This document shows positions 1 through 64,000 of a stretch of 64,000 nt of DNA, one piece after another. A program made the position numbers and the translations under genes. The notes beneath the pieces are model-generated. The model did no database searches. It was not told where the DNA came from and was given only the letters and a program-made list of their open reading frames with translations. Where the stretch lies: contig JAHBUK010000002.1 of assembly GCA_019638115.1 (NCBI GenBank), positions 5,867 through 69,866 of the forward strand, given 5' to 3'. Within the stretch, counting starts at the first letter, position 1. Each line of letters opens with the position of its first letter. Source of the DNA: Flavobacteriales bacterium (GTDB lineage: Bacteria > Bacteroidota > Bacteroidia > Flavobacteriales_F > PHOS-HE28).

Positions 1-406
1 GGGTGCGGCCTTCCAGCCCCAGGGCCTGCGACCACAGCCCCAGCAGCGCCTCCTCGATGGGGCCATGCGCGCGGCCGATGCAGCTGCGGTAGGCGGGCAC
101 CACGCGATGGATGCGCAACTGCCGCTGGAAGAGGATGTCCTCCTGCACGGACACCAGCAGGTCCAGCATGTCGGGGTCCACGCTCTGGCACTGCTGCATG
201 CGGCGGGCGATGTCCGCGGCCCGCTCCAGGTGGTGCTCCAGCAGCAGGTCGGTGAAGATGGCGAGGTCCGCGAAGTGGTGGTAGAACGAGGACTTGCTCT
301 TGCCGATGGACCGCGCGATGTACTCGATGCGCAGCCCGGCCGGACCCTCGCGGGCGAAGATCCCGTAGGCGGCCTCGATCCAGGGGCGGGCGGTGTCGGG
401 GAGCAT
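1..406 (-). CDS. TetR/AcrR family transcriptional regulator (partial; C-terminus lies beyond window start)
   Basis: Minus-strand translation from ATG (complement of 404-406) gives MLPDTARPWIEAAYGIFAREGPAGLRIEYIARSIGKSKSSFYHHFADL..., a typical TetR N-terminal HTH. The + strand ORF 65..583 is antisense to it. Confidence 0.7.
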   Translation of the reverse strand, partial: MLPDTARPWIEAAYGIFAREGPAGLRIEYIARSIGKSKSSFYHHFADLAIFTDLLLEHHLERAADIARRMQQCQSVDPDMLDLLVSVQEDILFQRQLRIHRVVPAYRSCIGRAHGPIEEALLGLWSQALGLEGRT

Positions 407-414
407 GGCGCGCG

Positions 415-903
415 TCAGGGCCTGAAGGTGTACGGCGCACCGTTGATCAGGAAACTGTGCGAACGCGTCTTCCCGCCGGCTTCCAGGTGTACCACGTTCT
501 CCTGCTCATCGAAGAGGTCCTGCAGCAGCGTGTTGTGGACCGTGAGCGCGCCCAACGTAGGGATGCCCTCCACCTGCAGGTAGCAGTACAGGTCGTCGAA
601 CTCCACTTGCTTGCCGAGGTAGCGCGGCTCGATCGGCTGGCCGTCCATGCTCAGCTTCAGGTGCCGCAGGAGGTACCCGGCGATGAGGCTGTCGGCCTCG
701 GGCAGTTCGCGTTCGGTACCCAGTTTCAGGTCGCGGTCACCGCTCTCGCTCAACAGCGTGTGCTCGATGTCGTGGGTCGTCATCCGCCAGGTGATGTCCA
801 GCGTGCGGGTCTCCGGGTTGTGCCGGATGGTGCAGATGGAGACGTAGAAGTCGTGCAGGAGCAGCGCTCCGATCGACCCCAGTGCAAGGAGCAAGGTCTT
901 CAT
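415..903 (-). CDS. secreted hypothetical protein (DUF6702-like, begins HDFYVS after signal peptide)
   Basis: The ORF trimmed to the MKTLLLALGSIGALLL signal peptide. The mature N-terminus HDFYVSICTIRHNPE resembles Bacteroidota DUF6702 proteins that often neighbour M1 peptidases. Confidence 0.55.
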   Translation of the reverse strand: MKTLLLALGSIGALLLHDFYVSICTIRHNPETRTLDITWRMTTHDIEHTLLSESGDRDLKLGTERELPEADSLIAGYLLRHLKLSMDGQPIEPRYLGKQVEFDDLYCYLQVEGIPTLGALTVHNTLLQDLFDEQENVVHLEAGGKTRSHSFLINGAPYTFRP

Positions 904-921
904 GTACCGCAAAGTTGGGGA

Positions 922-1058
922 GTAGTGGCGAGTGGCGAGTATCGAGTGGCGAGTGAATGCCCCCATCAAAAACGTTCGTCACAGGGGCATTCACTCGCCA
1001 CTCGGCGGGCAGACCAGCGCGCGGGCACTCGCCACTCGCCACTCAAGACTCGCCACTA
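922..1058. repeat. composite palindromic element: tandem GTGGCGA heptamers - AATGCCCCC...GGGGCATT core - inverted tandem heptamers
   Basis: The arms gtggcgagtggcgagtatcgagtggcgagtg and cactcgccactcg...cactcgccactcgccactc are seen directly. The same element type recurs at 19075-19185. Confidence 0.75.
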
Positions 1059-1069
1059 TCTTCGCCAAC

Positions 1070-3391
1070 ATGCATTGGAAGTACGCCCTCCCGGCCCTCG
1101 CCCTCATCGCCATCTGCACGACCGCCCTCGCCCAGGACTCCCCCCGCTACGGACGCGACAAGTTCCGCCAGCTGGAATGGGAACTGCCCACGCCCAACAC
1201 CTATCGCACGGCCAGCGGCGCACCCGGCCACCAGTACTGGCAGCAGAAGGCCGACTACGACATCCGCGTGGAGCTCGACGACGACAAGCAGACCATCACC
1301 GGCAGCGAGACCGTCACCTACTACAACTACAGTCCCGACAAGCTCGATTACCTCTGGATCCAACTGGACCAGAACATGCGCGCCAAGGACAGTGACAGCC
1401 ACAAGATCCGCACGGGCACCCTCAGCGATTCCATGTCGGTGGAACAGCTGGCCCGCATGGTGGACGTGTTCGACGGTGGCTTCCGCATCACCAAGGTCAC
1501 CGATGCCAGCGGCAAGGCGCTGAAGTACACCATCAACAAGACCATGATGCGCATCGACCTGCCGCGCACCTTGGCGCCCAACGCCTCCTACAGCTTCAAG
1601 ATCGATTGGTGGTACCCCATCAACGACCGCATGAAGTACGGCGGCCGCTCGGGCATGGAGTACTTCGAGGAGGACGGCAACTACATCTACACCATCGCGC
1701 AGTTCTTCCCGCGCATGGCCCTTTACGCCGACTATCAGGGCTGGCAGCACAAGCAGTTCCTCGGCCAGGGCGAGTTCACCCTCACCTTTGGCGACTACAA
1801 GGTGGCCATCACCGTGCCGAGCGACCACATCGTCACCGCCACCGGCACGCTGCAGAACGAAAGTGCCGTGCTCACCGCCACCCAACGCGAACGCCTTGGC
1901 CGCGCCCGCATGGCCCGTGAACCGGTGATGATCGTGACCGAAGCCGAGGCCCGCGAAGCCGAAAAGAAGAAGGCCACCGGCAAGAAAACGTGGGTCTTCC
2001 AAGCGAAGAACGTGCGCGACTTCGCCTTCGCCAGCAGCCGCAAGTTCATCTGGGACGGCATGAACCAGCCCGTGGGCGGCAACAACGTGCTGTGCATGAG
2101 CCTCTATCCCAAGGAGGGCAATCCGCTGTGGGAGCGGTACAGCACCAAGGTGGTGGCCCACACCGTGAAGACCTACAGCAAGTACACGGTGGATTACCCG
2201 TACCCCGTGTGCATCAGCGTACACACCGACCGCATCGGCATGGAGTACCCCATGCTCAGCTTCAACGGCGGGCGGCCGGAGAAGGACGGCACCTACAGCG
2301 AACGCACCAAGTACGGCATGATCGGCGTGATCATCCACGAGGTAGGGCACACCTTCTTCCCGATGATCATCAACAGCGACGAGCGGCAGTGGACTTGGAT
2401 GGACGAGGGCCTGAACACCTTCGTGCAGTACCTCACCGAGCAGGAGTGGGACCACGACTACCCCAGCCGCCGCGGGCCCGCACGCCACATCGTGGACTAC
2501 ATGAAGGGCGACAAGAGCGGCATTGAGCCCATCATGACCAACAGCGAGAGCATCACCCAGTTCGGCAACAACGCATACGGAAAGCCCGCCACCGCGCTCA
2601 ACATCCTGCGCGAAACGGTGATGGGTCGCGAGCTCTTCGACCACGCCTTCAAGACCTACTGCGAGCGCTGGAAGTTCAAGCACCCCACGCCGGCCGACTT
2701 CTTCCGCACCATGGAGGACGCCAGCGCCGTGGACCTTGACTGGTTCTGGCGCGGCTGGTTCTTCACCACCGACCATGTGGACATCGCCCTCACCAACCTG
2801 CGCTACATGCAGGTAAAGCCGCTTGACCCCAAGGCCCGTGAAGAACTCGCCCGCAGCGACCGCGCCGCGCAGCCACGTGAACTGGGCAACGAGCGCAACC
2901 GCGAAGCCTTCGAGACCGTGGTGATGCGCGACCCCGCCACCCGCGACTTCTACAACAGCTACGACCCGCTCACCGCCACGCCACGCATGCAGGAGGCCTA
3001 CGACCGCATGATGGCGCGCCTCACGCCCGATGAGAAAGCCCTGCTGGAGCGCGACCTGCACTTCTACGAGCTCAGCTTCGAGAACATCGGTGGGCTGGTG
3101 ATGCCGCTGATCCTGGAGTGGACCTACGCCGATGGCAGCACCGAGATCGAGCGCATCCCCGCCGAGATCTGGAAGACCAGCGACCGCATCAGCAAGGTCT
3201 TCATCAAGGAGAAGGAAGCTACCGGCGTGGTGCTCGATCCCTTCCTGGAGACCGCCGATACCGACCTGAACAACAACGCCTGGCCTCCGAGGATGGCGCC
3301 GACAAGGTTCGATGTGTTCAAGCGCGGGGAGTGGAGGGGTGGAAGGCCGAATCCCATGCAGGAGGGGCAGGGAGCGGGGAGCGGGCGCTGA
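1070..3391 (+). CDS. M1 family zinc metallopeptidase (aminopeptidase N-like), secreted
   Basis: It has the signal peptide MHWKYALPALALIAICTTALAQD. It has the HEVGH...(18 aa)...E zincin motif (IIHEVGHTFFPMIINSDERQWTWMDEGLNTF). It is about 773 aa. Confidence 0.85.
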   Translation: MHWKYALPALALIAICTTALAQDSPRYGRDKFRQLEWELPTPNTYRTASGAPGHQYWQQKADYDIRVELDDDKQTITGSETVTYYNYSPDKLDYLWIQLDQNMRAKDSDSHKIRTGTLSDSMSVEQLARMVDVFDGGFRITKVTDASGKALKYTINKTMMRIDLPRTLAPNASYSFKIDWWYPINDRMKYGGRSGMEYFEEDGNYIYTIAQFFPRMALYADYQGWQHKQFLGQGEFTLTFGDYKVAITVPSDHIVTATGTLQNESAVLTATQRERLGRARMAREPVMIVTEAEAREAEKKKATGKKTWVFQAKNVRDFAFASSRKFIWDGMNQPVGGNNVLCMSLYPKEGNPLWERYSTKVVAHTVKTYSKYTVDYPYPVCISVHTDRIGMEYPMLSFNGGRPEKDGTYSERTKYGMIGVIIHEVGHTFFPMIINSDERQWTWMDEGLNTFVQYLTEQEWDHDYPSRRGPARHIVDYMKGDKSGIEPIMTNSESITQFGNNAYGKPATALNILRETVMGRELFDHAFKTYCERWKFKHPTPADFFRTMEDASAVDLDWFWRGWFFTTDHVDIALTNLRYMQVKPLDPKAREELARSDRAAQPRELGNERNREAFETVVMRDPATRDFYNSYDPLTATPRMQEAYDRMMARLTPDEKALLERDLHFYELSFENIGGLVMPLILEWTYADGSTEIERIPAEIWKTSDRISKVFIKEKEATGVVLDPFLETADTDLNNNAWPPRMAPTRFDVFKRGEWRGGRPNPMQEGQGAGSGR

Positions 3392-3624
3392 GCGCAATAA
3401 GCACCTGATGGACGAAGCCGGGCTGCTGCCACAGTGGTACGCCCATCAGGACCAACGGCTGTGGGAGGAGCTGGAGGCATGGGTGGAGGAACACGGCCTG
3501 AAGCTGGCCGAAGGGTGAAGCCGAGCCGGTCCCCGGACGCTTGAGCGCTGCGCACGGCCGGATGCCGATCCATTGGGATGGGCCGGTCATGGTCCATGAT
3601 ACCCCAGCAATAACAGGCACTTTG

Positions 3625-3678
3625 GAAGAACCGCAGCCAAATGTGCCATCTGAAGCACACATTTGGCTGCGGATAACC
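3625..3678. repeat. hairpin repeat copy 1 (stem ccgcagccaaatgtgcc / ggcacatttggctgcgg)
   Basis: This is a perfect roughly 18-bp inverted repeat with a roughly 14-nt loop. Three copies share the stem sequence. Confidence 0.75.
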
Positions 3679-3840
3679 ACGGCCGGCGGATGGGTGAAAG
3701 GGCGAGCGCATGCTGCTGGTAAGGCATGCTGGGGGAATGCCCGGCACGAACGATGCTCCAAAGCCGACCGATGGCCGGACAGGCATTGCGGACCATCCAT
3801 ATATCTGGGTTCGTAAGTGCTTGTATTTATTGGGTGTTCA

Positions 3841-3893
3841 GAAGAACCGCAGCCAAATGTGCCATCATGAGCATACATTTGGCTGCGGATAAA
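3841..3893. repeat. hairpin repeat copy 2, immediately upstream of ATPase gene
   Basis: gaagaaccgcagccaaatgtgccatcatgagcatacatttggctgcggataaaag is near-identical to copy 1. Confidence 0.75.
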
Positions 3894-3906
3894 AGACTTG
3901 CACATC

Positions 3907-5322
3907 ATGCTTATCGGCCGGGAAGAGGAGCGCGACATTCTCCTGGATGCCTTGTCATCCGGGCATTCCGAGCTGATCGCCATCTATGGAAGACGGCGCA
4001 TCGGCAAGACTTACCTGATCCGCGAAGTGTATGCCGGCAAGGTGGACTTCGAGTTCTCGGGCATGCACCGGGGCACGCTCCGGCAGCAGCTCAAGAACTT
4101 CCACCTGGTGCTGCCCGCACGGCTGCGCAAGGGTGGCCCGCCCACCGACTGGCTGGATGCCTTCGCGCTCCTGGGGCGCTACATCGACGGACTTCGAAGC
4201 AAGCGGAAGAAGGTGCTCTTCATCGATGAGTTCCCATGGCTGGACACTCACCGGAGCGGTTTCCTGGCCGCCTTCAGCCACTTCTGGAACGGCTACTGCA
4301 GCAAGCGGAAGGACATCGTGGTGGTGATCTGCGGGTCGGCGGCCAGCTACATGGTGCAGCGCGTGGTGAACAACAAGGGCGGACTGCACAACCGGCTTAC
4401 ACGGCGGATCCGACTGGCACCCTTCAACCTGCGCGAGACGGAGCAAATGCTGCAACACAGGAAGGTGCGGTTCACACGCTACGATATCATACATCTGTAC
4501 ATGGCGCTCGGCGGAGTGCCCTACTATCTGCAACTGCTGAAACGGGGCGAAAGCATGGCCCAGGCCGTCGACCGGCTGTGCTTCCAGCCGCAGGGCTTCC
4601 TGCGTGGAGAGTTCCACAACGTGTTCGCCTCGCTGTTCGACCATGCCGGCAACCACGAGGCCATCGTACGTGCATTGGCCGGTGTGCGCAAGGGCCTCAC
4701 ACGCACCGCCATCCTGCGCAAGAGCAAGGTGTCGTCTGGTGGCACCCTCACCAAGACGCTCAGTGAACTGGAGGAGTCGGGCTTCATAGAGAAGTATGTG
4801 CCCTACGATGCGAAGAAGGACCCGTTGTACCGCATAACGGATGAGTACACGCAGTTCTACCTGCGCCATGTGGAGGGCGGCAAACCGGTAAGGCGCGCCT
4901 ACTGGGCAAAGGAGATGGGTACACCAGCTTATCGGGCTTGGAGCGGATTCACCTTCGAGACCATCTGCATGAAGCATGTGGAGCAGATCAAGGCGGCGCT
5001 GGGCATCCAGGGTGTGCGCTCCACGGAGGGTAGTTGGATCGGCAAGGGCGATGAAAGCGGTGCACAGGTGGATCTGCTCATAGACCGCGACGACAACGTG
5101 ATCAACCTCTGTGAGATGAAGTTCGCGAACGGGCCCTTCACCATCGACAAGAAGTATGCGAAGGACCTGATGGCCAAGAGCGAGGCATTCCGTTCATCCA
5201 CGCGTTCGAGGAAGAGCATCTTCATCACTTTCGTAACCACCCATGGTGTGGCTCAGAACGCGTACAGCAGCCAGTTGGTGCAGAACGATGTGCGCATGGA
5301 GGCTCTTTTCGAGGAGTATTAA
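3907..5322 (+). CDS. AAA family ATPase (Arch_ATPase/ATPase_2 + DUF234-type ATP-binding protein)
   Basis: It has Walker A GRRRIGKT and Walker B VLFIDEF. The overall architecture matches the widespread 'ATP-binding protein' PF01637+PF03008 family. A TTG start at 3898 is an alternative. Confidence 0.8.
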   Translation: MLIGREEERDILLDALSSGHSELIAIYGRRRIGKTYLIREVYAGKVDFEFSGMHRGTLRQQLKNFHLVLPARLRKGGPPTDWLDAFALLGRYIDGLRSKRKKVLFIDEFPWLDTHRSGFLAAFSHFWNGYCSKRKDIVVVICGSAASYMVQRVVNNKGGLHNRLTRRIRLAPFNLRETEQMLQHRKVRFTRYDIIHLYMALGGVPYYLQLLKRGESMAQAVDRLCFQPQGFLRGEFHNVFASLFDHAGNHEAIVRALAGVRKGLTRTAILRKSKVSSGGTLTKTLSELEESGFIEKYVPYDAKKDPLYRITDEYTQFYLRHVEGGKPVRRAYWAKEMGTPAYRAWSGFTFETICMKHVEQIKAALGIQGVRSTEGSWIGKGDESGAQVDLLIDRDDNVINLCEMKFANGPFTIDKKYAKDLMAKSEAFRSSTRSRKSIFITFVTTHGVAQNAYSSQLVQNDVRMEALFEEY

Positions 5323-5368
5323 CCGCAGCCAAATGTGGCATTCAAGAGGCACATTTGGCTGCGGTTAA
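5321..5368. repeat. hairpin repeat copy 3, overlapping ATPase stop codon; lies between convergent genes
   Basis: aaccgcagccaaatgtggcattcaagaggcacatttggctgcggtt has the same stem family. It likely acts as a bidirectional terminator. Confidence 0.7.
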
Positions 5369-5410
5369 TTGGAATGCCATGCGGCACGAGGATTGGTAAA
5401 ATGCGTTTCC

Positions 5411-6274
5411 TTAGCCCACCACCCACAAAACTCCCTTCTCCAGCCGGAACCGCACTTCATGCCCGATCTCCATCGGCTCGCCATCCAGGTGGGCCAGCGT
5501 ACCGCCCTGCTTCACGTACGCGTTGGTGGCCGGGATGTTGAGCAGGTTGGGGTTGCTGTCCGCGCGGTGGGTGTACACGTCGTAGAAGGCCTTCACCAGT
5601 TGGAAGAACGGTGGCTTACGGACAAGGCGCAATTCCGCGATGCCATCGTCAGGCTTGGAAGAAGGGCTTATGTCCGCGCCATTGCCGAACTCGCGGGTGT
5701 TGCAGAACACGAGCATCAGCACATCTTCCTTGATCGTTTTGCCATCCACGGTCAGTTCAATGGGCATGGGGGGCGTACCGAAGATGTCCTGCACGGTGAT
5801 GCGCGCATAGGTGAACATGCCGCGCGTGCGGCTCTTGTCGAACTTGTCCGCCACACGCGCATCGAAGCCGATGCCTGCGGTGCCGAGGAAGGGATGCTCG
5901 TTGAGGTAGCAGACATCCATGCGTTTGGGTGTTCCGCTGAAGGCGTGGCGCAATGCAGGCTCGGGCTTCAGGGGCAGGCCGATGGAGCGCGCATAACCGT
6001 TGCCACTGCCCATGGCCACGATACCCAGCGCCACGTTGGTGCCGATGAGGCCTGCGGCGATGGCGTTGTTGGTACCATCGCCACCTACGCTGATCACGCG
6101 TTCGCAACCGCTCGCAACGGCCTCCTTCGCCAGGGCGGTGCCGTGTCCCGGTCCTTCCACGGTGCGGATGTCGAGTTGCACCCCCATTTCCGCAGCAATG
6201 CGTTCGGCAAGGGCACGCACCGTAAGCGCCTGCTTCTTCCCCGAGCGGGGATTCATCACCAGCATCGCTTTCAT
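5411..6274 (-). CDS. diacylglycerol kinase catalytic-domain lipid kinase (YegS/DagK family)
   Basis: It has the MKAMLVMNPRSGKK N-terminus and the GGDGT motif (VISVGGDGTNNAIAAGL). Its start overlaps the stop of the upstream LtaS-like gene. Confidence 0.8.
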   Translation of the reverse strand: MKAMLVMNPRSGKKQALTVRALAERIAAEMGVQLDIRTVEGPGHGTALAKEAVASGCERVISVGGDGTNNAIAAGLIGTNVALGIVAMGSGNGYARSIGLPLKPEPALRHAFSGTPKRMDVCYLNEHPFLGTAGIGFDARVADKFDKSRTRGMFTYARITVQDIFGTPPMPIELTVDGKTIKEDVLMLVFCNTREFGNGADISPSSKPDDGIAELRLVRKPPFFQLVKAFYDVYTHRADSNPNLLNIPATNAYVKQGGTLAHLDGEPMEIGHEVRFRLEKGVLWVVG

Positions 6275-8181
6275 TCCGAAGCGGGTTGTGCCACCAACGC
6301 GCCGCGCATCAGGTGGTGGTTGAATTGTTGGATGGCGGCTTTCAAGCGTTGCTCCAGGTTGGTGGCCATGGCCGTACGTGCCTCTTCGCTCAGTGTGTCG
6401 TCGATCATGCGCTGGTCCACCACACGTTCTCCATCGAATTGCAGTTGCATGTGCGCGTTGGTGATGGAGTAGATGCCGTTGGCCGACCAGATGGCCACGC
6501 CCTGATGCGTGTTGCGCAGGGCGCTGCTGCCGAAGCTGAACACGGGTCGTTGCTGCCCTGTGAGATCGAGCACTGTGGGCAGGATGTCGATGTGCTGGGT
6601 GACCGCATCGCGCGCTTCGCCCACCAAGGGGTTGGGATGCTCCGATACTGCAACACCAGGTGCGTAGTAGAGTAGCGGCACCCAGTAGTCGATCGGCAGG
6701 TCGCCGTGTGCACCGGTGCGTTCCAGATCGGCGGTATGGTCGGCGGTGATCACGAACAAGGTGTTGGCATACCAAGGCATGGTGCGCGCCGTGGCGAAGA
6801 ACTGGCGCAGCGCATCATCGGTGTAGCGCAACGTGGGGTGGATGGCCTGTGTGCCTCCTGCGAAACGTTCGGCCTCTTCCTTGGGCAGGCGGTAGGGGTG
6901 GTGGCTGCTCAGTGTGAACACCGTGCTGAGGAAGGGTTCCTGTTCCTTGGCCAACTCTTGCGCCCAGAACTGCAGGAAGGGCCGGTCGCGGATGCCCCAG
7001 TTGCCATCGTAGTCCTCCTTACCGTTGGGGTATTCATCCATGCCCACATAGCGCTGGAAGCCCGCCGAGCGCGTGAAACCATCGAAGCCCATGGTGCCAT
7101 TGCGTCCCCCGTGGTAGAAGCTGGTGTGGTAGCCATCGGCCGCGAAAACACTGGCCAGTGAGGTGAAAGGGATGCTGGCGTAGCGGGAGGTGAGGAAGGC
7201 CTCGTCCATCAGTTCGGGCATGCTGGCGAGGATGGCCGGCACGCCGTCGATGCTGCGGCGCCCGTTGGCATAGGCCCGGGTGAAATTGAGGCTGTGGCCC
7301 ATCAGGGAATCAAGGAAGGGCATGTAGCCCTCGCCGCCCGAAAGGGTGCCGCTGTAAGCTGCGGAGAAGCTTTCCAGGATGATGACCACGACGTTGGGCT
7401 TGCGAGTGGAGGCCGTGTACTCGAAGGGCTGGTGCTCCCTGTTGGGCTGATGCACCACGGGCCACAGGCGATCGGCTTCCTCACGGGGCATGTAGATGCG
7501 CTCCTCCAAGCTGGGCTTGCCGATGCTCATGAGCATGGTGTAGGGCGTGTTGAGCACCACGGGCAGGTTGGCGGCCCCGCCATATCGCGCGCCATCCAAG
7601 GGTTGCAGCGGAATGAGCTGGGTGCCCCCCCGCGAGGCCAGTACCACCAACGCAATGGCAAGCACCCGCCAGCCGATCCGCCAGGGTAGTTTGATCGTGT
7701 CCCCCTTATCCAAGCGTCCGATGCGGCGGTAGCCCCAGGCCACAAGTACCATGGCCACTGCGAAGGCCAGCAGCAGGTACCAGTAGTCGCGCAGGAAGGC
7801 CGGGACCAGGTTGAGCATGTCGCCACCGGCCCCGATGATGTTGAAGAGGTCGCTGGTGCTGCGCTTGAGGGTGAAGGCGTAATAGCCGACATCCACGGTG
7901 TTGAGGAGAAGCCCCAAGGCGCTGGCAACCAGGAAGAAGGCCAGTTGGATGCGTTCCATGCCGGTGCCGGGGCGTGGGGAGAACAGCACCAGCAGCAGCC
8001 AAGGCAGGTACAACCATGCGATGGCGAACAGGTCGAAGCGCATGCCGCCGAGGTATGCCGTGAGCGGCACATCGGGGAAGAGTGCGGCATTGTGCCACAC
8101 GAAGAGCAGGCGCAGCAGGGTGTACAGCGCGGCCACCAGCCCCAGTCGGAGCAGCAGTACGGACAGGGGACCGACGCGCAT
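6271..8181 (-). CDS. LTA synthase family protein / sulfatase (alkaline-phosphatase superfamily, N-terminal polytopic membrane domain)
   Basis: It has about five N-terminal TM helices, then a sulfatase-like domain (VVVIILESFSAAYSG, SSHHPY, ITADHT). I chose the start at MRVGPLSVLLL. The longer ORF to 8529 looks like non-coding leader. Confidence 0.75.
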   Translation of the reverse strand: MRVGPLSVLLLRLGLVAALYTLLRLLFVWHNAALFPDVPLTAYLGGMRFDLFAIAWLYLPWLLLVLFSPRPGTGMERIQLAFFLVASALGLLLNTVDVGYYAFTLKRSTSDLFNIIGAGGDMLNLVPAFLRDYWYLLLAFAVAMVLVAWGYRRIGRLDKGDTIKLPWRIGWRVLAIALVVLASRGGTQLIPLQPLDGARYGGAANLPVVLNTPYTMLMSIGKPSLEERIYMPREEADRLWPVVHQPNREHQPFEYTASTRKPNVVVIILESFSAAYSGTLSGGEGYMPFLDSLMGHSLNFTRAYANGRRSIDGVPAILASMPELMDEAFLTSRYASIPFTSLASVFAADGYHTSFYHGGRNGTMGFDGFTRSAGFQRYVGMDEYPNGKEDYDGNWGIRDRPFLQFWAQELAKEQEPFLSTVFTLSSHHPYRLPKEEAERFAGGTQAIHPTLRYTDDALRQFFATARTMPWYANTLFVITADHTADLERTGAHGDLPIDYWVPLLYYAPGVAVSEHPNPLVGEARDAVTQHIDILPTVLDLTGQQRPVFSFGSSALRNTHQGVAIWSANGIYSITNAHMQLQFDGERVVDQRMIDDTLSEEARTAMATNLEQRLKAAIQQFNHHLMRGALVAQPASE

Positions 8182-8623
8182 GGCGGCGAAGATCGGCACA
8201 AGGTGCCGATCGTAGGGGCGGACGATCGTCCGCCCGCCGCCATACACCAGAAAGACGATCGTTCGCCCGCCGCAGTGCGCAGGACCAAGCCGTAACACCA
8301 CATTCAGCAGCAAGATGTAAGCACGAACGTGGGCCCCGCGCCCGGGATGGAAGCGGCGGCTGGCCGTAGGACGGGCCATGGCAGGGCGTGGAGCGAGGAG
8401 GCCCCGACGGTAGGAGGGGACCCCGGAGCCCCGCCATGCCAGGACCGGACAAGGACACCACAGCGGACAGCCCGATAAGGCGCCCCGAGCAACATCCACA
8501 ACCCGGTGCTGGTATCTGTGCTGTACCAAGCGAGTTGCAGATGTAACGCAGATACCTTTGCCGCACCATTCGGATACCGAAGATCATTTTCTGATCTTCT
8601 GATCGTCCGATCATCTGATCGAC

Positions 8624-10675
8624 ATGTCCCTCGAAGCCACCGAAAAACGCCAGCTCACCTACGAGCGCGGCAACCACAGCGACGCTTTCCTCATCAGCAC
8701 CTACGAGAAGCTGGTGTACCCGCGCATCATCGAAGAGAAGATGCTGAGCCTGCTGCGGCAGGGCAAGATCAGCAAGTGGTTCAGCGGCATCGGGCAGGAG
8801 GCCATCGCCGTGGGCGCCACCATGGCCCTGCAGGACGACGAGTACATCCTGCCCATGCACCGCAATCTGGGCGTATTCACCACGCGGGGCATGCCTTTCC
8901 GCAAGCTGTTCGCGCAGTGGCAGGGCAAGGCCACGGGCTACAGCAAGGGCCGCGAGCGAAGCTTCCACTTCGGCAGCCAGGAGCACAAGGTGGTGGGCAT
9001 GATCAGCCACCTTGGGCCGCAGATGGGCATCGCCGATGGCATCGCGCTGGCCCACAAGCTTAAGAAGGAGAACCGCTGCACCATCGTCTTCACCGGCGAT
9101 GGCGCCACGAGCGAGGGCGATTTCCACGAGAGCGTGAACGTGGCGGCGGTGTGGGACCTGCCCGTGCTGTTCATCATTGAGAACAACGGCTACGGACTGA
9201 GCACGCCCAGCAGCGAGCAGTTCCGCATGAAGCAGTTCACCGACAAGGCCATCGGCTATGGCATCGAAACGGTACAACTGGCGGGCAACAACATCTTGGA
9301 GGTGTACGACGCCCTGGCGTGGTGGGCCAACAGCGTGCGCGAGAACCCGCGTCCGGTGCTGATCGAATGCATGACCTTCCGCATGCGCGGTCACGAAGAG
9401 GCCAGCGGCACCAAGTACGTTCCCAAAGAGCTGTTCGAGGAGTGGGGCAGGAAGGATCCCGTGGCCAACTACGAGAATTGGCTGGTGGCGACGGGTGTGC
9501 TGACCATTGCCCAGAAGGACGAGATCCGTGCGCGGCTGAAGGACGGCATCGAAGCCGATCTGAAGGTGGCGTTCGAGGAGCCGGAACCGGTGCCGGTGGA
9601 AACCGCTGAGGTTGGGGACGTGTATGCAAATTCCGCCACTGGCCTATTGCCGCTGGCTACTGGCCCCTTGGAGGATCGGGCCAGTAGCCAGCAGCCAATA
9701 GCCATTGGCGAGTCCCGCGAGATCAGAATGATCGACGCCATCCAGGAAGGCATGCGTCAAAGCATGGAACGCCACCCGGAATTGGTGCTGATGGGCCAGG
9801 ACATCGCCGAGTACGGCGGGGCCTTCAAGATCACGGACGGTTTCGTGGAGAAGTTCGGCAAGGACCGGGTGCGCAATACGCCGCTGTGCGAGAGCGCCAT
9901 CCTGGGTGCGGCGCTGGGCCTCAGCATCAAGGGCATGAAGGCCATGATGGAGATGCAGTTCGCCGATTTCGTGAGCGAGGGTATGACCCAGATCTGCAAC
10001 AACCTGGCGAAGATCCATTACCGCTGGGGGCAGCACGCCGATGTGGTGGTGCGCATGCCCACTGGCGCCGGAGTGGGGGCGGGGCCCTTCCACAGCCAGA
10101 GCAACGAGATGTGGTTCGTGAAGACGCCCGGCCTGAAGGTGGTGTACCCCAGCAACCCCTACGACGCCAAGGGCCTGCTGATGACCGCCTTCGACGACCC
10201 GAACCCGGTGATGTTCTTCGAGCACAAAGCGATGTACCGCAGTATCAGCGGACCGGTGCCTGAGCAGCCGTACAGCATACCCTTCGGCAAGGCGCGGGTG
10301 GTGCGCGAGGGCAGCGACCTGAGCATCATCACATACGGAATGGGTGTGCATTGGGCGACGGCCGTGCAGGAGGAGACGGGCATCAGCATGGACATCATCG
10401 ACCTGCGTACGCTCGTACCCTTGGACGTGGAGACCATCCTCGCCAGCGTGAAGAAGACCGGTAAGGTGCTGCTGCTGCACGAGGACACACTGACCGCCGG
10501 TTTCGGTGGCGAGCTGGCGGCCATCATCGCAGAGCAGGCCTTCGAGTACCTGGATGCCCCGATCATGCGTGTGGCCAGCTGGGATACGCCGGTGCCCTTC
10601 GCGGTGCCGTTGGAGCAGGGTTTCCTGCCGAAGGGACGGTTGAGGGAGGCGGTGGAACGGTTGGCGGGGTATTAG
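8624..10675 (+). CDS. fused alpha/beta E1 component of a 2-oxoacid (pyruvate/branched-chain) dehydrogenase, TPP-dependent
   Basis: The N-terminal half is E1-alpha-like (TPP motif region GDGATSEGDFHESVN). The C-terminal half is E1-beta-like (LVLMGQDIAEYGGAFKIT..., FEHKAMYR). This fusion is common in Bacteroidota. Confidence 0.85.
   Translation: MSLEATEKRQLTYERGNHSDAFLISTYEKLVYPRIIEEKMLSLLRQGKISKWFSGIGQEAIAVGATMALQDDEYILPMHRNLGVFTTRGMPFRKLFAQWQGKATGYSKGRERSFHFGSQEHKVVGMISHLGPQMGIADGIALAHKLKKENRCTIVFTGDGATSEGDFHESVNVAAVWDLPVLFIIENNGYGLSTPSSEQFRMKQFTDKAIGYGIETVQLAGNNILEVYDALAWWANSVRENPRPVLIECMTFRMRGHEEASGTKYVPKELFEEWGRKDPVANYENWLVATGVLTIAQKDEIRARLKDGIEADLKVAFEEPEPVPVETAEVGDVYANSATGLLPLATGPLEDRASSQQPIAIGESREIRMIDAIQEGMRQSMERHPELVLMGQDIAEYGGAFKITDGFVEKFGKDRVRNTPLCESAILGAALGLSIKGMKAMMEMQFADFVSEGMTQICNNLAKIHYRWGQHADVVVRMPTGAGVGAGPFHSQSNEMWFVKTPGLKVVYPSNPYDAKGLLMTAFDDPNPVMFFEHKAMYRSISGPVPEQPYSIPFGKARVVREGSDLSIITYGMGVHWATAVQEETGISMDIIDLRTLVPLDVETILASVKKTGKVLLLHEDTLTAGFGGELAAIIAEQAFEYLDAPIMRVASWDTPVPFAVPLEQGFLPKGRLREAVERLAGY
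9635..9708. repeat. imperfect ~30-bp inverted repeat (hairpin) located in-frame in the E1 alpha-beta linker
   Basis: ccactggcctattgccgctggctactggcc ... ggccagtagccagcagccaatagccattgg encodes the linker TGLLPLATGPLEDRASSQQPIAIG. Confidence 0.65.
10601..10675. repeat. direct repeat copy 1 (native 3' end of E1 gene)
   Basis: The 75 bp gcggtgccgttggagcagggtttcctgccgaagggacggttgagggaggcggtggaacggttggcggggtattag is repeated about 90% identical at 11225-11299. Confidence 0.8.
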
Positions 10676-10691
10676 GTCGCTGATCGGCATC

Positions 10692-10716
10692 CCACTGCCG
10701 GTGATCGTGGCACCGG
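10692..10716 (+). terminator. hairpin just downstream of E1 stop (9-bp perfect stem ctgccggtg/caccggcag), no T-run
   Basis: It was seen directly. The function is inferred. Confidence 0.3.
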
Positions 10717-10850
10717 CAGCGTCGACTAGGCTGACCGACCGATGGTGATGGACGCGATCAACCTCCTACCACCACATTTTCGGCCGGGACCTTTTCCATC
10801 GAATGCTTCCGTGATTTGTGACACGCCCTTCCCATGAATAGTTTCGCTCC

Positions 10851-11189
10851 ATGCCTTTGGACGTGGACTCTCTGATAGAACGCGGTCTGACCCTGAAAAG
10901 GGAAGGCGGCAGTGGACGTCAGCTCAGTGAATTCCTCGAGCGTGAAGGCGCTGATGAAGGAGCCCGCCGCTTCATCCTGCGGCAGATCGACAAGCGGTTG
11001 CTGAAGGAGCACCAAGCCAAGGGTTCGGGGATGTACCAAAGCATGAAGGGATTCCTGGGCTTCGGGTTGATGGCGGGCGGAGCGCTACTGGGGTGGTTCC
11101 TATGGGCGGGGATCGACGGCTGGAACGTAATCAGCACAGTGCCCTTCATCATGTTCGGAGCAGGTCTGTGGGTGCTGAATTCGAAGTAG
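10851..11189 (+). CDS. hypothetical small membrane protein (soluble N-terminal ~65 aa + two C-terminal TM helices)
   Basis: The ORF has the hydrophobic stretches GFLGFGLMAGGALLGWFLWAGI and VISTVPFIMFGAGLWVL. It lies inside the segment bounded by the E1 3'-end duplication. Confidence 0.5.
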   Translation: MPLDVDSLIERGLTLKREGGSGRQLSEFLEREGADEGARRFILRQIDKRLLKEHQAKGSGMYQSMKGFLGFGLMAGGALLGWFLWAGIDGWNVISTVPFIMFGAGLWVLNSK

Positions 11190-11224
11190 GGGAGATTCTC
11201 TAGGGTATCTGCAGTCGTGCTTAG

Positions 11225-11299
11225 CGGTGCCGTTGGAGTAGGGGTTCCTGGCGAAGGGAAGGTTGAGGGAGGGGGTGGGACGGTTGGCGGGGTATTGAA
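11225..11299. repeat. direct repeat copy 2 (diverged duplicate of E1 gene 3' end)
   Basis: gcggtgccgttggagtaggggttcctggcgaagggaaggttgagggagggggtgggacggttggcggggtattga has about 8 mismatches versus copy 1. Confidence 0.8.
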
Positions 11300-11324
11300 T
11301 GCATGTAAAAAGTTTGAGGACGAC

Positions 11325-12044
11325 ATGAAGAACGGCGCAGTCCTTTTATTGGATGTCCTAGGATGGAAGGGCATATGGCTCCGAAGGTCTGATGCTATTG
11401 AAGCAATGCTGCAACTGGTTGCTAGTTGTCGGGATGCAATATCTTCTTTTTCGGGTGATAAGGTAATGGGGGATAGGTTTTCCGGATTAAGGGTTGAAGT
11501 GCTTACAATATCAGATACTATTGCAATTACTTGCCATGGTGAATTAGATGAATCTGTCGAACTACTTTCTTATGTGGGAAACTATTTAATCATTAATGGA
11601 ATAGGGTGTCATTTGCCGCTGCGAGGTGCGTTAAGTTATGGTCTTTTTAAGTCTTCGAGTAACGTGTTGTTGGGACCTGCGGTAGATGAGGTAGCATCTT
11701 GGTATGAAAATTCAGAATGGATTGGGGGATTCTTAACACCTTCAGCTTCCTTGAAAGTGAATATCGATAATTTTGTTTATCCTCATCTGTTGGTTCGCCA
11801 TGATGTTCCAACGAAAAATGGCACGTACAAAAATGGATTGTGCTTGAACTGGCCTATTGTTTGGGCATCAGAAGAGAATGCTGTAGAGGCTAGGGATAGA
11901 TTCATTTCTCATATCCTGAATTTAGGTCCATCTATGCCCGAAGTATATTCAAAGCTTAGTAATACGATTGATTTTTATGATAAAAATTCCACTCCGGATA
12001 GGGAGAATTTTTCCGAGCTAAAGGACCGGTTTGAAGATAGTTAG
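11325..12044 (+). CDS. standalone class III nucleotidyl cyclase-like (adenylate/guanylate cyclase - GGDEF palm fold) protein, AT-rich foreign gene
   Basis: The coding region is about 40% GC, against a background near 64%. Its motifs align to the class III AC catalytic domain. LLLDVLGWKG matches F.DIVGFT with metal Asp 1. FSGDKVMG matches FVGDAIM with metal Asp 2. GIGCHLPLRGALSYGLF matches GIH.G.AVVGLFG. LGPAVDEVASWYE matches IGPSVNIAARLQE, but with Asn to Asp and Arg to Trp substitutions. Confidence 0.55.
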   Translation: MKNGAVLLLDVLGWKGIWLRRSDAIEAMLQLVASCRDAISSFSGDKVMGDRFSGLRVEVLTISDTIAITCHGELDESVELLSYVGNYLIINGIGCHLPLRGALSYGLFKSSSNVLLGPAVDEVASWYENSEWIGGFLTPSASLKVNIDNFVYPHLLVRHDVPTKNGTYKNGLCLNWPIVWASEENAVEARDRFISHILNLGPSMPEVYSKLSNTIDFYDKNSTPDRENFSELKDRFEDS

Positions 12045-12133
12045 AATTGGAATGTCTGCCTGCCCATTCTTCGTGCTCTTGCCCGATCTATTCGGACCGG
12101 CGGACACGCGCTGCGCAACGTTCTAGGCATGAC

Positions 12134-12361
12134 CTAATTCGCAGGAAGGATCAGCTCATCCAACTTCTTCACCTTCTTCATCACTTTCCCATCCTTGTTC
12201 ACCATCACCAACCATCCATCGCGCTCCACCATGATGGTCTTGCGCACTGAGAACGCCTGCCGCTCCGCGCGCTTCATAGCCGTCTTAAAGGCCTTGGCCA
12301 TGGCTTCACCTTCAGCACTGGGTTTCTTGCGGGTGATGATGGTGGTCTTCTTCACTGGCAT
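12134..12361 (-). CDS. small conserved hypothetical protein (75 aa, lysine-rich)
   Basis: The ORF is MPVKKTTIITRKKPSAEGEAMAKAFKTAMKRAERQAFSV..., with native GC and no overlap with a better gene. Confidence 0.5.
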   Translation of the reverse strand: MPVKKTTIITRKKPSAEGEAMAKAFKTAMKRAERQAFSVRKTIMVERDGWLVMVNKDGKVMKKVKKLDELILPAN

Positions 12362-12432
12362 GCTTCAAAGTTAGCAGGCTCGGTAACGTTCAGTACACAC
12401 GCTCAGGTCGATATTTGTATGCAGAAGAAGCC

Positions 12433-12822
12433 ATGATCCCCATGCGCCCCATCCTCCCCATCCTTCTCGCGGCCCTCTCCCTCACCGCCTGCGTCAAACC
12501 CGACGACATCCACGAGGGCGACTACCACGTGGCCAACCACCTCAGCACCGGTCTGAAGGTCTACGCGGAGTACCGGAACCAGCCCGTGTCCTTGCTGCGT
12601 GACACCGTGCCGCCTGGTGATACGGTCCACATCCACCATGTGAAGGAAGGCAGCGGTGGCCACGTTTACCCCAGCAACTTCTTCTCGGTGTTCCGGATCA
12701 CCACGGTGGACAGCGGCGGTGCCGAGGTGATCGTCCATCAAGGGCTGGACCATCGGCCTTGGCGGACGTGGGATACTGGAACACAAGGCAAAGCGCTTCA
12801 ACTACTGCTGGTGGTGGAGTGA
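12433..12822 (+). CDS. hypothetical lipoprotein
   Basis: It has the lipobox-like signal MIPMRPILPILLAALSLTAC. Confidence 0.5.
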   Translation: MIPMRPILPILLAALSLTACVKPDDIHEGDYHVANHLSTGLKVYAEYRNQPVSLLRDTVPPGDTVHIHHVKEGSGGHVYPSNFFSVFRITTVDSGGAEVIVHQGLDHRPWRTWDTGTQGKALQLLLVVE

Positions 12823-12912
12823 GGCATGCATTTCACCGGCCCGGAAAGTTCCGGTCATCGGTTTTCCGTAGTTGGTCCGCTGGTAGCTTTGGACCACCTA
12901 AACCGCAATACC

Positions 12913-13806
12913 ATGAAACGTGTCCACCTGCTTCTGAGCTCCATGGCCCTGCTGCTGATGCTCGCTCCTTCCTGCGTGTCCAAGAAGAAGTACGCATCCT
13001 TGACCATGTCCAATGAAACACTCCGCAGCAAATTGGAAGAGTGCAACAGGGGAATGGACAAGTGCCGGGGAGACCTGAGCATAACGGAGGCCCGCCTGAG
13101 TGAGCTGCAGAACAAGAACCAGCACTTGGTGGACCAGGTGGCGCAGTTGAACAATACCAACGCCGCCCTGCTGAACAACGTGAGCCAGATGGCCACACTC
13201 TCCAAGCAGGAAGCCGTGAACCTGGAGAAGTCTTTGGAGCAGATCCGCGAACAGGACCTGCGCATCCGCCGCCTGCAAGACGCGATGAGCAAGAAGGACT
13301 CGGTGACCTTGGCCTTGGTGGTGAGCCTGAAAAGCTCGCTCGGCAACCTGAACGACACGGACGTGGTGGTGAACGTGGAGAAAAGCGTGGTCTTCATCTC
13401 GTTGAGCGACAAGATGCTCTTCCGCAGCGGCAGTACCGACCTAAGCCCACGTGCAAAGGAAGTGCTGGCCAAGGTGGCCACCGTGCTCAACGACAAGCCC
13501 GAAATGGAAGTGCTGGTGGAAGGCCACACGGACAATGTGCCCATTCGTAGGGACTGTTTCAAGGACAACTGGGACCTGAGCGCTGCACGTGCCACCACCA
13601 TAGCGCGCGTGTTGCAGACCGATTACAAGGTGGATCCCGCACGGATCACTGCTGGTGGTCGCAGCGAGTATGTGCCCTTGGTTCCGAACGATACCGCGGA
13701 CAACCGTTCCACGAACCGCCGCATCCGCATTGTGATCCTACCCAAGTTGGACCAGTTCTTCGGCATGATCGAGGATGGGCTGAAGCTGGCGGAAGGTCAG
13801 CAGTGA
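12913..13806 (+). CDS. OmpA/MotB family protein with N-terminal coiled coil
   Basis: It has a C-terminal OmpA-like domain (VVFISLSDKMLFRSGSTDLSPRAKEVL...VEGHTDNVPI...NRSTNRRIRIVI) and the signal peptide MKRVHLLLSSMALLLMLAPSC. Confidence 0.8.
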   Translation: MKRVHLLLSSMALLLMLAPSCVSKKKYASLTMSNETLRSKLEECNRGMDKCRGDLSITEARLSELQNKNQHLVDQVAQLNNTNAALLNNVSQMATLSKQEAVNLEKSLEQIREQDLRIRRLQDAMSKKDSVTLALVVSLKSSLGNLNDTDVVVNVEKSVVFISLSDKMLFRSGSTDLSPRAKEVLAKVATVLNDKPEMEVLVEGHTDNVPIRRDCFKDNWDLSAARATTIARVLQTDYKVDPARITAGGRSEYVPLVPNDTADNRSTNRRIRIVILPKLDQFFGMIEDGLKLAEGQQ

Positions 13807-13864
13807 TCAACGAGCCTGTTCATCCAGTGCCTGCTGAGGTGTCGTCGACCATTGCCAGGCTTCT

Positions 13865-14030
13865 GAGAGCCTGTTTAGTATCTCTTCAAACTCGTCCCCC
13901 GGTCTCTTTTCCGCCCATGCTTCGCCGAAAAATGATCCCGTAGGCACCGCTACGCGATGATTTTTCGGTTACGCCTGTACGAAAAACAGCCTCGGGGTCC
14001 ATCGTTCAAGAGATCCTAAACAGGCTCTGA
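13865..14030. repeat. nested inverted repeats in a 520-bp intergenic region (outer tgagagcctgtttag.atctctt.aaac arms ~110 bp apart; inner ccgaaaaatgatc/gatgatttttcgg)
   Basis: It was seen directly. It is a possible MITE remnant or a structured RNA. Confidence 0.4.
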
Positions 14031-14325
14031 ACGATGGTCTCCGTTTCCGACGCGGTCCGGTCATTGTGTTGCGCTTGCGCTGAGAGCATGCGATGGTAAG
14101 CTGCGGGAAGGTTCGATCGGTATCTGAGCGACATGACCTCGAAGCAACAGCCATGGGTGCAATGTGCTGAGGAGGCTTCGTGCGGCGGATTTCGGGAACC
14201 TGACCTCGTTGGAGTAACACGTGTTTCCGTTCGTTGGTCGGCGGTCCGGCCTGTGCGTATTGCCACTCGATCGTGAGCCTTGTTCCATAAGCCTACGTTC
14301 AGCACGCTTAGGTTTGCGCGCTCCC

Positions 14326-15303
14326 ATGCCCCAGCGTACCCATTTCCCTGGCATCTTGCTCGCCATGCTCATCGGTCTGGGCGGGTACTTCGGATCGGCG
14401 TACACTCCCGCTTGGCTCAACGGCATACTTCTGGCGCTGCTGTTGGGCATGGTGGTGGGCAACCTGCTGAAACTACCAGCGGTGGTCCAACCTGGTATCG
14501 GCTTCACCAGCAGCAAGCTCCTTGAGCTTTCGGTACTCTTCCTGGCCTTCAGTATCAACTACGGGCACATCACGCGGCTTGGCGCATCGTCCTTCAGCAT
14601 CGTGCTGATCATGGTGCTGGGCATGGTGTTCATCACCTACCACCTGGCCCGGCAGGTGCGCTGCCCCGGCAGCACGGGCTGGCTGGTGGGCTTCGGAACG
14701 GCCATCTGTGGCAGCAGCGCCATCGCCGCACTGGCGCCCCGCGTGGCGAAGAACAAGGATGATGTGGGCATCGCCATGGCCGTGGTTAACCTCTTCGGTA
14801 GCGTGGGCATGGTCGTGCTGCCGCTGGTGCTCGTGCGCTTCGACCTCAGCGATACCCAGCTCGGCATCCTCATCGGAGGTACGCTGCATAGCGTGGGCAA
14901 CGTGGTGGGCGCAGGCTACACCATCAGCGATGGCGTGGGCGAAGCGGCCACCACCATCAAGTTGGCGCGGGTGGCCATGCTCAGCCCGGCCTTGATCCTC
15001 TTCAACCTGCTGGTGGATCGTGATGAGTCGCAAGGCTGGCGCCAGCAGCTGCGTTTGCCTTGGTACCTCTGGGGCTTCATCGGCATCACGCTCCTGACCT
15101 CGGTCGTCACCCTGCCCGCAGAGCTGCTCCGCGCCGTGGACGTGGCGGGCAAGCTGGCGCTCACCATCGCCTTGGCGGCCATCGGCCTCAAGGTGAGCTT
15201 CGGCGAGCTGCTGGCCAGCGGCCGCAAGGGCTTGGGCTTCGGACTGATCGTGTTCGCCGTGCAGTTCGCACTGGTGGCGGGCTTGATGGTGCTGGTGGGG
15301 TAG
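14326..15303 (+). CDS. yeiH: YeiH/UPF0324 family putative sulfate exporter membrane protein
   Basis: It is polytopic, with the typical motifs GTAICGSSAIAA and LIGGTLHSVGNVVGAGY. Confidence 0.8.
   Translation: MPQRTHFPGILLAMLIGLGGYFGSAYTPAWLNGILLALLLGMVVGNLLKLPAVVQPGIGFTSSKLLELSVLFLAFSINYGHITRLGASSFSIVLIMVLGMVFITYHLARQVRCPGSTGWLVGFGTAICGSSAIAALAPRVAKNKDDVGIAMAVVNLFGSVGMVVLPLVLVRFDLSDTQLGILIGGTLHSVGNVVGAGYTISDGVGEAATTIKLARVAMLSPALILFNLLVDRDESQGWRQQLRLPWYLWGFIGITLLTSVVTLPAELLRAVDVAGKLALTIALAAIGLKVSFGELLASGRKGLGFGLIVFAVQFALVAGLMVLVG
15166..15303. repeat. direct repeat copy 1 (native 3' end of yeiH)
   Basis: The 138 bp atcgccttggcggccatcggcctcaaggtgagcttcggcgagctgctggccagcggccgcaagggcttgggcttcgg... 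is repeated at 16180-16316. Confidence 0.85.
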
Positions 15304-15528
15304 GGTGCAGGGCATCCGTTATCCGGGAGTGGTTCCCCGCCGCAGCGCCAAGGATGGTGAGTGGGAGCGGATCGCCCCCTGCGAACCTGTCTTTGCCCAA
15401 GGCGGACAGGTACGGGGTACGAGCAAGCCCCCCCATCCATCGCAGCAAGCCCTTCTGGAGCGACTTGACGAACTACAAGCGACCACCGCTTACCGACAGC
15501 TAATTGCCGCCGATCGCTCCCGCCACCC

Positions 15529-16071
15529 TCACTGCCCAAAGTGGTAGCCCACGGCCACGGTAAAAGACCAGGGCCGCTGCAGGATCTCCACGTCGGGGCG
15601 CTTGTCCAGGGCATCCAGGTCATCCTCGTATTCCGTGGGGCGCTGCGGGAAGATCACCTGCACGCTCCAGTAGCGCCGGGGCTGGCGAAGGCCATGGATC
15701 TCCAGCCCTATGCCGAAAGAGGTGCCGTAGTAGAGTTGGTTCTCCTCCGGCAGGCCCCGAACGGCGATGGCCGCATTGTAGCCGTACATGCCGGTGATCA
15801 GGGGACACACCCGCGAATTGGGCGATAAACGCAGGTTCATGCCCACGTTGTAGCCCAAGCCTGCCAGGGCATAGCCGCCTCCGGCAAAGAGCGCCACCGG
15901 CTGCCACGGACGCACCTGGAACTGCCCGCCCAAGCCACCGTAGGGTTGGCCGAAACCAATGCCAAAAACCCAAGCGGACGGCACGGCCTAGTAGCCGCTG
16001 GTGGCTTCCGCCAGCTCCTGGGCATGCAGCAGGCCGGGTGCCATGGCGAGGGTGAGGAGGAACTGGCGCAT
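15529..16071 (-). pseudogene. outer-membrane/secreted-like protein gene with in-frame TAG between signal peptide and mature domain
   Basis: The minus strand reads MRQFLLTLAMAPGLLHAQELAEATSGY-TAG-AVPSAWVFGIGFGQPYGGLGG... in one frame. It is intact only if it starts at an internal GTG, which would leave no signal peptide. Confidence 0.4.
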
Positions 16072-16179
16072 GCCTCGAATGTAGGTGCGTGAAGCGGCAT
16101 TTACAAGCGCTCCGACCGTCACCATGGACCGCTCCTCAACGCACCCGCCCTGCAGGGAGTGTAGGGCGCGCAACGGCCC

Positions 16180-16316
16180 ATCGCCTTGGCGGCCATCGGC
16201 CTCAAGGTGAGCTTCGGCGAGCTGCTGGCCAGCGGCCGCAAGGGCTTGGGCTTCGGGCTGATCGTGTTCGCCGTGCAATTCGCGCTGGTGGCGGTGCTGC
16301 TGGTGGCGCTGGGGTG
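16180..16316. repeat. direct repeat copy 2 (diverged duplicate of yeiH 3' end, reading frame preserved)
   Basis: The copy has about 10 substitutions, mostly synonymous or conservative in the yeiH frame, and ends in TGA instead of TAG. Confidence 0.85.
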
Positions 16317-16382
16317 AGCTTCGATCCGTAGGATGGCTTTTCTTTGAAAGGCGCAGCATCCCTAAAGCTGGGCAAGCAACAC

Positions 16383-17285
16383 ATGGTACGATCGATCTTG
16401 AGGGGCTTGTTGCTCATGCTCGTGCTACTCGTAGGCTTTGCGTTCTGGTTGTCTCCGCGTTTAGGCGGACTGATCGACCTGGGCAAGGAGTCCATCGAAA
16501 CCACCATCACTACCCTGAGCTTCGACTCACTCGGTACCGATGGCTACGAGCTCAATTATCCGGACCTGAGTGGTGAGCCTCATTTGGTGGAACTGCGTGA
16601 AACCTATCAGTTGGATACGCTGATCGGCTCGGCATCAAGCTCGCTTGAACAAGTGCTGGCCGTGCAGAGCTGGGTGCAAAGCAGATGGGAACACGATGGC
16701 GACAATTCAGCTGGTACATCGGATGCGATCGCTATTCTGCGGGCGGCAGAGCAAGGGCAACGTTTCCGCTGTGTGGAGTACAGCGTGGTCACCTCAGCCT
16801 GCTTGGCATCGCTGGGCTTCCGGGTCCGTGGTTTGGGCTTGATGACACGTGACATAGCGGAAGTACGTTCCGGCGGTGGTCATGCGGTCAATGAGGTCTA
16901 TCTGCCTGATCTGAAGCGTTGGGCATTTCTCGACCCACAGTACAATGTGATGGTGTTGCGCGATGGTGCTCCGCTGAATGCAGTACAGTTTCAGCATGCC
17001 ATTGCACATGGTATTCCGGTGGAACTTGTAGGCCCCAGCGGAGCCATCAGTACAGAAGATTACCTGAGCTGGGTGGGACCGTACCTCTACTACTTCTACG
17101 TTTCCCTGGATCGACAGTCCATCAGCATTTGGGACAGGGTGGTCGGCAACAAGAAGCAGCTGACGCTTTACCCGATCGGAGCGGATCGCCCTGCTACTTT
17201 CCAAGGCTTGATACGCTGGAACAACACCCATTACACCCACGCCGTACGGGATCTGTATCCCGTGGTGGAAGACCAAATTCGCTAA
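16383..17285 (+). CDS. transglutaminase-like cysteine peptidase superfamily protein
   Basis: It has a Cys-His-Asp arrangement (FRCVEYSVV; GGGHAVNEVY; AFLDPQ) and an N-terminal TM/signal MVRSILRGLLLMLVLLVGFAFWL. Confidence 0.65.
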   Translation: MVRSILRGLLLMLVLLVGFAFWLSPRLGGLIDLGKESIETTITTLSFDSLGTDGYELNYPDLSGEPHLVELRETYQLDTLIGSASSSLEQVLAVQSWVQSRWEHDGDNSAGTSDAIAILRAAEQGQRFRCVEYSVVTSACLASLGFRVRGLGLMTRDIAEVRSGGGHAVNEVYLPDLKRWAFLDPQYNVMVLRDGAPLNAVQFQHAIAHGIPVELVGPSGAISTEDYLSWVGPYLYYFYVSLDRQSISIWDRVVGNKKQLTLYPIGADRPATFQGLIRWNNTHYTHAVRDLYPVVEDQIR

Positions 17286-17665
17286 GCGCAGCCCTTCACC
17301 GCCACGCCGCTGATCTCCACGTTCACCCCGCGCGGCAGGCCCTTCACCGCATAGGCTTCGCGTGCTGGTGGTACCTCGCCGAAGTAGCTGCCGTACACCT
17401 CGTTCACCGCCGCGTAGAGGCTCATGTCGCTAAGCAGGATCGTGATCTTCACCAGGTCGCTGTAGTCCATGCCGGCGGCCTTCAGCAGCTTGCCGAGGTT
17501 CTCCATCACCTGCCGCGTTTCGGTTGCGATGTCGCCGGTGTGCAGATTACCCGCTTCGTCGAGCGCGATCTGGCCGCTGAGGTAGAGCGTGCCATTGGTG
17601 AGGATGGCCGGCGTGTAGGGTGCGATTGGCTTTGCCGCGTTGGGCGGGAAGATGGCTTGTTTCAT
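17282..17665 (-). CDS. ridA: RidA/YjgF family reactive intermediate deaminase
   Basis: It reads MKQAIFPPNAAKPIAPYTPAIL...GQIALDEAGNL...PARE..AVKGLPRGVNVEI. The long upstream extension in the ORF track is non-coding repeat. Confidence 0.8.
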   Translation of the reverse strand: MKQAIFPPNAAKPIAPYTPAILTNGTLYLSGQIALDEAGNLHTGDIATETRQVMENLGKLLKAAGMDYSDLVKITILLSDMSLYAAVNEVYGSYFGEVPPAREAYAVKGLPRGVNVEISGVAVKGCA

Positions 17666-17710
17666 GGGTGCGAAGGTGGGGAAAGGGGCGAGGGGCGGAA
17701 TGGGCATAAA

Positions 17711-17882
17711 TGAAGAATGAAAAATGTAGAAGGAAAAATGATGAATGAAAGATGCCGGGACCAAGGTGGTGAGCTGAACGGGTCGGTGGATGGATGTCAG
17801 ACTTGGCTTGCGATGGACGGCGCCAGCTTCGCGGGTAGCAGTAGTCACAGTTCTACATTTTTCATTCTACATTTTTCATTGC
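17711..17882. repeat. composite palindromic element (gaatgaaaaatgtagaa arms / ttctacatttttcattc x2 inverted, ~95-bp GC-rich core)
   Basis: It was seen directly between ridA and surE. It has the same tandem-arm/core/inverted-arm architecture as the GTGGCGA elements. Confidence 0.65.
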
Positions 17883-17894
17883 AAGACACGCTCG

Positions 17895-18701
17895 ATGCCC
17901 ACGGATACCTTTGCCCCCGCAATGGAACAACTGCCCCTCATCCTGGTCACCAACGACGATGGCATCTTCGCCCCCGGTATCCGCACCTTGGCGGAAGAGA
18001 TGAAAGCCTACGGCCGCGTGATGGTGGTGGCGCCGGACAAGCCGCAGAGCGCCATGGGCCACGCGATCACCATCCACAGCTTCCTGCGCCTGCAAAGCGT
18101 GGACCTGATGGACGGCGTGGAGGCCTGGAGCTGCAGCGGCACGCCCGTGGATTGTGTGAAGCTCGCCATCTACAAACTCCTCGGTGGCAACAAGCCCGAC
18201 CTGTTGGTGAGCGGCGTGAACCACGGTGCCAACATCAGCATCAACGTACTGTACAGCGGCACCATGAGCGCGGCGGTGGAAGGGGCCATGGAAGGCATCC
18301 CCAGCATCGGCTTCAGCCTGATGGACCACGCCATCGAGGCGGACTTCAGCCAGGTGCGACCCGTGATCCGCAGTGTGGTGGGCAACACCCTGAAGCACGG
18401 CATGGCACCCGGCACCTGCCTGAACGTGAACGTGCCGCGCAACGATGGGATGCCGCTCGCCGGCATGCGCGTGTGCCGTCAGGCCAAGGCCAACTGGGAG
18501 GACGAGTTCGAGACGCGGCTCGATCCCGGCAACAAGGAGTACTACTGGCTGCGCGGCGAGTTCAAGAGCGAGGACCAGGGCCACGACACCGACGTGTATG
18601 CCGTGAACAACCGCTATGTGAGCATCGTGCCCACGCAGTACGACATGACCGCCCACCACAGCATTGCCACCCTCAACACCTGGGACCATGCGCTGGGATA
18701 G
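17895..18701 (+). CDS. surE: 5'/3'-nucleotidase SurE
   Basis: It has the LILVTNDDGIFAPGI N-terminus, which is the SurE signature. Confidence 0.85.
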   Translation: MPTDTFAPAMEQLPLILVTNDDGIFAPGIRTLAEEMKAYGRVMVVAPDKPQSAMGHAITIHSFLRLQSVDLMDGVEAWSCSGTPVDCVKLAIYKLLGGNKPDLLVSGVNHGANISINVLYSGTMSAAVEGAMEGIPSIGFSLMDHAIEADFSQVRPVIRSVVGNTLKHGMAPGTCLNVNVPRNDGMPLAGMRVCRQAKANWEDEFETRLDPGNKEYYWLRGEFKSEDQGHDTDVYAVNNRYVSIVPTQYDMTAHHSIATLNTWDHALG

Positions 18702-18987
18702 TCTTATCGTGGGCCTCGTGCTCGGCCTCATCACCCCGGTGCTGGGCTTCTTCATCTACGGGGCCATCCACGTGAACATCATCCGTCCGCACCTGGACCT
18801 GCCGTACTTCATCCACGACCTGTTCCTGGGCACGCGGGTCTACCAAGCGCCCATCCTCAGCCTGTCGCTGCTGGCCAACCTGCCGCTCTTCTTCCTGCTG
18901 GACCGCTATGTGCTCTACAAGGCCATGCGCGGGGTGATCACAGCGACCTTCATCTACGGCGTGGTCATCGTGGTGCTTTGGATGTGA
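18688..18987 (+). CDS. hypothetical small membrane protein
   Basis: It reads MRWDSLIVGLVLGLITPVLGFFIYGAI..., has three hydrophobic segments, and overlaps the surE stop by 14 nt. Confidence 0.45.
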   Translation: MRWDSLIVGLVLGLITPVLGFFIYGAIHVNIIRPHLDLPYFIHDLFLGTRVYQAPILSLSLLANLPLFFLLDRYVLYKAMRGVITATFIYGVVIVVLWM

Positions 18988-18992
18988 AGGCC

Positions 18993-20219
18993 ATGGGCAA
19001 GCGCATCTACATGATAGCCGGTGAAGCCAGTGGCGACCTCCACGGGGGGAACCTGGTGCGCGAGCTAGTGAAGATGAGTGGCGAGTGGCGAGTGGCGAGT
19101 GAAATGCCCCTTCCAAGGGATGCTGATCCCGGGGCATTACACTCGCCACTCGCCACTCATCACTCGCCACTCATTACTCCTCACGCGCCACTCCGCATCC
19201 GAGCCTGGGGGGGCGATCGCATGGCCGCTGCCGGCGCCGAAGTGGTGAAGCATTACCGCGAGCTGGCCTTCATGGGCTTCACGCAGGTGATCATGAACCT
19301 GCGCACCATCCTCCGCAACATCGAGCAGTGCAAGGAGGACATCGAAGCCTTCAAGCCCGATGCGCTGGTGCTGATCGACTACCCCGGCTTCAACCTGCGC
19401 ATCGCCGAATGGGCGCACGCCAAGGGCATCCCCGTGCACTACTACATCAGTCCGCAGGTGTGGGCCTGGAAGAAGGGTAGGGTGCACACCATCAAAAAAG
19501 TTGTGGACCACATGTACGTGGTGTTGCCCTTCGAGCAGGCCTGGTATGCGCAGTACGGCATGGCGGTGGACTTCGTTGGGCACCCGCTGCTGGATGCGAT
19601 CGAGCACGAAGGCAAGACCCCGCTCCAGCCCCTTCCCGGCGATGATGGCCGTCCGGTGGTGGCCCTGCTGCCCGGCAGCCGTAGGCAGGAGATCGCGCGC
19701 ATGATGAAGCTGATGCGTGCCACCGCGCGCCATTTCCCGGACCACCGCTTCGTGCTGGCCGCCGCGCCCTCCATACCGGACGAGGTCTACGCAGCCCAGC
19801 CCGGCGATCCGCCCGTTACCGTGGTGAAGGGCCGCACCTACGACGTGTTGCGCCACGCCCGCGCCGCGCTGGTCACCAGCGGCACCGCCACCTTGGAGAC
19901 GGCGCTCTTCGGGGTGCCTGAGGTGGTGTGCTACAGCGGCAGCGCCATAAACGTGTGGCTGGCCCGCCGTCTGGTGAAGGTGAAGTACATCAGCCTGGTG
20001 AACCTGATCATGGACCGCGAGGTGGTACGCGAACTGATACAGAGCGAGCTCACCGAGCAGAGCCTGCGTACCGAACTCGCCGCATTGCTGGCGGATGGTC
20101 CCAGGCGCAACACCATGCTCGCCGACCTGGCGGAATTGGGGCGCGTGTTGGGCGGCCCCGGAGCTTCGCGCAAGGTTGCATCGGGCGTGTGGAAAAGTCT
20201 GTTCAGCGCTTCACGCTGA
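18993..20219 (+). CDS. lpxB: lipid-A-disaccharide synthase LpxB carrying a ~37-codon in-frame repeat-element insertion
   Basis: It has the MGKRIYMIAGEASGDLHGGNLV N-terminus and the ...GGDRMAAAGAEVV...ISPQVWAWKKGRV LpxB motifs. Residues WRVASEMPLPRDADPGALHSPLATHHSPLITPHAP are encoded by the palindromic element. Confidence 0.85.
   Translation: MGKRIYMIAGEASGDLHGGNLVRELVKMSGEWRVASEMPLPRDADPGALHSPLATHHSPLITPHAPLRIRAWGGDRMAAAGAEVVKHYRELAFMGFTQVIMNLRTILRNIEQCKEDIEAFKPDALVLIDYPGFNLRIAEWAHAKGIPVHYYISPQVWAWKKGRVHTIKKVVDHMYVVLPFEQAWYAQYGMAVDFVGHPLLDAIEHEGKTPLQPLPGDDGRPVVALLPGSRRQEIARMMKLMRATARHFPDHRFVLAAAPSIPDEVYAAQPGDPPVTVVKGRTYDVLRHARAALVTSGTATLETALFGVPEVVCYSGSAINVWLARRLVKVKYISLVNLIMDREVVRELIQSELTEQSLRTELAALLADGPRRNTMLADLAELGRVLGGPGASRKVASGVWKSLFSASR
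19075..19185. repeat. composite palindromic element (GTGGCGA heptamer family) inserted in-frame inside lpxB
   Basis: gagtggcgagtggcgagtggcgagtg-aaatgccccttccaagggatgctgatcccggggcatt-acactcgccactcgccactcatcactcgccactc is 111 bp, a multiple of 3. Confidence 0.8.
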
Positions 20220-20256
20220 GCCCGCCACCGCCAGATACTTTTGGGCGCCCACCAGA

Positions 20257-21450
20257 ATGCGCCCCTTCTTCCTATTACTTGGCGTGATCGCCATTGGTGC
20301 ACACGCGCAGGAACGCATGGTGCGCATCGGCCTGCTGCACGACCGCACCGTGAAACAAGTGGTGGTGATGAGCGCCAAGGGCAACAGCACGGTGCTGGCC
20401 GATGGTGTCCGGGTGGGCGAGATACAGACCAACGACGGCCTGAAGATCGAGGTGGGGCCCGGCGGCCTGGTGGCCAAGTCGCTCACCCTTTCCGTGGAAG
20501 CCAAAGAGCGGATTGAAGTGGTGCCGCGCTTGGCCGATGGTGGCTTCCGGATGCGGGCACCCGAGACCAAGGTGGCCGAGCGCACCTACCCCGGCAGCTT
20601 GCTGGTACTGCGCAGTGGCACTAGCTTGAAGCTGCGCAACCACGTGATGCTGGAGAACTACGTGGCCGGAGTGGTACAGGCCGAAGCAGGCAATCATCAC
20701 CACATCGAGTACTACAAGCTGCAGAGCGTGAGCTGCCGTACCTATGCGCTGAGCAATCTGCGCAAGCACTTGCCAGACGGCTTCGAGCTTTGCGATGGGG
20801 TACACTGCCAGGTGTTCCATGGTAGGGTGCGCAACGACAGCATCCGCATGGCGGTGGATGCCACGCACAGCTTGGTGTTGGTGGACCCCGAGATCCGCTT
20901 GATCCACGCCACCTTCCACAGCAACTGCGGCGGCGAGACCGTGAACGCCGAGGATGTATGGAGCAAGAGCGAGCCCTACCTGCGCGCCACGGCCGATACC
21001 TTCTGCCTCGGTGCTCCGCAATCCAATTGGGAGAAGACCATCCCGCGCCGCGAATGGGTGGCCTACCTGAAACGGCGCTATGGTATACAGGCGGACAACG
21101 AAGCACTGTTGGAGCCGCTGCTCAACTACGAACCGCAGTGCCGTGATCTTTACCTGGGTAACATGTGGCCATTGGTTCCGCTGAAGAACGTGCGCGAGGA
21201 CTTCAAGCTGCGCTCCACTTATTTCAGTGTGCGCAGCGAAGGCGAGAACGTGGTGCTGAAAGGCCGCGGTTTCGGGCACGGTGTGGGGCTCTGCCAGGAA
21301 GGCTCCATGCGCATGGCCCGCGCGGGACGCTCCTACACCGACATCCTGCACCACTACTACACGGATGTCCACCTGGTGGATCTCCAGACCCTGGATTTCT
21401 TCCGCGAAGAACGGCCGGCCAACGGTCCTTCCGCGCCCACCAGCCGCTAA
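20257..21450 (+). CDS. SpoIID/LytB domain-containing protein
   Basis: It has the signal MRPFFLLLGVIAIGAHAQ. It has the SpoIID-type motifs (LENYVAGVV.AE, TYALSN, HSNCGGET, GRGFGHGVGLCQEGSMRMA). Confidence 0.8.
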   Translation: MRPFFLLLGVIAIGAHAQERMVRIGLLHDRTVKQVVVMSAKGNSTVLADGVRVGEIQTNDGLKIEVGPGGLVAKSLTLSVEAKERIEVVPRLADGGFRMRAPETKVAERTYPGSLLVLRSGTSLKLRNHVMLENYVAGVVQAEAGNHHHIEYYKLQSVSCRTYALSNLRKHLPDGFELCDGVHCQVFHGRVRNDSIRMAVDATHSLVLVDPEIRLIHATFHSNCGGETVNAEDVWSKSEPYLRATADTFCLGAPQSNWEKTIPRREWVAYLKRRYGIQADNEALLEPLLNYEPQCRDLYLGNMWPLVPLKNVREDFKLRSTYFSVRSEGENVVLKGRGFGHGVGLCQEGSMRMARAGRSYTDILHHYYTDVHLVDLQTLDFFREERPANGPSAPTSR

Positions 21451-21469
21451 GCCCGGCTACCTTCGGCCC

Positions 21470-22699
21470 ATGGCTCAAGCCCGCATCGTCGTAAACGACA
21501 CCCACCAACGCATCCGTCAGGGCCATCCCTGGGTGTTCGCCACGCAGGTGGTGAAGGAACAAGGCAGCTACCAGCCCGGTGATGTGGTGCAGGTGGTTGA
21601 TGTACGCCACGGTCCACTGGGGCAGGGCTACATCAACCCGGCATCCATGATCCGGGTGCGCATGCTCACCAACGACATGGCCGATCGGGTGAGCGCGGCT
21701 TTCATTACCGCACGGGTGGAACGGGCGGTGCGCATGCGCGAGCAGGTGTGGTTGCAGCGCGATGCGCAGGGGCGCGCAAGCGGCAGTTGCCGCCTCATCT
21801 TCGGCGAAGCCGACCAACTGCCCGGCCTGGTGGTGGACCGTTTCCAGGATGTGAACACCGGTACCGTGGTGCTCGTGCTCCAGTTCCTCACCCTGGGCAT
21901 GGAGCGCTGGCGCAGTGTGGTGGTGAAGGCGCTGGAGGACCTCGTGAAGCCTGATGGCCTGGTGTTGCGCAACGATGTGCCCATCCGCGAGAAGGAAGGT
22001 CTGGCCCAGGAGAAGGGCTTCGCTTCGGCCGCCTGCAACACCAAGATGATCATCGCCGAGCGTTCCGGTGCGGGCGAGCCGGTGCTGATGCACGCCGACC
22101 TGATGGAGGGGCAGAAGACCGGCCATTTCCTGGACCAGGTGTTGAACCACGGCTCCATGGCCTTGGTGAGCCGTGGCAAACGGGTGCTGGATTGCTTTAC
22201 GCACACCGGTGGTTTCGCCCTGCATGCGGCACGGCACGGTGCGGCCGAAGTGCTGGGTTTGGACATCAGTGCGGATGCCGTTGCCCTGGCCACGCGCAAC
22301 GCCGAATTGAACGGCTTCACAAAGGTTCGCTTCCAAGCGGCCAACGTGTTCGATCACCTTACCGAGGCCAGCCGCACGGGCCAACAGTGGGATGTGATCG
22401 TGCTGGACCCACCGGCTTTCGCCAAGAGCAAGGGAGCCTTGGAGAACGCCTATCGCGGCTACAAGGAGATCAACCTGCGGGCATTGAAGTGCCTGCGCCC
22501 CGGTGGCGTGCTGGTTACTTGCAGTTGCTCGCAGCACATGGTGCCGGAGCTTTTCCGCCAAATGGTGGAAGAGGCTGCCTGGGATGCCGGAGTGCGCCTG
22601 CGTGAATTGTACAACGGATCACAACCTCCGGATCATCCGGTGCTGTGGGGTGCGCCTGAAACGCACTACCTGAAGTGCTTGATGCTGGAAGTGCTTTAG
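21470..22699 (+). CDS. rlmI: class I SAM-dependent 23S rRNA (cytosine-C5) methyltransferase, RlmI/RlmK-like (PUA + MTase)
   Basis: It has the MTase motifs VLDCFTHTGGFALHAA and DVIVLDPPAFAKSK, with an N-terminal PUA-like region. Confidence 0.75.
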   Translation: MAQARIVVNDTHQRIRQGHPWVFATQVVKEQGSYQPGDVVQVVDVRHGPLGQGYINPASMIRVRMLTNDMADRVSAAFITARVERAVRMREQVWLQRDAQGRASGSCRLIFGEADQLPGLVVDRFQDVNTGTVVLVLQFLTLGMERWRSVVVKALEDLVKPDGLVLRNDVPIREKEGLAQEKGFASAACNTKMIIAERSGAGEPVLMHADLMEGQKTGHFLDQVLNHGSMALVSRGKRVLDCFTHTGGFALHAARHGAAEVLGLDISADAVALATRNAELNGFTKVRFQAANVFDHLTEASRTGQQWDVIVLDPPAFAKSKGALENAYRGYKEINLRALKCLRPGGVLVTCSCSQHMVPELFRQMVEEAAWDAGVRLRELYNGSQPPDHPVLWGAPETHYLKCLMLEVL

Positions 22700-22997
22700 G
22701 CGCCCTGAAGCTCGTGCCCGAAAAGGGCTTCCGGCTCGTGCCGGCGACGTGGCAGCAAGGCCACCAGAAACCCCAGCGGCCCCAAGGGCAGACCGATCAT
22801 GTACCAGCTCATCAGGTCGTAGCCGCGTTGCCCTGCGATGAAGGCGGTGATCAACGCGAAAACAAAGGGGAGGACCAGTAATGCGATCATTTCCAGTGTG
22901 TTTCTGGATGATGAAGCTAATGGCACCTGTAGCGATCGATCCTCGGGGTAGGTAGAAAGGTGTTCTCGTGCGATGAACTACCTTTTCCGACAGACGA

Positions 22998-25130
22998 ATG
23001 GAAAGGGTAGTGGATCTGAGAGGGCCCAGAAGGGCGATCGTGCGTGCGCCGATGGTGCGCTTCGCCACCCCCGTGATCCTCGGTGTGGCCTTTTCATCGG
23101 TGTTGCTGGTCCCTGCCAAGGTGCTCCTCATCGCTCAGTTGCTCACGGGGATCACAGCTTTTTTCATGCTGCTTTCCCCGCGAAGCGTGCTGTACCGCAA
23201 AGCCGGAGGAAACCTGCTCTTTCTGGGCCTCTTCTGCTTCGGTCTGTATTGGAGCGCGGTACATACCCCGCAGTCCGATCCCCACCACTTGGTGCAGCAA
23301 CGGCATGGCGAAGGGCCATGGGCAGTGCAGGTGAAAGTGGTGAATGGCAGTTCGGGACGGGTGTTCCGTGCGGATGCTCGCGTGATCGGTCAGTTCCAAG
23401 ATGATTCGTTGCATGCATACACCGGCAACGTGCTGCTGGCACTGCTTGCCAATGCGGACGAACCCTTGCCGCGAGCCGGCGATCGCCTGTTGGTGGAGGC
23501 CCCCTTGGAGCGCATCGATCGTGTGGCGGACCCCGGCGGTTTCGATCGCGTCAAATGGGCCGCCAGCCGAGGCATGTACTATGAGCTGTTCGCCCCAGAA
23601 GGTCATTGGCGGCCGGTGGACCATCGTGCACAATGGACGGATCCCTTCACAGGGTTGCGCGCGCGCATCAGCACCTGGCTGGACGGGAGTGAGCTGCCCC
23701 TGCGCGAGCGTTCCTTGGTGAAGGCCCTGGTGCTGGGCCAGCGCGACGAACTGGACAGCGAGCAACGACAGGCCTTCTCGCGCAGCGGGACCATACACGT
23801 GCTTGCGGTTTCAGGCATGCACGTGGGGCTCATCTTCGCCATCTTCTCGTTCGTGTTGGCTTGGTGGGGGCGCAGCGATCGCGCGCGCATCTTCCGCGGT
23901 CTCTTCATCCTGCTGGCCCTGTGGGGTTATGCCGGGCTTACCGGTGGATCGCCAAGCGTGCTGCGTGCCACCATCATGTTCAGCCTGTTCACATTGGCCA
24001 ACATGGCCGAGCAACGCACCGACCACCTCAACAGCTTGTTCGGCGCGGCTTTGATCCTGTTGCTCGTGGATCCCGGAATGATGTGGTCCTACGGTTTCCA
24101 GCTGTCTTTCCTGGCGGTGTTCGGCATCATCCTCTTCTACCGCCCGTTGCGTGGCCTGCTGTTGCCCGAGAGCAAGCTCATGGCAAGCATCTGGGCCTTG
24201 GCCGTGGTCTCCATTTCGGCGCAGCTGCTCACCGGTCCGCTTTCGGTCCACCTGTTCAAGGCTTTCCCCATGTGGTTCCTGCCGGCCAACATCGTGGTGG
24301 TTACCGCCGTGGGCATTGCGGTGAATGCATCGGTGGCCCTAATCGCGCTCTACAAAGTGCCTGTGCTGGGTACGGTGTTGACCTGGGCGTTGACCAAGCT
24401 GCTGCAAGGGGTGGGCATCATCACCGCGTTCGTCGGTGGGCTGCCGGGTGCCTATCCGGACATCCGCATCGGAGCATGGACCACCGTGCTCATCTACCTG
24501 CTGCTCTTCGCGATCTCCGCTTGGTTGATCTGGGGCTGGCGCAGCATGCGCTGGGTGGTCACCGGCCTGGTGGTCCTGCTGGTGTTCGACATCGAGGAGC
24601 GCGTACGCAGCATCAATACTTCATCAACGTTCACGGTCTACGACAGCGGGGGCTTCCCGATGGCTTCCATGCAAAGCGGTCGCAACCTGGTGGTGCTCTG
24701 CGATGCGGACAGCCTGAAGGGGCATCCCGCGATGCTGAAACGCTTGGAGAACCACCGGCGCACGGTGGGTCTGAACGAGCCACTGCTTCTCGATCATGCG
24801 GAAGTGCAGCAGAACGTTCTACTTGATCGCGGTGCAACGCTGAGCGGTGCAGGTCGTTGGTCTTCGCCGCATTTCCAAGTGGCCGTGTTGGACAGTGGCC
24901 GTGCCTTTGAGCCCCTGCATGAAGGACGCACGTGGGACGTATTGCTTGTACAGGATGCGCGTGCCTTGCGCCACGTTCCGGACAGTGCTCTACAAGGTGC
25001 GGTGCAGCACTTGGTGCTCTGGGGATCATCCTCGCGCTGGTCGCGCAACCAGGTGCAGGAGCGCTGTGCCGCACTGCGCATTCCCTTCCACGCGGTGCGC
25101 GAGCAGGGTGCCTTCGTCCTGCGCAGGTGA
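22998..25130 (+). CDS. comEC: ComEC/Rec2 family competence protein
   Basis: It has the competence-domain motif IHVLAVSGMHVGLIF and is polytopic. The start is uncertain (22998 or 23051). Confidence 0.75.
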   Translation: MERVVDLRGPRRAIVRAPMVRFATPVILGVAFSSVLLVPAKVLLIAQLLTGITAFFMLLSPRSVLYRKAGGNLLFLGLFCFGLYWSAVHTPQSDPHHLVQQRHGEGPWAVQVKVVNGSSGRVFRADARVIGQFQDDSLHAYTGNVLLALLANADEPLPRAGDRLLVEAPLERIDRVADPGGFDRVKWAASRGMYYELFAPEGHWRPVDHRAQWTDPFTGLRARISTWLDGSELPLRERSLVKALVLGQRDELDSEQRQAFSRSGTIHVLAVSGMHVGLIFAIFSFVLAWWGRSDRARIFRGLFILLALWGYAGLTGGSPSVLRATIMFSLFTLANMAEQRTDHLNSLFGAALILLLVDPGMMWSYGFQLSFLAVFGIILFYRPLRGLLLPESKLMASIWALAVVSISAQLLTGPLSVHLFKAFPMWFLPANIVVVTAVGIAVNASVALIALYKVPVLGTVLTWALTKLLQGVGIITAFVGGLPGAYPDIRIGAWTTVLIYLLLFAISAWLIWGWRSMRWVVTGLVVLLVFDIEERVRSINTSSTFTVYDSGGFPMASMQSGRNLVVLCDADSLKGHPAMLKRLENHRRTVGLNEPLLLDHAEVQQNVLLDRGATLSGAGRWSSPHFQVAVLDSGRAFEPLHEGRTWDVLLVQDARALRHVPDSALQGAVQHLVLWGSSSRWSRNQVQERCAALRIPFHAVREQGAFVLRR

Positions 25131-25895
25131 TCAGCTGAACGCCAGCTCCGGATAGCTGAGCGGGGCGAGCACTTCGGGTACGTTGCCGAGCGCCTGCTTG
25201 CCCAGGAGCGGGGCCACGGTATAGGCCTCCAGTTCCGTCTCCGGATAGGCCTGTATCGCATTCAACACGAGGTCCTGCTCGCTGTGCGCGTTCAGCCACA
25301 GCGCATCCAACTCACGCGGCACGATGAAGGGCATGCGCGGCCCCTCGGCCTTGGGGTTGTTGTGGATGCCTTCCATCAGCGCATTGGCGGCGGTGGTCAC
25401 GATGCTCACGGTGCTCAGCGCGATACCCGTGTCGGGCGCATGCCAGGTGGAGCGGATGCCGCCGAGGGCCATGGGCTCATCATTGCGCAGGCGGATGTGG
25501 TAGGGGAAGGTGCGCTTGCCGAAGTGGAAGAACTCGAAGAAGCCATCCACCAGCACCAGGCAGCGCTGCTTCGCGGCCAGACGGAACGCGGGTTTCTCGA
25601 AGATGGTCTCGCCGCGTGCGTTCAGTGTTTGGCGGCTCAGTTGCGCAGCTTGAGCAGCATCCCTGGCCCAGGGCGGCACCAGTCCCCAGCGCAACAGGTC
25701 GAAGTGCGGGCCGTCATCGCGCGAGAAGCACAACAACTGCGGATGTGCGAATCCACTGACATGGAACATGGGCACCTGCGTGCGCGTGAGTTCCTCCAAC
25801 TGCTGCTCCAGGTCCTGCACTTCCGCATCCGAAGCACCCGCCCTGCGGGCATAGGTGATCTTGCGCTTGGTGAGGTAGGCCACGTTGTAGCACAT
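25131..25895 (-). CDS. SOS response-associated peptidase (SRAP/YedK, abasic-site processing protein)
   Basis: The N-terminal MCYN (Cys2) and overall SRAP-like sequence. It is convergent with comEC with zero gap. Confidence 0.75.
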   Translation of the reverse strand: MCYNVAYLTKRKITYARRAGASDAEVQDLEQQLEELTRTQVPMFHVSGFAHPQLLCFSRDDGPHFDLLRWGLVPPWARDAAQAAQLSRQTLNARGETIFEKPAFRLAAKQRCLVLVDGFFEFFHFGKRTFPYHIRLRNDEPMALGGIRSTWHAPDTGIALSTVSIVTTAANALMEGIHNNPKAEGPRMPFIVPRELDALWLNAHSEQDLVLNAIQAYPETELEAYTVAPLLGKQALGNVPEVLAPLSYPELAFS

Positions 25896-25928
25896 GGTAC
25901 ACAGGCACGGCGCGTGCCCCTTAAGAGG

Positions 25929-26798
25929 TCAGAGCTCGCTGAGCAGGAAACGGTCCTTCACTCGCACACCCTTGTCGGTCTGTTGCACAGTGCAGCATTC
26001 GGTGTGTGCATCATGCTCGAAGAAGAGCACGTAGTCGTTCTTCGCCGCCACGTCCAGGAAGTCGCTCTTCTCATCGATGGTGAGCAGCGGGCGCGTATCG
26101 TAGCCCATCACCCAGGGGATCGGCAGGTGGTGCACGCTGGGCAGCAGGTCCGCCATGAAGACCACCGTGCGGCCCTTGTAGCGGATGTGCGGGATCATCA
26201 TCGCATCGGTGTGCCCGTTCACCAGGAACACATCGAAGTCGGGGAACACGTTGCGGATGTAGCAGTTCTCCTCGTTGCTGCGCCGGCCGATGTTCACGTG
26301 CTTCAGGCGCCCGCTCTCGGCGATGGGTTGGATGTTCTCTTTGAGGAAGGAGGCCTTCTCGCGGGCATTGGGTTTGGTGGCCCATTCCCAGTGGTACTCG
26401 TTGCTCCAATAGTGGGCATTGCGGAAGGTTGGTTCGAAACCGTCGCGCGCGCTGTTCCATTTCACGCTTCCGCCGCAGTGGTCGAAATGCAGGTGGGTGA
26501 GGAACACGTCCGTGATGTCGTCCGGGGTGAAGCCCAGCTTCCGGAGCGAGCTTTCCAACGTGGTCTCGCCGTGCGGCTCATAGTGCCCGAAGAACTTGGC
26601 GTCCTGCTTGTCGCCCATGCCGTTGTCGATCAGGATCAGCCGCTTGCCATCCTCCACCAGCAGGCAGCGCAGCGCCCAGGTGCAGAGGTTGTTGTCGTCA
26701 GGTGGCAGTTGTTTGCCCCAGAGCTTCTTGGGCACCACGCCGAACATGGCGCCGCCGTCCAACTTGAAGAAACCGGTATCGATGGTGTGGAGCTTCAT
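25929..26798 (-). CDS. MBL-fold metallo-hydrolase
   Basis: It has the THLHFDHCGG motif. I chose the start at MKLHTIDTGFFKLDGGAMFG. Confidence 0.8.
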   Translation of the reverse strand: MKLHTIDTGFFKLDGGAMFGVVPKKLWGKQLPPDDNNLCTWALRCLLVEDGKRLILIDNGMGDKQDAKFFGHYEPHGETTLESSLRKLGFTPDDITDVFLTHLHFDHCGGSVKWNSARDGFEPTFRNAHYWSNEYHWEWATKPNAREKASFLKENIQPIAESGRLKHVNIGRRSNEENCYIRNVFPDFDVFLVNGHTDAMMIPHIRYKGRTVVFMADLLPSVHHLPIPWVMGYDTRPLLTIDEKSDFLDVAAKNDYVLFFEHDAHTECCTVQQTDKGVRVKDRFLLSEL

Positions 26799-26999
26799 GG
26801 GGAACGAAGATCGGCCTTGTGGAACGGGTGGCCAAACAAGGTTCTCATGCATTGCGGCTTCGCGTTGTGAGGATGCGCACAGGGCTGCTATCGACAGCGG
26901 AAAGTTCATGATCGGACGGTCCGTGATGCGTTAGGCCTCACAACATTCGCGTGCTTCGCTCAGCGATCCTGAGCACCTGCGCTCAAGCACCCTGCGAAC

Positions 27000-28367
27000 A
27001 TGTCCTCCAAACGCGTCCACTTCATCGCCATCGGCGGCAGCGCCATGCACAACCTGGCCATCGCCCTGCACCAGCAAGGCTTCGATGTTACCGGCAGTGA
27101 CGACGAGATCTTCGAGCCCAGCCGCAGCCGCCTGGACCGCCTGGGTCTACTACCCGATAAGCTGGGCTGGCATCCGGAGGACATCACTTCGGACATCGGT
27201 GCGGTGATCCTGGGCATGCACGCCCGCATCGACAACCCCGAGCTGAAGCGTGCGCAGGAACTGGGCATTCCGGTGTTCAGCTACCCCGCCTACTTCCACG
27301 AGCGCACCCGCAACAAGACGCGTGTGGTGATCGGCGGCAGCCACGGCAAGACCACCATCACCAGCATGATCGTGCATGTGCTGCGCCACGCGGGTGTGGA
27401 GTTCGATTACCTGGTGGGTGCACAGCTCGAAGGCTTCGACTGTATGGTGAAGCTCAGCGATACCGCGCAGGTGGCCATCATCGAAGGCGACGAGTACCTC
27501 GCTTCGGCCTTGGAGCCCCTGCCGAAGTTCCACTTGTACAAGCCCGATATCGCGCTCATCAGCGGCATCGCGTGGGACCACATCAACGTGTTCAAGACCT
27601 TCGAGAGCTACGTGGACCAGTTCCGCAAGTTCATCGCCTGCATAGAGCCCGGAGGCAAGCTGGTGTATTGCGCGGAGGACGCCGAGGTGAAGCATCTGGC
27701 CGACGAGGCGTCCGCCGAACTGCCCAAGGTGGCCTACGGTGTTCCGGCGCACCGCATCTTGGATGGCCGTACGATCCTGGACACGGCGATGGGTGAGGTG
27801 CCCTTGCAGGTCTTCGGCAGGCACAACCTGCAGAACCTGGAGGGCGCGCGCCACGTGTGCCACCTGCTGGGCATCGGCGATGGCACGTTCTACCCGGCGA
27901 TCGCCACCTTCCAAGGCGCGGCACGGCGGCTGGAGAAGCTGGCCGAGGTGCCTGGGCGTGCGGTCTACAAGGACTTCGCGCATTCACCCAGCAAGCTGAA
28001 GGCGACAGTGCAGGCCGTGCGCGAGCAGTTCCCCGACCGGACGCTCACCGCATGCATGGAACTGCACACCTACAGCAGCCTCAGCGAAGGCTTTTTGGAC
28101 CAGTACGCCGGAAGCATGGACGCTGCCGATCGGGCCATCGTGTTCTACGATCCCCACGCTGTGCAGCTCAAGCGCCTGCCTGCGATCCCTGCGGAACGCA
28201 TCCAGCAGGCCTTCGGTCGTGCGGATGTGCAAGTGCTCACCGATCCCATTGCCGTTATGGGCGCTGTGCGCGGCGGCACTGTTGGCAAGGATGTGCTGCT
28301 GATGATGAGCAGCGGCAATTTCGGTGGGCTCGATCTGCAGGCGCTGAGCGAGGCCTTTATCGCATGA
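27000..28367 (+). CDS. mpl: UDP-N-acetylmuramate:L-alanyl-gamma-D-glutamyl-meso-DAP ligase (Mpl)
   Basis: It has the MSSKRVHFIAIGGSAMHNLAIAL N-terminus and the Mur-ligase P-loop GGSHGKTTITSM. Confidence 0.8.
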   Translation: MSSKRVHFIAIGGSAMHNLAIALHQQGFDVTGSDDEIFEPSRSRLDRLGLLPDKLGWHPEDITSDIGAVILGMHARIDNPELKRAQELGIPVFSYPAYFHERTRNKTRVVIGGSHGKTTITSMIVHVLRHAGVEFDYLVGAQLEGFDCMVKLSDTAQVAIIEGDEYLASALEPLPKFHLYKPDIALISGIAWDHINVFKTFESYVDQFRKFIACIEPGGKLVYCAEDAEVKHLADEASAELPKVAYGVPAHRILDGRTILDTAMGEVPLQVFGRHNLQNLEGARHVCHLLGIGDGTFYPAIATFQGAARRLEKLAEVPGRAVYKDFAHSPSKLKATVQAVREQFPDRTLTACMELHTYSSLSEGFLDQYAGSMDAADRAIVFYDPHAVQLKRLPAIPAERIQQAFGRADVQVLTDPIAVMGAVRGGTVGKDVLLMMSSGNFGGLDLQALSEAFIA

Positions 28368-28833
28368 AGCGACGCATCACCTTGTGGTGCAACAGGCCGA
28401 TCAGGAATGTCTGGAACGCGCTTACCATGAGCAGGGCGAAGAAGGTGATGGTGGCGTAGTTGAAGGGCGTGAAGAAGCGTTCCATGCGTTCGCGGATGAG
28501 TGCCTCGGGTTGCCCTTCGGAAACGCCGAGCGCCACGCGCTCCTCGATCTTGGCGCGGAACAGGTCTGCTTCCACGTGGGTGTAGTATTGCCACAGGAAG
28601 AAGCTCATGATCAGGGTATAGAGCGCCGCATTCTTGAAGCCTTCACGGAGCAGGTCGGGAAAGCCGCTGCTGCGGTCCTTCTGCAAAGTGCGCTGGCCGG
28701 TGAAGTAGACGATGGTGACGATGGCCAGAAAGTGGACCAGCATGAAATCCGTGCCTTCCGCCGGGCGTCCGTTGTAGAACAGCACCATGCGCAAGGTGAT
28801 GACGGATAGGGCCGTGAGGAGGGCGAGGAGCAT
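28357..28833 (-). CDS. hypothetical membrane protein (DUF4199-like)
   Basis: It has four hydrophobic segments, with Bacteroidota-type small membrane protein composition. Confidence 0.45.
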   Translation of the reverse strand: MLLALLTALSVITLRMVLFYNGRPAEGTDFMLVHFLAIVTIVYFTGQRTLQKDRSSGFPDLLREGFKNAALYTLIMSFFLWQYYTHVEADLFRAKIEERVALGVSEGQPEALIRERMERFFTPFNYATITFFALLMVSAFQTFLIGLLHHKVMRRFMR

Positions 28834-28902
28834 TGCCGCGCGGTGAAAGGACTGTTCGATTTGATCTGAATAGGAGGTCCGCTGCGTTGTTATCTGCGGA
28901 GG

Positions 28903-30822
28903 TTACCCATTCATCGACACCAAAAACTCCTCATTGCTCTTCGTCCCTTCCATGTGCTTCTTCACGAAATCCATGGCTTCCACGCTGTTCATGTCGGCCA
29001 AGTGCTTGCGCAGGATCCAGGTGCGTTGCAGCACGTCCTTGTGGTGCAGGAGGTCGTCGCGACGGGTACCGCTGCTGAGGATGTCGATCGCAGGGAACAC
29101 ACGGCGGTTGCTGATCTTGCGATCGAGCTGCAGTTCCATGTTGCCGGTGCCTTTGAATTCCTCGAAGATCACTTCGTCCATCTTGCTGCCGGTATCGATC
29201 AGCGCGGTGGCGAGGATCGTGAGGCTGCCGCCGTTCTCGATCTTGCGGGCCGCACCGAAGAAGCGCTTGGGCTTCTGCAGCGCATTGGCGTCCACACCAC
29301 CGCTGAGGATCTTGCCGCTGGCAGGCTGCACGGTGTTGTAGGCGCGGGCCAGTCGGGTGATGGAGTCGAGCAGGATCACCACATCGTGACCGCATTCCAC
29401 CATGGCCTTGGCCTTCTCCAGCACCAGGCCGGCAACTTGCACGTGGCGCGTTGCGGGCTCATCGAAAGTGCTTGCGATCACTTCCGCCTTCACGTTGCGC
29501 GCCATCTCGGTCACCTCCTCCGGACGCTCATCGATCAACAGCACGATGAGGTATACCTCCGGGTGGTTCTTGGCGATCGCGTTGGCCACGTCCTGCAGCA
29601 ACACGGTCTTACCGGTCTTGGGCTGCGCCACGATCAGGCCGCGTTGTCCTTTGCCGATGGGGGCGAAGAGGTCCAGCACGCGCATGCTGAGGTTGGCGCC
29701 CTGCTCCGCGAGGTTGAACTTCTCGTCGGGGAAGAGCGGCGTAAGGAACTTGAAGGGCACACGATCACGCACCCACTCAGGGTCGCGACCGTTGATGCTT
29801 TCCACCTTCACCAGCGGGAAGAACTTGTCGCCTTCGCGCGGCGGACGGACATAGCCGTGCACGGTATCGCCGAGCTTCAGGCCGTACTGCTTGATCTGCT
29901 GCTGGCTCACGTACACATCGTCGGGTGAGGCCAGGTAGTTGTAATCGCTGCTGCGCAGGAAACCGTATCCCTCGGGCATCACCTCCAGCACGCCGTCGGT
30001 CTCCACGAAGGCCTCGAAGTTGATCTGCTCGCGCTGCGGTTGGCGCTCTTGGCGTTCGTTGCGCTGCTGGTCGCGATCATGGCGCCCCTGCTGGTCGTTG
30101 CGGTTCTGCTCGCCGCGCTGCTGTTCCGGGCGTTGCTGTTCGCCGCGCTGTTGGTCGCCGCGGTTCTGCTCGCCACGTTGCTGTTCGTTGCGCGGGCGCT
30201 CGCCTTGTTGTTGCTGATCACGCTGCGGGCGTTCGGGACGGCGTTGGTCGCGGCGGTCGCGGTCGTCGTTGCGCGCGCCGCCTGCCTCGGGTTGTGCAGG
30301 TCGGTCCCCGCGCTGTTCGCGGCGGTCCTGGCGTTGCTCGGGCTGGCGTCGTTCGTTGCGTTGGTCTCGGTCGCGACGCTCGCGCACCGGGGGCGCTTCT
30401 GGTGCATCGGAAGCTTGCGGCAGCTCAGCGGGTGCGGCCTCTTCCTTCACGCTTGAAGCTGGGCGCTCGTCCTCCTCCTCGTCATCGTCGTCATCCTCAT
30501 CATCGTCATCATCATCATCATCGTCGTCATCATCGTCATCCTCATCGGCATTGCTGAAGAGTCCTTCATCCAGGGTGGCGGGTTCGGGATCCTCCTCCGG
30601 CACCACCTCGTCGGCCGTGGCCATTTCGGCTATTGCTTGCTCATCACCCACGAATGTGGGGCCGATCGGTTTTTCGCGGGCCTGGTGCTTCTCCTGTTCT
30701 TCCAGGATCTTGGCGATGAGGTCCTGCTTCTTGAGCGTTTCGGCCTTCTTCAGGTTGAGCGCCTTGGCGATCTCCTTCAGTTCGGCGAGCTTCATGGCGC
30801 TCAATTTCGACTGGTCGTACAT
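28903..30822 (-). CDS. rho: transcription termination factor Rho with large disordered N-terminal insertion
   Basis: It has the N-terminus [24 protein letters not shown]. It has a poly-D/E tract followed by an RQ-rich repeat region. The C-terminal RecA-like ATPase has [15 protein letters not shown]. Confidence 0.9.
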
Positions 30823-31105
30823 GGACGAAGGGAATGAATGATTGGGAGGGAAAGGACCCGGGTCGGGTCACTTCTGTGGAGCCTTGCGGCTGCTGGGAAA
30901 ACCGTGATGAGGAACGTTGGAAAGGTGCGGAACGGGCTCAACATCAACCCATCATATGCAACACACCTTGTATTGATGCGGTGCAATGTTAACGCCTTCG
31001 GCCGAACTGACGCGCTTGCTCCGACGAAAAAGCGACATCCGGGCATCGGCACCATGGCACTTCTACCTTTGCCGCCCCCGGAGCCCATCCGGGAACCCTG
31101 GTACC

Positions 31106-31579
31106 ATGTGGCAACGCAAACAATCCCTTTTCCTGCTTCTCGCCGGCCTGCTGGCCCTCTCCACCTGGCTGTTCCCCATAGCCACATTCGAGCGTGCCGA
31201 TGGGGTGCATGCCCTGCGCACCACGGGCATCTTCGGGCCTGACGGCGTGGAGAACGCGGAACGTGCACCCATGCTGCCTTTCCACCTGCTGCACTCCATC
31301 CTTGGTGCGGCCTTGCTGGTAAGTATCCTGCTTTATGGCAAGCGCTTGCGGCAGGCTGCGGTGGTGCGTGGTACCTACCTGATCACCTTGGCCGTCATCG
31401 CCTTCCAATACATCACGCGCAACTCCACGTTGGCCTACTTGGCGGAGAAGGGTGCTGTGGATGCCAGCTACGGCCTCTCGTTCTATGCGCCGATCATTGG
31501 TTTGGTGCTGGCGTTCCTGGCCGAGCGCGCCATCCGTTCCGATGAGGCGCTGGTGCGCAGCATGGACCGCCTGCGCTGA
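31106..31579 (+). CDS. hypothetical membrane protein (DUF4293-like)
   Basis: It reads MWQRKQSLFLLLAGLLAL and is polytopic. Confidence 0.5.
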   Translation: MWQRKQSLFLLLAGLLALSTWLFPIATFERADGVHALRTTGIFGPDGVENAERAPMLPFHLLHSILGAALLVSILLYGKRLRQAAVVRGTYLITLAVIAFQYITRNSTLAYLAEKGAVDASYGLSFYAPIIGLVLAFLAERAIRSDEALVRSMDRLR

Positions 31580-31591
31580 TCCAGCTTCCGC

Positions 31592-33160
31592 TCAGCGCGC
31601 GATCTCCACCAACAGCGAAGTGCTGCTTTCACCGGCGCGCAGCACCAGAAGGTAGGTACCTGCCGCAACGCCCTGCACGTCCAGTTCCCAGGTCGCTTCG
31701 CCGTAAGTATTCCGCAGGTCGCGACCGCTCACCTTGTTGCCCCGCAGGTCGAAGAGTTCAGCGATGATGCGCTGCTGAACACAATCGCCCAATTTCACGA
31801 AGAGCTTGTCCTGCGTGGGGTTCGGGAAGATCTCCGCGCGGCAGGGGAAGCGGTGCAGGTGCTCCTCCACGCCCACGAGGCTCGCCAGGTTGAAGGTATC
31901 CGCCCCGGCATTGATGGGCTCCGCGAGCATGGCGGCAGCGGCGAGCACGGCCTTGGTGCTGTTGGTGAAGAACTCCATGTCCAGCGTGGCCACCACGTCG
32001 TTCGGGGTGTGGTAGTTGGCGTTGCGGAACTCGCTACCGTCGGTGAGCATCAGCGCCTTCATGCCGGCATCCCAGAAGCGCGAATGGTCGCTGCGGCGCA
32101 GGTCGGGTGCGATCTGTCCGTTGCCGGGAACGTTCAAGGCGATGCGCTTCAGTTGCGGAACGTGCGTATCGCAGGCTTGCAGGAAGGCGTCGCTCAGCGG
32201 AACGGACACGGCATTGCCCACCACCGTGAGGAAATTGCCCCGGTATTCATCCGCTTCCAACGCAGCGATGGCATTCGGGAAAAGGATGTTGAAGCCGGCC
32301 GGCACGCTCTGGCTGTTGGGCACATCGCTGTAGTAGCCGATCATCTCCATGTTCAGCACGCCTTCCACCTGCTCCCACGCGGGAATGCCGCTCTGCACAT
32401 AGTAGCCGGAGCCTACGAGTCCTTGCTCCTCGTAGGAGAAGCCGATGAAGCGCAAACTGTTGCGGAAGCGGTACTGCCCAAGGATGCGCGCGATCTCCAA
32501 CGTGGCGGCCACACCGGTGGCATTGTCGTCCGCACCGGCCGTGTTGCTCACTGCATCGTAGTGGCCATCCACGATGTAGGTGCGGTGGTCGTTCACCAGG
32601 CCGGCATTGCGCCCGATCACGTTGGGAACACTGGTGCCGAGGAAGTTCACCGTTTGCGTAGTCACCTCCAGGCCGGCAGCACCGAAAGCGTTCAACAGGC
32701 TATCGCGAATGGCCGCAATGCCTTCCGGGTGACTGCTGTGGTGGCGGGGAATGGCCACGTTGTTCAAGCGTTGGGTCATGCGTGCGAGGTCCACCTGTTC
32801 CACCATCTCCTGGATGCTGGGCGCATGGCCATCATCCGCCACCACCAGTATGCGTGATGCGTAGATGTCGGGCAGTGCGCCATAGTTCCACGTGATCGTT
32901 CGGCCGCTGCCGGGTGCGATCCCCGCGCCGATGTCACCGCTAACAGCGCTCACATCGGCGGTGAAGCTGGCACCGTCCGTGGAGGCCTTGAAGAGCACGG
33001 TGCACGGGTCGTTCTCGGCATCGGCCAGGTCGTAGCTCACGCTGACGGTGCTGGCACCTTCATCCACCAGCACGTTGGTGATGGTGACCGAGGGTGCAGC
33101 GTTCTGTGCGAACGCAGCGCTGGTGAAGAGCAGGAAGGCTGGAAGTACGGTGCGCAACAT
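31592..33160 (-). CDS. M28 family zinc peptidase with T9SS C-terminal sorting domain
   Basis: It has the signal MLRTVLPAFLLFTSAAFAQ. It has the M28 region (IVDGHYDAVS...AGADDNATGVA...FSYEEQGLVGS). The C-terminus GTYLLVLRAGESSTSLLVEIAR is a T9SS sorting domain. Confidence 0.8.
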   Translation of the reverse strand: MLRTVLPAFLLFTSAAFAQNAAPSVTITNVLVDEGASTVSVSYDLADAENDPCTVLFKASTDGASFTADVSAVSGDIGAGIAPGSGRTITWNYGALPDIYASRILVVADDGHAPSIQEMVEQVDLARMTQRLNNVAIPRHHSSHPEGIAAIRDSLLNAFGAAGLEVTTQTVNFLGTSVPNVIGRNAGLVNDHRTYIVDGHYDAVSNTAGADDNATGVAATLEIARILGQYRFRNSLRFIGFSYEEQGLVGSGYYVQSGIPAWEQVEGVLNMEMIGYYSDVPNSQSVPAGFNILFPNAIAALEADEYRGNFLTVVGNAVSVPLSDAFLQACDTHVPQLKRIALNVPGNGQIAPDLRRSDHSRFWDAGMKALMLTDGSEFRNANYHTPNDVVATLDMEFFTNSTKAVLAAAAMLAEPINAGADTFNLASLVGVEEHLHRFPCRAEIFPNPTQDKLFVKLGDCVQQRIIAELFDLRGNKVSGRDLRNTYGEATWELDVQGVAAGTYLLVLRAGESSTSLLVEIAR

Positions 33161-33204
33161 GGCTTGGACGGATGGGTGTTCCGGCCAAGATAGCCCCAGC
33201 GGGA

Positions 33205-33987
33205 TCAACCGCGCTTGGCCGTGGCCGCCTTGAACTTGGCGATGGCGTTCCGCGTGAACTCGGAGAGCACCAAACGACCGGAGATCGCCGCACGCTCGGC
33301 GAGGAGCCGGTCCCAATCCTCTGTGCCGCGCCACATCACGCGCTTCAACTCGGCCATGGCCTCTGGGCTGTATGCCGCCAGCTCGTGCGCCAGTTCATTC
33401 AAGCGGATGTCGAGCGTGCCCACATGGCTGAACAGTTCGCTGAAGAGCCCATGGCGTTCGCACCAATGCGAGTCGCGGCGCGTGGCGGGCGTGGCGCTCA
33501 TCAGCCCGAAGGCCCCGGCACCCACCTTGCGTTCCACTGCGGGACCCACCACGAAGGGGCCGATGCCGATGGCCAGTTCGCTCAGGCGTGCCGTGGCTTC
33601 CTCGTGCGCCAGGGCGAAGTCCACCGCAGCTGCAAGACCCACACCTCCGCCCACGCAATGCGCATGGATGCGGCCGATGACGAAGACCGGTGCCTTGCGG
33701 ATGGCGTTGATCACCAAGGCGAATCCACTGAAGAATTCCAGGCCTTTCGCTTCATCCTCGATGGCCACCAGCTCATCGAAACTGGCACCGGCACAAAAGG
33801 CCTTGTCGCCTTCGCTGCGCAGGATGATGACGCGCACCTGCGGGTCCATGCCACATTGTTCGATGGCCTGTGCCATGCCGCGCAGGATGTGGCCGGGCAG
33901 GCTGTTGCTCTTGGGGTGGTGGAAGGTGACGGTGGCGATGCCATCCTTCACATCTGAATTCACGTAGCCGTCGCTCATGGATGCCAA
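33205..33987 (-). CDS. enoyl-CoA hydratase/isomerase (crotonase) family protein
   Basis: It has the crotonase fold motifs (KAFCAGASFDE, IHAHCVGGGVGLA). Confidence 0.8.
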   Translation of the reverse strand: MASMSDGYVNSDVKDGIATVTFHHPKSNSLPGHILRGMAQAIEQCGMDPQVRVIILRSEGDKAFCAGASFDELVAIEDEAKGLEFFSGFALVINAIRKAPVFVIGRIHAHCVGGGVGLAAAVDFALAHEEATARLSELAIGIGPFVVGPAVERKVGAGAFGLMSATPATRRDSHWCERHGLFSELFSHVGTLDIRLNELAHELAAYSPEAMAELKRVMWRGTEDWDRLLAERAAISGRLVLSEFTRNAIAKFKAATAKRG

Positions 33988-34038
33988 TGGTATGAGGGCG
34001 CGAAGTTCGGCCTCTTCGTCATTCCCACGAAGCGATCC

Positions 34039-34815
34039 CTATCGTACGCCATCCAACCACTCCTTGAAGCCCCGTGCCTTCTCACGGCTCACCATCACCT
34101 CGGTGGGTGCGGCTGGCTTCAGTTCCACCTTCAGCTTGCCGTTGAAGTGTTGGTGTACCACGGCGATGCACTGCACACAGGCGATGCACTGGCGGTTGAG
34201 GCGATGAAAGACCGTTGGGTCCAGTTGCTGCTCGATCTCGTCCAGCGGCTGGTCCAGCAGGTGGCGCTTGCCGTCGCGTGTGTGCAGTTCGGTCGTGCCT
34301 TCGCTGCTGAGGAAGTAGGCGATGTCGCGCGTGGGCACCGGCAGCAGCTTGGTGCCGAGCTTCACCAGGAAACGTTCGCGGTAGCTGGTTTTCGTGCCGT
34401 TCACCGCGGCCAGGAGGCGCTCGATGTCCGGCAGGGCGGGCGCTGTGCTGCGTTGCACAAGTGCCTCGAACTTGGCGATGCTGCGCGCCAGGTCCTCCTC
34501 TTCCACGGGCTTCAGCAGGTAGTCGATGCCGTTGGTGCGGAAGGCCTCCAGCATGTACGCATCGTAGGCCGTGGTGAAGACGATGGGGCAGGGGGGCGGC
34601 AACTGCCGGTAGATCTCGAAGCTGAGCCCGTCGCTGAGCTGTATGTCGCTGAAGATGAGCTCTGGCGCGGGGTTGGCGGGGAACCAATCCAGCGCCGCTT
34701 CGATGCTGTCCAGTACGTCCACCACTTCCAAGCCGGGATGATGCTGCGCCAACAAGCCGCTCAGCCTGCGGTAGGCCGGGGCTTCGTCTTCGATGATCAG
34801 GGTGCGGCGCTTCAC
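34039..34815 (-). CDS. LytTR family two-component response regulator
   Basis: It has a REC domain (MKRRTLIIEDE...DVLD) and a C-terminal LytTR DNA-binding domain. Confidence 0.85.
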   Translation of the reverse strand: MKRRTLIIEDEAPAYRRLSGLLAQHHPGLEVVDVLDSIEAALDWFPANPAPELIFSDIQLSDGLSFEIYRQLPPPCPIVFTTAYDAYMLEAFRTNGIDYLLKPVEEEDLARSIAKFEALVQRSTAPALPDIERLLAAVNGTKTSYRERFLVKLGTKLLPVPTRDIAYFLSSEGTTELHTRDGKRHLLDQPLDEIEQQLDPTVFHRLNRQCIACVQCIAVVHQHFNGKLKVELKPAAPTEVMVSREKARGFKEWLDGVR

Positions 34816-35849
34816 GCGTGTACAGGTGTACGTTCGCTTAACTCCAACAAGGGCAGCGCCACCAGGAAGTGTTCGCGCGTTTCGATCACGTCCACCGGCC
34901 GGTCGCTGAGGATGGCGTAGCGCTGCTTCACGTTGCTGAGCCCGGTGCCGGTGCCTTCCACGCTGCCCTGCTTGCGGCGCAGGTTGTTGCGCACCACCAG
35001 CGTGCGGCCGTTCTCCACGTGGATGTCCACCTGCAGCGGATGGGCCAGCGAGGCCACATTGTGCTTCAGCGCGTTCTCCAACAGCAGTTGCAGGCTCAGC
35101 GGCGCCACCAGCAGGCGGCGGTGTTCAGGTTCCACCGCCACGGTGATGTGCAGCGCCTCCTCGAAACGCACCTTCATCAGGTGGATGTAGGCCTCGGTGA
35201 AATCCAGTTCCGTGCCCAGGTCAACCACTTCCTTGTCCTTGTGCTGCAGGATGTAGCGGTACACATGGCCCAATGCCTTGGTGAAACGCACGGCCTGCGT
35301 GGGATCCTCGGGGATCAGGGCCACCAGCGTGTTCAGGCTGTTGAAGAGGAAGTGCGGGCTCACCTGGTTGCGCAGGATGTCCAGCTCGGCGCGCAATTGT
35401 CGGCTCTTCAGCGCTTCGGCCTCGATGGCCTGCCGCTTCCACATTTGGAAGAAGTAGCCAGCTTCGTAGAGCGTGCCGATCAGCGCCGTTGTTGCGAAGC
35501 ATTTGATCAAGTTCCCGCGCCATTCGCCGTTGGTGTAGGCGTTCTCTTGGAGGCCCAACGCATCCAGCGCGGTGCAAGTGAACATGTCAACGACGAGGAT
35601 GTAGGCGCTTAGCGCCAGGACGGTGAGCCCGATCCGCTGTGCGGTGCGCTCGAACCCGGGGAAACGGCGGCGGAAGTGTGAGATGATCATGAAGCAGCCT
35701 TGCCAGATGAGACCCGTAATGAGCAGGGTGACACCAAAGTCGAGCAAGTTCAAGCCCCTGTCGTGGGAAAGTACGCTCAGGATCAGCGCCACCAGCGGGA
35801 TGCCGATGATGCGGGGCCAGGGCTCGCGGAAGGGGTGAAAGGGCTGCAT
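34812..35849 (-). CDS. sensor histidine kinase (LytS/YehU-type, His_kinase PF06580)
   Basis: It has polytopic N-terminal helices, the H-box FLFNSLNTL, and an HATPase C-terminus. It overlaps the regulator start by 4 nt. Confidence 0.8.
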   Translation of the reverse strand: MQPFHPFREPWPRIIGIPLVALILSVLSHDRGLNLLDFGVTLLITGLIWQGCFMIISHFRRRFPGFERTAQRIGLTVLALSAYILVVDMFTCTALDALGLQENAYTNGEWRGNLIKCFATTALIGTLYEAGYFFQMWKRQAIEAEALKSRQLRAELDILRNQVSPHFLFNSLNTLVALIPEDPTQAVRFTKALGHVYRYILQHKDKEVVDLGTELDFTEAYIHLMKVRFEEALHITVAVEPEHRRLLVAPLSLQLLLENALKHNVASLAHPLQVDIHVENGRTLVVRNNLRRKQGSVEGTGTGLSNVKQRYAILSDRPVDVIETREHFLVALPLLELSERTPVHA

Positions 35850-36097
35850 GCGTTGCGGTCCCGAAAGTAGCGCCGGGCAACGCGTGCTGTCGAGCCATGG
35901 GGGATGGAACAGCGGATGCGGGGGCTGAAGCGTAGGAGTCAGGGGATGAAGCGGAGGATATGTTCCCGGTGAGGATGCCGCGCGTTCCAACAGGCCTTTC
36001 CGGCGCTTCAGCAGGGAGGTCCTTCGCTCCACGGGAAAGGCATGGACATAGGGTGGAAGGTCCGGCCACTTTCGCCACCGGAACAAACCCCGAAGCC

Positions 36098-38488
36098 ATG
36101 CGCCCACAGAAACTCCTCCCCATGATCGCCCTGCTGTTGCCGGGCCTGTTGCACGCCCAGAACCAGGTGGTGAAGGGCACCGTGAAGGACGCCGACACCC
36201 AGATGCCCCTGATAGGCGTGAACATCGTACTGCTGGAAAGCGCCCCCTTTCTCGGTACCACCACTGACCTCGATGGCCGCTTCCGCATGGAAGGTGTGCC
36301 CGTGGGGCGCCAGCAATTGCAGGTCACGTCCATCGGCTACAAGAGCACCGTGATCCCCAACGTGCTGGTGACCGCCGGCAAGGAAGTGGTGCTGGAGATC
36401 GGCCTCACCGCATCCGTGGAGAGCCTGCAGGAAGTGGTGATCACCGGCGAGCGCAGCAAGGACCGGCCCGCCAACGACCTGGCCAAGGTGAGCGCCCGCA
36501 CCTTCAGCCTGGAGGAGGTGACACGCTACAGCGGTGGCCGCAACGATGTGGCGCGCCTGGCCACCAACTTCGCCGGGGTGAGCGCCGCCAACGATGCGCG
36601 CAACGACATTGTCGTACGCGGCAACTCGCCCACCGGCCTGCTCTGGCGTATCGAGGGATTACCCATCGGCACCACCAACCACTTCGGTACGCTGGGCACC
36701 ACCGGTGGTCCGGTGAGCGCGCTCAACACCAACCTGCTCCGCACGAGCGATTTCCTCAGCGGCGCCTTTCCGGCGGAATACGGCAACGTGAACGCGGCCG
36801 TGTTCGATGTGAAATTCCGCAACGGCAATCCGGACAAGCACGAGTTCACCGCGCAGATGGCGGCCTTCAGCGGCGCGGAGTTGATGGCCGAGGGGCCGCT
36901 GAGCCGCAAGAACCAGTCGTCGTACCTGGTGAGCTACCGCTATGGCATCGCCGGTGCCGCCGCCACGGGAACCAGCGCCGTGCCCTACTTCCAGGACCTT
37001 GCCTTCAAGCTCAACTTCGGGCAAAGCAAGCTGGGGCGTTTCGAGCTCTTCGGCATGGGCGGCCGCAGCAGCATCGACTTCCTCGGGGCCGAGATCGACA
37101 GCACCGACCTTTTCGCCGATCCCACAGTGGACACCTACTTCCGCTCCGACGTGGCGCTCATCGGACTCTCGCACTTCCTGCAGCTCGATGACAAAAGCTA
37201 CCTGAAGACCACCATCGGCAGCACCTACCTCGGCACCGACTTCACGCAGGACAACATCCTCGGCGGTGCCAGCGACCAGGCCGCACGCCGCTACCAGGCC
37301 ACCACCGCGCTGGACCGCGAACAACGCTACACCGTGAGCAGCCAATACAACCGCAAGTTCTCGCCGCGTTTCAGCCTGCGTGCCGGCATCCTCAACGAGT
37401 TGTACGACCTCGACATCGATTGGAAGGACCGCGACCGCCGTGCCGGCATCCCCGACCTGGATGGCGACAGCATCCCCGACTTCTTCGTGCAGGTGCGCGA
37501 TGTACAGGGCACGATCAACCTCTTCCAAGCCTATGCGCAGGGCGAGTACAAGTTCACGGACGAACTCAGCTTCACCGCCGGTGTACATGGCCAGCACCTC
37601 GACCTCAACAACGATGTGATGCTCGCCCCGCGCGCCGCGCTCGCCTGGCAGTTCCGCCCGCGCCAACGCCTTTCGCTCGCCTACGGTCTGCATGGCCAGA
37701 TGGCCCCCTTGCCGGTGCTGCTCTACGTGGATCCCACCACCGGCGCGAACAACCGCGACCTGAAGTTCCAGAAGGCCCACCACGTGGTGCTCGCCTATGA
37801 TCATCGCTTCGAGGGCGACTGGCGCGTGAAGACCGAAGCCTATCACCAGTGGCTCTACGACGTGGGCATCGAGCGCACGCCCAGCAGTTACTCCGTGCTG
37901 AACGAGGGAGCGGACTTCATCTTCACCGAGCGAGCCGGACTGGTGAGCGATGGCACGGGCCGCAACTACGGCGTGGAACTCACCATCGAGAAGTTCCTGA
38001 GCCGCGGCTACTATGCGCTGGCCACCGCATCGGTCTTCGATTCGCGCTACACCGGCAGTGACGGCATCGAGCGCAACACCGGCTTCGCCAACCGCTACGT
38101 GCTGAACACCCTATTGGGCAAGGAGTGGGGCATCGGCAAGGACAAGCGCAACGCCCTCACCTTCGACACGCGCCTCACCACCAGCGGCGGTCGGCCCTTC
38201 AGCCCCATCGACCTGGAAGCCACCCGCGAAAACCTGGGTCGCGAGGTGTACGTGGACAGCGAGGCCTTCAGCAAACGCTACGATGCCTACCTGCGCCTTG
38301 ATGTGAAGTTCGGCATGCGCCTCAACGGCAAGGCCGGCAAGGTGAGCCACCAATTCTTCGTGGACCTGCAGAACATCACCGACCGTGAGAACATTTTCGT
38401 GGAGCGCTACAACCGCGTCACCGACCGCGTGGGCCCGGTGTACCAGAACGGGTTCTTCCCGGATTTTATGTACCGCGTTCAGTTTTAG
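36098..38488 (+). CDS. TonB-dependent receptor with N-terminal carboxypeptidase-regulatory-like domain
   Basis: It has the signal MRPQKLLPMIALLLPGLLHAQ and a CarbopepD_reg-like region VKGTVKDADTQMPLIGVNI. It has a plug domain and the C-terminal beta-barrel terminus YRVQF. Confidence 0.85.
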   Translation: MRPQKLLPMIALLLPGLLHAQNQVVKGTVKDADTQMPLIGVNIVLLESAPFLGTTTDLDGRFRMEGVPVGRQQLQVTSIGYKSTVIPNVLVTAGKEVVLEIGLTASVESLQEVVITGERSKDRPANDLAKVSARTFSLEEVTRYSGGRNDVARLATNFAGVSAANDARNDIVVRGNSPTGLLWRIEGLPIGTTNHFGTLGTTGGPVSALNTNLLRTSDFLSGAFPAEYGNVNAAVFDVKFRNGNPDKHEFTAQMAAFSGAELMAEGPLSRKNQSSYLVSYRYGIAGAAATGTSAVPYFQDLAFKLNFGQSKLGRFELFGMGGRSSIDFLGAEIDSTDLFADPTVDTYFRSDVALIGLSHFLQLDDKSYLKTTIGSTYLGTDFTQDNILGGASDQAARRYQATTALDREQRYTVSSQYNRKFSPRFSLRAGILNELYDLDIDWKDRDRRAGIPDLDGDSIPDFFVQVRDVQGTINLFQAYAQGEYKFTDELSFTAGVHGQHLDLNNDVMLAPRAALAWQFRPRQRLSLAYGLHGQMAPLPVLLYVDPTTGANNRDLKFQKAHHVVLAYDHRFEGDWRVKTEAYHQWLYDVGIERTPSSYSVLNEGADFIFTERAGLVSDGTGRNYGVELTIEKFLSRGYYALATASVFDSRYTGSDGIERNTGFANRYVLNTLLGKEWGIGKDKRNALTFDTRLTTSGGRPFSPIDLEATRENLGREVYVDSEAFSKRYDAYLRLDVKFGMRLNGKAGKVSHQFFVDLQNITDRENIFVERYNRVTDRVGPVYQNGFFPDFMYRVQF

Positions 38489-38496
38489 TAATACAG

Positions 38497-38640
38497 GGTG
38501 AATGGGAGTTGGTGAATGGCGAATGGGAAGTGCCGTCCCGCGATCATCAACCTCGCAACCTGTGCGACATCGTAGGCATTTCCCATTCACCACCTCCCAT
38601 TCATCACCTCCCATTCACCAACTCCCATTCACCATTCGCC
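38497..38640. repeat. composite palindromic element (GAATGGGAG nonamer arms, inverted CTCCCATTC arms)
   Basis: gggtgaatgggagttggtgaatggcgaatgggaag...core...catttcccattcaccacctcccattcatcacctcccattcaccaactcccattcacc has the same architecture as the GTGGCGA family. Confidence 0.7.
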
Positions 38641-38682
38641 TGTTCATTCACCTCTCCACCAACCAGCACCCCTCAACCAACC

Positions 38683-39498
38683 ATGCAACAGATCATCCTC
38701 ATCACCGGCGCTTCCAGCGGAATGGGCAAAGCCTTCGCGCAGCGCCTGCTCAACGAGGGCCACATCGTATACGGCGCCGCACGGCGTGTGGAGCGCATGC
38801 ACGACCTGGAGCACGCAGGCGGCCACGCGATCGCCATGGACGTTACCGATGATGCCTCAATGCAGGATGCCGTGGCGCGCATCATCGCTGAGCAGGGCCG
38901 CATCGACGTGCTGATCAACAACGCGGGCTACGCCATCTACGGTGCGGTGGAAGAGACAAGCATCGCGGACGCGCGCCGCCAGTTCGAGGTGAACCTCTTC
39001 GGACTGGGACGGCTCACGCAACTGGTGCTGCCCCACATGCGCAAGGCGGGCAAGGGGCGCATCATCAACATCAGCAGCATGGGCGGTAAGATGTACACGC
39101 CGCTGGGCGCCTGGTACCACGCCACCAAACACGCGCTGGAAGGCTGGAGCGATTGCCTGCGTTTGGAGCTGAAGCCCTTCGGCATCGATGTGGTGATCGT
39201 GCAACCGGGCATCATCAAGACCGAGTTCGCCGATGTGATGACCGCGCCAATGCTGCAACGCAGTGGTGTGGGGCCCTATGGCGAGTTGGCGCGACGCGTG
39301 GCCAAGGGTGCTGAGAACGGCAGGGAAGGCGGGCAGGGATCGGTACCCGAGGTGATCGCCGAGCTGGTGTCGAAGGCCGTCCGTGCCCGTAAACCGCGCA
39401 CCCGCTATGCCGGTGGTTTCCTGGCCAAGCCGGTGATGTTCATGCGCATCTACGGCGGCGACAGGCTGTTCGACAAGATGATCATGAAGGCGGCCTGA
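38683..39498 (+). CDS. SDR family oxidoreductase
   Basis: It has the TGASSGMGKA Rossmann motif and a YxxxK active site region (YHATKHALEGW). Confidence 0.85.
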   Translation: MQQIILITGASSGMGKAFAQRLLNEGHIVYGAARRVERMHDLEHAGGHAIAMDVTDDASMQDAVARIIAEQGRIDVLINNAGYAIYGAVEETSIADARRQFEVNLFGLGRLTQLVLPHMRKAGKGRIINISSMGGKMYTPLGAWYHATKHALEGWSDCLRLELKPFGIDVVIVQPGIIKTEFADVMTAPMLQRSGVGPYGELARRVAKGAENGREGGQGSVPEVIAELVSKAVRARKPRTRYAGGFLAKPVMFMRIYGGDRLFDKMIMKAA

Positions 39499-39510
39499 AC
39501 AAGCACGAAC

Positions 39511-39864
39511 ATGCCCATCCCCGAACTACCTGCAAGCTTTCATCTCTCCATCACCGGCCTTCGCGTGAAACCCGGCCTGATGAACCGCTTGCGTTTCCAG
39601 TACCATGCGGTGCGCTCCTTCATGCAGGCGCAGAAAGCACCGGGCGTGCTCCACGTGGCGGCCAGGCGCATCTACGGTGTGGAGCATACCGTCACAGCTT
39701 GGAAGGACCGCGATGCCATGCTGGCCTTCGTGCGCAGTGGGGCGCATCTGGAAGCCATGAAGGCCTTCCATCGGATCGCCGAGGGATCCACCTTCGGTTA
39801 CGCCACGGACCGCATACCGGACTGGCCGGAGGTGCATACGTTGTGGAAGGAGCGAGGGGTGTAG
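39511..39864 (+). CDS. hypothetical protein (DUF3291/ABM-like)
   Basis: The ORF has plausible codon usage. The fold assignment is tentative. Confidence 0.45.
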   Translation: MPIPELPASFHLSITGLRVKPGLMNRLRFQYHAVRSFMQAQKAPGVLHVAARRIYGVEHTVTAWKDRDAMLAFVRSGAHLEAMKAFHRIAEGSTFGYATDRIPDWPEVHTLWKERGV

Positions 39865-39919
39865 TATCGATAGTTCGATTTTCAAGTCGAAGATCGGATC
39901 GGGGATAAGCCTTCCTATC

Positions 39920-40468
39920 TTGCTCCCCGTGCCGGTAGAACCCATACAGCTTCTCGAACGCGTTGCCACTGGCGACGAGGCTGCATTGGCCGCACTTTAC
40001 GATGCGTTCAGTCCTGCCATTTATGGTGTGGTGCTGCGGATGGTGGAGAAGGAGGAGCAGGCACAGGAAGTGTTGCAGGACACCTTCGTGAAGATCTGGC
40101 GCAACGCCCGTTCGTACGACAGTGGCAAGGGGCGCCCCTTCACCTGGATGGTGAACATCGCCCGGAATGCCGCCATCGATCTGTTGCGCTCTGCGGATGT
40201 GAAGCGCAGTGAAATGATCCGACCGATAGAGGATCACGTATATCGGATCGGATGCGACGACCTGAACATGGATCTGGAAGGTGCCGATGTACGGAATGTG
40301 TTGACCAAATTGCGTCCGGAGCACCGCGACTTGATCGTACAGGCCTATTACCAAGGATATTCCCAGCAGGAGATCGCGGACCGGACCGGGTCTCCGCTTG
40401 GAACAGTGAAATCGCGCACACGCGCAGCTTTGCAGGAACTGAGAACTTTGCTCAAGGATCACCGATGA
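39920..40468 (+). CDS. RNA polymerase ECF-type sigma-70 factor
   Basis: It has region 2 (DTFVKIWRNA) and region 4 (YYQGYSQQEIADRTGSPLGTVKSR). Confidence 0.8.
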   Translation: MLPVPVEPIQLLERVATGDEAALAALYDAFSPAIYGVVLRMVEKEEQAQEVLQDTFVKIWRNARSYDSGKGRPFTWMVNIARNAAIDLLRSADVKRSEMIRPIEDHVYRIGCDDLNMDLEGADVRNVLTKLRPEHRDLIVQAYYQGYSQQEIADRTGSPLGTVKSRTRAALQELRTLLKDHR

Positions 40469-41277
40469 ACGCCGACGAGATCATCAGCAGTGGTATGCTC
40501 GAAGCCTACGCGATGGGCCAGCTGAGCGGTGCCGACGCGCGCGTGGTCGAACAGGCCTGCGCCGATGATCCGCGTGTGCGTGCGGAGTTGGACCAGATCG
40601 AAGAAGCGTTCGAGTTGCAGGCCATGGCAGCGGCCGTTGCTCCGCCACCCGCCATCAAGGCCCAGGTGTTGCAGGCGGTGAGCGCAGAGAAGAAGGGCCC
40701 TGCCACAGCACCACCGGTTATCCCCATAACGCGCGATACCAAGGCGCCACGCTCCTGGGCTTGGCTGGCAGCCGCGGCCACCATCGCCTTCGTGGTAAGC
40801 GCCGCCGTGAACGTGATGGTGCTTTCGGAACTGAAGAACGTGCGCGTTGAATTGGCGCGCTTGGAGAACGACCGCAGTGTGTTGGCGGAAGAACTACAGG
40901 TGCAGCGTGCTTCTTTGGAACGTTCGCAGAACATGCTGGCCGTGGTGAGCGATCCACGTATGCAAGTGGTGGCCCTGAACGGAACCGCCGCCGACCCGGC
41001 AGCCAAAGCCCGCGTATACTGGGACAAGGAGCGCAAGGCCGTACACATCGATGTGCTTCAATTGGCCCAAGCGCCAGCCGGTAAACAGTACCAGCTCTGG
41101 GCCATCGTGGATGGACAGCCGGTGGATGCCGGTGTGTTCGACATGGGTGATGGTACCGCACCGATCCAAGCCATGAAGGGCATCGGCAACGCGCAGGCTT
41201 TCGCGGTAACGCTGGAGCCCGAGGGCGGAAGCGTGAACCCCACCTTGGAGGCCATGGTCCTCATCGGTCAGGTCTGA
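40465..41277 (+). CDS. anti-sigma factor (RskA-like)
   Basis: It overlaps the sigma gene stop, has a single TM (AWLAAAATIAFVVSAAVNVMVL), and has an anti-sigma-K-like C-terminal domain. Confidence 0.7.
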   Translation: MNADEIISSGMLEAYAMGQLSGADARVVEQACADDPRVRAELDQIEEAFELQAMAAAVAPPPAIKAQVLQAVSAEKKGPATAPPVIPITRDTKAPRSWAWLAAAATIAFVVSAAVNVMVLSELKNVRVELARLENDRSVLAEELQVQRASLERSQNMLAVVSDPRMQVVALNGTAADPAAKARVYWDKERKAVHIDVLQLAQAPAGKQYQLWAIVDGQPVDAGVFDMGDGTAPIQAMKGIGNAQAFAVTLEPEGGSVNPTLEAMVLIGQV

Positions 41278-41486
41278 TCCAACTTACCACCGACCATTCT
41301 TCATTTTTTTTCGGTGTGATGATCGACCCGGTGCAGTTGCGCTGTGTGGTACGAGCTGCTTAGCGGTCTGAAGAATAGAGCGTTAGGGAGCGGCGAAGAT
41401 TTTTCTTCTGCCATGTGATCCGATCGGACCGGAGCGGCCGTATGTGAAAGGGACAGGACTCTTCACAACACCAAACCAGTTCGATC

Positions 41487-44400
41487 ATGAGACGACCAAC
41501 TATCCGCAACTATGTTGTTTGTGCCGCCTTCTGCGCGGCCCTTCCCGGGGCGTGGGCTGCCACCATACCGGTAACCAATACCAACGATGCAGGTGCCGGT
41601 TCGCTTCGCGAAGCGGTCGCGCTTGCGAACGCGGGTGACACCATCACCTTCGATGCATCCACCAACGGAACACCCATCGTGCTCGGCACCGGTGGTATCT
41701 CCATTGCCGTTCCGCTCACTGTGCTTGGCAACGGTGCTTCCAATACGGTGATCAGCGGTGGAATGCTGGATCGCGTCTTCCACATCACCAATGCGGACGG
41801 CGTGGAACTGAACGGCCTCACCCTTACCATGGGGCAGGCAGAGCACGGTGGAGCGTTGCTCATCGCGGGTTCCACGGTAAGCCTGGTGGAATGTATGGTC
41901 ACCAACAGCATGGCCATGATCAACGGTGGTGGTATTCATGCTACTGGCGGATCATTGTTCCTGATGGGTACCACCGTTTCGGGCAACGTTGCTTCCGGAG
42001 CTGCGGCTTCGGAAGGTGGTGGTGGCATCTACAACGCAATGAACACGTTGATGATCGATGCCACGTCGGCATTGACCAACAACATGGCCAATGGTGCCAG
42101 CGGGAACGGAGGTGGTCTATTCACGGCATCGGGTGTGGTGCAGATCACCGGCGCCACCATCTCGGGCAATGCTGCCAACCGCGCTGGTGGTGGTATCGAG
42201 ATCACCGTGGGTGACCTGCTCTTGGCGGATGTGATGCTCAGCGACAACGATGTGGCTGGAATGGCCGGCACACCGAACCCAGGCAATGGTGGCGGATTGC
42301 ATGCCACCGGTGCAAGTACCATCATGATCACGGGCGGTACAGTGACCATGAACCGCGCTGGCCGCGAAGGTGGTGGCCTGTGGAATGCTGCCGGTACCAT
42401 GACGGTGGATGGCGTAGTGGTGGATAACAACGTGGCGCACGGTCCTGCGGCACACGACGGTGGAGGTGGACTCTTCAACAACGGTGGAACGTTGATCGTG
42501 CAGAACGGCACCATGATCACCAACAACGTGGCCGATGGCGCTGCCGGCAGTGGCGGTGGTGTCTTCAACGAAGTGAATGGTGTGCTCACGATCACCGGAA
42601 GTACCATAATGGGTAACTCCGCCGTGCGTGCTGGTGGTGGCATCGAGGACAATGCCGGCGCAGCCGGTAGTGTCACTTTGGTGGATGTGATCCTGAACAA
42701 CAACATGACGGGTAGTGCGCCGGGTAATGGTGGTGGTTTCCACATCACCGGTCCTGGTGTCGCGACGATCACTGGCGGAACCGTGAACGGCAACGTTGCT
42801 GCCCTTGAAGGCGGTGGCTTGTGGAATGGCACCGGCACCATGCTGGTGGATGGTGTAACGATCGATGGCAACGTGGCCAACGGCGCCCTGGCCGATCAAG
42901 GCGGTGGCGGCATCTTCGCCATTGGCGGAACCGTTACGGTCCAAAACGGAACGGTGATCAGCAACAACATGGCGAACGGCGCTGCGGGTAGCGGCGGCGG
43001 TATCATGATCGATACCACGGCCACGCTGATCATCATGAACAGCACCTTGCACAACAACCACGCGAACCGCGCGGGTGGTGGCATCGAGATCTTCGGTAAA
43101 CCCGGTTTGCTGCACGTGGTAACGGACGTGATCTTCACCGACAATACCACCGGTCCTGCGCCAGGCAATGGCGGTGCGGTCCACATCACAGGCCCCGGCG
43201 ACATGAACATCACCGGCGGATCGGTGACCGGCAATACCGCCACTCGTGAAGGCGGTGGTCTTTGGAACGGCTCCGGAACCATGGTGGTGGATGCCGTGAT
43301 GATCGATGGCAACATCGCAAGCGGCCCTGCTGCGGATGATGGTGGAGGGGGACTCTTCAACAATGGTGGAACACTGATCGTGCAGAACGGTACCATGGTG
43401 ACCAACAACATCGCCGATGGTGCTGCTGGTAGCGGTGGTGGCCTGTTCAACTTCAACGGAGTGGTCATGGTCGATTCCGTGTACTTCGGCATGAACGAAG
43501 CGGTGCGTGCGGGTGGTGGCATTGAAGCGCTCAACGGAACCACCACCGTGAGCAACTCCATGTTCGTTGGCAACGACTGTTCAGCGGAAGGAGTGCTTCC
43601 CGCCTTTGCGCCGGGTAATGGCGGAGCGGTACACGTGACCGGTGCAGGAGTGTTCACCTTCATGACCAGCACGGCGGAGAACAACAAGGCAGGCAACGAA
43701 GGAGGCGGTCTTTGGGGAGCCAACGCGGGCGTGCTGAACGTCGTGCGCAGTACGGTGAACGACAATCTTGCGCCCAAGGGTGGCGGCCTCTTCCTGCAAG
43801 GTGGTGGTCCTGATACGGGCGTGATGCTCGTGGATCGTTCCACGGTAGCAGCGAACAAAGCGACCACTGGTGGCGGTGTGCAGGTGAATGGTGGCGAGGC
43901 GATGTTGCTGGCCTCCACGATCGCAGGCAACAGCGCCTTGGAGACCGGTGGTGGCGCATTCCTGATGGCTGGCATGATCAGCACCAACAGTTCCATCATT
44001 GCGGACAACACGGCGCCGATGGCCGCTGACTTCAGTGGTGGTTTCAGCAACGCCATGTTCACCTTGGTGGAAGATGGAACGGGTGCAATGGGCATCGCCG
44101 ATGGCGTTGACGGCAACCTGGTCGGTGCGGATCCCGGCCTCATGCCCTTGATGGACAACGGTGGAGCTACGCGTACCATGGGCCTGGCTTGTGGCAGCGT
44201 TGCCATCAACGCCGGAGATCCTGCCCTGATGGACGACGATCAGCGGGGCATGCCGGTGTTCAACATGCAGCGTGACATGGGTGCTTTCGAGCTGCAAGTG
44301 GATTGCGATTCACTCTGTGCCGAATTCTCCGTGGAGATCGAAACGGGTTGTGTTGCCGTGGACAATGGTTGGGCGAACATCGTTGAGATCAACGGAGCCA

Positions 44401-44834
44401 TGGAACCCTACTACATCGAATGGAGCACGGGCTCCATGGAGATGGGCATCACCGATCTCATGGATGGCGACTACTGGGTGATCGTGAAGGATGTGAACGG
44501 CTGTGTCACGAAAGTGGATTTCACGATCGACTGTAGCACGGTCGGCGTGGGCGAATTGGAAGGACCACTGGGAGCAAGTGTGAGTTTGTACCCTGTACCT
44601 GCCAATGAGCTGCTGAACGTTTCCGTGACGACTGCGGTGGATGGTGTGATGGACCTGTTTGTGACGGATGCTGTCGGACGCCGGGTGATGGAATTCACTT
44701 CGGAAGTGTTTGCGGCCGGTGCGCTGCGCACGGTAACGATGGATGTGGGTGCATTGGGCAATGGTAGCTACCTGCTCACGATGGTCGGTCGCAATGGATC
44801 GACAAGCTCCGTACGCTTCATCATAGCGCGGTAA
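41487..44834 (+). CDS. large T9SS-secreted parallel beta-helix repeat protein with SprB repeat and Por C-terminal sorting domain
   Basis: It has tens of GGG(L/I)(F/W)N...GT(L/M)x(V/I) beta-helix units. It has an SprB-type repeat (EPYYIEWSTGSMEMGITDLMDGDYWVIVKDVNGC). The C-terminus SYLLTMVGRNGSTSSVRFIIAR is a T9SS CTD. Confidence 0.8.
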   Translation: MRRPTIRNYVVCAAFCAALPGAWAATIPVTNTNDAGAGSLREAVALANAGDTITFDASTNGTPIVLGTGGISIAVPLTVLGNGASNTVISGGMLDRVFHITNADGVELNGLTLTMGQAEHGGALLIAGSTVSLVECMVTNSMAMINGGGIHATGGSLFLMGTTVSGNVASGAAASEGGGGIYNAMNTLMIDATSALTNNMANGASGNGGGLFTASGVVQITGATISGNAANRAGGGIEITVGDLLLADVMLSDNDVAGMAGTPNPGNGGGLHATGASTIMITGGTVTMNRAGREGGGLWNAAGTMTVDGVVVDNNVAHGPAAHDGGGGLFNNGGTLIVQNGTMITNNVADGAAGSGGGVFNEVNGVLTITGSTIMGNSAVRAGGGIEDNAGAAGSVTLVDVILNNNMTGSAPGNGGGFHITGPGVATITGGTVNGNVAALEGGGLWNGTGTMLVDGVTIDGNVANGALADQGGGGIFAIGGTVTVQNGTVISNNMANGAAGSGGGIMIDTTATLIIMNSTLHNNHANRAGGGIEIFGKPGLLHVVTDVIFTDNTTGPAPGNGGAVHITGPGDMNITGGSVTGNTATREGGGLWNGSGTMVVDAVMIDGNIASGPAADDGGGGLFNNGGTLIVQNGTMVTNNIADGAAGSGGGLFNFNGVVMVDSVYFGMNEAVRAGGGIEALNGTTTVSNSMFVGNDCSAEGVLPAFAPGNGGAVHVTGAGVFTFMTSTAENNKAGNEGGGLWGANAGVLNVVRSTVNDNLAPKGGGLFLQGGGPDTGVMLVDRSTVAANKATTGGGVQVNGGEAMLLASTIAGNSALETGGGAFLMAGMISTNSSIIADNTAPMAADFSGGFSNAMFTLVEDGTGAMGIADGVDGNLVGADPGLMPLMDNGGATRTMGLACGSVAINAGDPALMDDDQRGMPVFNMQRDMGAFELQVDCDSLCAEFSVEIETGCVAVDNGWANIVEINGAMEPYYIEWSTGSMEMGITDLMDGDYWVIVKDVNGCVTKVDFTIDCSTVGVGELEGPLGASVSLYPVPANELLNVSVTTAVDGVMDLFVTDAVGRRVMEFTSEVFAAGALRTVTMDVGALGNGSYLLTMVGRNGSTSSVRFIIAR

Positions 44835-45059
44835 CGCACGTACACCTGTTGCTTGGATGGGCCATTCCGAAAGGGATGGCCCATTCGCATTGGAGTAGGT
44901 CCACACAGGAATGAGCGGAAGTGATGGAAGAGGGAGTCGCGGAAAGAATTTACGGGAGCGTCGATCCAAAGCATCATCCGGCACCGTATGTCTGTTTGAA
45001 GGTGGCCGAGCTAAAACAAGCAAAGCAGGCGCCACCGGAAACAACCAAAACCAAGAACA

Positions 45060-45629
45060 ATGAGAACGATGAGGAATTTGGGTCTGGCCTTGATGATGAT
45101 GGGTCCGATCGGCTTCGCGAATGCGCAAAGCGAAAAGGGGAATACCGTGATGGTGGGAGGCGAGGCGATGTACCCGATGAAGGACATCGTTACGAATGCA
45201 GTGAACTCCAAGGACCACACCACCTTGGTAGCTGCTGTGAAAGCGGCAGGTTTGGTGGTCACGCTTCAGGGTGATGGTCCTTTCACCGTTCTCGCCCCCA
45301 CCAACGCGGCGTTCGCCCAACTGCCAGCAGGTACCGTGGACAACCTGCTGAAGCCGGAGAACAAGAACACGCTTACCACGGTGCTTACCTACCACGTTCT
45401 TGCCGGCAAGTTCGATTCCGCTGCGATCAAAGCAGCGATCAAGAAGGGAGGTGGAAAGGCGAAGATGAAGACCGTGGCCGGACAGGAGCTCACCTTCAGC
45501 CTGAATGGCCCGAACAACATCACGGTGTGGGATGCGAATGGTGGATATGCCAACATCAGCATCTACGACGTGAACCAGAGCAATGGTGTGATCCATGTGA
45601 TCGATACCGTACTGCTTCCCAAGAACTGA
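45060..45629 (+). CDS. fasciclin (FAS1) domain protein
   Basis: It has DHTTLVAAVKAAGLV, FTVLAPTNAAFAQLP and GVIHVIDTVLLP. Confidence 0.85.
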   Translation: MRTMRNLGLALMMMGPIGFANAQSEKGNTVMVGGEAMYPMKDIVTNAVNSKDHTTLVAAVKAAGLVVTLQGDGPFTVLAPTNAAFAQLPAGTVDNLLKPENKNTLTTVLTYHVLAGKFDSAAIKAAIKKGGGKAKMKTVAGQELTFSLNGPNNITVWDANGGYANISIYDVNQSNGVIHVIDTVLLPKN

Positions 45630-45657
45630 AACCGATCGATGTGGTGTTCCGGTGGTA

Positions 45658-45691
45658 GGGGCCGCTTTCGTCAACAATGACGGAGCGGCCC
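45658..45691 (+). terminator. nested hairpin downstream of the fasciclin gene (gggccgct ... agcggccc), no clear T-run
   Basis: It was seen directly. Confidence 0.3.
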
Positions 45692-45745
45692 TGACCGGAA
45701 CTCGAAAGGAAATCAGGCATTGAACAACCCCAAGTACCGATCACC

Positions 45746-46156
45746 ATGTGCAGAACATCGCTCACCCTTCAACGGATCTTCTTCGCAGCCCTTGCGGTCG
45801 TTGTATTGCTCGGCGGCGCGTTGGCTTATCATGTTCACCAAGTGACCAGCGCGCCCAAAGGGCATCTTGCCAACATTCAAATGGCTCGCATGGACCTTCA
45901 AGGTTCCATCGATCAGGAGCAGGCAGCTGAATTAAAACATGCGATACTGGCGGTAGCAGGTGTGCAACACTGCTTCGTGAACAGCGATGCAGGTACGGTA
46001 ACCTACGGCTATGACCGAAAGGTGCTGACGCAAGATGCCGTGGTCGACCAGGTGCGCAAGACCACTTCACTACCCGTGGAACAATTCGTGGTCTCCGCGA
46101 AAGATGTTGCGGGCGGATGCCCCATTAAAGCCCCCAGTGCATCCAGCTTCTGGTGA
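45746..46156 (+). CDS. hypothetical membrane-anchored protein (HMA-like fold without CxxC)
   Basis: It has an N-terminal TM helix and then a roughly 70-aa beta-alpha-beta-like region. This is weak. Confidence 0.4.
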   Translation: MCRTSLTLQRIFFAALAVVVLLGGALAYHVHQVTSAPKGHLANIQMARMDLQGSIDQEQAAELKHAILAVAGVQHCFVNSDAGTVTYGYDRKVLTQDAVVDQVRKTTSLPVEQFVVSAKDVAGGCPIKAPSASSFW

Positions 46157-46213
46157 ACAAGATGCTGGAGAACACCATGATGAACGAACCTCTGAACAAA
46201 CACCACAACAACC

Positions 46214-46789
46214 ATGAAGACCTCCATTGGAACACTACTGTTGACAGCCCTCACCTCCGTGATCATCATCACAGGTTGCAAAAAGGACGACGATACGCCA
46301 ACTCCTCCCGGCCCTGGTCCAGCGCCAACTCCGTCATTGTACCTGAGGCTGGGTGGCGATACGTTGGTCGCCGACCCAGCCGCTCCAGGCATGGAGGTGA
46401 AGAAAGGCTACCTGGCCATCCGATCGGTGGTCGATAGTTCCATTTTCGTGATCGCTGCGGATCCTGAATTGCAGCCATATTTCGCCGTGCTGTTGGGTGA
46501 AGTGGGCGCTGGCCAACTCACCAACCTGGCTGTTCTCAGCAAAAGCCTAAGCGACTTCTTCGCTGTGGGAGCTGGAGCCACCAGCATTCAATACGCCGGG
46601 CTCAACATGGTGGATGCACACAACCCGGCCACCAATCCGCGCATGACCGGGCTTGTGACGAACGAAGCCCACGACCGATTCATTGCGGATGTTGTGATCG
46701 GAGCTCAACAGAACAACGTGCCCATGTCGATCATTCAGGAGTTCGGCGCGCTCATGGAATCGTTGCGCAGCCAGATCGTGCAAGGGTAG
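46214..46789 (+). CDS. group 1 truncated hemoglobin-like lipoprotein
   Basis: It has the lipobox IIITGC. It has trHb-like motifs (LYLRLGG, ADPELQPYF, proximal-His region MVDAHNPATNPRMTG). Confidence 0.6.
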   Translation: MKTSIGTLLLTALTSVIIITGCKKDDDTPTPPGPGPAPTPSLYLRLGGDTLVADPAAPGMEVKKGYLAIRSVVDSSIFVIAADPELQPYFAVLLGEVGAGQLTNLAVLSKSLSDFFAVGAGATSIQYAGLNMVDAHNPATNPRMTGLVTNEAHDRFIADVVIGAQQNNVPMSIIQEFGALMESLRSQIVQG

Positions 46790-46807
46790 GAACGTTGCTT
46801 TTCCGGA

Positions 46808-46844
46808 AAGGGCGCTGGGCTTTCGGGTTCAGCGCCTTTTCATT
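46808..46844 (+). terminator. Rho-independent terminator (stem gggcgctg/cagcgcc, then TTTTCATTT)
   Basis: It was seen directly after the trHb stop. Confidence 0.5.
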
Positions 46845-46873
46845 TCCGGTCGGTACTGGCGAGCTTTGTTGCC

Positions 46874-47089
46874 ATGTACGGAACATGGTTGTTACCCGCA
46901 GTATTGCTGCTGTTCGCATGCGGTCCCAAAGAGCAATGCCCCGATCCTGAACTCCGCGCCAAACACCAGGACGACACGTGTACCATGGACTACACGCCGG
47001 TCTGTGGCTGCGACGGCAAAACCTACTCCAACGCCTGCCATGCGCAGCGGGAAGGTGTACGGGTGGTGGGGCAGGGGGAATGCCCATGA
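46874..47089 (+). CDS. Kazal-type serine protease inhibitor domain lipoprotein
   Basis: It has the lipobox LLLFACG and the canonical Kazal core DYTPVCGCDGKTYSNACHA. Confidence 0.7.
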   Translation: MYGTWLLPAVLLLFACGPKEQCPDPELRAKHQDDTCTMDYTPVCGCDGKTYSNACHAQREGVRVVGQGECP

Positions 47090-47111
47090 ACGCTTGCGTT
47101 ATCTTCGCTTT

Positions 47112-47324
47112 ATGAGCACGAAAGAATTGATCGAAGAGATCCAACGCCTGCCCGTGGCGGAACGTATCCGGGTGCTCGAGGCCACACTGCGCAGTTTGCG
47201 GGAGAAGGAACTCAAGCACACCCTTTCCATTGCTGCGGAAGAACTGGAAACGGAGTACCGCTCCAACAAGGGTTTGACAGCGTTCACGGACATCGACATG
47301 GATGCCTTCTATGAAGCAAGGTGA
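47112..47324 (+). CDS. type II antitoxin (putative addiction-module component)
   Basis: MSTKELIEEIQRLPVAERIRVLEATL... is about 70 aa. It sits immediately upstream of, and overlaps, the MazF-like toxin. Confidence 0.6.
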   Translation: MSTKELIEEIQRLPVAERIRVLEATLRSLREKELKHTLSIAAEELETEYRSNKGLTAFTDIDMDAFYEAR

Positions 47325-47658
47325 GATCTGGTCGGTGAACCTGGATCCTACGCAAGGTGCCGAGATCCGCAAGACCCGGCCCGTGATCATCGTAAATGAT
47401 GATGCCTTGGGCCGATTGCCATTGCGAGTGGTCGTGCCGCTTACCGAGTGGAAGGATCGTTACGCTCAAGCCCCATGGATGGTCCGCGTGGATGCCGACC
47501 AACGCACGCGCTTGTCGAAAACATCGGCGGCAGACTGTTTCCAGGTTCGGTCGATCAGCGAGACCCGATTTGTTGCCCGGATCGGTTCAGTGGATGACAC
47601 ACTCATGGATGAGGTACGCGCAGGACTGGCAGCCGTTTTGTCCATCTCGAACGGGTAG
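47311..47658 (+). CDS. mazF: MazF/PemK family endoribonuclease toxin
   Basis: MKQGEIWSVNLDPTQGAEIRKTRPVIIVNDD is the PemK/MazF signature. Confidence 0.8.
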   Translation: MKQGEIWSVNLDPTQGAEIRKTRPVIIVNDDALGRLPLRVVVPLTEWKDRYAQAPWMVRVDADQRTRLSKTSAADCFQVRSISETRFVARIGSVDDTLMDEVRAGLAAVLSISNG

Positions 47659-47703
47659 GCTGGGGCGATCGTGTAATTGGGCTTCTGTCGATCCCCAGGG
47701 GTC

Positions 47704-48573
47704 TTATCCTGGCAACGGCACCCACTCCGTCTCCCCCTCGATCTTCGGGAAATCCTGCGCCATCCAACGTTGACGCGCTTCCTCGATGGTGGCGCGCTCG
47801 GTAGCCACGAAGTTCCAGTGGATGTGGCGATCTTCAGGGAAAGGCTCACCGCCAAAGAGGAACACACGTGTGCCCGGCTCCAGTGTGAAGGCGCACAAAT
47901 CGGGGTTCTTGGATACCAGGATCTGCTTGGGGCCAAAGCGCTCGCCATCGTTAACGATCGCGCCTTCCAGGATGTACAGCCCCGACTCCCCGAACAACTC
48001 CTTGCCGATCTCCAGCGTGCTCCGTTCCGTGCTTTGGATGTCGAGGAAGTAGAGCGGGCTGTGTACCGGCACGGGTGAGCGTTTGCCGAATGCTTCGCCG
48101 GCCACCAATGTGATGCGCACACCATCCTGCTCCCAGGTGGGCAGTTGGTCCTCACCCGCATGGAAGAAGGAGGGCTCCATGAACTCCTTGTCCTTGGGCA
48201 GCGCCACCCAGATCTGCAATCCGTGCATGCCTTTGGGTTTGCCGCGCAGGTGGTCCGGCGTGCGCTCGCTGTGTACGATGCCCTTGCCGGCCGTCATCCA
48301 GTTCACCTGCCCGGGCTTGATCTCGATCGCCGTGCCCAGGCTGTCGCGATGCATGATGCTGCCCTCGAAGAGATAGGTCAGCGTGCTCAGGCCGATGTGC
48401 GGGTGCGGCGGTACGTCGAAGTCGGTGCCGTCGGTGAACTCCACCGGGCCCATGTGGTCGATGAAGCAGAACGGCCCCACCAAGCGCTTCTTGCGAAAGG
48501 GGAGAAGTCGCCCCACCAGGAAATTGCCGATGTCGGCTTCGCGCTCCTCGATGATCAGGTCGATGTTGGACAT
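47704..48573 (-). CDS. pirin family protein
   Basis: It has a cupin with HPHIGLSTLTYL and the ...MHGLQIWVALP motif. Confidence 0.85.
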   Translation of the reverse strand: MSNIDLIIEEREADIGNFLVGRLLPFRKKRLVGPFCFIDHMGPVEFTDGTDFDVPPHPHIGLSTLTYLFEGSIMHRDSLGTAIEIKPGQVNWMTAGKGIVHSERTPDHLRGKPKGMHGLQIWVALPKDKEFMEPSFFHAGEDQLPTWEQDGVRITLVAGEAFGKRSPVPVHSPLYFLDIQSTERSTLEIGKELFGESGLYILEGAIVNDGERFGPKQILVSKNPDLCAFTLEPGTRVFLFGGEPFPEDRHIHWNFVATERATIEEARQRWMAQDFPKIEGETEWVPLPG

Positions 48574-48589
48574 GGGGGAAGGTGTGATG

Positions 48590-48870
48590 ATGTGAAAATG
48601 TGAGGATGTGTTGCTTCGCTTTGCTTCGGCAAGCCTCGCAATGACGGCTCGCAATGACAAGATGTGGAGATGTTTTGCTTCGCTGAGCTCGCAATGACAG
48701 ATGTGAAGATGAGAACGCTTCGACTTCGCTCAGCGTTGTGTGTTGCTTCGCTTCGCCTCCCGACAAGCAGGCTCGCAATGACAGATGTGAAGATGGGATG
48801 ATGTGTTGCTTCGCTGCGCTCGCAATGACAGATGTGAAGATGGGATGATGTGAAGGAGTAGGGGGCGGTG
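48590..48870. repeat. intergenic tandem repeat array (~47-bp unit GATGTGAAGATGGGATGATGTGTTGCTTCGCTGCGCTCGCAATGACA, ~5 variable copies)
   Basis: It was seen directly between the pirin start and the peptidase stop. Confidence 0.75.
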
Positions 48871-48877
48871 GTTCAGT

Positions 48878-49693
48878 TCATTGCCTGGCGTAAACGCTCA
48901 TTGTACCCACCTTCATCTGCATGCCGGTTGCGGTCCGCTTCCAGATCACTTCACGGCCGTCCACCACGAAGTCCTCGTCGTTCCAGCTCAAGCGATATTT
49001 CGCGTCTTTGTTGGGGAACTGTTCCAGACGGCCGAACTGGATGGGTTCCGCCAGGTTGTTGAACCATACGAGCCGGTCTTCGGCATCCACGTAGTAGGTG
49101 TTCGCATCGCCGGTGAAGCGCACCACGAAGCGGAATGCATCGTGTACGTGGAAGGGTTCGGGTTCACGACGTTCTGCGATGGCACGGGCCTCTTCCCAGC
49201 CTTGGCGAATGGCCTGTATGCGTGCATGTTTTGGCGGGTGGCGATGCGTGCCGTGCGGATCACCGGTCACCTCCTGGGTGGCCAGTGCTTCTTCCAACGT
49301 GGCTCCCATGGCATGCAGGATGAAGCCCGAGTAATGATCGCAAGCAAGTTCATCTCCCGGGTGTACCTGTCCAGGGTCCAGCGTATGTCCAAGCAGGTGG
49401 TGGGCGATCTCGTGCGCCAGGATGCTTATCGCACTCCAATTGGTGCAGGTGCTGTCCATCACCCGCGCCATGAAACCCGGATTGTAGGCTATGATGCGTT
49501 GCTTCCCCTTGATGTACGCGATGGCGGTGGGAATGTCCAAGTTCTCCACGACCGTGAACCCCGGTTGAAGGCCACTGTGCCGCACGATCCGCTGCACGGC
49601 GTCTTTCGCGGCTCGTTCATTGAGCATGGCGTCCTGTGCCGATGCCATGCATGGCGCAAGCAGAAAGGTGAACAGGAATGCCGGTATTCGCAT
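48878..49693 (-). CDS. putative zinc metallopeptidase lipoprotein (HExxH)
   Basis: It has the signal/lipobox MRIPAFLFTFLLAPCMA. It has the ILAHEIAHHLLGH motif. Confidence 0.55.
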   Translation of the reverse strand: MRIPAFLFTFLLAPCMASAQDAMLNERAAKDAVQRIVRHSGLQPGFTVVENLDIPTAIAYIKGKQRIIAYNPGFMARVMDSTCTNWSAISILAHEIAHHLLGHTLDPGQVHPGDELACDHYSGFILHAMGATLEEALATQEVTGDPHGTHRHPPKHARIQAIRQGWEEARAIAERREPEPFHVHDAFRFVVRFTGDANTYYVDAEDRLVWFNNLAEPIQFGRLEQFPNKDAKYRLSWNDEDFVVDGREVIWKRTATGMQMKVGTMSVYARQ

Positions 49694-49860
49694 GGCGGTG
49701 CCAAGGTATGTGCAGGACGGAACCCCGTGGACGACCTGGGGCGATGGGCATTGGACCATGGCTTGGTGAAGGTCGGAAGGTTGCTCGCCGATCGCTGTGC
49801 ATAACCGATGCGTAGCACCGCTTGATCATCCGAAGGCCAGCCGATACTTTCGTGCCGCCC

Positions 49861-51090
49861 ATGGGATCCATCAAGGTCGTAGAGCTCTTTGCCGGTGTTG
49901 GCGGCTTCCGCATCGGGTTGCAGCGTGCTAGTGATCGCTTCAGCGTGGTATGGAGCAACCAATGGGAACCGGGCACCAAGCGGCAACCAGCATCGGAGAT
50001 CTATGCGGCGCGTTTCGGGCATCAAGGCCACAGCAATGCCGACATCGCCACGGTGCATGCCAAGGAGATACCCAAGCACGATCTATTGGTGGGTGGTTTC
50101 CCCTGCCAGGATTACTCCGTTGCTCGCACGCTGAAACAGGCCGAAGGGCTTGCTGGCAAGAAGGGCGTGCTGTGGTGGGAGATCCACCGCATTCTGAAGG
50201 CACACACTCCTGGCCATGTGTTGCTGGAGAACGTTGACCGGCTACTGAAGTCGCCATCCACCCAACGCGGTCGTGACTTCGCCGTGATGCTGGCTTCCTT
50301 GGCCGATCTCGGCTATGTGGTGGAGTGGCGCGTGATCAATGCTGCGGACTATGGCATGCCGCAGCGTCGTCGCCGCGTGTTCATTCTGGGGCATCACAAA
50401 AGCACGGCCATCGGCAAACAAATGCTGAAGCTGAAGAACGCCGAGACGTGGTTGTTGGAGGACGGCATCTTCGCGGATGCGTTCCGTGCGACGGCCAAAA
50501 GCACGCTTTGCACGTTCGAGTTGAAGGGTGATCTGGCTGATATCACCCAGCGCTTCAACCACGACAAGCGGAGCGCGAAAAGCCCCTTCCTGAGCACCGG
50601 ATTGCTGGTGAGCCGCACGGTGCATACCATGGATGTGAAGCCCTCGTACGCGGGTACCTTCACCACGCTTGGCGAGATCCTGCTGCCGAGCAAGGACGTG
50701 CCCAAGACCTTCTTCGTGCCCGCCACCAAAGTGCGGGGATGGAAGTACCTGAAAGGTGGAAAAAAGGAACTCCGCACCAATGCCAGCAACGGGTTCAGCT
50801 ACAAGTACAGCGAGGGCGCCATGGCCTTCCCCGATCCGCTCGACAAACCCTCGCGCACCATTGTTACCGGCGAAGGAGGAAGCGGTCCATCGCGCTTCAA
50901 GCATGTGGTGCGCACGCCCGAAGGCAAGTTGCGCCGCTTGACACCCGTGGAATTGGAACGCCTCAACATGTTCCCGGACGACCATACGGCCGGTGCCAGT
51001 GATGCGCGTCGCGCCTTCTTCATGGGGAACGCGCTGGTAACGGGTATCGTGGAGCGTATCGGTTCCGTGTTGCAAGCAAGGCTGAAGTAG
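49861..51090 (+). CDS. dcm: DNA (cytosine-5)-methyltransferase
   Basis: It has motif I ELFAGVGGF, motif IV GGFPCQDYS, motif VI ENV, and the C-terminal RRLTPVELERLNMFPDDHT / FMGNALV. Confidence 0.85.
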   Translation: MGSIKVVELFAGVGGFRIGLQRASDRFSVVWSNQWEPGTKRQPASEIYAARFGHQGHSNADIATVHAKEIPKHDLLVGGFPCQDYSVARTLKQAEGLAGKKGVLWWEIHRILKAHTPGHVLLENVDRLLKSPSTQRGRDFAVMLASLADLGYVVEWRVINAADYGMPQRRRRVFILGHHKSTAIGKQMLKLKNAETWLLEDGIFADAFRATAKSTLCTFELKGDLADITQRFNHDKRSAKSPFLSTGLLVSRTVHTMDVKPSYAGTFTTLGEILLPSKDVPKTFFVPATKVRGWKYLKGGKKELRTNASNGFSYKYSEGAMAFPDPLDKPSRTIVTGEGGSGPSRFKHVVRTPEGKLRRLTPVELERLNMFPDDHTAGASDARRAFFMGNALVTGIVERIGSVLQARLK

Positions 51091-51219
51091 GCTCCAGCAC
51101 TGGCGGTAGGCGCGAAGGCCACGGCACGGCTGTTCCGCTCCGCGCACTTCACACGCCGTGGTTGATGGTCGTTCACTACCGTGGCCGTCTTCTCCGTTGC
51201 GTGCTCGGAACTTAGCGCC

Positions 51220-52131
51220 ATGGAATGGCAGCGGGCGATCACCGACTTCAGGATGCATCTGAAGCTCGAGCGTTCCTTGAGCCAGCGCACGGTGGATGCC
51301 TACCTCAGCGACCTCGCCAAGTTGCGTCGCTTTGCAGAGGCCATGCAGCCGGTACACCAGCCGGCGGAGATCACGCTGGAGGAGCTTCAACTCTTCGTGA
51401 CCCAGGTGGTGCGCGATGGTGCCAGTGCCACCAGCCAAGCCCGTTTGCTCAGCTCGGTGCGTGCGTTCTACCGCATGCTACTGATCGAGAAAGTGGTGCA
51501 GGAGGATCCCTCCGAACTGCTCCAAAGCCCGCGCCTGGGGCGTAAGTTGCCTACGTTCCTTACGGTGGAGGAGATCGATGGGATGGAGGCCGCTGTGGAC
51601 ATGAGCCGGGCCCATGCGCACCGTGATCGCGCCATTCTGGCCACGCTCTACAGCTGCGGACTTCGGGTCAGTGAATTGTGCGGGCTGCGCTTGTCATGGC
51701 TTCACTTCGATGCCGGCTTCATCCGCGTGGTGGGCAAGGGCGACAAGGAAAGACTGGTTCCGATAGGACCGGATGCCATGCAACAGATCAGGCAGTACGT
51801 GGAGTTGGAGCGGGTGCATGCCCCCTTGCAGCGCAAAGCGGAGGATGTGGTGTTCCTCAACCACCGCGGGGGTGGGCTATCGCGCGTGGCGGTATTCTCG
51901 CTGGTAAAGAAGCTGGCCGTTCAGGCAGGCATTCGCAAGGTGATCGGGCCGCATACGTTCAGGCATTCCTTCGCCACGCATTTGGTGGAGCGCGGTGCCG
52001 ATCTGAGGGCCGTACAAGAGATGCTCGGCCATGCCAGCATCACCACCACGGAGATCTACACGCACTTGGACCGGGAGTATCTGCGAAGCAACATCATGCA
52101 GTTCCATCCCCGCGCCAAAGCGCGCAGCTGA
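51220..52131 (+). CDS. xerD: tyrosine site-specific recombinase XerD-like
   Basis: It has the R...HxxR...Y catalytic residues (HTFRHSFATHLVERGADLRAVQEMLGHASITTTEIYTHL). Confidence 0.8.
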   Translation: MEWQRAITDFRMHLKLERSLSQRTVDAYLSDLAKLRRFAEAMQPVHQPAEITLEELQLFVTQVVRDGASATSQARLLSSVRAFYRMLLIEKVVQEDPSELLQSPRLGRKLPTFLTVEEIDGMEAAVDMSRAHAHRDRAILATLYSCGLRVSELCGLRLSWLHFDAGFIRVVGKGDKERLVPIGPDAMQQIRQYVELERVHAPLQRKAEDVVFLNHRGGGLSRVAVFSLVKKLAVQAGIRKVIGPHTFRHSFATHLVERGADLRAVQEMLGHASITTTEIYTHLDREYLRSNIMQFHPRAKARS

Positions 52132-52881
52132 TCAATGGTCCAGTTGCACCACGCGACGCTGGCCGGAACCGATGTAGACACCAGGGGCGGGCACACCGGA
52201 GACCGGTCGGCCCAGCACATCCACGTAGGTGGTGCTGGTGTTCAAGGGGCGGTCCTGGTAGCTTTCAATACCGGTGGTGAGCGAGGAGCAAGTGCTGCCC
52301 ACGACCCTGATCTCATCCAGGTGCCAATTGCCTCCGTTGCCTTGGTAGGCCTGCACTTTCAATTGAAAGGTGCCATAGGCCATGTTGTTCAGGATGGGCA
52401 TGCAGCCGAGGTCCGTTAGCACGGTGTTCTCGAATTCCACGCCAACGCTCACATCCGCCACTTCCACCACGGGTTCGTTCACGTTGCTGGTAAAGCCCAC
52501 CTTCAAGCGCTGGGGGCCGGCTTGTTCGCGTCGGTGGCGAATGATGATGCTATCCACCTGCAAGGGGATCATGCTCAGGCCCGATACCAAGCCATAGTGG
52601 TTGGCACTGGGTATGGCGGGCCAGGCGTTCGAGTAGATCGCATTGTCCCCTGTGGTTACCGGATGGGGGCATACCGGAACACCGATCCAGGCCATGTTGG
52701 TTCCGAAGAACAATTGACTGCTGGCCTCCGGGATGTTGCACGCAGTGCAGCCTTCGTTGCAGTTCAACACGGTTCCGCATGCCTGGTTCAGCCATTGGTA
52801 TTCAATGGTGTAGGACTGTGCCACCGCCATTGAGCAGGCAAGTGAAGTACTGGTCAGCAAGGCGAGCGTTCTGAAGTTCAT
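52132..52881 (-). CDS. hypothetical secreted Cys-rich protein with T9SS-like C-terminal domain
   Basis: It has a signal peptide and a C-terminal YVDVLGRPVSGVPAPGVYIGSGQRRVVQL. Confidence 0.5.
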   Translation of the reverse strand: MNFRTLALLTSTSLACSMAVAQSYTIEYQWLNQACGTVLNCNEGCTACNIPEASSQLFFGTNMAWIGVPVCPHPVTTGDNAIYSNAWPAIPSANHYGLVSGLSMIPLQVDSIIIRHRREQAGPQRLKVGFTSNVNEPVVEVADVSVGVEFENTVLTDLGCMPILNNMAYGTFQLKVQAYQGNGGNWHLDEIRVVGSTCSSLTTGIESYQDRPLNTSTTYVDVLGRPVSGVPAPGVYIGSGQRRVVQLDH

Positions 52882-53061
52882 ATCCCTCCGATTTGGGCCT
52901 CCGGGGAGGCTGTTCGGGGGGCTGCTACGGGACTCGTCGACGGATGTTACGGGTTCGTCATTTTTTTCAGCCTGTTCATCCTGCCCGAAGGCTGTGCGCT
53001 ATGCACCGGTCACCTCCGGGCCCTGAACGACCATCGGGCCAGTGTGGTAGCCTCCATCACC

Positions 53062-55515
53062 CTATCGGACAACCTCGAAGCGACGCGTGCCCAAGGCACG
53101 GCCATCGGTGCTGGTGGCGCGCATCAGGTATGGGCCGGTGGCAAGACCGGAAACATCCACTTGCGCTTGGAACGCGCCCTGCGCATTGGCCACACTGCGT
53201 TGCATGATGCGGCCGTCGGTTCCGATCACGTCCAAGATCACGGTGCATGGCACTTCACTATCCCCGCTAACGGTAAGGTGCTGGCTGGCCGGTACCGGAT
53301 AGAGCTCGATGTCCGCCGGGTTCGGTGCTTCCGCATCGGATATGCCGACTATGGCGGAACTCTTAGCCAAGGTGTACTGTCCTTTGCGCAGGTTGTTCGC
53401 ATCGATGTAGCCGCTGCCGTTGGTGAGGTTGCCTGCGGTAACCACCTGCTCCGGATACACCTGCCAGGGCTCGTTCGGTGTGGCGCGGTACACGATGGAG
53501 ATGCCGGCCTCATTGCCAGCTATCAACCCGTGGTCCAGTTGGTTCGAGTTGGCTCCGTAGTAGTAGATGCGTCCACGCAAGGTGGTGCCTTCCGGCCATA
53601 GGCCATCAACGGTCCAATAGTGGGTGTTGCTGATCTGCAGGATCTCGGTCTCCAGCGGACCTTGATCGGGCGGCGCCCAGAGGTGTTCAATGCGCACCAA
53701 GGTCGTATCGGTCAATGCTTCCTGGTACAGGCGGAAGTCCACGTAAGGCAAGGTGCTTACCAGGCTTACACCGGGTATGGCCGTCACTTCGTGGTCCAAG
53801 CGGGCTTGGTTCAAGCGTGCATGGCGGTTCAAGATCACCATGGCCGGCTCGAAAGGGGAGTTCACGTTCAGGTCCGTGAGCGCACCGCTGCACACGATCC
53901 GTTGGTCGTGGGTTTCACCGGTGGCGGAAATGAAGGTGAGGTCCAAGGGCACGTTCAGGTGCATTTCCGAGGTGCCCCGCAGCTTTTGCCCTATGGTGAG
54001 GGCCACGTTCCAGTTGTTGCCATCCTGCTGGGCGCTATGCTCACGTACTTCGAACACCGAATAACCCGGCGCAAAGACCCAGGCATTGAAGAAGTCGTCC
54101 AGGTCGGTGCCGGTGGCAGCTTCCAAGGCATCACGGAAACCTTCAGGGGAGATGGTGGTGTAGGCGTTCAGTTGTTGCAGTGTGTGCATGGCTTCCCGGA
54201 AGAGCTCGTCGCCCAGGTATCCCCGCAGGTTATGCATCACAGCGGCTCCCTTGTAGTAGGTGTGCGTGCCATAGATGTGCGCATCGGGCATGGGCGAGAG
54301 CGCCTGGAAGCCATCGTCGTTCACGTGGGCTTGTCGCAGCACATAGAGCAGGTTGTCCTTCACGGCTTTTTGCAGGCCGGCAGCACCGTCTATCCACTCT
54401 TCCACCAGGTGCCCGGTGTATTCGGCCGGGCCTTCCTTCAGCCACATGTTGTTGTGGATGTCCGGTGTCACCACATCGCCCCACCAATGGTGGCCCAGCT
54501 CATGGCTGTACAGCCCGCGGTTGCTGCTCACCGGCTGGCCGGTCATGAATTGCGGGTAGGCGACGTTGGTCGGTATCTCCAAGGCGCCATCGGTGGTAAG
54601 CACGTAGCCCACGCGTTCAAAGCCGTACGGGCCGTACCAATGCTCGCACACGTCGATCGCGGTGCCCAGGTCCAGGAAACGGGCCATCATGGCATTGAGG
54701 TTTGCCGGTTTGGCCGCCAGGGTAACGGGTATGTCACCGTAAGCGCCGCTGTGGGTGTATGCATGAACAGCGTAGTCTGCAATGGCCACCGCACTGATGT
54801 GCGTTGGTATCGGCTGGTTGAAGGCATAGCTCCGGATCACCGTATCGCCCGCCAACTGCTGTTCCCCGAGAAAGGTGCCCTGGCCGTGCAGCCGGTAGGT
54901 GCCTGCGCTCTTCACGTGGTATCCGTAGGTGGCGCGTTCCACGAACGAGTCGAAACAGGGATACCACACCTTGCCGAAGTGTGGTGGGATGGTGCTGATG
55001 CCGATGCCCAGGTTGTAGATGTATCCGGAAGCGAAGTAGAACCCGCCCCATTGCGGGTCGCGCACGGGGTTCCCTTGGTAATACACGGTCATTTCAGCTT
55101 CCTCGTTGGCGCTGGTCGGGTTCGCCAAGGTCACACGCAACAGGCCATCCGCATGCTCGAAAGCCAGTGGGCCATCCACACCGATCACCGAGTCCACGCT
55201 CAACCCGATGAGGTCGAAGGTGATGTGGGTGACATTGTCCTGCAGGGCTTTGTACGTGATGGTCGTGTGGGCCACCATGCGCTGCCCGGCGTAGTCGGTC
55301 ACGTCCAGGTGGATGTCGTAGTTCAGGATATCGAAGGTGTCGCTGCGGGCAATGGTCTCCAGGATGTTGCTGCGTTCTCCGGCGTTGAGGGGCGCCATGG
55401 GCGCTTGTTGCCCATGGAAGAAGTGGCACCCGAAGGGGTTGGGCTGGGCGTTGGAACGGGATGTTTGGAAGAGCGCTGCGAGGGTGAGCAGGAGAACGAG
55501 GCTGGGTCTGGTCAT
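53062..55515 (-). CDS. M1 family metallopeptidase, T9SS cargo
   Basis: It has the HELGHHWWGDVVTPDIHNNMWLKE zincin motif, the signal MTRPSLVLLLTLAALF, and a C-terminal T9SS CTD. Confidence 0.85.
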   Translation of the reverse strand: MTRPSLVLLLTLAALFQTSRSNAQPNPFGCHFFHGQQAPMAPLNAGERSNILETIARSDTFDILNYDIHLDVTDYAGQRMVAHTTITYKALQDNVTHITFDLIGLSVDSVIGVDGPLAFEHADGLLRVTLANPTSANEEAEMTVYYQGNPVRDPQWGGFYFASGYIYNLGIGISTIPPHFGKVWYPCFDSFVERATYGYHVKSAGTYRLHGQGTFLGEQQLAGDTVIRSYAFNQPIPTHISAVAIADYAVHAYTHSGAYGDIPVTLAAKPANLNAMMARFLDLGTAIDVCEHWYGPYGFERVGYVLTTDGALEIPTNVAYPQFMTGQPVSSNRGLYSHELGHHWWGDVVTPDIHNNMWLKEGPAEYTGHLVEEWIDGAAGLQKAVKDNLLYVLRQAHVNDDGFQALSPMPDAHIYGTHTYYKGAAVMHNLRGYLGDELFREAMHTLQQLNAYTTISPEGFRDALEAATGTDLDDFFNAWVFAPGYSVFEVREHSAQQDGNNWNVALTIGQKLRGTSEMHLNVPLDLTFISATGETHDQRIVCSGALTDLNVNSPFEPAMVILNRHARLNQARLDHEVTAIPGVSLVSTLPYVDFRLYQEALTDTTLVRIEHLWAPPDQGPLETEILQISNTHYWTVDGLWPEGTTLRGRIYYYGANSNQLDHGLIAGNEAGISIVYRATPNEPWQVYPEQVVTAGNLTNGSGYIDANNLRKGQYTLAKSSAIVGISDAEAPNPADIELYPVPASQHLTVSGDSEVPCTVILDVIGTDGRIMQRSVANAQGAFQAQVDVSGLATGPYLMRATSTDGRALGTRRFEVVR

Positions 55516-55648
55516 GGCTGAAGGCGCGTGTGGCAGGCCGAAGCTAACGAAAGTGCTGCGCCGCGTCCGTGCTGTTGAAGCGCTGGTATTGGAACTGAAA
55601 AGGGCCGCACCAACGCGGTACGGCCCTTTTCACGACGAGCATCGGAGA

Positions 55649-56629
55649 TCACTCTTTCACCACACGCTTGGTAAGGGGCTGGCCGTTGGCGAAGAGGCAC
55701 ACGAAGTATTGTCCTGCGGCCCAGTCGTTGGTCGGGAGCTCCAACTGGTGCTTTCCGTGCTGGGTGCCGAGGGTTTGTTCGACCATCACGCGGCCTTTGG
55801 TGTCCACCACTTTCAGCGCCATGTTGGCGGCTTCCTGAACGGCGTACTGAACGGTAAGGAATTCGCTGACGGGGTTGCCGTTCAGCAGGGTCATCTGCAG
55901 GCCGTTGATCCAGGAGTTCTCACCCACGTTCACCGAGCTGGGGGTGAAGATCGGGCCGGCCACGAAGTCGATGTTACCATCACCGTCAATGGCTGCCTTC
56001 AGGGTAACCCAGCTGGGGCCGAGGCGGATCCAGCTGTAGTCGTCGAGTTCCACGTAACCGGAGGCCGTTGCAGCCAGGTTCACGGAATCGCCTGCAGCAA
56101 CCCCCGTGATGTTGTAGCCCACTGCGAAGGTGGAGGGCACCCAGGTGGGGGTGAAGTCGGCATAGGTGAACTCCTCCTCATCGATGGTGGAGATCGCGAT
56201 GTCTTGGAACGCCAGCACGGTGTTGGGGCTTGTTTGGCCGGTGCCGGCGCTGGTGGTGCCAGTGGTGCCGTTCATGCGGTACAAACGGGCCTTTACATGC
56301 GAAGCCGGGTTGCCGGACCCATACACGGCCTGGGCGATCCAGAGCACCATGCCATCAACCGTGGCACCAAGCCCGAAGAGTTCGAACTGTTGTGCGAAAT
56401 CCGTGGTGGGGTATTCGCTCGTTCCCATCAACATGCCGCCGGCAGGGGTGGTATAGATGGCGATCTGCTGATCATTGAAGGCGTTCTCCACGCCAAGTGT
56501 GAAAATGGTGTCCGTACCGCGTGCGAACATGGGCGCACCGTCGAGCAGGTCCATGCTGCCGATCTGCAATTGTGCGCTGGCCAGCTGGGCTGCGGCCAAG
56601 GTCATGGAAAGGAGTACTGCTTTTCTCAT
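55649..56629 (-). CDS. hypothetical T9SS C-terminal target domain protein
   Basis: It has the signal MRKAVLLSMTLAAAQLASAQ. The C-terminus GQYFVCLFANGQPLTKRVVKE is a T9SS CTD. Confidence 0.6.
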   Translation of the reverse strand: MRKAVLLSMTLAAAQLASAQLQIGSMDLLDGAPMFARGTDTIFTLGVENAFNDQQIAIYTTPAGGMLMGTSEYPTTDFAQQFELFGLGATVDGMVLWIAQAVYGSGNPASHVKARLYRMNGTTGTTSAGTGQTSPNTVLAFQDIAISTIDEEEFTYADFTPTWVPSTFAVGYNITGVAAGDSVNLAATASGYVELDDYSWIRLGPSWVTLKAAIDGDGNIDFVAGPIFTPSSVNVGENSWINGLQMTLLNGNPVSEFLTVQYAVQEAANMALKVVDTKGRVMVEQTLGTQHGKHQLELPTNDWAAGQYFVCLFANGQPLTKRVVKE

Positions 56630-56720
56630 TGATCAAAAGGGTTGTTGGGTTCCTGGGTTGTTTGCAAGGTGCCCCAAGATCGGAAAAGAAGTGCACGGTT
56701 CATCACGGGACGGACACCAA

Positions 56721-56748
56721 CGCAAAAGGCCCCGTTGCCGGGGCCTTG
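56721..56748 (-). terminator. Rho-independent terminator after rplS (stem aaggccccg/cggggcctt, loop GCAA, then TTTTGCG)
   Basis: It was seen directly on the minus strand. Confidence 0.55.
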
Positions 56749-56769
56749 AATGCGAATGGTAGGGGAGCC

Positions 56770-57132
56770 TTACTTGGCTGCCACAGGTTGGCGCTTTTCC
56801 TGGATGCGGGCGCTCTTACCGCGACGTTCGCGCAGGTAGAAGATACGGGCACGACGGACCTGGCCACGCTTGTTCACATCGATCTTCTCGATGAAGGGGG
56901 AGGCCACGGGGAAGATCCGCTCCACGCCAACGTTGTTGCTGATCTTGCGAACGGTGAAGGTGGCGGTGCTGCCCGAACCTTTGCGCTGGATAACCACGCC
57001 TTGGTACTGCTGAACGCGTTCCTTGTTGCCTTCCTTGATCATGTAGTGGACCGTTACGGTGTCACCAGCGCTGAATTCAGGAAGCTCCTTCAGCGGCGCG
57101 TATTCTTTCTCGAGTTGCTTGATGCGATCCAT
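56770..57132 (-). CDS. rplS: 50S ribosomal protein L19
   Basis: It reads [11 protein letters not shown]...[10 protein letters not shown]...ERIFPVASP. Confidence 0.9.
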
Positions 57133-57220
57133 GACGTGTGTCGTGTTCTACGGAACCCAGCGCCCCAAGCCGATCAAGGGGATTCGGTTCCGCGTTCGGG
57201 GGCGCAAACGTAAGAAATGT

Positions 57221-57928
57221 TCAGCGATCCGTTGCATCGCCCTCATTACCACCGCCTTGGAGCAGTTCCGGCCGGCGTTGCCGGGTGCGCTCAAGTGCTT
57301 GCTCATGGCGCCAGGCATCGATCTTTCCTTCATGGCCGGAGAGCAGCACTTCGGGCACCTGCCAACCCTGGTAGTCGGCCGGGCGGGTGTACGCCGGGGG
57401 GGCCACCAATCCGTCCTGGAAACTGTCGCTCAGCGCCGAGGTGGCATCGCCCAGCACGCCCGGTATCAACCGGATAAGGGCATCACTGACCACGGCGGCT
57501 GCCAGTTCACCCCCGCTCAGTACATAGTTGCCGATGCTGACCTCGCGGGTCACCAAGTGCTGCCGGATCCGCTCGTCGATGCCCTTGTAATGCCCACAAA
57601 GGAGGATGAGGTTGGTGCGCGTGCTCAGGGTGTTGGCCAATTCCTGGCCCAGTAGTTCACCGTCGGGGCTCATGTAGATCACCTCATCATAGCTGCGCTG
57701 GCCCTTCAGCTCGGTGATCGCCCGGTGCACGGGTTCAAGGGTCATGACCATACCAGCACCGCCACCATAAGGATAGTCGTCCACCCGGCGGTGCTTGTCC
57801 GTGCTCCACTGCCGCAGGTCGTGTACATGCACTTCAGCCAGCCCTTTGGTCTGTGCGCGTTGCAAAATGCTCTCCCCGAACCAGCTATCGAGCAGGCGGG
57901 GTACGGCGGAAAGGATGTCGATACGCAT
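57221..57928 (-). CDS. trmD: tRNA (guanine37-N1)-methyltransferase
   Basis: It has [22 protein letters not shown] and [11 protein letters not shown]. It follows the canonical trmD-rplS gene order. Confidence 0.85.
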
Positions 57929-58071
57929 GGTGCCGGGCCGTTGAAGGCGCGAAGTTCCTCTTTCCCGGGCACTGCGCAAGCGCCGGTGTGACGGCCTTTT
58001 GCTTCGCTCCGGCAGGCTTTTTCTACCTTCGGCATGTCTGTTGCAAAGGCGGCACACCCAAGTTGAAGACC

Positions 58072-58797
58072 ATGAGATACCTGTCGATCCTCGCTTTCCT
58101 GTTCCTTCATTTCACGGCCTCCCACGCACAGAAGGGAGTTTATGAGGACCTGTTGGTGCTCTACGTGGATGAGAAATATGAGAAGTGCATTGCCAAGGCG
58201 GAGGCCTACACCGAAGCGGAAGCCACCAAACGGGATGCGTTGCCCTTTCTCTACGTGAGCATGTGCTACCACGAGATGGCCAAGCAGGAAAAGTACAAGG
58301 ACGATTACCCCAAGGCCTCCCGCGATGCCCTGAAATGGGCCGAGAAGTACCGCCGCAAGGACAAGGACCTGGAGTTCTTCCACAACTACGAGGACTATTG
58401 GATGTCCCTGAACACGCAGGCCATGGAAGAAGGGGAGAACTTGATGGACGACCCCAAAGGCTTGAGCCGCGCACGCCAGGTGTGGACGAGCATGATCAAG
58501 TACTACCCCGAGAACCCGGGCCCTTGGTTGATGCTGGCCATCACCCAATACAACTCCAACCTGGCCAAGGATGGTGACCTCAGCGTGAAGGAGTTCGACA
58601 AGGCCTTCGCCGCAGCGGGTGACATTGCCCGCTTGCCGGCCGACCAGCGCAAACTGCTGAAGAACGCGTTGATCCGCTACGCCGATTTCCTGGCGGCCAA
58701 GGGCATGAAGGACCAGGCACGCAAGTACATCGCGCTGGGTAAGAACGACTTCATGGGTGAACCGGATTTCAAGGGCGCGTACAATTCGCTGCACTGA
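58072..58797 (+). CDS. hypothetical secreted protein
   Basis: It has the signal [20 protein letters not shown] and a K/E-rich helical composition. Confidence 0.5.
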
Positions 58798-58823
58798 TCG
58801 GTACACGCACCAACAAGCATCGG

Positions 58824-58851
58824 ACGGGCCTCAAAAGGCCCGTTCCTTTTT
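58824..58851. terminator. bidirectional Rho-independent terminator between convergent genes (acgggcc tcaaaa ggcccgt + TCCTTTTTCC)
   Basis: It was seen directly. Confidence 0.55.
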
Positions 58852-58908
58852 CCGGTCAGTCGCGTTCGGCCTCGGTCCTGCTTCGGTTCGGCGGTCCTAC
58901 ACAAGCGC

Positions 58909-61197
58909 TCAGCTCCTGTCGCGGGGCAGGTAGCGCAGCACCAGTACAGGCAGCAACAGCAGGTCTGCCACCAGTGCCATGAAGAGCGTGATGCTCACCA
59001 GCAGGCCCATGTGGAACACGCTGGCGAAATCGGAGAAGACCAGGGAGATGAAGCCGCTGAGCAGCATCACACTGGTGATCAGCAAGGCCTTGCCGGCTGA
59101 TAGGAAGGAACGTTTCATGGCATAGGGGAGGCTGCGTCCTTTCATCAATTCGATGCGCAGCTTGCCCAGCATGTGGATGGTGTCGTCCACCGCGATGCCG
59201 AAGGCGATGGTGAAGATGATCGCCGTGCTCACCTTGATGTCGATGCCCACCATGCCCATGATGCCCCCCACAAAGATCAATGGCACCACGTTCGGCACCA
59301 ATGCGATCAGGGTCATCCGCCAGCTCCTGAAAACCCAGGCCATAAGCAGGGCGATGAGCACGAACGCGATGGAAAGGCCCCCGATCAACTGGCTGCTGAG
59401 CTTGGCATTGCTGCGATCGATCAAATAGGCCATGCCCGTTTGCTGGAAATCCAAGGGGACATCATGCTCCACTTCCGCGAGGAAGACATCAAGCACCAGG
59501 TTGCGTTTGCCATGCACATGGCCGCCCTCATCGAGCATGCGCCCGCTCAATCGTGCATGGCGCCCATCGGCGGTTATCACCGTGTTCAGCGCATCCTTTC
59601 CGGCCAGCACAGTGGCGCGTTTGGCAAGGCGCCGCGCATCCGCTTCGTCATCCGGCAGTCTGTAGAACGCCTCACTACCGCCGTTGAAGGCTTTGTTCAG
59701 GGCTTTCATCACTGTTACCGGGCTGATAACGGCTTGCACTCCCTGCACCTGCTCCAGGTGTTGTTGCACCTGTTCCATCACCTGCAGGTTGGGCAGGTCC
59801 CACAGCGAGCCACTGTCGCTGGTGAGGCGCACCTCCATCTCGTACGGCCGTACCCCGCCGAAATGCGCCTCGAACCAGTAGTACTCCTGCTTCTGCGGAT
59901 CGTCCTCCGGCCAGTCCTCCAGCAGGTAGTTGTCCACCTTCAGCCTGCTTATGAACACGCTGCTTACCAGGGCGAGCACTAGGAAGGCATAGGGGATCAT
60001 GCGGCGTTTGCGCAGAACCGTGCGATATAGGCCGTGCAACAAGGGATGCCAGAAAGAGGCCGTGTGGGCGACCTGTGCCTGCACCGGCGTGGCCACAAGC
60101 AGCAAAACCGCTGGCAGCAGGGTGAAGGAAAGTCCGAAGGCCATGAACACCCCGGCCGCGGTTACCACACCGAACTCACGCACCGGACCGATCCCGCTGG
60201 TGAGCAGCGTGGCGAAGCCGATGGCCGTGGTGAGCGAGGTGAGGAAGGTGGCCAGCCCCACCTCGTGGTAACTGATGGCGAGCGCGCGCGACTTGGTGTG
60301 CCCGTTGCGCAGCGCTTCTATGTAGCGTTCCAGAATGTGCACCACATCGCTCATGCCCACCACGAAAAGGATGGTGGGCAGCAGCATGGTGAGGATGCCA
60401 AGCGGTTTGCCCACCAGAGTCATGGCGCCCACCTGCCACAGTACGGTGAGGCCCACCACACCGATCGGTACCAGCACGCCCCACAGGGTGCGGAAGCCCA
60501 CCGCCAGGAACACGGCGAGCAGCGCCACGGAGAGGGAGAAGAAGAGCACCAATTCGTACTGCATCTTCTGGATGTACCAGTATTGCCCGTGGATGCGGCC
60601 ACCCATGCGCACACGCTCCAGGCCGCTGTTGGAAACGGCTTGGTCCACGGCGAGCATCAGGGCATCGCTGCGCTCCTTGCTCAGGCCTTGTTCGGTTTGC
60701 ATGATCATCAGCACGGCCTTGCCTTCCTTGTCGAAGAAGGTGTTGCGCACGCGCTCATCCTGCCAGATCCGGGCGGAATCCGGCGCAAGGGTGCTATCCG
60801 CATCGAGCCGCAGCCATGGCACTTGGAAAACACCCACCGGGGTGATGCGCGGATCCGACAGGCTGGTGGGGCTCGTCACGGAATTCACGTCGGGCACCGT
60901 GCGCAGGCGCTCGGCAAGGCTGTCGAAGGCGGTGAGGAATTCGCGCTGGAACACGCCCTGGGGGCGTTCGGCGGCGATGAGCAGGAAGTCGTTGTCGTTG
61001 CCGAAACGCTCGCGGAACTCCAGGTAGCGGTCCAGTTCCGGGTCGTCGGTGGGGAAGAAGCGCTCGAAATCATGGTCGAGCTTCACATTGCGCAAAGCGA
61101 TGGCGAACACCACGGTGAGCAGGCCCAGTAGGAACAGGGTAAGGCGTGCGTTGCGCGGTGTCAGGTAGCGTTCAATTCGGGGTATGCGCGGGTCCAT
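58909..61197 (-). CDS. MMPL/RND superfamily exporter
   Basis: It has two 6-TM bundles separated by large periplasmic loops. This is the typical MMPL domain organisation. Confidence 0.8.
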   Translation of the reverse strand: MDPRIPRIERYLTPRNARLTLFLLGLLTVVFAIALRNVKLDHDFERFFPTDDPELDRYLEFRERFGNDNDFLLIAAERPQGVFQREFLTAFDSLAERLRTVPDVNSVTSPTSLSDPRITPVGVFQVPWLRLDADSTLAPDSARIWQDERVRNTFFDKEGKAVLMIMQTEQGLSKERSDALMLAVDQAVSNSGLERVRMGGRIHGQYWYIQKMQYELVLFFSLSVALLAVFLAVGFRTLWGVLVPIGVVGLTVLWQVGAMTLVGKPLGILTMLLPTILFVVGMSDVVHILERYIEALRNGHTKSRALAISYHEVGLATFLTSLTTAIGFATLLTSGIGPVREFGVVTAAGVFMAFGLSFTLLPAVLLLVATPVQAQVAHTASFWHPLLHGLYRTVLRKRRMIPYAFLVLALVSSVFISRLKVDNYLLEDWPEDDPQKQEYYWFEAHFGGVRPYEMEVRLTSDSGSLWDLPNLQVMEQVQQHLEQVQGVQAVISPVTVMKALNKAFNGGSEAFYRLPDDEADARRLAKRATVLAGKDALNTVITADGRHARLSGRMLDEGGHVHGKRNLVLDVFLAEVEHDVPLDFQQTGMAYLIDRSNAKLSSQLIGGLSIAFVLIALLMAWVFRSWRMTLIALVPNVVPLIFVGGIMGMVGIDIKVSTAIIFTIAFGIAVDDTIHMLGKLRIELMKGRSLPYAMKRSFLSAGKALLITSVMLLSGFISLVFSDFASVFHMGLLVSITLFMALVADLLLLPVLVLRYLPRDRS

Positions 61198-61271
61198 CAA
61201 CAAACGATGTTGGATGCAGGTGGGCAAAGGTGGGGCAGGAGGGCCATGGCGCGGTCTAACTTTGTCCGCCG

Positions 61272-63416
61272 ATGAGCAGTATGTGGAGCAGGATCGGGCT
61301 GGCGTTCATATTCGTGCTGGTTGTGCAGCCCGCACTGGCAGGGCGCCTCGAAAAGGCGTTCCAAGCCTTGGAGATCCACGATTATTTCAAGGCACGGGAG
61401 CTTTTCCGCAAGGAGGTGAAACGGCAGCCGGCCGCTGCGTGGTACGGCCTCAGCGTCATCAGCGGGCGCGACAACAACCCTTTCTTCGACCTGGATTCCG
61501 CCTACGCCTACATCCTCCGTTCGGATGAAGCGTTCACCCTCACCACCGCCAAACAACGCACTGCATTGGTGAAGGTGGGTGTGGACAACGATGCCATCAT
61601 CAGCCAGTTGGGGCACGTTACCGGTTTGGCCTGGCAGGTGGCCAAGAGCCAGCACACCATTGCGGCTTACGATCGCTACATCAGCACCTTCAAGCGCAGT
61701 GCTTGGCTTGCCGACGCCACCTTGGTGCGCGATCACCTGGCCTTCCAGGAAGCGCGCGAAGCCAATACCGCTGCGGCCTACGCGCACTTCATGGAGCAGT
61801 ACCCCGGAGCACGTGATGTGTACGAGGCCCGCAGCCGCATGCAGGAAGCCTTGTACAGGGAGGCCACGCTCAGCAAGGAACTGGGGGCCTACTTGGCATT
61901 CATCAGGGAGCATCCGCAAAGCCCTTACGTGCGGCAGGCGGAAGAAGAGGTGTACCTGCTGAGCACGCCCGGAAGAACAGCCAAGGAGTATCGGAAGTTC
62001 ATTCAGGAGCATCCCACCAACCACCGTGTGCCGGACGCCTGGCGAAGCCTCTATGAGATCAGTACCCGCGACCTGAGCGTGGGTACCATCACCAAGTTCT
62101 TGCAGGAGTTCCCGGATTACCCCTTCGTGGAGGAACTGGTGGACGATTACAAGACCGCCAACCTGGTCATGCTGCCATTCCGGCGTGATGGGGCTTGGGG
62201 TTTCATGGACGACCAAGGCAACGAGCGGATCAAGGCCGAATACGAATTCGTGGAGCTTTTTGAAGGAGCGCAGGCCGTGGTGGGCCTTGGTGGACGCATA
62301 GGTACCATAAATCGCATGGGCCGCGTGGTGGTACCGATCGAGTATGACGAAGTAATGGATGCCGTGGAGGGCACCAGCACCGTGGAGCGCAATGGCAAAG
62401 TGGGTGCGGTGGACCGGAACGGGGAGTTGGTGGTGCCCATGGTCTACGAAGATGTGGGGGAGTTCTCCCAAGGGCTGGCCTTTGCCAAGCAGGACGGGCG
62501 CTATGGCTACATCAATGCGCGTGGAGATGTGATCATCCCCGCAAGCTTCGGTTCCGCTGGTACGTTCAGCAACGGCTTGGCCGTGATCGGTGAAGAAGGG
62601 CGCTATGGCGTGATCGATATGAAGGGCGATCTGGTGGTGCCGCCCAAGTACGAGTGGGTGGAGGGCTTCCGATCGGGGATCTCACGCGTGCGCATCAACG
62701 GCTTGATGGGCTTGCTCAGTCCCTTCGGTGATGAGATCACACCCGCCAAGTACGATCACATCGGCCCATTCGTGGATGGCCTGGCACTGGTGGTGGAAGG
62801 AAAGCGCTGCGGGTACATGGACATCACGGGCAAATTGGTGATCCCCATGGAGTACGAGTCGGGGCCGGGCGTGGTGGATCGGGGTGATCTGGTGAACGGT
62901 CGTGCACGGGTGCAAGCCCAAGGCAAGCGCTGCCTGATCGATCGGAACAACAGCCGCATACTGCCCTGCCAGTTCGCCGAGATCGGTGATCCGCAAGGCC
63001 CCTTGGTGCCGGTGCGCAAGAAGACCAAGTGGGGCTATGCCGATCGCAAGGGCAACGTGCTCTTCGAGAACCGCTACGATGCCGCCTGGGGCATGGTGGA
63101 AGGTCTGGCGCGCGTATCGAACGGCGGGCTGTTCGGTGCCTTGGACAGCACCGGTAAGGAGGTGGTGCCAGTGCGCTACAACGAGCTTGCTGACGTTCGA
63201 ATGGGTCACTTGGTGGCCAGCAACGAACAAGGCACCGGCCTGCTGGACAGCAAAGGGAAAGTGGTGGTGGCCCTGGTGTATGATGCCGTGGAAGCCATAA
63301 GCCCGACCATTGCACGGGTGGAACTCAACGAGCGCTTCGCGTATGTGCGGCTGAGCGACGGCCGCTTCATCTGGAAGGAGGAAGGGTTCGACGGAGGGCA
63401 GCCCTCAGCGGAGTAG
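61272..63416 (+). CDS. WG (KWG) repeat-containing secreted protein
   Basis: It has a signal peptide and many ...(K/R)(W/Y)G(F/Y)(I/M)D..G..V(I/V)P..Y... repeats in the C-terminal half. Confidence 0.75.
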   Translation: MSSMWSRIGLAFIFVLVVQPALAGRLEKAFQALEIHDYFKARELFRKEVKRQPAAAWYGLSVISGRDNNPFFDLDSAYAYILRSDEAFTLTTAKQRTALVKVGVDNDAIISQLGHVTGLAWQVAKSQHTIAAYDRYISTFKRSAWLADATLVRDHLAFQEAREANTAAAYAHFMEQYPGARDVYEARSRMQEALYREATLSKELGAYLAFIREHPQSPYVRQAEEEVYLLSTPGRTAKEYRKFIQEHPTNHRVPDAWRSLYEISTRDLSVGTITKFLQEFPDYPFVEELVDDYKTANLVMLPFRRDGAWGFMDDQGNERIKAEYEFVELFEGAQAVVGLGGRIGTINRMGRVVVPIEYDEVMDAVEGTSTVERNGKVGAVDRNGELVVPMVYEDVGEFSQGLAFAKQDGRYGYINARGDVIIPASFGSAGTFSNGLAVIGEEGRYGVIDMKGDLVVPPKYEWVEGFRSGISRVRINGLMGLLSPFGDEITPAKYDHIGPFVDGLALVVEGKRCGYMDITGKLVIPMEYESGPGVVDRGDLVNGRARVQAQGKRCLIDRNNSRILPCQFAEIGDPQGPLVPVRKKTKWGYADRKGNVLFENRYDAAWGMVEGLARVSNGGLFGALDSTGKEVVPVRYNELADVRMGHLVASNEQGTGLLDSKGKVVVALVYDAVEAISPTIARVELNERFAYVRLSDGRFIWKEEGFDGGQPSAE

Positions 63417-64000
63417 GGTAACGTGCCCCACGCGCCGTTCCCGGCGCACGTCCGCATTGTCCAACGTGCGGAATTCGAGCACCCACACGTACACCTCGTC
63501 CTGGGCCTCCTTGCCCTTCGCGCGTCCATCCCACGGTGCGTTCTGGTCGGTGCTTTCGTGAATGACCTCTCCCCAGCGATCGAAGATCGTCAAGCGGTAA
63601 TCGGCCACATCGGCACTGATGATCGGAAGGAACACATCGTTGATGCCATCACCATTGGGGGTGAAGGCGTTCGGAACATGCACTTCGGTACCGCATTCGC
63701 CGGGCAGGATCACAATGCTTCCCGTGGCTTCCACGCACTGTCCTGTGGCCACAACCGTGTAAGTGCCCGGTCGCTCCACGTTGAGCAGCGGTCCGGTGCC
63801 GCCCGTGCTCCACGTGTAGCTGGCGTTCGTGGGCAAGCCGGCATCCAACAGCAGCGTAGCACCCGGGCACAGGCTTGTGGTGGGCCCAAGGTCGATCAAC
63901 GTGATAACGGGCAGCACGTTGATGGAAACGGATGCGCTCGTGCTGCATCCTTGATCACTTAGGGTGACCGAATAAAGTCCGGTGCTGCCGACCGCTATGC
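63405..64000 (-). CDS. gliding motility-associated C-terminal domain (CHU_C / T9SS type B) protein, partial (N-terminus beyond window end)
   Basis: The C-terminal region PNAFTPNGDGINDVFLPI...YRLTIFDRWGEVI is the CHU_C signature. The ORF continues to the window edge. Confidence 0.7.
   Translation of the reverse strand, partial: IAVGSTGLYSVTLSDQGCSTSASVSINVLPVITLIDLGPTTSLCPGATLLLDAGLPTNASYTWSTGGTGPLLNVERPGTYTVVATGQCVEATGSIVILPGECGTEVHVPNAFTPNGDGINDVFLPIISADVADYRLTIFDRWGEVIHESTDQNAPWDGRAKGKEAQDEVYVWVLEFRTLDNADVRRERRVGHVTLLR

Follow-up and report, generated by a model that had tools for sequence, protein, structure and literature searches.

The fused E1 gene and its interdomain linker

The window analysed here is a 64 kb stretch of a high-GC Flavobacteriales MAG. 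It contains a gene for a fused 2-oxoacid dehydrogenase E1 alpha/beta protein, which was assigned from its open reading frame (ORF), translation, Pfam domains and matches to solved subunits. A long inverted repeat is located inside this gene. The relevant features are:

8624-10675, + strand: fused 2-oxoacid dehydrogenase E1 alpha/beta gene, 683 aa
9628-9715, + strand: full consensus helix of 36 pairs (derived with relatives L162 and L164), covering nearly all of the variable linker, aa 336-364
9634-9666, + strand: left arm, tandem heptamers GCCACTG GCCTATT GCCGCTG GCTACTG followed by GCCC; its half of the perfect apical stem is 9652-9666
9667-9677, + strand: apical loop CTTGGAGGATC, 11 nt, coding for part of P-L-E-D
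9678-9710, + strand: right arm, GGGC followed by heptamers CAGTAGC CAGCAGC CAATAGC CATTGGC; its half of the perfect apical stem is 9678-9692

The Pfam domains of the ORF are E1_dh (aa 31-323), Transket_pyr (aa 366-539) and Transketolase_C (aa 555-669). Homology to solved alpha subunits stops at aa 334-337 and homology to solved beta subunits starts at aa 365-368. Hence, the E1-alpha and E1-beta regions flank the hairpin, and its location at the junction of the two halves, as described in a first-pass annotation of this DNA, is confirmed. These Pfam and PDB homology limits were used to define the linker. An AlphaFold model, calculated from a 30-sequence alignment, was discarded: it was poor overall (mean pLDDT 58.9, and values under 50 in the beta domain as well), and the low confidence of aa 319-370 is consequently not usable as evidence of disorder.

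The hairpin is in frame with the ORF and codes for aa 338-362, A-TGLLPLATGPLEDRASSQQPIAIG, a peptide of Gly, Pro, Ala, Leu and Ser. Since the identical E1 protein is found in the NCBI MAG and in an independent Logan assembly, the sequence is no assembly quirk. Among orthologues the linker is hypervariable. Inspection by eye showed no canonical X_XXY_YYZ slippery site upstream of the hairpin. The idea that such elements are stop-free by design in all six frames was rejected, because the element can be read without stops only in the frame in use and in one minus-strand frame. This is the pattern expected if survival filters insertions.

Structure of the hairpin

The two arms of 33 nt each are 82% complementary and are separated by a spacer of 11 nt. 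The first-pass annotation had given a repeat of about 30 bp and a loop of 14 nt; the loop has to be corrected slightly, to 11 nt. The element is 77-88 nt long and has a perfect apical stem of 15 bp; its apex is GGCTACTGGCCC...GGGCCAGTAGCC. Among three relatives with the same linker type the apical loop differs by 1-3 substitutions. Both arms consist of tandem 7-nt units, four or five per arm; the right arm can also be read as GCCAGTA GCCAGCA GCCAATA GCCATTG, and TRF calls a period of 7 at 9680-9704. This heptamer make-up of both arms had been missing from the earlier description.

The RNA fold of 9625-9720 has an energy of -55.4 kcal/mol, compared to -33.7 +/- 3.4 kcal/mol for 200 dinucleotide shuffles (z -6.4), none of which matched it. 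Stretches of equal length from the same gene average -32.3 kcal/mol and reach -43.1 kcal/mol at best. After GC correction, the local fold strength ranks 4th among 4260 segments of 110 nt from the 64 kb. The inverted repeat noted in the first pass is thus real and is present where it was placed. No terminator-like site and no T-run were found in 9300-10000 (the sequence past the stem is GAGTCCCGCGAG), and a promoter scan around the hairpin was negative. Rfam gave no match in the whole window at gathering thresholds; at E<=1, the region 9400-9950 yielded just sub-threshold look-alikes of miRNA hairpins (24 bits, compared to a gathering score of 94).

Related elements in the window

Besides the E1 hairpin, four more heptamer-array hairpins are present in the 64 kb, one of them as a probable member. 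Two of the total of five are in frame within genes.

909-1065, no strand assigned: intergenic copy of the GAGTGGC family between divergent genes; its apex, GAGTGAATGCCCC / GGGGCATTCACTC, is common with the lpxB copy
17700-17885, no strand assigned: candidate palindrome and probable member, AT-rich heptamer arrays AATGAAG / TTCTACA and CATTTTT flanking a divergent intergenic region
19066-19200, + strand: (GAGTGGC)n / (GCCACTC)n palindrome, in frame in lpxB (gene at about 18996-20219), adding about 40 aa
38497-38637, no strand assigned: intergenic heptamer-array palindrome of GGTGAAT / ATTCACC units, past the stop of ORF 35960-38488

The E1 hairpin is best seen as a member of a class of heptamer-array palindromes that is scattered in the source genome, mostly in intergenic DNA. 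The lpxB insert and the intergenic element at 909-1065 are copies of one GAGTGGC family. In lpxB orthologues, the corresponding loop ranges from empty (proteins of 370-376 aa) to a repeat-derived insert of about 75 aa. The GGTGAAT unit also builds E1-linker hairpins in Chitinophagales (loci L102, L031 and L022).

Linkers across Bacteroidota

The linker was measured between the anchors V333 and I367 in 149 Bacteroidota E1 loci, and matched segments from the same E1 genes (n=149) served as controls. The modal linker has 17-18 aa and is unstructured. Linkers of at most 20 aa were found in 93 of the 149 loci, and z was below -3 in a single one of these. Among the 37 loci with linkers of at least 28 aa, 15 had z<-3 and 26 had a best period of 7. 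Neither property occurred in any control segment (0/149 each). Short-linker fused E1 occurs in Cytophagales, Chitinophagales, Saprospiraceae and Flavobacteriales. As judged from this distribution of sequences, fusion of the two halves by a short linker that lacks structure is the ancestral state.

Colonisation of the E1 linker by heptamer repeats is recurrent across Bacteroidota lineages. The repeat units differ by lineage, and in at least eight lineages the consensus unit of one arm is complementary to that of the other at 6-7 of 7 positions. Three linkers (L154, L132 and L133) carry arrays on both sides that are mutually non-complementary.

Close relatives and allele turnover

A metagenome scan added at least three close loci, and close alleles were then fetched one by one. 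The nearest relatives in the core of the gene (alpha 94-95%, beta 93-94% identical) have short linkers or linkers of a SQLSVV or TRSVDP type. In a comparison of L001 with L169, the flanks are 90-96% identical at the nucleotide level, the linker merely 32-41%. The linker type of the window is common to the more distant P0004 and P0011 (89-90%) and not to the closest genes, so that allele replacement or recombination is needed. In P0004 and P0011 near-identical peptides are likewise encoded by palindromic DNA; a matching peptide from DNA that is not palindromic, which the first-pass annotation had named as a refutation of its reading, was not encountered there. A comparison of the window with L162 revealed no recombination tract around the hairpin, hairpin and flanks being equally diverged. 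In a comparison of the identities of the alpha and beta halves, made to detect a breakpoint at the linker, some discordances of 4-7 points are seen.

The TRSVDP type is a REP-like repeat, GCAGCGTCGACCC-NNN-GGGTCGAC, in frame. Close-clade loci (248 kb) contain it 10 times and distant loci (1.9 Mb) not at all; it lies between genes near E1 and also beside a Y1_Tnp gene. The unit of the SQLSVV type, (ACAACTG)n, is also intergenic in L164 and L085. In two close relatives, L004 and L007, the heptamer arrays are direct and an inverted arm is missing; the fold of L004 does not surpass its shuffles (z +1.2) and that of L007 does so weakly (z -1.5). L006, L008 and L084 likewise have no significant linker hairpin.

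One earlier suggestion, an in-frame repeat insertion like the one in lpxB, is supported by these data: the lpxB case is real and shares with the E1 element a palindrome made of heptamer arrays, heptamer-periodic hairpins overwhelmingly predominate among the expanded E1 linkers elsewhere, and one alternative linker type is a dispersed repeat. The proposed search for further copies of the arm sequence gave none beyond the orthologous E1 linkers in the window and the fetched loci. The unit itself, GGCTACTGGCC / GCCAGTAGCCAG, had no second copy in the window, where up to 3 mismatches were allowed, or in the fetched loci, which total 2.15 Mb. Likewise, no target-site duplication, no empty E1 site in a sister strain and no transposase were identified for the element, and a Y1 transposase homologue, for which L169 had given the lead, was found neither in the window nor in the other loci; this lead is tied to the REP-like repeat alone.

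Origin and maintenance of the hairpin

We consider it likely that the E1 hairpin is tolerated passenger DNA, a lineage-specific repeat that lies in frame in a permissive interdomain linker. The palindrome with its complementary 7-nt arrays would occupy the sole part of the E1 protein that tolerates arbitrary sequence. As a passenger it can persist because the frame in use is stop-free and is translated into a flexible peptide, and 7-nt units are tolerated in E1 coding DNA since the total length of the insert keeps the frame. Presumably, the element is nearly neutral for the enzyme, and its recurrence at the linker may reflect survivorship rather than targeting, insertions elsewhere in the gene being lethal. 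The complementarity of the arms may be kept largely by processes at the DNA level. Candidates are replication slippage within the arrays and template switching within quasi-palindromes, the latter being a known mechanism. The first arrival could have occurred by transposition in trans or by local slippage combined with template switching.

A different origin was suggested in the first pass, namely that the hairpin is left over from the fusion itself. E1-alpha and E1-beta would then once have been separate genes, and a repeat or terminator in the DNA between them would have mediated or survived their joining. In favour of this, the hairpin lies exactly at the junction and heptamer palindromes are common in the intergenic DNA of this genome. 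However, the modal linker of fused genes in the four Bacteroidota groups sampled is short and unstructured, which places the fusion long before the hairpin, genes 93-95% identical to that of the window have unrelated linkers, and neither a terminator-like T-run nor a promoter is present. A fusion relic is hence extremely improbable. An improbable, but less remote, explanation is a selected mRNA structure, an effect on translation having also been raised in the first pass: a hairpin between the halves would slow ribosomes, so that alpha folds or binds TPP before beta emerges, or would stabilise the transcript, and would be kept whatever its sequence. Hairpins unrelated in sequence do recur at this one site in many lineages. 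Three lineages with just 67-72% identity at third codon positions (a divergence of 28-33%) share the apical stem of 15 bp without a change. In a helix comparison of three sequences, 93.5% of the cells are paired and compensated changes are seen in 5 of 36 pairs, values reached by 18 of 500 shuffles; three sequences have little power, however, and a set of related sequences may outscore its shuffles even when it has no structure. G-U pairs in the L164 helix fit pairing at the RNA level better than at the DNA level. Together, the invariant apical stem and the compensated pairs may weakly hint at a structural constraint beyond neutrality. Against selection for the structure, the 93 loci with short unstructured linkers indicate that the enzyme does not need a hairpin, and close relatives have only direct arrays (L004, L007) or no significant hairpin (L006, L008, L084). 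Moreover, type B alleles contain many broken pairs and give a positive, that is penalising, covariation term, the hairpin decaying in some lineages. The similar palindromes in the lpxB loop and in intergenic DNA argue that the hairpin is a trait of the repeat and not of E1.

Rather unlikely, although more plausible than either of these, is an origin in place without a mobile element, in which slippage expands a local heptamer and an intrastrand template switch copies the array in inverted orientation. The failure to detect a second copy of the unit in the window and the 2.15 Mb is consistent with it. The direct-only arrays of L004 and L007 are possible intermediates, the two-sided non-complementary arrays of L154, L132 and L133 would fit as well, and the whole variable linker is palindrome, with the ancestral linker unrecognisable. 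In addition, among long simple-sequence repeats the heptanucleotide class is given as the commonest in most prokaryotic genomes, with slippage as a suggested mechanism (Mrazek et al. 2007, as presented in PMC4679880). On the other hand, the GAGTGGC family is dispersed, with the same apex at two loci, GGTGAAT occurs in the source genome and in Chitinophagales E1 linkers, and ACAACTG is found at E1 and at intergenic sites, the REP-like repeat being dispersed too. A full replacement of the allele amid flanks that are 90-96% identical also looks more like insertion or recombination than like gradual slippage.

The E1 alpha/beta linker acts as a natural trap with many independent or successive captures and a turnover of alleles far faster than in the rest of the gene. 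Repeat origin, turnover, concerted evolution from arm to arm and the tolerance of interdomain linkers thereby become directly measurable. In-frame "selfish" palindromes in housekeeping genes have until now been mainly a Rickettsia story. The same phenomenon is seen here in a free-living high-GC Flavobacteriales and across Bacteroidota, with complementary 7-nt arrays as the building principle. Inserts of this kind disrupt Pfam/HMM alignments, of which lpxB is an example, make proteins look more diverse than they are, and can lead to wrong annotations and trees for genes that are conserved in other respects. A more far-reaching proposal, which we regard as speculative and rather doubtful, is that heptamer-array palindromes are an undescribed, phylum-wide Bacteroidota class of self-propagating or self-renewing DNA, with arms that co-evolve and remain complementary as the unit differs from lineage to lineage, that reuses permissive coding sites, namely the E1 linker and the lpxB loop. 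If so, either dedicated machinery would recognise or regenerate the arrays, or a strong mRNA hairpin would be selected for where two domains fold co-translationally, and the E1 linker would be a natural reporter locus for the array process.

Comparison with known repeat systems

Compared to a MITE, the E1 element is inverted repeat throughout, and the close relatives offer no precise empty site, so that a target-site duplication is not definable. REP/REPIN elements (RAYT/Y1; PMC3116915) resemble it as short, GC-rich, dispersed repeats that form hairpins. However, the element in the window has heptamer-array arms, no second copy was detected, and the 64 kb contain no Y1 transposase homologue. 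REPs are moreover extragenic by definition, and in-frame coding copies are not part of their usual description. It is a different repeat in related genomes, GTCGACCC-NNN-GGGTCGAC, that agrees with this class: it adjoins a Y1_Tnp gene and also fills the E1 linker in frame.

The closest analogue, likened by description, is found in the Rickettsia palindromic elements (RPEs). According to the review PMC10969869 of the work of Ogata et al. (2000, 2002), RPEs, known from Rickettsia, are about 150 bp long and group into families whose encoded peptide is conserved; they are intergenic or in frame in unrelated housekeeping genes, where they are translated at positions compatible with fold and function. 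Here, too, a palindromic repeat occurs both in intergenic DNA and in frame within genes (E1 linker, lpxB loop), and the E1 copy forms a hairpin at a position compatible with function. Dispersed copies of the same family were absent for the E1 unit from the window and the 2.15 Mb, whereas the sibling GAGTGGC family has two. In contrast to RPEs, the E1 element is only 77-88 nt long and is built from tandem 7-nt units that vary by locus and lineage. The host is a Flavobacteriales MAG rather than Rickettsia, homology to an RPE family is not expected, and Rfam gave no match at the gathering threshold.

With head-to-tail 7-nt units above chance, the E1 element also has the character of long simple-sequence repeats or of the cyanobacterial STRR, a class of tandem heptanucleotide repeats. 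It shares with heptanucleotide arrays the 7-nt unit, the mostly intergenic and sporadic occurrence, the variable copy number and the occasional presence in ORFs. TAACTGA arrays have been reported from Beggiatoaceae, Cyanobacteria and five Bacteroidetes, and other heptamer arrays were noted in intergenic regions of Bacteroidetes (PMC4679880). According to the same source, 7-nt units are unexpected within coding DNA, and the published arrays are direct repeats, the sole inverted set being reported in BOGUAY (PMC4679880). What sets the present arrays apart is their arrangement as complementary, facing pairs that fold into a long hairpin, and their recurrence in frame in the linker of a conserved enzyme.

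The hairpin in the E1 linker

The first-pass annotation had claimed an inverted repeat in the segment that joins the two halves of the fused 2-oxoacid dehydrogenase E1 alpha/beta gene (ORF 8624-10675). It is confirmed at this position, with the following arms:

9634-9666, + strand, left arm, 33 nt, 82% complementary to the right arm
9678-9710, + strand, right arm, 33 nt, separated from the left arm by 11 nt

RNA folding of 9625-9720 gave -55.4 kcal/mol compared with -33.7 +/- 3.4 for dinucleotide shuffles (z -6.4; 0 of 200 as good), and same-length segments elsewhere in the gene had a mean of -32.3 and a best value of -43.1. A GC-corrected fold scan of the 64 kb, in 4260 windows of 110 nt, places the hairpin fourth. 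It encodes amino acids 338-362 in frame. Since the Pfam matches (E1_dh, aa 31-323; Transket_pyr, aa 366-539) and the limits of homology to solved alpha subunits (ending at aa 334-337) and beta subunits (beginning at aa 365-368) flank these residues, the hairpin lies exactly at the alpha/beta junction. An assembly artefact is excluded, because the identical protein is present in a Flavobacteriales-annotated NCBI MAG and in an independent Logan assembly. The element is free of stop codons only in the used frame and in one minus-strand frame.

Both arms are tandem arrays of 7-nt units (heptamers), namely GCCACTG, GCCTATT, GCCGCTG and GCTACTG on the left and GCCAGTA, GCCAGCA, GCCAATA and GCCATTG on the right.

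Upstream of the gene, four tandem 8-nt units (TTCTGATC TTCTGATC GTCCGATC ATCTGATC) occupy 8589-8620, the last ending 3 nt before the start codon. They follow a conserved Bacteroidetes-type promoter motif, GATACCTTTGC, that is retained in all close relatives; among these, a resembling but shorter ...TCTGATCGACATG occurs in L002 only. The repeat may have expanded within the E1 5' UTR.

Heptamer arrays elsewhere in the window

Four further palindromes of like build were found, one of them probable:

909-1065, palindrome, GAGTGGC / GCCACTC units, intergenic, between divergent genes
17700-17885, probable palindrome
19066-19200, palindrome, GAGTGGC / GCCACTC units, in frame in lpxB
38497-38637, palindrome, GGTGAAT / ATTCACC units

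No local fold in the window is stronger than those of the two GAGTGGC elements, which are copies of one family and have the apex GAGTGAATGCCCC...GGGGCATTCACTC in common. In lpxB (about 18996-20219) the palindrome adds about 40 aa near the N-terminus and interrupts the Pfam LpxB match past profile position 28. In orthologues the corresponding loop is empty at one extreme (proteins of 370-376 aa) and has about 75 repeat-derived residues at the other. The in-frame repeat insertion that had been suggested for lpxB is thus real, and it is the same phenomenon as the palindrome in the E1 linker. The lpxB loop of the orthologue P0213 contains tandem SGKSASGEGQV.SDAG and ANSPL repeats.

Three other repeats are of different kinds. 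At 5318-5369 a perfect, non-heptameric inverted repeat (ATTAACCGCAGCCAAATGTG ... CACATTTGGCTGCGGTTAAT; 20 bp, loop of 12 nt) gives the third strongest local fold; it lies over the TAA stop of ORF 3898-5322 between convergent ORFs and resembles a terminator acting in both directions or a hairpin at an mRNA end. Coding-type repeats are a CTGCTGTTCGCCGCG-like tandem array with 15/30/60-nt periodicity (30088-30204) and, at 30467-30551, some 85 nt of (TCGTCA / TCA)n.

Growth and replacement of the linker

The linker was measured from after V333 to before I367, both conserved anchors, in 149 non-redundant Bacteroidota loci. It has at most 20 aa in 93 loci (mode 17-18 aa), a single one of which has z beyond -3, and 21-27 aa in 19. 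In the remaining 37, with at least 28 aa, z is below -3 in 15 and 7 nt is the strongest period in 26. Matched control segments of the same genes gave 0/149 for the fold and 0/149 for the period. The units of expanded linkers vary by lineage (GGAGTTA, GTGAATC, GTTTCTC, GGTGAAT, AGTGAGT, GTGAGAC and others), and for eight lineages or more the left consensus unit is the reverse complement of the right one in 6-7 of its 7 bases. A few linkers (L154, L132, L004 and L007) have two-sided non-complementary arrays or direct arrays only. By this distribution the gene was ancestrally fused, with a linker that was short and unstructured; the proposal that the repeat is a relic of the fusion event is thereby eliminated. 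In some Chitinophagaceae (L018, L098, L088) the linker has grown by a 9-nt repeat, ...TQFEKFEKFEKFGEFEKFG..., an in-frame trinucleotide multiple which encodes (FEK)n and replaces the heptamers, without a hairpin.

Among the 120 closest E1 orthologues (78-100% identical), ...GDVYA and ...(P)E(K/I)R.IDAIQE are kept and the residues between them are wholly different. Outside the linker, the nearest relatives of the window are 94-95% (alpha half) and 93-94% (beta half) identical, and they carry other linkers (SQLSVV...TDNQQ, TRSVDP...GRP or short); the window's type was seen again only in the proteins P0004 and P0011, at 89-90% identity. The comparison at DNA level covered about 20 close alleles. 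Between L001, the window's own sequence in a Logan contig, and L169, the flanks are 90-96% and the linkers 32-41% identical, which amounts to wholesale linker replacement. Between the window and L162, which share a linker type, the hairpin is as diverged as its flanks and this allele is therefore old.

The TRSVDP...GRP linker reproduces, in frame, a REP-like repeat, (G)GCAGCGTCGACCC-NNN-GGGTCGAC, that is specific to the window's clade. It occurs 10 times in the 248 kb of close-clade loci and never in the 1.9 Mb of distant ones, nor does the 64-kb window contain it. The copies are:

L002, 3161
L005, 7032
L083, 12094 and 12431
L164, 5100, 5229 and 5602
L169, 21105, 21284 and 21446

Some copies are intergenic, just downstream of E1, and three lie beside a Y1-transposase gene (Y1_Tnp, PF01797; L169, 21662-21919). 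The heptamer ACAACTG, the right-arm unit of the SQLSVV...TDNQQ hairpin in L169 and relatives, also forms intergenic arrays in L164 (2886-2950, just upstream of the E1 promoter) and L085 (14064-14090). Both repeats are thus dispersed palindromic ones, and the E1 linker has received at least two such classes. In the 717-aa orthologue P0102 the linker contains a tandem duplication, DVYAS-TRSVDPQGRPIPA-DVYATVGAS-TRSVDPQGRPIP; it takes in the conserved anchor, and therefore the REP-like insert and flanking host sequence were duplicated together.

Selected structure or passenger repeat

An mRNA structure modulating translation had also been suggested, and a selected translational role for the hairpin is a minority possibility. 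Constraint was analysed in three sequences of the same type, the window, L162 and L164. Their 15-bp apical stem is identical, even though the gene agrees at just 67-72% of third codon positions. Divergence of the outer arms has left 93.5% of cells paired. Compensated changes occur in 5 of 36 pairs, a level that 18 of 500 shuffles reach for these three sequences. Stem identity and compensated pairs in these three are a hint rather than proof of constraint on structure. The six type B sequences, a separate hairpin allele group, contain many broken pairs and the covariation term is penalising, and several close relatives lack the hairpin altogether. Because of these observations, and because no terminator, promoter or Rfam family matched the E1 element, we attribute the hairpin to the inserted repeat itself.

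Template switching operates in quasi-palindromes. Such switching and slippage inside the heptamer arrays are DNA-level processes that probably keep the arms complementary. PMC4679880 summarises a proposal by Mrazek et al. that heptamer repeats undergo slippage. The element itself may have arrived by transposition or by local generation.

Comparison with known systems

The nearest functional match is the Rickettsia palindromic elements, palindromic repeats that interrupt various unrelated housekeeping genes, in frame and at sites where the structure tolerates them (review PMC10969869). Both are palindromic, in frame and at tolerated protein positions. In contrast to the Rickettsia elements, the E1 unit was seen only in E1 linkers in the window and the fetched loci, and host, length and heptamer-array arms place it outside that family; shared sequence is not expected. 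Heptanucleotide arrays are known as direct repeats from Cyanobacteria, Beggiatoaceae and a few Bacteroidetes (PMC4679880), whereas those of the E1 linker are paired and complementary inside a coding linker; our literature search found no description of such paired sets colonising coding linkers. Thus, in-frame palindromes and heptamer arrays are already known and, as far as the literature was searched, complementary heptamer arrays in coding linkers would be new.

Follow-up and report, generated by a model that had tools for sequence, protein, structure and literature searches.

Does the AT-rich gene that lies behind an E1 dehydrogenase gene in the window, the 64-kb stretch of DNA analysed here, encode the signal-generating cyclase of a compact defence cassette, as a first-pass annotation of the sequence proposed, or an enzyme of another kind? 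Few signalling enzymes have been studied as thoroughly as class III cyclases, and the example of Pycsar has made clear that immunity is one of the roles they can fill. The analysis below leads us to conclude that the product of the gene, hereafter B, is most likely a metal-dependent NTP-converting enzyme, predicted to be used in conflict or defence. The features of the locus are collected in Table 1.

Table 1. Features of the B locus, with positions in the window
Feature	Position	Strand	Basis or remark
E1 dehydrogenase (alpha-beta fused); its 3′ end anchors the hotspot	8624..10675	+	Pfam E1_dh, Transket_pyr, Transketolase_C
Repeat R1, functional 3′ end of the E1 gene, then TAG stop	10597..10673	+	77-nt direct repeat, alignment
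546-bp inserted segment with the 2-TM ORF	10674..11219	+	blastn of L001 against the window
112-aa ORF with two C-terminal hydrophobic helices (2-TM ORF)	10851..11189	+	independent cassette
Repeat R2, displaced dead E1 3′ end	11220..11296	+	directly upstream of B
Gene for the 239-aa cyclase-fold protein (B, solo clade)	11325..12044	+	stop codon included
D10 codon, predicted metal Asp 1 (LLDVLGWKG, end of strand beta1)	11352..11354	+	conservation, hhalign
D64 codon, predicted metal Asp 2 (SISDTI, beta2-beta3 hairpin turn)	11514..11516	+	conservation, model position
R100 codon, predicted triphosphate-binding Arg (PLRGA, start of beta4)	11622..11624	+	conservation, hhalign
D121-E122-V-A-S-W126 codons, helix alpha4, place of the canonical transition-state Asn/Arg	11685..11702	+	conservation, hhalign
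K164 codon, predicted phosphate-binding Lys (beta7-beta8 turn)	11814..11816	+	conservation, hhalign
75-aa basic ORF, convergent with B	12134..12361	-	within the variable segment
Conserved 129-135-aa gene, right edge of the variable hotspot	12415..12822	+	synteny with L060

A foreign gene in an insertion hotspot

The plus-strand open reading frame that contains the gene extends from a GTG at 11217 to 12044. An alignment with 12 homologs and an independent gene call in the same genome both place the true start at the ATG at 11325, giving a protein of 239 aa, and what precedes this ATG in the frame is a defunct second copy of the E1 dehydrogenase gene's 3′ terminus. As annotated, the protein stands alone and has no sensor or regulatory domain.

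The GC content of the gene is 0.406, compared with a window mean of 0.608 (sd 0.037, 400-nt windows), and lies 20 points under that of the host. The segment 11201-12300 is the sole one below 0.50 within the 64-kb window, and the dip, about 5.6 sd from the mean, is not due to chance. In addition, B was AT-richer than its own flanks in 40 of 47 loci. These results indicate that the window gene is compositionally foreign and was probably acquired by horizontal transfer, as the first-pass annotation had claimed; the background of about 64% that it set against the 40% of the gene is in fact nearer 61-63%.

The window gene is real and functional, and is under strong purifying selection: dN/dS was about 0.05 against the 81%-identical ortholog in the sister genome L001, with dS near saturation. 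This ratio, together with the intact motifs, argues against decay of the gene. No sigma70 promoter or terminator was found by a scan of 10500-12500, the sigma70 scan being of little value for Bacteroidota, and Rfam and tRNA scans of the 64-kb window yielded no matches.

The architecture of the site is that of a hotspot. The two 77-nt direct repeats, R1 and R2, are 91% identical, confirming the insertion scars that had been suspected, and the insertion that they bound, which holds the 2-TM ORF, measures 623 bp. The 3′ end of the E1 gene of L001 matched both repeats in blastn, with nothing between them in L001, and the inserted 546-bp segment is missing from both L001 and L012. R2 carries an in-frame TAG and retains the ancestral TGA stop. 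On the right side, the gene at the edge of the variable segment shows 79% nucleotide identity to positions 6758-7148 of L060, where synteny resumes. The convergent 75-aa ORF had no family match and no homolog in any fetched locus, and it is therefore not a conserved partner. The hotspot expands through repeated duplication of a housekeeping gene's 3′ end, which provides a handle for finding more mobile single-gene cargo in these Flavobacteriales.

The distribution of B among the sister genomes also bears on whether B serves the metabolism of its host. B is present in three of the five, with 81% and 45% identity, versus 86-89% for the E1 protein between the window and L001, L012, L058, and L060. 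Its position right after the E1 gene in three related genomes would suit an ordinary housekeeping role for the cyclase, or a metabolic one in support of the E1 dehydrogenase. However, two of the sister genomes lack B though their E1 protein is 89% identical to that of the window, the neighbours of B elsewhere are entirely different, and the low GC content is not that of a host gene. Purifying selection likewise speaks against a decaying functionless remnant, and we give these readings, taken together, very little probability.

The first-pass annotation had counted the adjacent 2-TM protein as part of the cassette. In L001 and L012, B directly follows the E1 gene, and no 2-TM gene is present; conversely, in L058 and L060 the 2-TM gene occupies the same hotspot, and the B HMM found no match there. 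Because each gene is inherited without the other, the 2-TM ORF is ruled out as the partner of B; it is an unrelated cargo of the hotspot. Only three homologs of the ORF were found, and it had no Pfam or PADLOC match and no nucleotide-sensing domain.

These observations leave little room for the proposal of a compact cassette of the Pycsar, CBASS or Panoptes kind, in which B, as the cyclase, generates the signal and the 112-aa 2-TM protein is the membrane effector. The proposal draws on the predicted cyclase fold of B, on the small membrane protein encoded 135 nt upstream on the same strand, and on the fact that Panoptes and Pycsar pair small synthases with TM effectors. However, the two genes are separable as described, the membrane protein has no nucleotide-binding domain, and no TM or cNMP-binding gene is conserved beside B in about 50 loci. 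We regard this cassette as highly improbable.

Predicted fold and active site of B

The window protein had no match in Pfam, PADLOC, NCBIfam, or PHROGs at E ≤ 1, and profile searches of the PDB with 13 and with 74 B sequences returned noise only. Among the 74 relatives, one matched PF00211 (E 0.002), and PF00990 was absent from the 25 Pfam families listed of the 31 that these members matched. In the literature on 3FY6, PF21648, cyclase-like defence systems, and integron cassettes, no description of the B family was found. At the sequence level, B appears to lie outside every described family.

Sequence-profile identification having failed, the fold was established from an AlphaFold model, which indicates that B has the palm fold of class III adenylyl/guanylyl cyclases (the cyclase-homology domain). 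The model agrees with the class III half of the annotated resemblance to class III cyclases and GGDEF proteins; for the GGDEF half, neither the hairpin motif nor a match to the Pfam profile was found. Comparison by profile and structure gave, in all, a predicted cyclase fold but no membership in PF00211, PF00990, Pycsar, or mCpol. Alignment of B with Rv1625c by hhalign was colinear, and the residue equivalences given below rest on this low-probability match (Prob 2%, E 0.023) together with secondary-structure position.

The family is large: a threshold of E ≤ 1e-3 gave about 4,400 cluster representatives, one of E ≤ 1e-10 gave 1,840, and its clusters at 50% identity number in the thousands. 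The 46 genome loci span Bacteroidota, Bacillota, Myxococcota, Bdellovibrio, Planctomycetota, Lentisphaerota, and Methanosarcina. Phage genomes contained no B homolog, and only seven loci were found in IMG/VR and three on plasmids.

The motifs quoted in the annotation are all present, namely LLLDVLGWKG (residues 7-16), FSGDKVMG (42-49), GIGCHLPLRGALSYGLF (92-108), and VDEVASWYE (120-128), but their assigned roles fared differently. The first predicted metal Asp stands: D10 did not vary among 13 homologs, its conservation in a set of 74 was at least 90%, and hhalign pairs it with D256 of Rv1625c. The Asp of FSGDKVMG (D45) was rejected as the second, as it lies in a variable loop (block pLDDT 69) and is Ala in the closest ortholog. 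The conserved Asp is instead D64 of TISDTIA, where S63 does not vary across the B homologs and the conservation of D64-T65 is at least 90%. D64 falls between model strands 56-62 and 65-71, and hhalign sets it two residues from D300 of Rv1625c; we infer, from its position in the hairpin of the model, that it is the probable second metal Asp.

Two predicted phosphate ligands also appear to be kept. R100 is invariant in the 74 sequences and is aligned to the Arg of PLRVG in Rv1625c, and K164 is at least 90% conserved and is aligned to the lysine region of VKGKG. The RGA..YG block, annotated as a retained dimer interface, is conserved across the family.

In contrast, the catalytic helix differs from that of canonical cyclases. 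D121 is invariant and E122 and W126 are at least 90% conserved; hhalign equates D121 with N372 and W126 with R376 of Rv1625c and treats E122 as an inserted residue. By this alignment, the canonical Asn/Arg pair is replaced in B by the acidic pair D121-E122 and by W126, so that the replacement noted in the first-pass annotation extends to the whole family. The pair that specifies the base (Lys/Asp for ATP, Glu/Cys for GTP) was not found at the expected positions of B: four residues before D64 lies L60, in a variable column, and seven before D121/E122 lie V114/L115. In addition, residues from about 176 to 239 form an extra C-terminal helical extension with conserved W176, K210, N213, and F217.

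Having lost the canonical transition-state residues, B could be catalytically dead. A pseudo-cyclase of this sort might bind nucleotides without turning them over and serve as a sensor or scaffold, as do the class III cyclase-like domains with which some STAND/LuxR regulators bind ATP (PDB 6YII). Against this, the two predicted metal Asps, like R100 and K164, vary little or not at all in a diverse set of 74 members, the new invariant acidic pair on the catalytic helix gives a pattern typical of an altered but live site, and the 239-aa protein has no output domain. We consider a pseudo-cyclase improbable. The combination of a predicted, kept metal/triphosphate site and a rebuilt catalytic helix runs throughout a large, multi-phylum family, and B, if active, would either make a nucleotide product not seen before or represent an unprecedented way of defence, by an NTP-consuming effector of the cyclase fold.

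Genomic context and proposed role of B

Most relatives of B sit in defence islands or mobile DNA. Their neighbours include BrxHI, type I restriction-modification (R-M), ResIII, AAA_21, AAA_15, and mad genes; one locus (L011) combines R-M with serine recombinases, and another (L004) holds a RES-like protein and a caspase. HD-CE/HATPase_c_3 with AAA_13, an integrase, and helicases were found near solo B genes, that is, those without the partner described below, and on Bacillus plasmids OLD and HNH/ATPase genes adjoin B and its partner. The annotation as a signalling or defence cassette is borne out in the ties of the family to defence islands and mobile DNA, but not in the window locus itself, which has no effector or receptor gene and no recognisable defence or mobility gene within ±3 kb.

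The recurrent partner elsewhere is a protein of about 220 aa, hereafter A, encoded directly before B or fused to it. A is PF21648-like (PF21648 being 'M1E1E6-like integron cassette protein'), and its C-terminal half resembles PDB 3FY6. The gene overlaps or abuts that of B in an operon layout. A reading of the upstream gene as a paralogous second cyclase was a single-linkage artefact caused by the fused A-B proteins; when aligned, A and B proved to be families without relationship to each other.

The A HMM detected A in 28 of the 46 genome loci, and found none in six-frame translations of the whole 64-kb window and of the solo loci. Nevertheless, the window protein matched an HMM of 19 paired B proteins with E 8.1e-60 and shares their invariant columns, its VDEVASWYE corresponding to VDEAASWHE in the paired proteins. 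Thirteen solo loci from several phyla cluster in a neighbour-joining tree, which carries no support values; the ORF calls of the neighbours are crude. The window gene is a member of this solo clade, which lacks A.

A is not restricted to B, and its other associates likewise lie in defence islands. Of 77 usable loci, 52 have B as the gene after A, and the others have a protein with a PD..ExK motif, DUF2971, KwaB-like, or OLD-like genes there; in P0166 A is fused to TIR_2 in one protein. The nuclease-like protein had no Pfam or PDB match, its PD..ExK motif having been assigned by eye only.

The exchange of genes behind A recalls the 'mix and match' of toxin-antitoxin (TA) systems, and B might be the toxin of a TA or addiction-type selfish module, with A as the antitoxin where paired, that maintains itself and brings the host no benefit. 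The operon layout, an HTH_26 gene upstream in Paenibacillus, and the A+B pair on plasmids fit such a module. However, there is an entire B clade that has been maintained in the absence of both A and any small neighbour that is conserved, and a length of about 220 aa and the existence of fusions to B are unusual for an antitoxin. We judge a purely selfish module rather improbable; it overlaps the reading preferred below, because many TA systems are defence systems.

Alternatively, B could generate a signal, a cNMP or another nucleotide, for a receptor whose gene lies at another place in the genome or which the host provides. The predicted two-Asp metal site and phosphate ligands are kept, and A also pairs with TIR, which can generate signals as well. 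In one solo locus (L015), the product of the next gene, 77 nt downstream of B, joins a cNMP_binding domain (E 1e-12) to a sigma54 AAA+ activator, which fits a signal-generating role better than an effector role. However, this is the only cNMP-binding neighbour in more than 120 loci examined, a single hopping gene would have to meet a suitable receptor each time it changed hosts, the Asn/Arg pair required for canonical 3′,5′-cyclisation is missing, and the other genes after A (nuclease-like, KwaB-like, DUF2971) are not signal generators. A signal generator with a distant receptor is therefore unlikely in our view.

The reading that we prefer, and to which we give somewhat less than an even chance, is that B is a solo, uncharacterised enzyme of the class III cyclase fold, horizontally acquired into the E1 hotspot, that acts as an autonomous, NTP-converting conflict or anti-phage effector. 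Its role in defence is suggested by guilt by association. B, probably a homodimer in head-to-tail arrangement, would use two divalent metals to bind an NTP and would convert it by a cyclase-type nucleotidyl chemistry unlike ordinary 3′,5′-cNMP synthesis. As an autonomous effector, it may then arrest the infected cell by NTP consumption or by a toxic or unusual nucleotide product. In the paired systems A would be a sensor or a restraint, with which the clade of the window has presumably dispensed. A toxic effector without A needs another restraint, and none is visible at B.

A wider proposal, which we put forward tentatively and consider on the doubtful side, is that A and its associates form a widespread but undescribed modular anti-phage system, in which A, the sensor or restraint, is combined with interchangeable killers (B, TIR, a PD-(D/E)xK-like nuclease, KwaB-like, and DUF2971). 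B would contribute a new chemistry, with Asp-Glu for Asn/Arg and a product that is not a 3′,5′-cNMP, and the solo genes would be single-gene immunity cassettes hopping between phyla. If B is active, A, with its fusion to TIR and its position beside further genes for candidate effectors, would add a module for sensing or regulation that is likewise new.

Comparison with known systems

B is not Pycsar, CBASS, or Panoptes. The neighbours of B in the window carry no Pfam or PADLOC domain, and neither the window B nor the paired B matched any family of PADLOC-DB v2.0.0 at E ≤ 1, a collection in which PycC models are presumably present. The annotated Pycsar, CBASS-like, or mCpol cassette did not survive these comparisons: no effector or receptor gene was found, nor were the features that define these systems.

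In CBASS, a CD-NTase of the Pol-beta-like type is combined with a Cap effector, whereas the predicted fold of B is the class III palm, no CD-NTase is among the top structural matches listed for B, and neither an effector gene nor a PADLOC match is present. The likeness to Panoptes (OptS/mCpol with a 2TM effector), that of a minimal palm enzyme beside a small 2-TM protein, is superficial only. The Panoptes synthase is a minimal polymerase palm of the Cas10 type, which B is not, and its 2TM partner has a nucleotide-sensing domain and is co-inherited, whereas the 112-aa ORF of the window shows neither property.

In PycC, the cyclase of Pycsar (PDB 7R65, 8JSZ, 8JSF), the catalytic motifs of class III are intact, and an effector that binds cNMPs, PycTM or PycTIR, invariably accompanies it (PMC11224242). 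In contrast, the window has no such effector, and the catalytic helix of B is altered.

With the class III cyclases (PF00211; Rv1625c, CyaC, sGC, and the mammalian C1/C2) B shares the predicted fold and D10, but it lacks the profile match, the Asn/Arg pair, and a sensor. The diguanylate cyclases (PF00990) have the motif GG[DE][DE]F in the hairpin, which in B reads TISDTI. The pseudo-enzyme of PDB 6YII forms the N-terminal part of a much larger regulatory protein; B, in contrast, is free-standing and keeps both predicted metal Asps. Finally, compared with the A+B module, the window protein is a bona fide B, but one that has no A in its 64-kb surroundings.

Gene B and the variable segment behind the E1 gene

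Gene B, which encodes the cyclase-like protein of the window, lies in an ORF that opens with an upstream GTG (see table). Its Met at 11325 (MKNGAV...) aligns with the first residue in all 12 homologs compared, and an independent gene call, made on this genome as recovered from another sample, begins at the same codon; B is therefore a protein of 239 aa. The GTG was ruled out as the start, the 108 nt before the ATG being a degenerate, non-coding copy of the E1 3' end. The ORF call gave no comparable ORF on the opposite strand of B. The GC content of B is 0.406, versus a mean of 0.608 (sd 0.037) for 400-nt segments of the window. Against an 81%-identical ortholog in the related-genome locus L001, dN/dS was ~0.05, with dS near saturation. 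B is thus a real gene, compositionally foreign and kept by purifying selection.

The E1 dehydrogenase gene ends in 77 nt that are repeated just upstream of B with 91% identity. Four related-genome loci carry E1 proteins that are 87% (L001), 86% (L012) and 89% (L058 and L060) identical to that of the window. In L001 and L012, B directly follows the E1 stop, and both loci lack the 623-bp segment that contains the 2-TM ORF; L058 and L060 have the 2-TM gene at this position, with other small genes around it, and no B. A housekeeping role for B tied to E1, beside which it stands in the first pair and not in the second, is disfavoured. The first-pass annotation had proposed B and the 2-TM protein, together with insertion scars, as one candidate cassette. 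The scar is present as the 77-nt repeat, which separates the two genes, and their union is disfavoured because each is found without the other in sister genomes.

In the window and in L060, the re-duplicated E1 3' ends, which stand between single-gene cassettes, are ~55-78 nt long and reach precisely to the stop codon. In each array, the E1 body runs into a copy with a new stop (TAG/TAA), and the displaced copy retains the ancestral TGA of the single-copy genomes; this is the pattern expected from Campbell-type integration of incoming DNA that brings an E1 end with it. This miniature cassette array, in which no integrase is visible, looks like a hotspot for repeated Campbell-type insertion of small circles that would bear a replacement E1 3' end. 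Within its variable segment, the window has three small genes that are unrelated to one another: the 2-TM ORF, B and a 75-aa ORF, the last with no family match and no homolog in any fetched locus. The B alleles at the E1 site are 81% and 45% identical, with E1 staying at 86-89%, which indicates that B has been replaced there or has diverged rapidly.

Two further observations concern this region. An inverted repeat with 33-nt arms, single-copy in the window, lies within the E1 coding sequence, where a linker joins the alpha and beta halves, and folds at -55 kcal/mol (z -5.7); the window-L060 alignment breaks exactly there, and the repeat may be an in-frame palindromic insertion. The first cassette behind E1 in L058 codes for a protein of 186 aa whose motifs (HDY...HFHGIL) look, by eye, like those of REP-associated tyrosine transposases; it could be relevant to the feeding of the hotspot.

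Coordinates of features in the window and in related loci
Feature	Location	Strand	Remark
Alignment break, window vs L060	9598-9730
Inverted repeat in E1	9634-9710
Last 77 nt of E1 gene	10597-10673
2-TM ORF	10851-11189	+	112 aa
Sole stretch of the window below 0.50 GC	11201-12300
ORF containing B	11217 (GTG)-12044	+	ORF call
Copy of E1 3' end	11220-11296
B	11325-12044	+	239 aa
75-aa ORF	12134-12361	-	very basic; convergent with B, within variable segment
Synteny with L060 resumes	12430
E1 3' ends, re-duplicated	L060 3685-3769; 4104-4159
Transposase-like protein (by eye)	L058 3438-3998
Neighbour of solo B	L015 8830-11268
A, example	L019 7306-7968
A and its followers, further examples	L077 4691-5251; L123 4731-5657; L074 4742-5698

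Fold and active site of B

Searches of Pfam, PADLOC, NCBIfam and PHROGs gave no match for the window B protein at E<=1, and PDB profile searches with the B family returned only noise. In the fold comparison, the AlphaFold model of B matched soluble guanylyl cyclase best (14.6), followed by AC9 (14.2), Rv1264 (14.1), AC5 C1 (14.0), the Pycsar cyclases 7R65, 8JSZ and 8JSF (11.7-11.9), GGDEF domains (about 10), Y-family polymerases (about 9) and Cas10 (8.4). Foldseek was concordant, with the Ma1120 and CyaC cyclases as top matches (E 3-5e-5). About 155 of the 239 residues superpose, and residues ~176-239 of the model form an added helical extension C-terminal to the cyclase domain. These results indicate that B, as modelled, has a class III cyclase fold; the palm-domain likeness to cyclases first noticed by eye is thus borne out, for the class III branch specifically and not for GGDEF or Cas10.

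The residues invariant or >=90% conserved among 13 close and 74 broader family members are D10 (LLDVLGWKG), S63-D64-T65 (SISDTI), R100-G-A..Y/F-G106, G117-P-A-V-D121-E122-V-A-S-W126-Y-E128, K164, W176 and K210. Their equivalences to the Rv1625c catalytic-domain sequence, which was checked against PDB entries, are based on conservation, secondary-structure position and a profile-to-sequence hhalign alignment that is weak (Prob 2%, E 0.023) yet colinear across 152 columns. In this weak alignment, D10 maps to the metal-binding D256, R100 to the Arg of PLRVG, D121 to N372, W126 to R376 and K164 to the VKGKG lysines, and D64 falls two residues off D300. The second metal Asp of class III cyclases belongs in the beta2-beta3 turn. 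D64 lies in that turn of the B model (strands 56-62 and 65-71) and is the predicted second metal Asp. D45 (FSGDKVMG), to which the first-pass annotation had assigned this role, is in the least confident and most variable loop and is Ala in the closest ortholog, which makes the assignment wrong. The replacement of the Asn/Arg transition-state pair had been read correctly, and the replacing Asp-Glu and Trp are a conserved hallmark of the family. The base-specifying positions of canonical cyclases are unconserved. Conservation across the family thus points to a two-Asp site, Arg and Lys at putative phosphate-ligand positions and an apparently remodelled catalytic helix.

B is predicted to bind an NTP together with two metals; like other class III enzymes of a single domain, it would probably do so as a head-to-tail homodimer, and its nucleotidyl chemistry would differ from ordinary 3',5'-cyclisation. 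A main rival reading is that B is a non-catalytic, nucleotide-binding pseudo-cyclase.

The B family, its neighbours and its partner A

A word-indexed search retrieved only 13 relatives. When 1.84 billion cluster representatives were searched exhaustively with a profile, 4,400 matched at E<=1e-3, of which 1,840 reached E<=1e-10 and 240 reached E<=1e-30; most are 220-270 aa long. Only one of 74 members matched PF00211 (E 0.002); canonical cyclases are therefore evidently outside this catch. A scan of one genome per species yielded 46 B loci, in Bacteroidota, Bacillota, Myxococcota, Bdellovibrio, Planctomycetota, Lentisphaerota, Acidobacteriota, Chloroflexota and Methanosarcina. In 40 of 47 loci, B is more AT-rich than the flanking DNA (mean gap 6.8 points). 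RefSeq labels plasmid-borne members "hypothetical protein", and literature searches returned no description of the family. Frameshifts or stops split or truncate B in L046, L051, L052, L053, L056 and L020, which shows that the family is frequently lost through decay too.

A Pfam and PADLOC scan of 49 large proteins encoded next to B or A+B in genome loci found the BREX helicase BrxHI directly downstream in L018 (E 9e-208), and other matches comprised type I R-M subunits, ResIII, AAA_21/AAA_15/SMC-like ATPases, mad2/mad3 and DUF4209. Solo B genes, those without the partner A, lie near a BsuBI R-M system and serine recombinases (L011), a RES-like protein and a caspase (L004), a DDE transposase fragment (L010), HD-CE/HATPase_c_3 with AAA_13, a phage integrase and a UvrD helicase; on Bacillus plasmids, A+B lies beside OLD, HNH/ATPase and recombinase genes. 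By association, these neighbours give B the signature commonly seen for genes of defence or conflict. The window carries partner-less B only, with no other defence gene in its context. A main rival reading is that B is a toxin-antitoxin-type selfish module.

ORFs were called in all loci by a crude longest-ORF rule and clustered, and a single recurrent neighbour of B was found: A, a protein of 210-250 aa encoded just 5' of B in the same orientation, so close that the two genes overlap or adjoin. An apparent paralogy of A and B was a false link through fused 445-469-aa proteins, and alignment showed the families to be unrelated. A carries the motifs HHKYMxxNRG, FYxHxHPxEDL, ANDDPxDxT and RRWGHxDxY, and its C-terminal half resembles Pfam PF21648 and PDB 3FY6 (E 3e-10); the latter is a protein from a Vibrio integron cassette, with a novel fold and an unknown function (PMC3548836). 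An A HMM detected A in 28 of the 46 genome loci, always directly 5' of B or fused with it; neither the solo loci nor the 64 kb of the window gave a match. In an NJ tree without support values, 13 solo B loci from several phyla, the window included, form one clade nested among paired B genes, and another, smaller solo clade comprises L044 and L050. The window B thus belongs to a lineage long independent of A, which, together with the low dN/dS, argues against a decaying remnant.

A metagenome search for A gave 80 loci, 77 with enough downstream sequence to judge. A was followed by B in 52 of the 77; by a 186-207-aa protein with a conserved E...D...ExK (PD-(D/E)xK-like by eye, no Pfam or PDB match) in 16, mostly from human gut; by a DUF2971 protein in two (E 7e-11, the second assigned by likeness to the first); by a KwaB-like protein in one (E 1e-27); and by an OLD-family ATPase-TOPRIM gene, ~200 nt downstream, in two. 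In one protein, P0166, A is fused to TIR_2 in B's place (E 3e-16). Some of these followers may be mere defence-island neighbours and not functional partners. Across L018-L057 and L061-L140, A is a constant module, and it may act in defence systems as a sensor or regulator not described so far; the sister architectures place B in what would be a slot held by TIR or nuclease-like modules.

Proposed role and comparison with known systems

In the window clade, B is autonomous from A, and its distribution is mobile and of defence type. A single gene that thrives after cross-phylum transfer must work without a dedicated receptor; since B also takes a TIR and possibly nuclease-like slot beside A, an effector role is tentatively favoured, our confidence falling somewhat short of even. 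The proposed effect, released upon infection, would be nucleotide depletion or a toxic nucleotide, with A as the sensor or restraint in paired systems. A main rival to the effector role holds that B generates a signal for an unlinked receptor, and one solo locus speaks for it: in L015 (Thermincola MAG), a gene with cNMP_binding, sigma54-type AAA+ activator and 4Fe-4S domains lies 77 nt downstream of B. This neighbour hints that B might make a cyclic nucleotide, and it is the sole cyclic-nucleotide-receptor neighbour among >120 loci.

B shares its fold with class III cyclases but departs from them in sequence profile, transition-state residues and specificity residues. It is not Pycsar, having neither a cNMP-binding effector nor a PADLOC match, and not CBASS, the fold being wrong. 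Nor is it Panoptes/mCpol, since it is nearer to class III cyclases than to Cas10 and has no co-inherited sensing 2TM effector, or GGDEF, whose motif and profile match it lacks. B is a member of a distinct, uncharacterised family, and the two-gene A+B form appears likewise undescribed; the B family and the A module merit experimental follow-up.

Follow-up and report, generated by a model that had tools for sequence, protein, structure and literature searches.

At the 3' end of fda in Streptococcus thermophilus lie CIMEs, cis-mobilisable elements with att sites on either side; they derive from ICEs and depend on the integrases of the latter, which have defined att cores. The e14 element of E. 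coli is a 15-kb prophage that carries an integrase and an excisionase of its own. Both e14 and phage 21 occupy the 3' end of icd, where the insert supplies a replacement gene end; in the case of e14, a 163-bp fragment of the native end remains (PMC6379469). In the C-terminal displacement described for Rhs genes (Jackson et al. 2009, PMC2935791), and likewise in CDI and T6SS loci, the body of the gene is kept, an acquired 3' end is inserted together with a downstream gene, and the old end persists downstream as a silent remnant in which part of the core is repeated. Sequences close to the new tip are found on members of this gene family in other lineages, the process involves no integrase dedicated to it, and either a single crossover or homology-facilitated illegitimate recombination (HFIR) has been proposed, the latter for T6SS effector/immunity arrays (Kirchberger et al. 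2017, PMC5361080). HFIR itself was defined experimentally, in transformable bacteria and in E. coli conjugation (PMC3240628); one of its junctions is homologous and the other is not, foreign DNA comes to lie beside a conserved anchor gene, and element-encoded functions are not needed.

We describe here an islet that adjoins yeiH in a 64,000-nt stretch of Flavobacteriales DNA (GenBank assembly GCA_019638115.1, contig JAHBUK010000002.1), referred to below as the window. In our reading the islet is a recombination scar and not a mobile element: it would have been produced by homology-anchored import with one illegitimate junction, an HFIR-like C-terminal displacement, and we put the probability of this at roughly 70%.

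The repeat at the yeiH 3' end and the gene it encloses

The yeiH gene (14326..15303, plus strand) is intact and encodes 325 aa that match Pfam PF03601 (E 3.5e-67, profile positions 1-301 of 304), the putative sulfate exporter family (YeiH), a family of transporters. As stated in the preliminary description of this DNA, the last 138 bp of the gene recur 876 bp downstream: positions 15164-15301 correspond to 16178-16315 with 92.8% identity, 10 substitutions and no indels (E 7.6e-53 by BLAST within the window), and the gap between the two copies is 876 nt. The substitutions are also, as was noted there, frame-preserving and mostly conservative. Neither copy is shifted in frame, and their stops coincide in position, copy 1 having TAG where copy 2 has TGA. 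Among the differences are three synonymous single-base changes; the amino acid replacements, four in number (G/V, M/L, L/A and V/L), are all between G or hydrophobic residues. The differences are strongly clustered (P=1.3e-4), since the first 79 nt of copy 1 (H1; 15164..15242, plus strand) are identical to 16178-16256 and all 10 differences fall within the last 59 nt. H1 is followed by the distal part of copy 1 (15243..15303, plus strand). Copy 2 (16178..16317, plus strand) comprises 46 codons and the TGA without any upstream gene body, and bears two private substitutions.

A single gene lies between the copies (15529..16071, minus strand), and the earlier view of it as OMP-like and apparently inactivated was borne out. 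Its N-terminus resembles a signal peptide, directly after which one in-frame TAG is found at codon 28 (15988-15990); its intact homologues are about 180 aa long. An AlphaFold (AF2) model of the protein (pLDDT 93.4) has eight strands, and the best PDB matches obtained with it in Foldseek were barrels of the OmpA/OprF/OmpW type, among them tOmpA, the OprF N-terminal barrel and the OmpA TM domain (E 1.5e-4 to 1.3e-3, TM-scores 0.5-0.63). With a signal peptide and an eight-stranded antiparallel barrel, the product is predicted to be a small outer-membrane protein with an OmpA-TM/OmpW-like fold, although no Pfam family matched it, lenient thresholds included. The barrel gene was probably inactivated by a nonsense mutation acquired since its import. 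Readthrough or recoding of the TAG was considered and rejected, because yeiH and the E1 gene described below both terminate at TAG in the window.

The spacer between the yeiH stop and the barrel-gene stop (15304..15528) resembles at both of its ends a 32-nt spacer in relative L051 (inspection of L051 8975-9095), its middle portion of about 190 nt lying outside this likeness. On the other side, the upstream region of the barrel gene (16072..16177) ends at a non-homologous junction, 16177/16178, and homology to yeiH begins abruptly at 16178. Consensus scans of the islet for promoters and terminators found none. The barrel gene's nearest homologues, with 62-65% identity, adjoin a T9SS FG-GAP protein and therefore do not identify the donor, and among 80 metagenomic loci with barrel-gene homologues none (0/80) had the homologue beside yeiH or ridA. 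Two of the 80 loci lie near surE, in a different orientation.

Resident and foreign gene ends at the yeiH/ridA junction

In the closest relatives, L048 and L049, the stop codon of yeiH lies 4 nt from that of ridA; L048 shares 95-96% DNA identity with the window on both flanks, and L049 encodes a 93%-identical YeiH. Empty sites were observed in L048, L049 and L050, and those in L048 and L049, revealed by the comparison with insertion-free genomes that had been proposed earlier, mean that the window carries 1,984 extra nt. The islet accounts for only part of the interval, as a second cassette, a transglutaminase-like gene (16383..17285, plus strand; Pfam PF01841), sits exactly in what is the 4-nt yeiH/ridA spacer of the closest relatives. 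Its GC3 is 0.63 vs 0.77-0.88 in the neighbouring genes, and in relative L027 yeiH is directly followed by a 72%-identical homologue of it. The conserved right-hand flank is formed by ridA (17282..17665, minus strand; PF01042), which is convergent with yeiH. The yeiH/ridA gap measures 5-45 nt in at least 10 relatives, and in others it is filled by unrelated inserts of 0.45-3.4 kb. The junction is a cassette hotspot in this Flavobacteriales clade, small cassettes unrelated to one another being gained and lost there.

The two gene ends resemble different lineages. The last 24 nt of copy 2 match L048/L049 at 23/24 positions, a match that takes in the TGA stop and the following GC, but L051/L052 at only 15/24; conversely, the last 24 nt of copy 1 match L052 at 24/24 and L051 at 22/24 (TAG stop included), and L048/L049 at only 16/24. 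Over the 79 nt of H1 the agreement is again with L048/L049 (73-74/79, vs 64-67/79 with L051/L052). The yeiH DNA up to 15301 is 94.8% identical to that of L048, and the gene body together with H1 is 92-95% identical to it, while L052 shares 91.5% identity with a 71-nt stretch around the distal part of copy 1. At the protein level, the C-terminal peptide VAGLMVLVG of the window's YeiH is identical in P0090 and P0096, members of the donor-like clade whose YeiH is only about 73-75% identical overall. These patterns show that the yeiH end native to the resident lineage survives in copy 2 and that the foreign part is the distal portion of copy 1, now fused to yeiH. With a native end in copy 2 and a foreign one in copy 1, yeiH is chimeric and its native end displaced: the body and H1 are of resident type, and the last ~7-20 codons with the TAG of foreign type, the breakpoint lying within about 15243-15280 and the foreign-type end being evident from 15280 onwards.

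The preliminary description had taken the second copy for the end of a once-functional homologous gene, carried for example by an incoming element. The first half of this can be retained, as copy 2 is a once-functional yeiH end; the second half cannot, as its distal 24 nt, TGA included, are those of the closest relatives. The foreign end, for its part, corresponds to the ordinary yeiH terminus on the chromosome of another clade and is no mimic borne by an element. In that donor-like clade the foreign-type tail is followed by an empty-like gap in L051 and by a different cassette in L052, with no duplication in either. L051 also holds, 32 nt beyond the stop codon of its yeiH and oriented alike, a relic of the last ~13-19 codons of the barrel gene (38 nt at 89%, E 1e-7 against the set of loci compared). 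No intact barrel gene was found beside a yeiH with a copy 1-type tail, which, like the negative result from the 80 metagenomic loci, counts against the import reading; one additional look-up within the donor-like clade (P0099, L135/L136) showed an empty site in L135 and, again, no intact barrel gene. Neither YeiH nor the transglutaminase-like protein of the window had an exact match in the contig index.

The same footprint at two other genes

A comparable arrangement is seen elsewhere in the window, in the E1 islet (10597..11296, plus strand). The last 77 nt (10597-10673) of an E1 dehydrogenase gene (8624-10675, plus strand, ending in TAG) recur at 11220-11296 with 91% identity, this time without a perfect core; the interval contains a 112-aa ORF (10851-11189), and the second copy is followed by a low-GC gene (11325-12044). 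The islet was also found in an independent contig, L053. Neither the 112-aa ORF nor the low-GC gene matched Pfam, even under lenient settings, and PADLOC returned nothing for four ORFs of the islet (the low-GC gene and the 112-, 74- and 129-aa ORFs).

A third case was encountered at ridA in relative L012, which is 97.6% identical to L008 until a junction within the last 13 codons of ridA. Past the junction L012 carries a 936-aa gene and then a complete ridA with a different C-terminus, only 87% identical. Here the event can be resolved into a homologous anchor on one side and an illegitimate junction on the other. The scars differ in length (77 nt at E1, 35 nt at L012 ridA), and no motif in common with the yeiH scar could be seen by eye. 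Since the same footprint is found at the E1 islet, the process recurs, in agreement with what the preliminary description had proposed.

Origin of the islet and kinship with known systems

According to the import reading, the ancestral state would have been yeiH, 4 nt and the stop of the convergent ridA, as in the closest relatives. The transglutaminase-like cassette would have come to lie beside the native yeiH end in the window's lineage, and a chromosomal segment consisting of a yeiH end, a short spacer and the barrel gene would have arrived from another Flavobacteriales lineage. The left join would have taken place inside homologous yeiH sequence, with its breakpoint at about 15243-15280, and would thereby have left yeiH intact with a foreign tail; the right join, made without homology at 16177/16178, would have been to position -138 of the resident yeiH, so that the native end would survive downstream as a 138-nt fragment. 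The barrel gene may have gained its nonsense mutation later. A left breakpoint in aligned yeiH sequence and an abrupt right junction are what HFIR produces, and a recombinase encoded by the insert is not needed for such a route.

A plain one-step HFIR from a distant donor, on the other hand, leaves the doubled 79 nt of resident sequence unaccounted for, and this counts against it. Classical HFIR events usually delete recipient DNA rather than duplicate it, so that the doubled block calls for something more: a duplication-generating step, a conspecific intermediate or a later conversion. In a one-step version a 79-nt duplication of host sequence would be required, for instance by template switching, while a two-step version would proceed via conspecific strains bearing the two cassettes separately. 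The enzymology, and the choice between one step and two, are matters of inference.

An incoming element with integration machinery of its own, as the earlier account might have implied, received no support. Among the genes picked by a GC3 filter between positions 415 and 28367 of the window, a Pfam scan (which covered these genes with the exception of one doubtful 124-aa call at 20211-20585) detected no integrase or transposase, and the one gene of the insert is not a recombinase. A tRNA scan of the window found none, an Rfam scan (E up to 0.1) was negative, the segment 15302-16177 is not bounded by inverted repeats, and comparison with phages and plasmids revealed no similarity. An IS, transposon or MITE is likewise not indicated, as terminal inverted repeats are lacking and the duplication is 138 nt long with lineage-specific differences. 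As for DNA uptake genes, only a ComEC homologue was seen; the source is an uncultured MAG.

One possible variant is a Campbell-type single crossover, in which a circularised foreign fragment (a yeiH 3' fragment with the barrel gene) entered through one exchange inside the 138-nt homology; it would be a sub-variant of homology-anchored import and not a separate category. Such an event, proposed for Rhs tips by Jackson et al. (PMC2935791), leaves exactly such a pair of direct repeats around the insert, with the native tip displaced. On this model, however, the first 79 nt of copy 2 should come from the donor, whereas they are identical to copy 1 and resident-like by the counts given above. The Campbell donor must therefore have been mosaic already, or gene conversion must have followed, and we regard this variant as unlikely.

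A remnant or miniature site-specific element of the e14/phage 21-in-icd or CIME type, with an integrase acting in trans or since lost, an attP containing a mimic of the yeiH end, and the 79-nt repeat as att core, is in our view decidedly unlikely, even though the geometry fits it exactly. The 79-nt block is identical at both ends, the replacement end keeps yeiH intact, a native fragment is displaced, and sites are empty in relatives (L048, L049 and L050); e14 leaves its 163-bp icd' fragment in the same way (PMC6379469). Against this, the 876-nt insert encodes the barrel gene only, the searches described above disclosed no integrase, transposase, tRNA or phage/plasmid similarity, and the supposed mimic is another clade's ordinary chromosomal yeiH end, which occurs there unduplicated, with other cassettes or with none. 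The E1 and L012 ridA scars are moreover of other lengths, without a shared motif by eye, and at E1 without a perfect core. A more far-reaching proposal, that these Flavobacteriales possess a dedicated cassette-insertion system, perhaps with a trans-acting recombinase, which works at the last codons of conserved genes via gene-end mimics on cassettes of <1 kb, seems to us very improbable. If it were true, the yeiH, E1 and ridA scars would be att-like footprints, and single genes would be stacked at 3' ends in a chromosomal, integron-like manner.

The preliminary description had named an assembly artefact as the finding that would overturn it. The source is a metagenome-assembled genome, and graph paths can be mis-joined at a 79-nt identical block, such that an assembler might have stitched two strain variants of the yeiH 3' flank in tandem. 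An independent k-mer assembly, Logan contig L045 (SRR29353002; a second sample as well), is nevertheless 100% identical to 15213-16207, a span that includes the insert, the TAG, and both the 16177/16178 junction and that between the copy 1 tail and the insert. Contigs of this type do not link across the 79-nt block, but given those junctions a linear molecule with the insert needs H1 on both sides and an exit into the copy 2 tail and the transglutaminase gene; the sole alternative order is thus a free circle of 1,014 bp. At the k-mer level, then, an artefact has very little to recommend it. A purely local event without any foreign end, either a tandem duplication of the yeiH end that later diverged or the insertion of a transposon-like element that produced a long target duplication, would suit the identical first 79 nt as a recent duplication, but is rejected as scarcely credible, given that the 10 differences all lie in the last 59 nt (P=1.3e-4) and are, base for base and alternative stops included, the alleles of two lineages, and that the insert has no terminal inverted repeats.

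Of the known systems, C-terminal displacement resembles the import reading of the islet in its main features: a resident gene body carries a foreign 3' end, and the former native end lies downstream and repeats part of the core. Unlike Rhs and T6SS loci, the target is a housekeeping-type transporter gene (elsewhere an E1 dehydrogenase gene and ridA) and not a polymorphic toxin, the tip consists of ~7-20 codons of an orthologous allele without new function, and the passenger encodes a barrel protein and not an immunity protein; there is a single displaced tip and no array. No toxin with a cognate immunity gene is present, the pair being a PF03601 transporter and an OmpA-like barrel passenger, and the islet therefore works like the displacement family without being a member of the toxin systems. 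With e14 in icd it shares an intact target gene and a native end left at the far side as a pseudogene fragment (138 nt vs 163 bp) with mostly conservative substitutions; it differs in that the insert measures 876 nt, its one gene is unrelated and it brings no recombinase, and in that the replacement end is the chromosomal allele of another lineage. CIMEs, too, are small, lack an integrase and lie between direct repeats where a conserved gene ends (3'), with possible accretion of successive inserts, but no ICE, integrase or shared core was found for the yeiH islet. As in HFIR, one junction is homologous and the other is not, foreign DNA stands beside a conserved anchor gene, and no element-encoded functions are called for, a pattern that the L012/L008 pair displays directly; the difference is that HFIR was defined by experiment, and our case is read from sequence.

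The islet is thus a known kind of scar, an unusually clear trace of exchange between related bacteria, which reveals neither a new mechanism nor a new kind of mobile element. It provides a compact natural case in which both parental types, the close relatives with empty sites and the donor-like clade, can be identified for one recombination event. It also illustrates the stacking of single-gene cassettes at a hotspot between convergent genes in uncultured Flavobacteriales, by which a conserved gene is silently turned into a chimera. Displaced gene-end fragments could be used as a simple marker with which to count, genome-wide, one-sided (illegitimate) recombination events in natural populations.

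Repeated end of yeiH and the gene between its copies

The yeiH gene (14326-15303, plus strand) is intact and matches the YeiH family profile PF03601 over nearly its whole length (E 3.5e-67). The preliminary description held that its 3' end recurs downstream with substitutions that preserve the reading frame, and both points were borne out. The 138-nt repeat lies at 15164-15301 (copy 1, attached to yeiH) and at 16178-16315 (copy 2), with 876 nt in between, 10 substitutions and no gaps, and was recovered by a self-BLAST of the window with an E-value of 7.6e-53. No substitution occurs in the first 79 nt; the 10 are all confined to the last 59 nt (P=1.3e-4 under random placement). Both copies keep the frame and reach a stop codon at the same point, which is TAG in copy 1 but TGA in copy 2. 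Of the differences, three isolated ones leave the amino acid unchanged, and four residues are altered: G/V, M/L, L/A and V/L.

The sole gene in the spacer, on the minus strand (15529-16071), has an N-terminus resembling a signal peptide and is interrupted at codon 28 by a single in-frame TAG (15988-15990). Its homologues are Bacteroidota hypothetical proteins of about 180 aa, and a profile search assigned neither it nor them to any Pfam family. A structure model (39 sequences; pLDDT 93.4) has eight strands and in the PDB best matches the transmembrane domain of OmpA, the N-terminal barrel of OprF, and OmpW. This model, together with the in-frame TAG, shows that the earlier view of this barrel gene as OMP-like and inactivated was correct.

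A possible assembly artefact was checked with a Logan contig, L045, assembled independently from public reads (SRR29353002; a second sample too) and 100% identical to 15213-16207. It spans the entire insert, the TAG, the junction between the distal part of copy 1 and the insert, and that between the insert and copy 2. On both sides it ends 30 nt inside the common 79-nt block, as expected for a k=31 graph. Its edges therefore give the assembled order for any linear insert-bearing molecule, the sole alternative being a free 1,014-bp circle.

Resident and foreign segments at the yeiH/ridA junction

The host is an uncultured high-GC Flavobacteriales bacterium, and the order yeiH, convergent ridA (PF01042), surE, lpxB is conserved, as judged from 44 genomic loci encoding a YeiH relative. 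Among the loci fetched, the yeiH and ridA stops are 5-45 nt apart in at least 10, and others have unrelated inserts of 0.45-3.4 kb between the two genes: a 118-aa secreted protein, two lipocalin-like lipoproteins, a 287-aa protein, asparagine synthase with another gene, a 936-aa gene and, in locus L027, a transglutaminase-like gene. Because gaps are short in some relatives and filled by unrelated inserts in others, the junction is a cassette hotspot.

Comparison with insertion-free genomes, the check proposed at the outset, was possible in the closest relatives (L048 and L049/L050), in which the site is empty, with a 4-nt spacer. L048 is 95-96% identical to the window in DNA over 13988-15301 and 17286-24355, and the YeiH of L049/L050 is 93% identical to that of the window. 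The window is 1,984 nt longer at this site, the additional DNA being the barrel-gene segment, copy 2 and a transglutaminase-like gene (PF01841). This last cassette occupies precisely the 4-nt spacer of the relatives (window 16315-16319 and 17283-17291), is bordered by TGAGC to its left and by TAAGC(GC) to its right, and has a GC3 of 0.63, lower than the 0.77-0.88 of its neighbours. The ridA stop of the relatives (TCA on the plus strand) is GCA in the window, which extends ridA by two codons (…KGCA*), to a new stop that overlaps the TAA of the cassette.

The segments of the repeat were compared with these closest relatives and with a distant clade (L051/L052), whose YeiH is just 73-75% identical overall to that of the window. 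The common first 79 nt match L048/L049 at 73-74/79 and L051/L052 at 64-67/79. The last 24 nt of copy 2, TGA included, match L048/L049 at 23/24 and L051/L052 at 15/24, whereas those of copy 1, TAG included, match L048/L049 at 16/24, L051 at 22/24 and L052 at 24/24. VAGLMVLVG is the normal YeiH C-terminus in the distant clade (proteins P0090 and P0096, with closely similar endings in P0094, P0095 and P0099). The segment identities and this C-terminus show that the window's yeiH is a chimera: its body is resident, its tail is foreign, and the breakpoint lies in the interval 15243-15280. Copy 2 is the displaced own end of the resident gene. Copy 2 had been taken for the end of a once-functional gene, which stands; its proposed incoming origin does not, as it is the tail of copy 1 that is foreign.

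In L051 the 105-nt yeiH-ridA gap contains a minus-strand relic of the barrel gene (its last ~13-19 codons), 32 nt past the yeiH stop, which matches window 15524-15561 (38 nt, 89%, E 1e-7 against the loci fetched so far). This relic shows that the barrel gene formerly stood directly downstream of yeiH in the foreign-tail clade, an arrangement that window 15243-16177 matches. An intact barrel gene was found beside no foreign-tail yeiH, L052 having a different cassette and L135 an empty site, and in 80 metagenomic loci its homologues are all elsewhere in their genomes. The 225-nt spacer between the yeiH and barrel-gene stops (15304-15528) resembles the 32-nt spacer of L051 at both ends only; its middle ~190 nt match none of the loci fetched and contain no convincing ORF.

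Related footprints and other repeats

The suggestion that the footprint recurs was confirmed at the E1 dehydrogenase gene (8624-10675), whose last 77 nt are found again at 11220-11296 (91% identity), and extended by a ridA scar in a relative. At E1, the copies enclose a 112-aa ORF and are followed by a low-GC gene, and the entire arrangement is present also in an independent contig, L053. Copy 1 appears resident, as does the flank downstream of it: the closest relatives have the same final 26 residues, and the flank matches locus L054. Copy 2 looks like leftover donor DNA; it has three variants and a TGA stop in common with the L054 lineage, as well as private changes, including a stop. The gene right after this displaced fragment (11325-12044, 239 aa) is clearly foreign and has no assigned function, as its GC is 38-43% against ~60% for the genome and neither Pfam nor PADLOC gave a match; nearby ORFs (112, ~75 and 129 aa) likewise obtained no annotation.

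In locus L012, at the same hotspot, the 118-aa cassette and the 936-aa gene have between them a 35-nt copy of the 3' end of ridA (4008-4042 and 6913-6947; compare 7452-7486 in locus L008). Leftward of the junction L012 is 97.6% identical to L008, whereas its complete, functional ridA past the 936-aa gene has a different C-terminus and is just 87% identical to that of L008. L012 is thus a resolved case of import, anchored by homology at one end and joined illegitimately at the other, within the last codons of the gene.

Other repeats were seen in the window. A 52-nt palindromic element (CCGCAGCCAAATGTG…CACATTTGGCTGCGG) occurs three times (3625-3676, 3841-3892 and 5317-5368; 77-92% identical), its copies bracketing an ATPase gene (3898-5322, PF01637/AAA); they may be repeats of the REP or terminator kind, or mark the edges of another small insert. 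The OmpA-yeiH intergenic region (13866-14028) has nested inverted repeats, in which 24-nt arms (92% complementary, 115 nt apart) enclose a 48-nt-arm pair, with no Rfam match. L053 terminates inside them, at 13895, which suggests further, MITE-like copies of this sequence in the genome. A GAGTGGCGAGTG-rich 41-nt repeat (930-970 and 19076-19116, 83% identical) lies near the 5' ends of an M1-peptidase-like gene and lpxB, the lpxB copy falling in a part of the N-terminal region that is of low complexity.

Origin of the islet

The best-supported reading is that the islet arose by homology-anchored import with one illegitimate junction, in the manner of homology-facilitated illegitimate recombination (HFIR; defined in PMC3240628). 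Scar lengths differ among yeiH (138 nt), E1 (77 nt) and the ridA of L012 (35 nt), and at yeiH 79 nt of resident sequence occur twice. The import may have passed through conspecific strains holding the two cassettes separately, in two topologically simple steps; it could have been a single-step event with duplication of host DNA, e.g. by template switching; or a circular intermediate may have integrated by single crossover, with later homogenisation of the 79-nt block. A ComEC/Rec2-type competence gene 6 kb from the islet (22998-25130; PF03772, E 7e-59) is compatible with DNA uptake but is not evidence of natural transformation.

Site-specific integration, possibly by an enzyme acting in trans, has the geometry seen with e14 in icd, where a 163-bp icd' fragment is left behind (PMC6379469). 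This reading is disfavoured, since an ordinary chromosomal allele of another clade serves as the replacement end and the searches turned up neither a recombinase nor a common core. A dedicated integrating element, as earlier envisaged, is unlikely, and there is no sign that the insert brought machinery of its own: no integrase or transposase was found in it or among the scanned genes picked by a GC3 filter in 415-28367 (one doubtful 124-aa call was left out), no tRNA in the window, no inverted repeats at the insert boundaries, no phage or plasmid similarity, and no Rfam match of note.

Homology-anchored import of this kind gives a 'C-terminal displacement' footprint, as seen at yeiH; that footprint is known from Rhs loci (PMC2935791), and such displacement by HFIR has been proposed for T6SS effector/immunity arrays (PMC5361080). 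The islet is thus a well-documented new case of a known type of recombination scar, found here in housekeeping genes and not in toxin loci.
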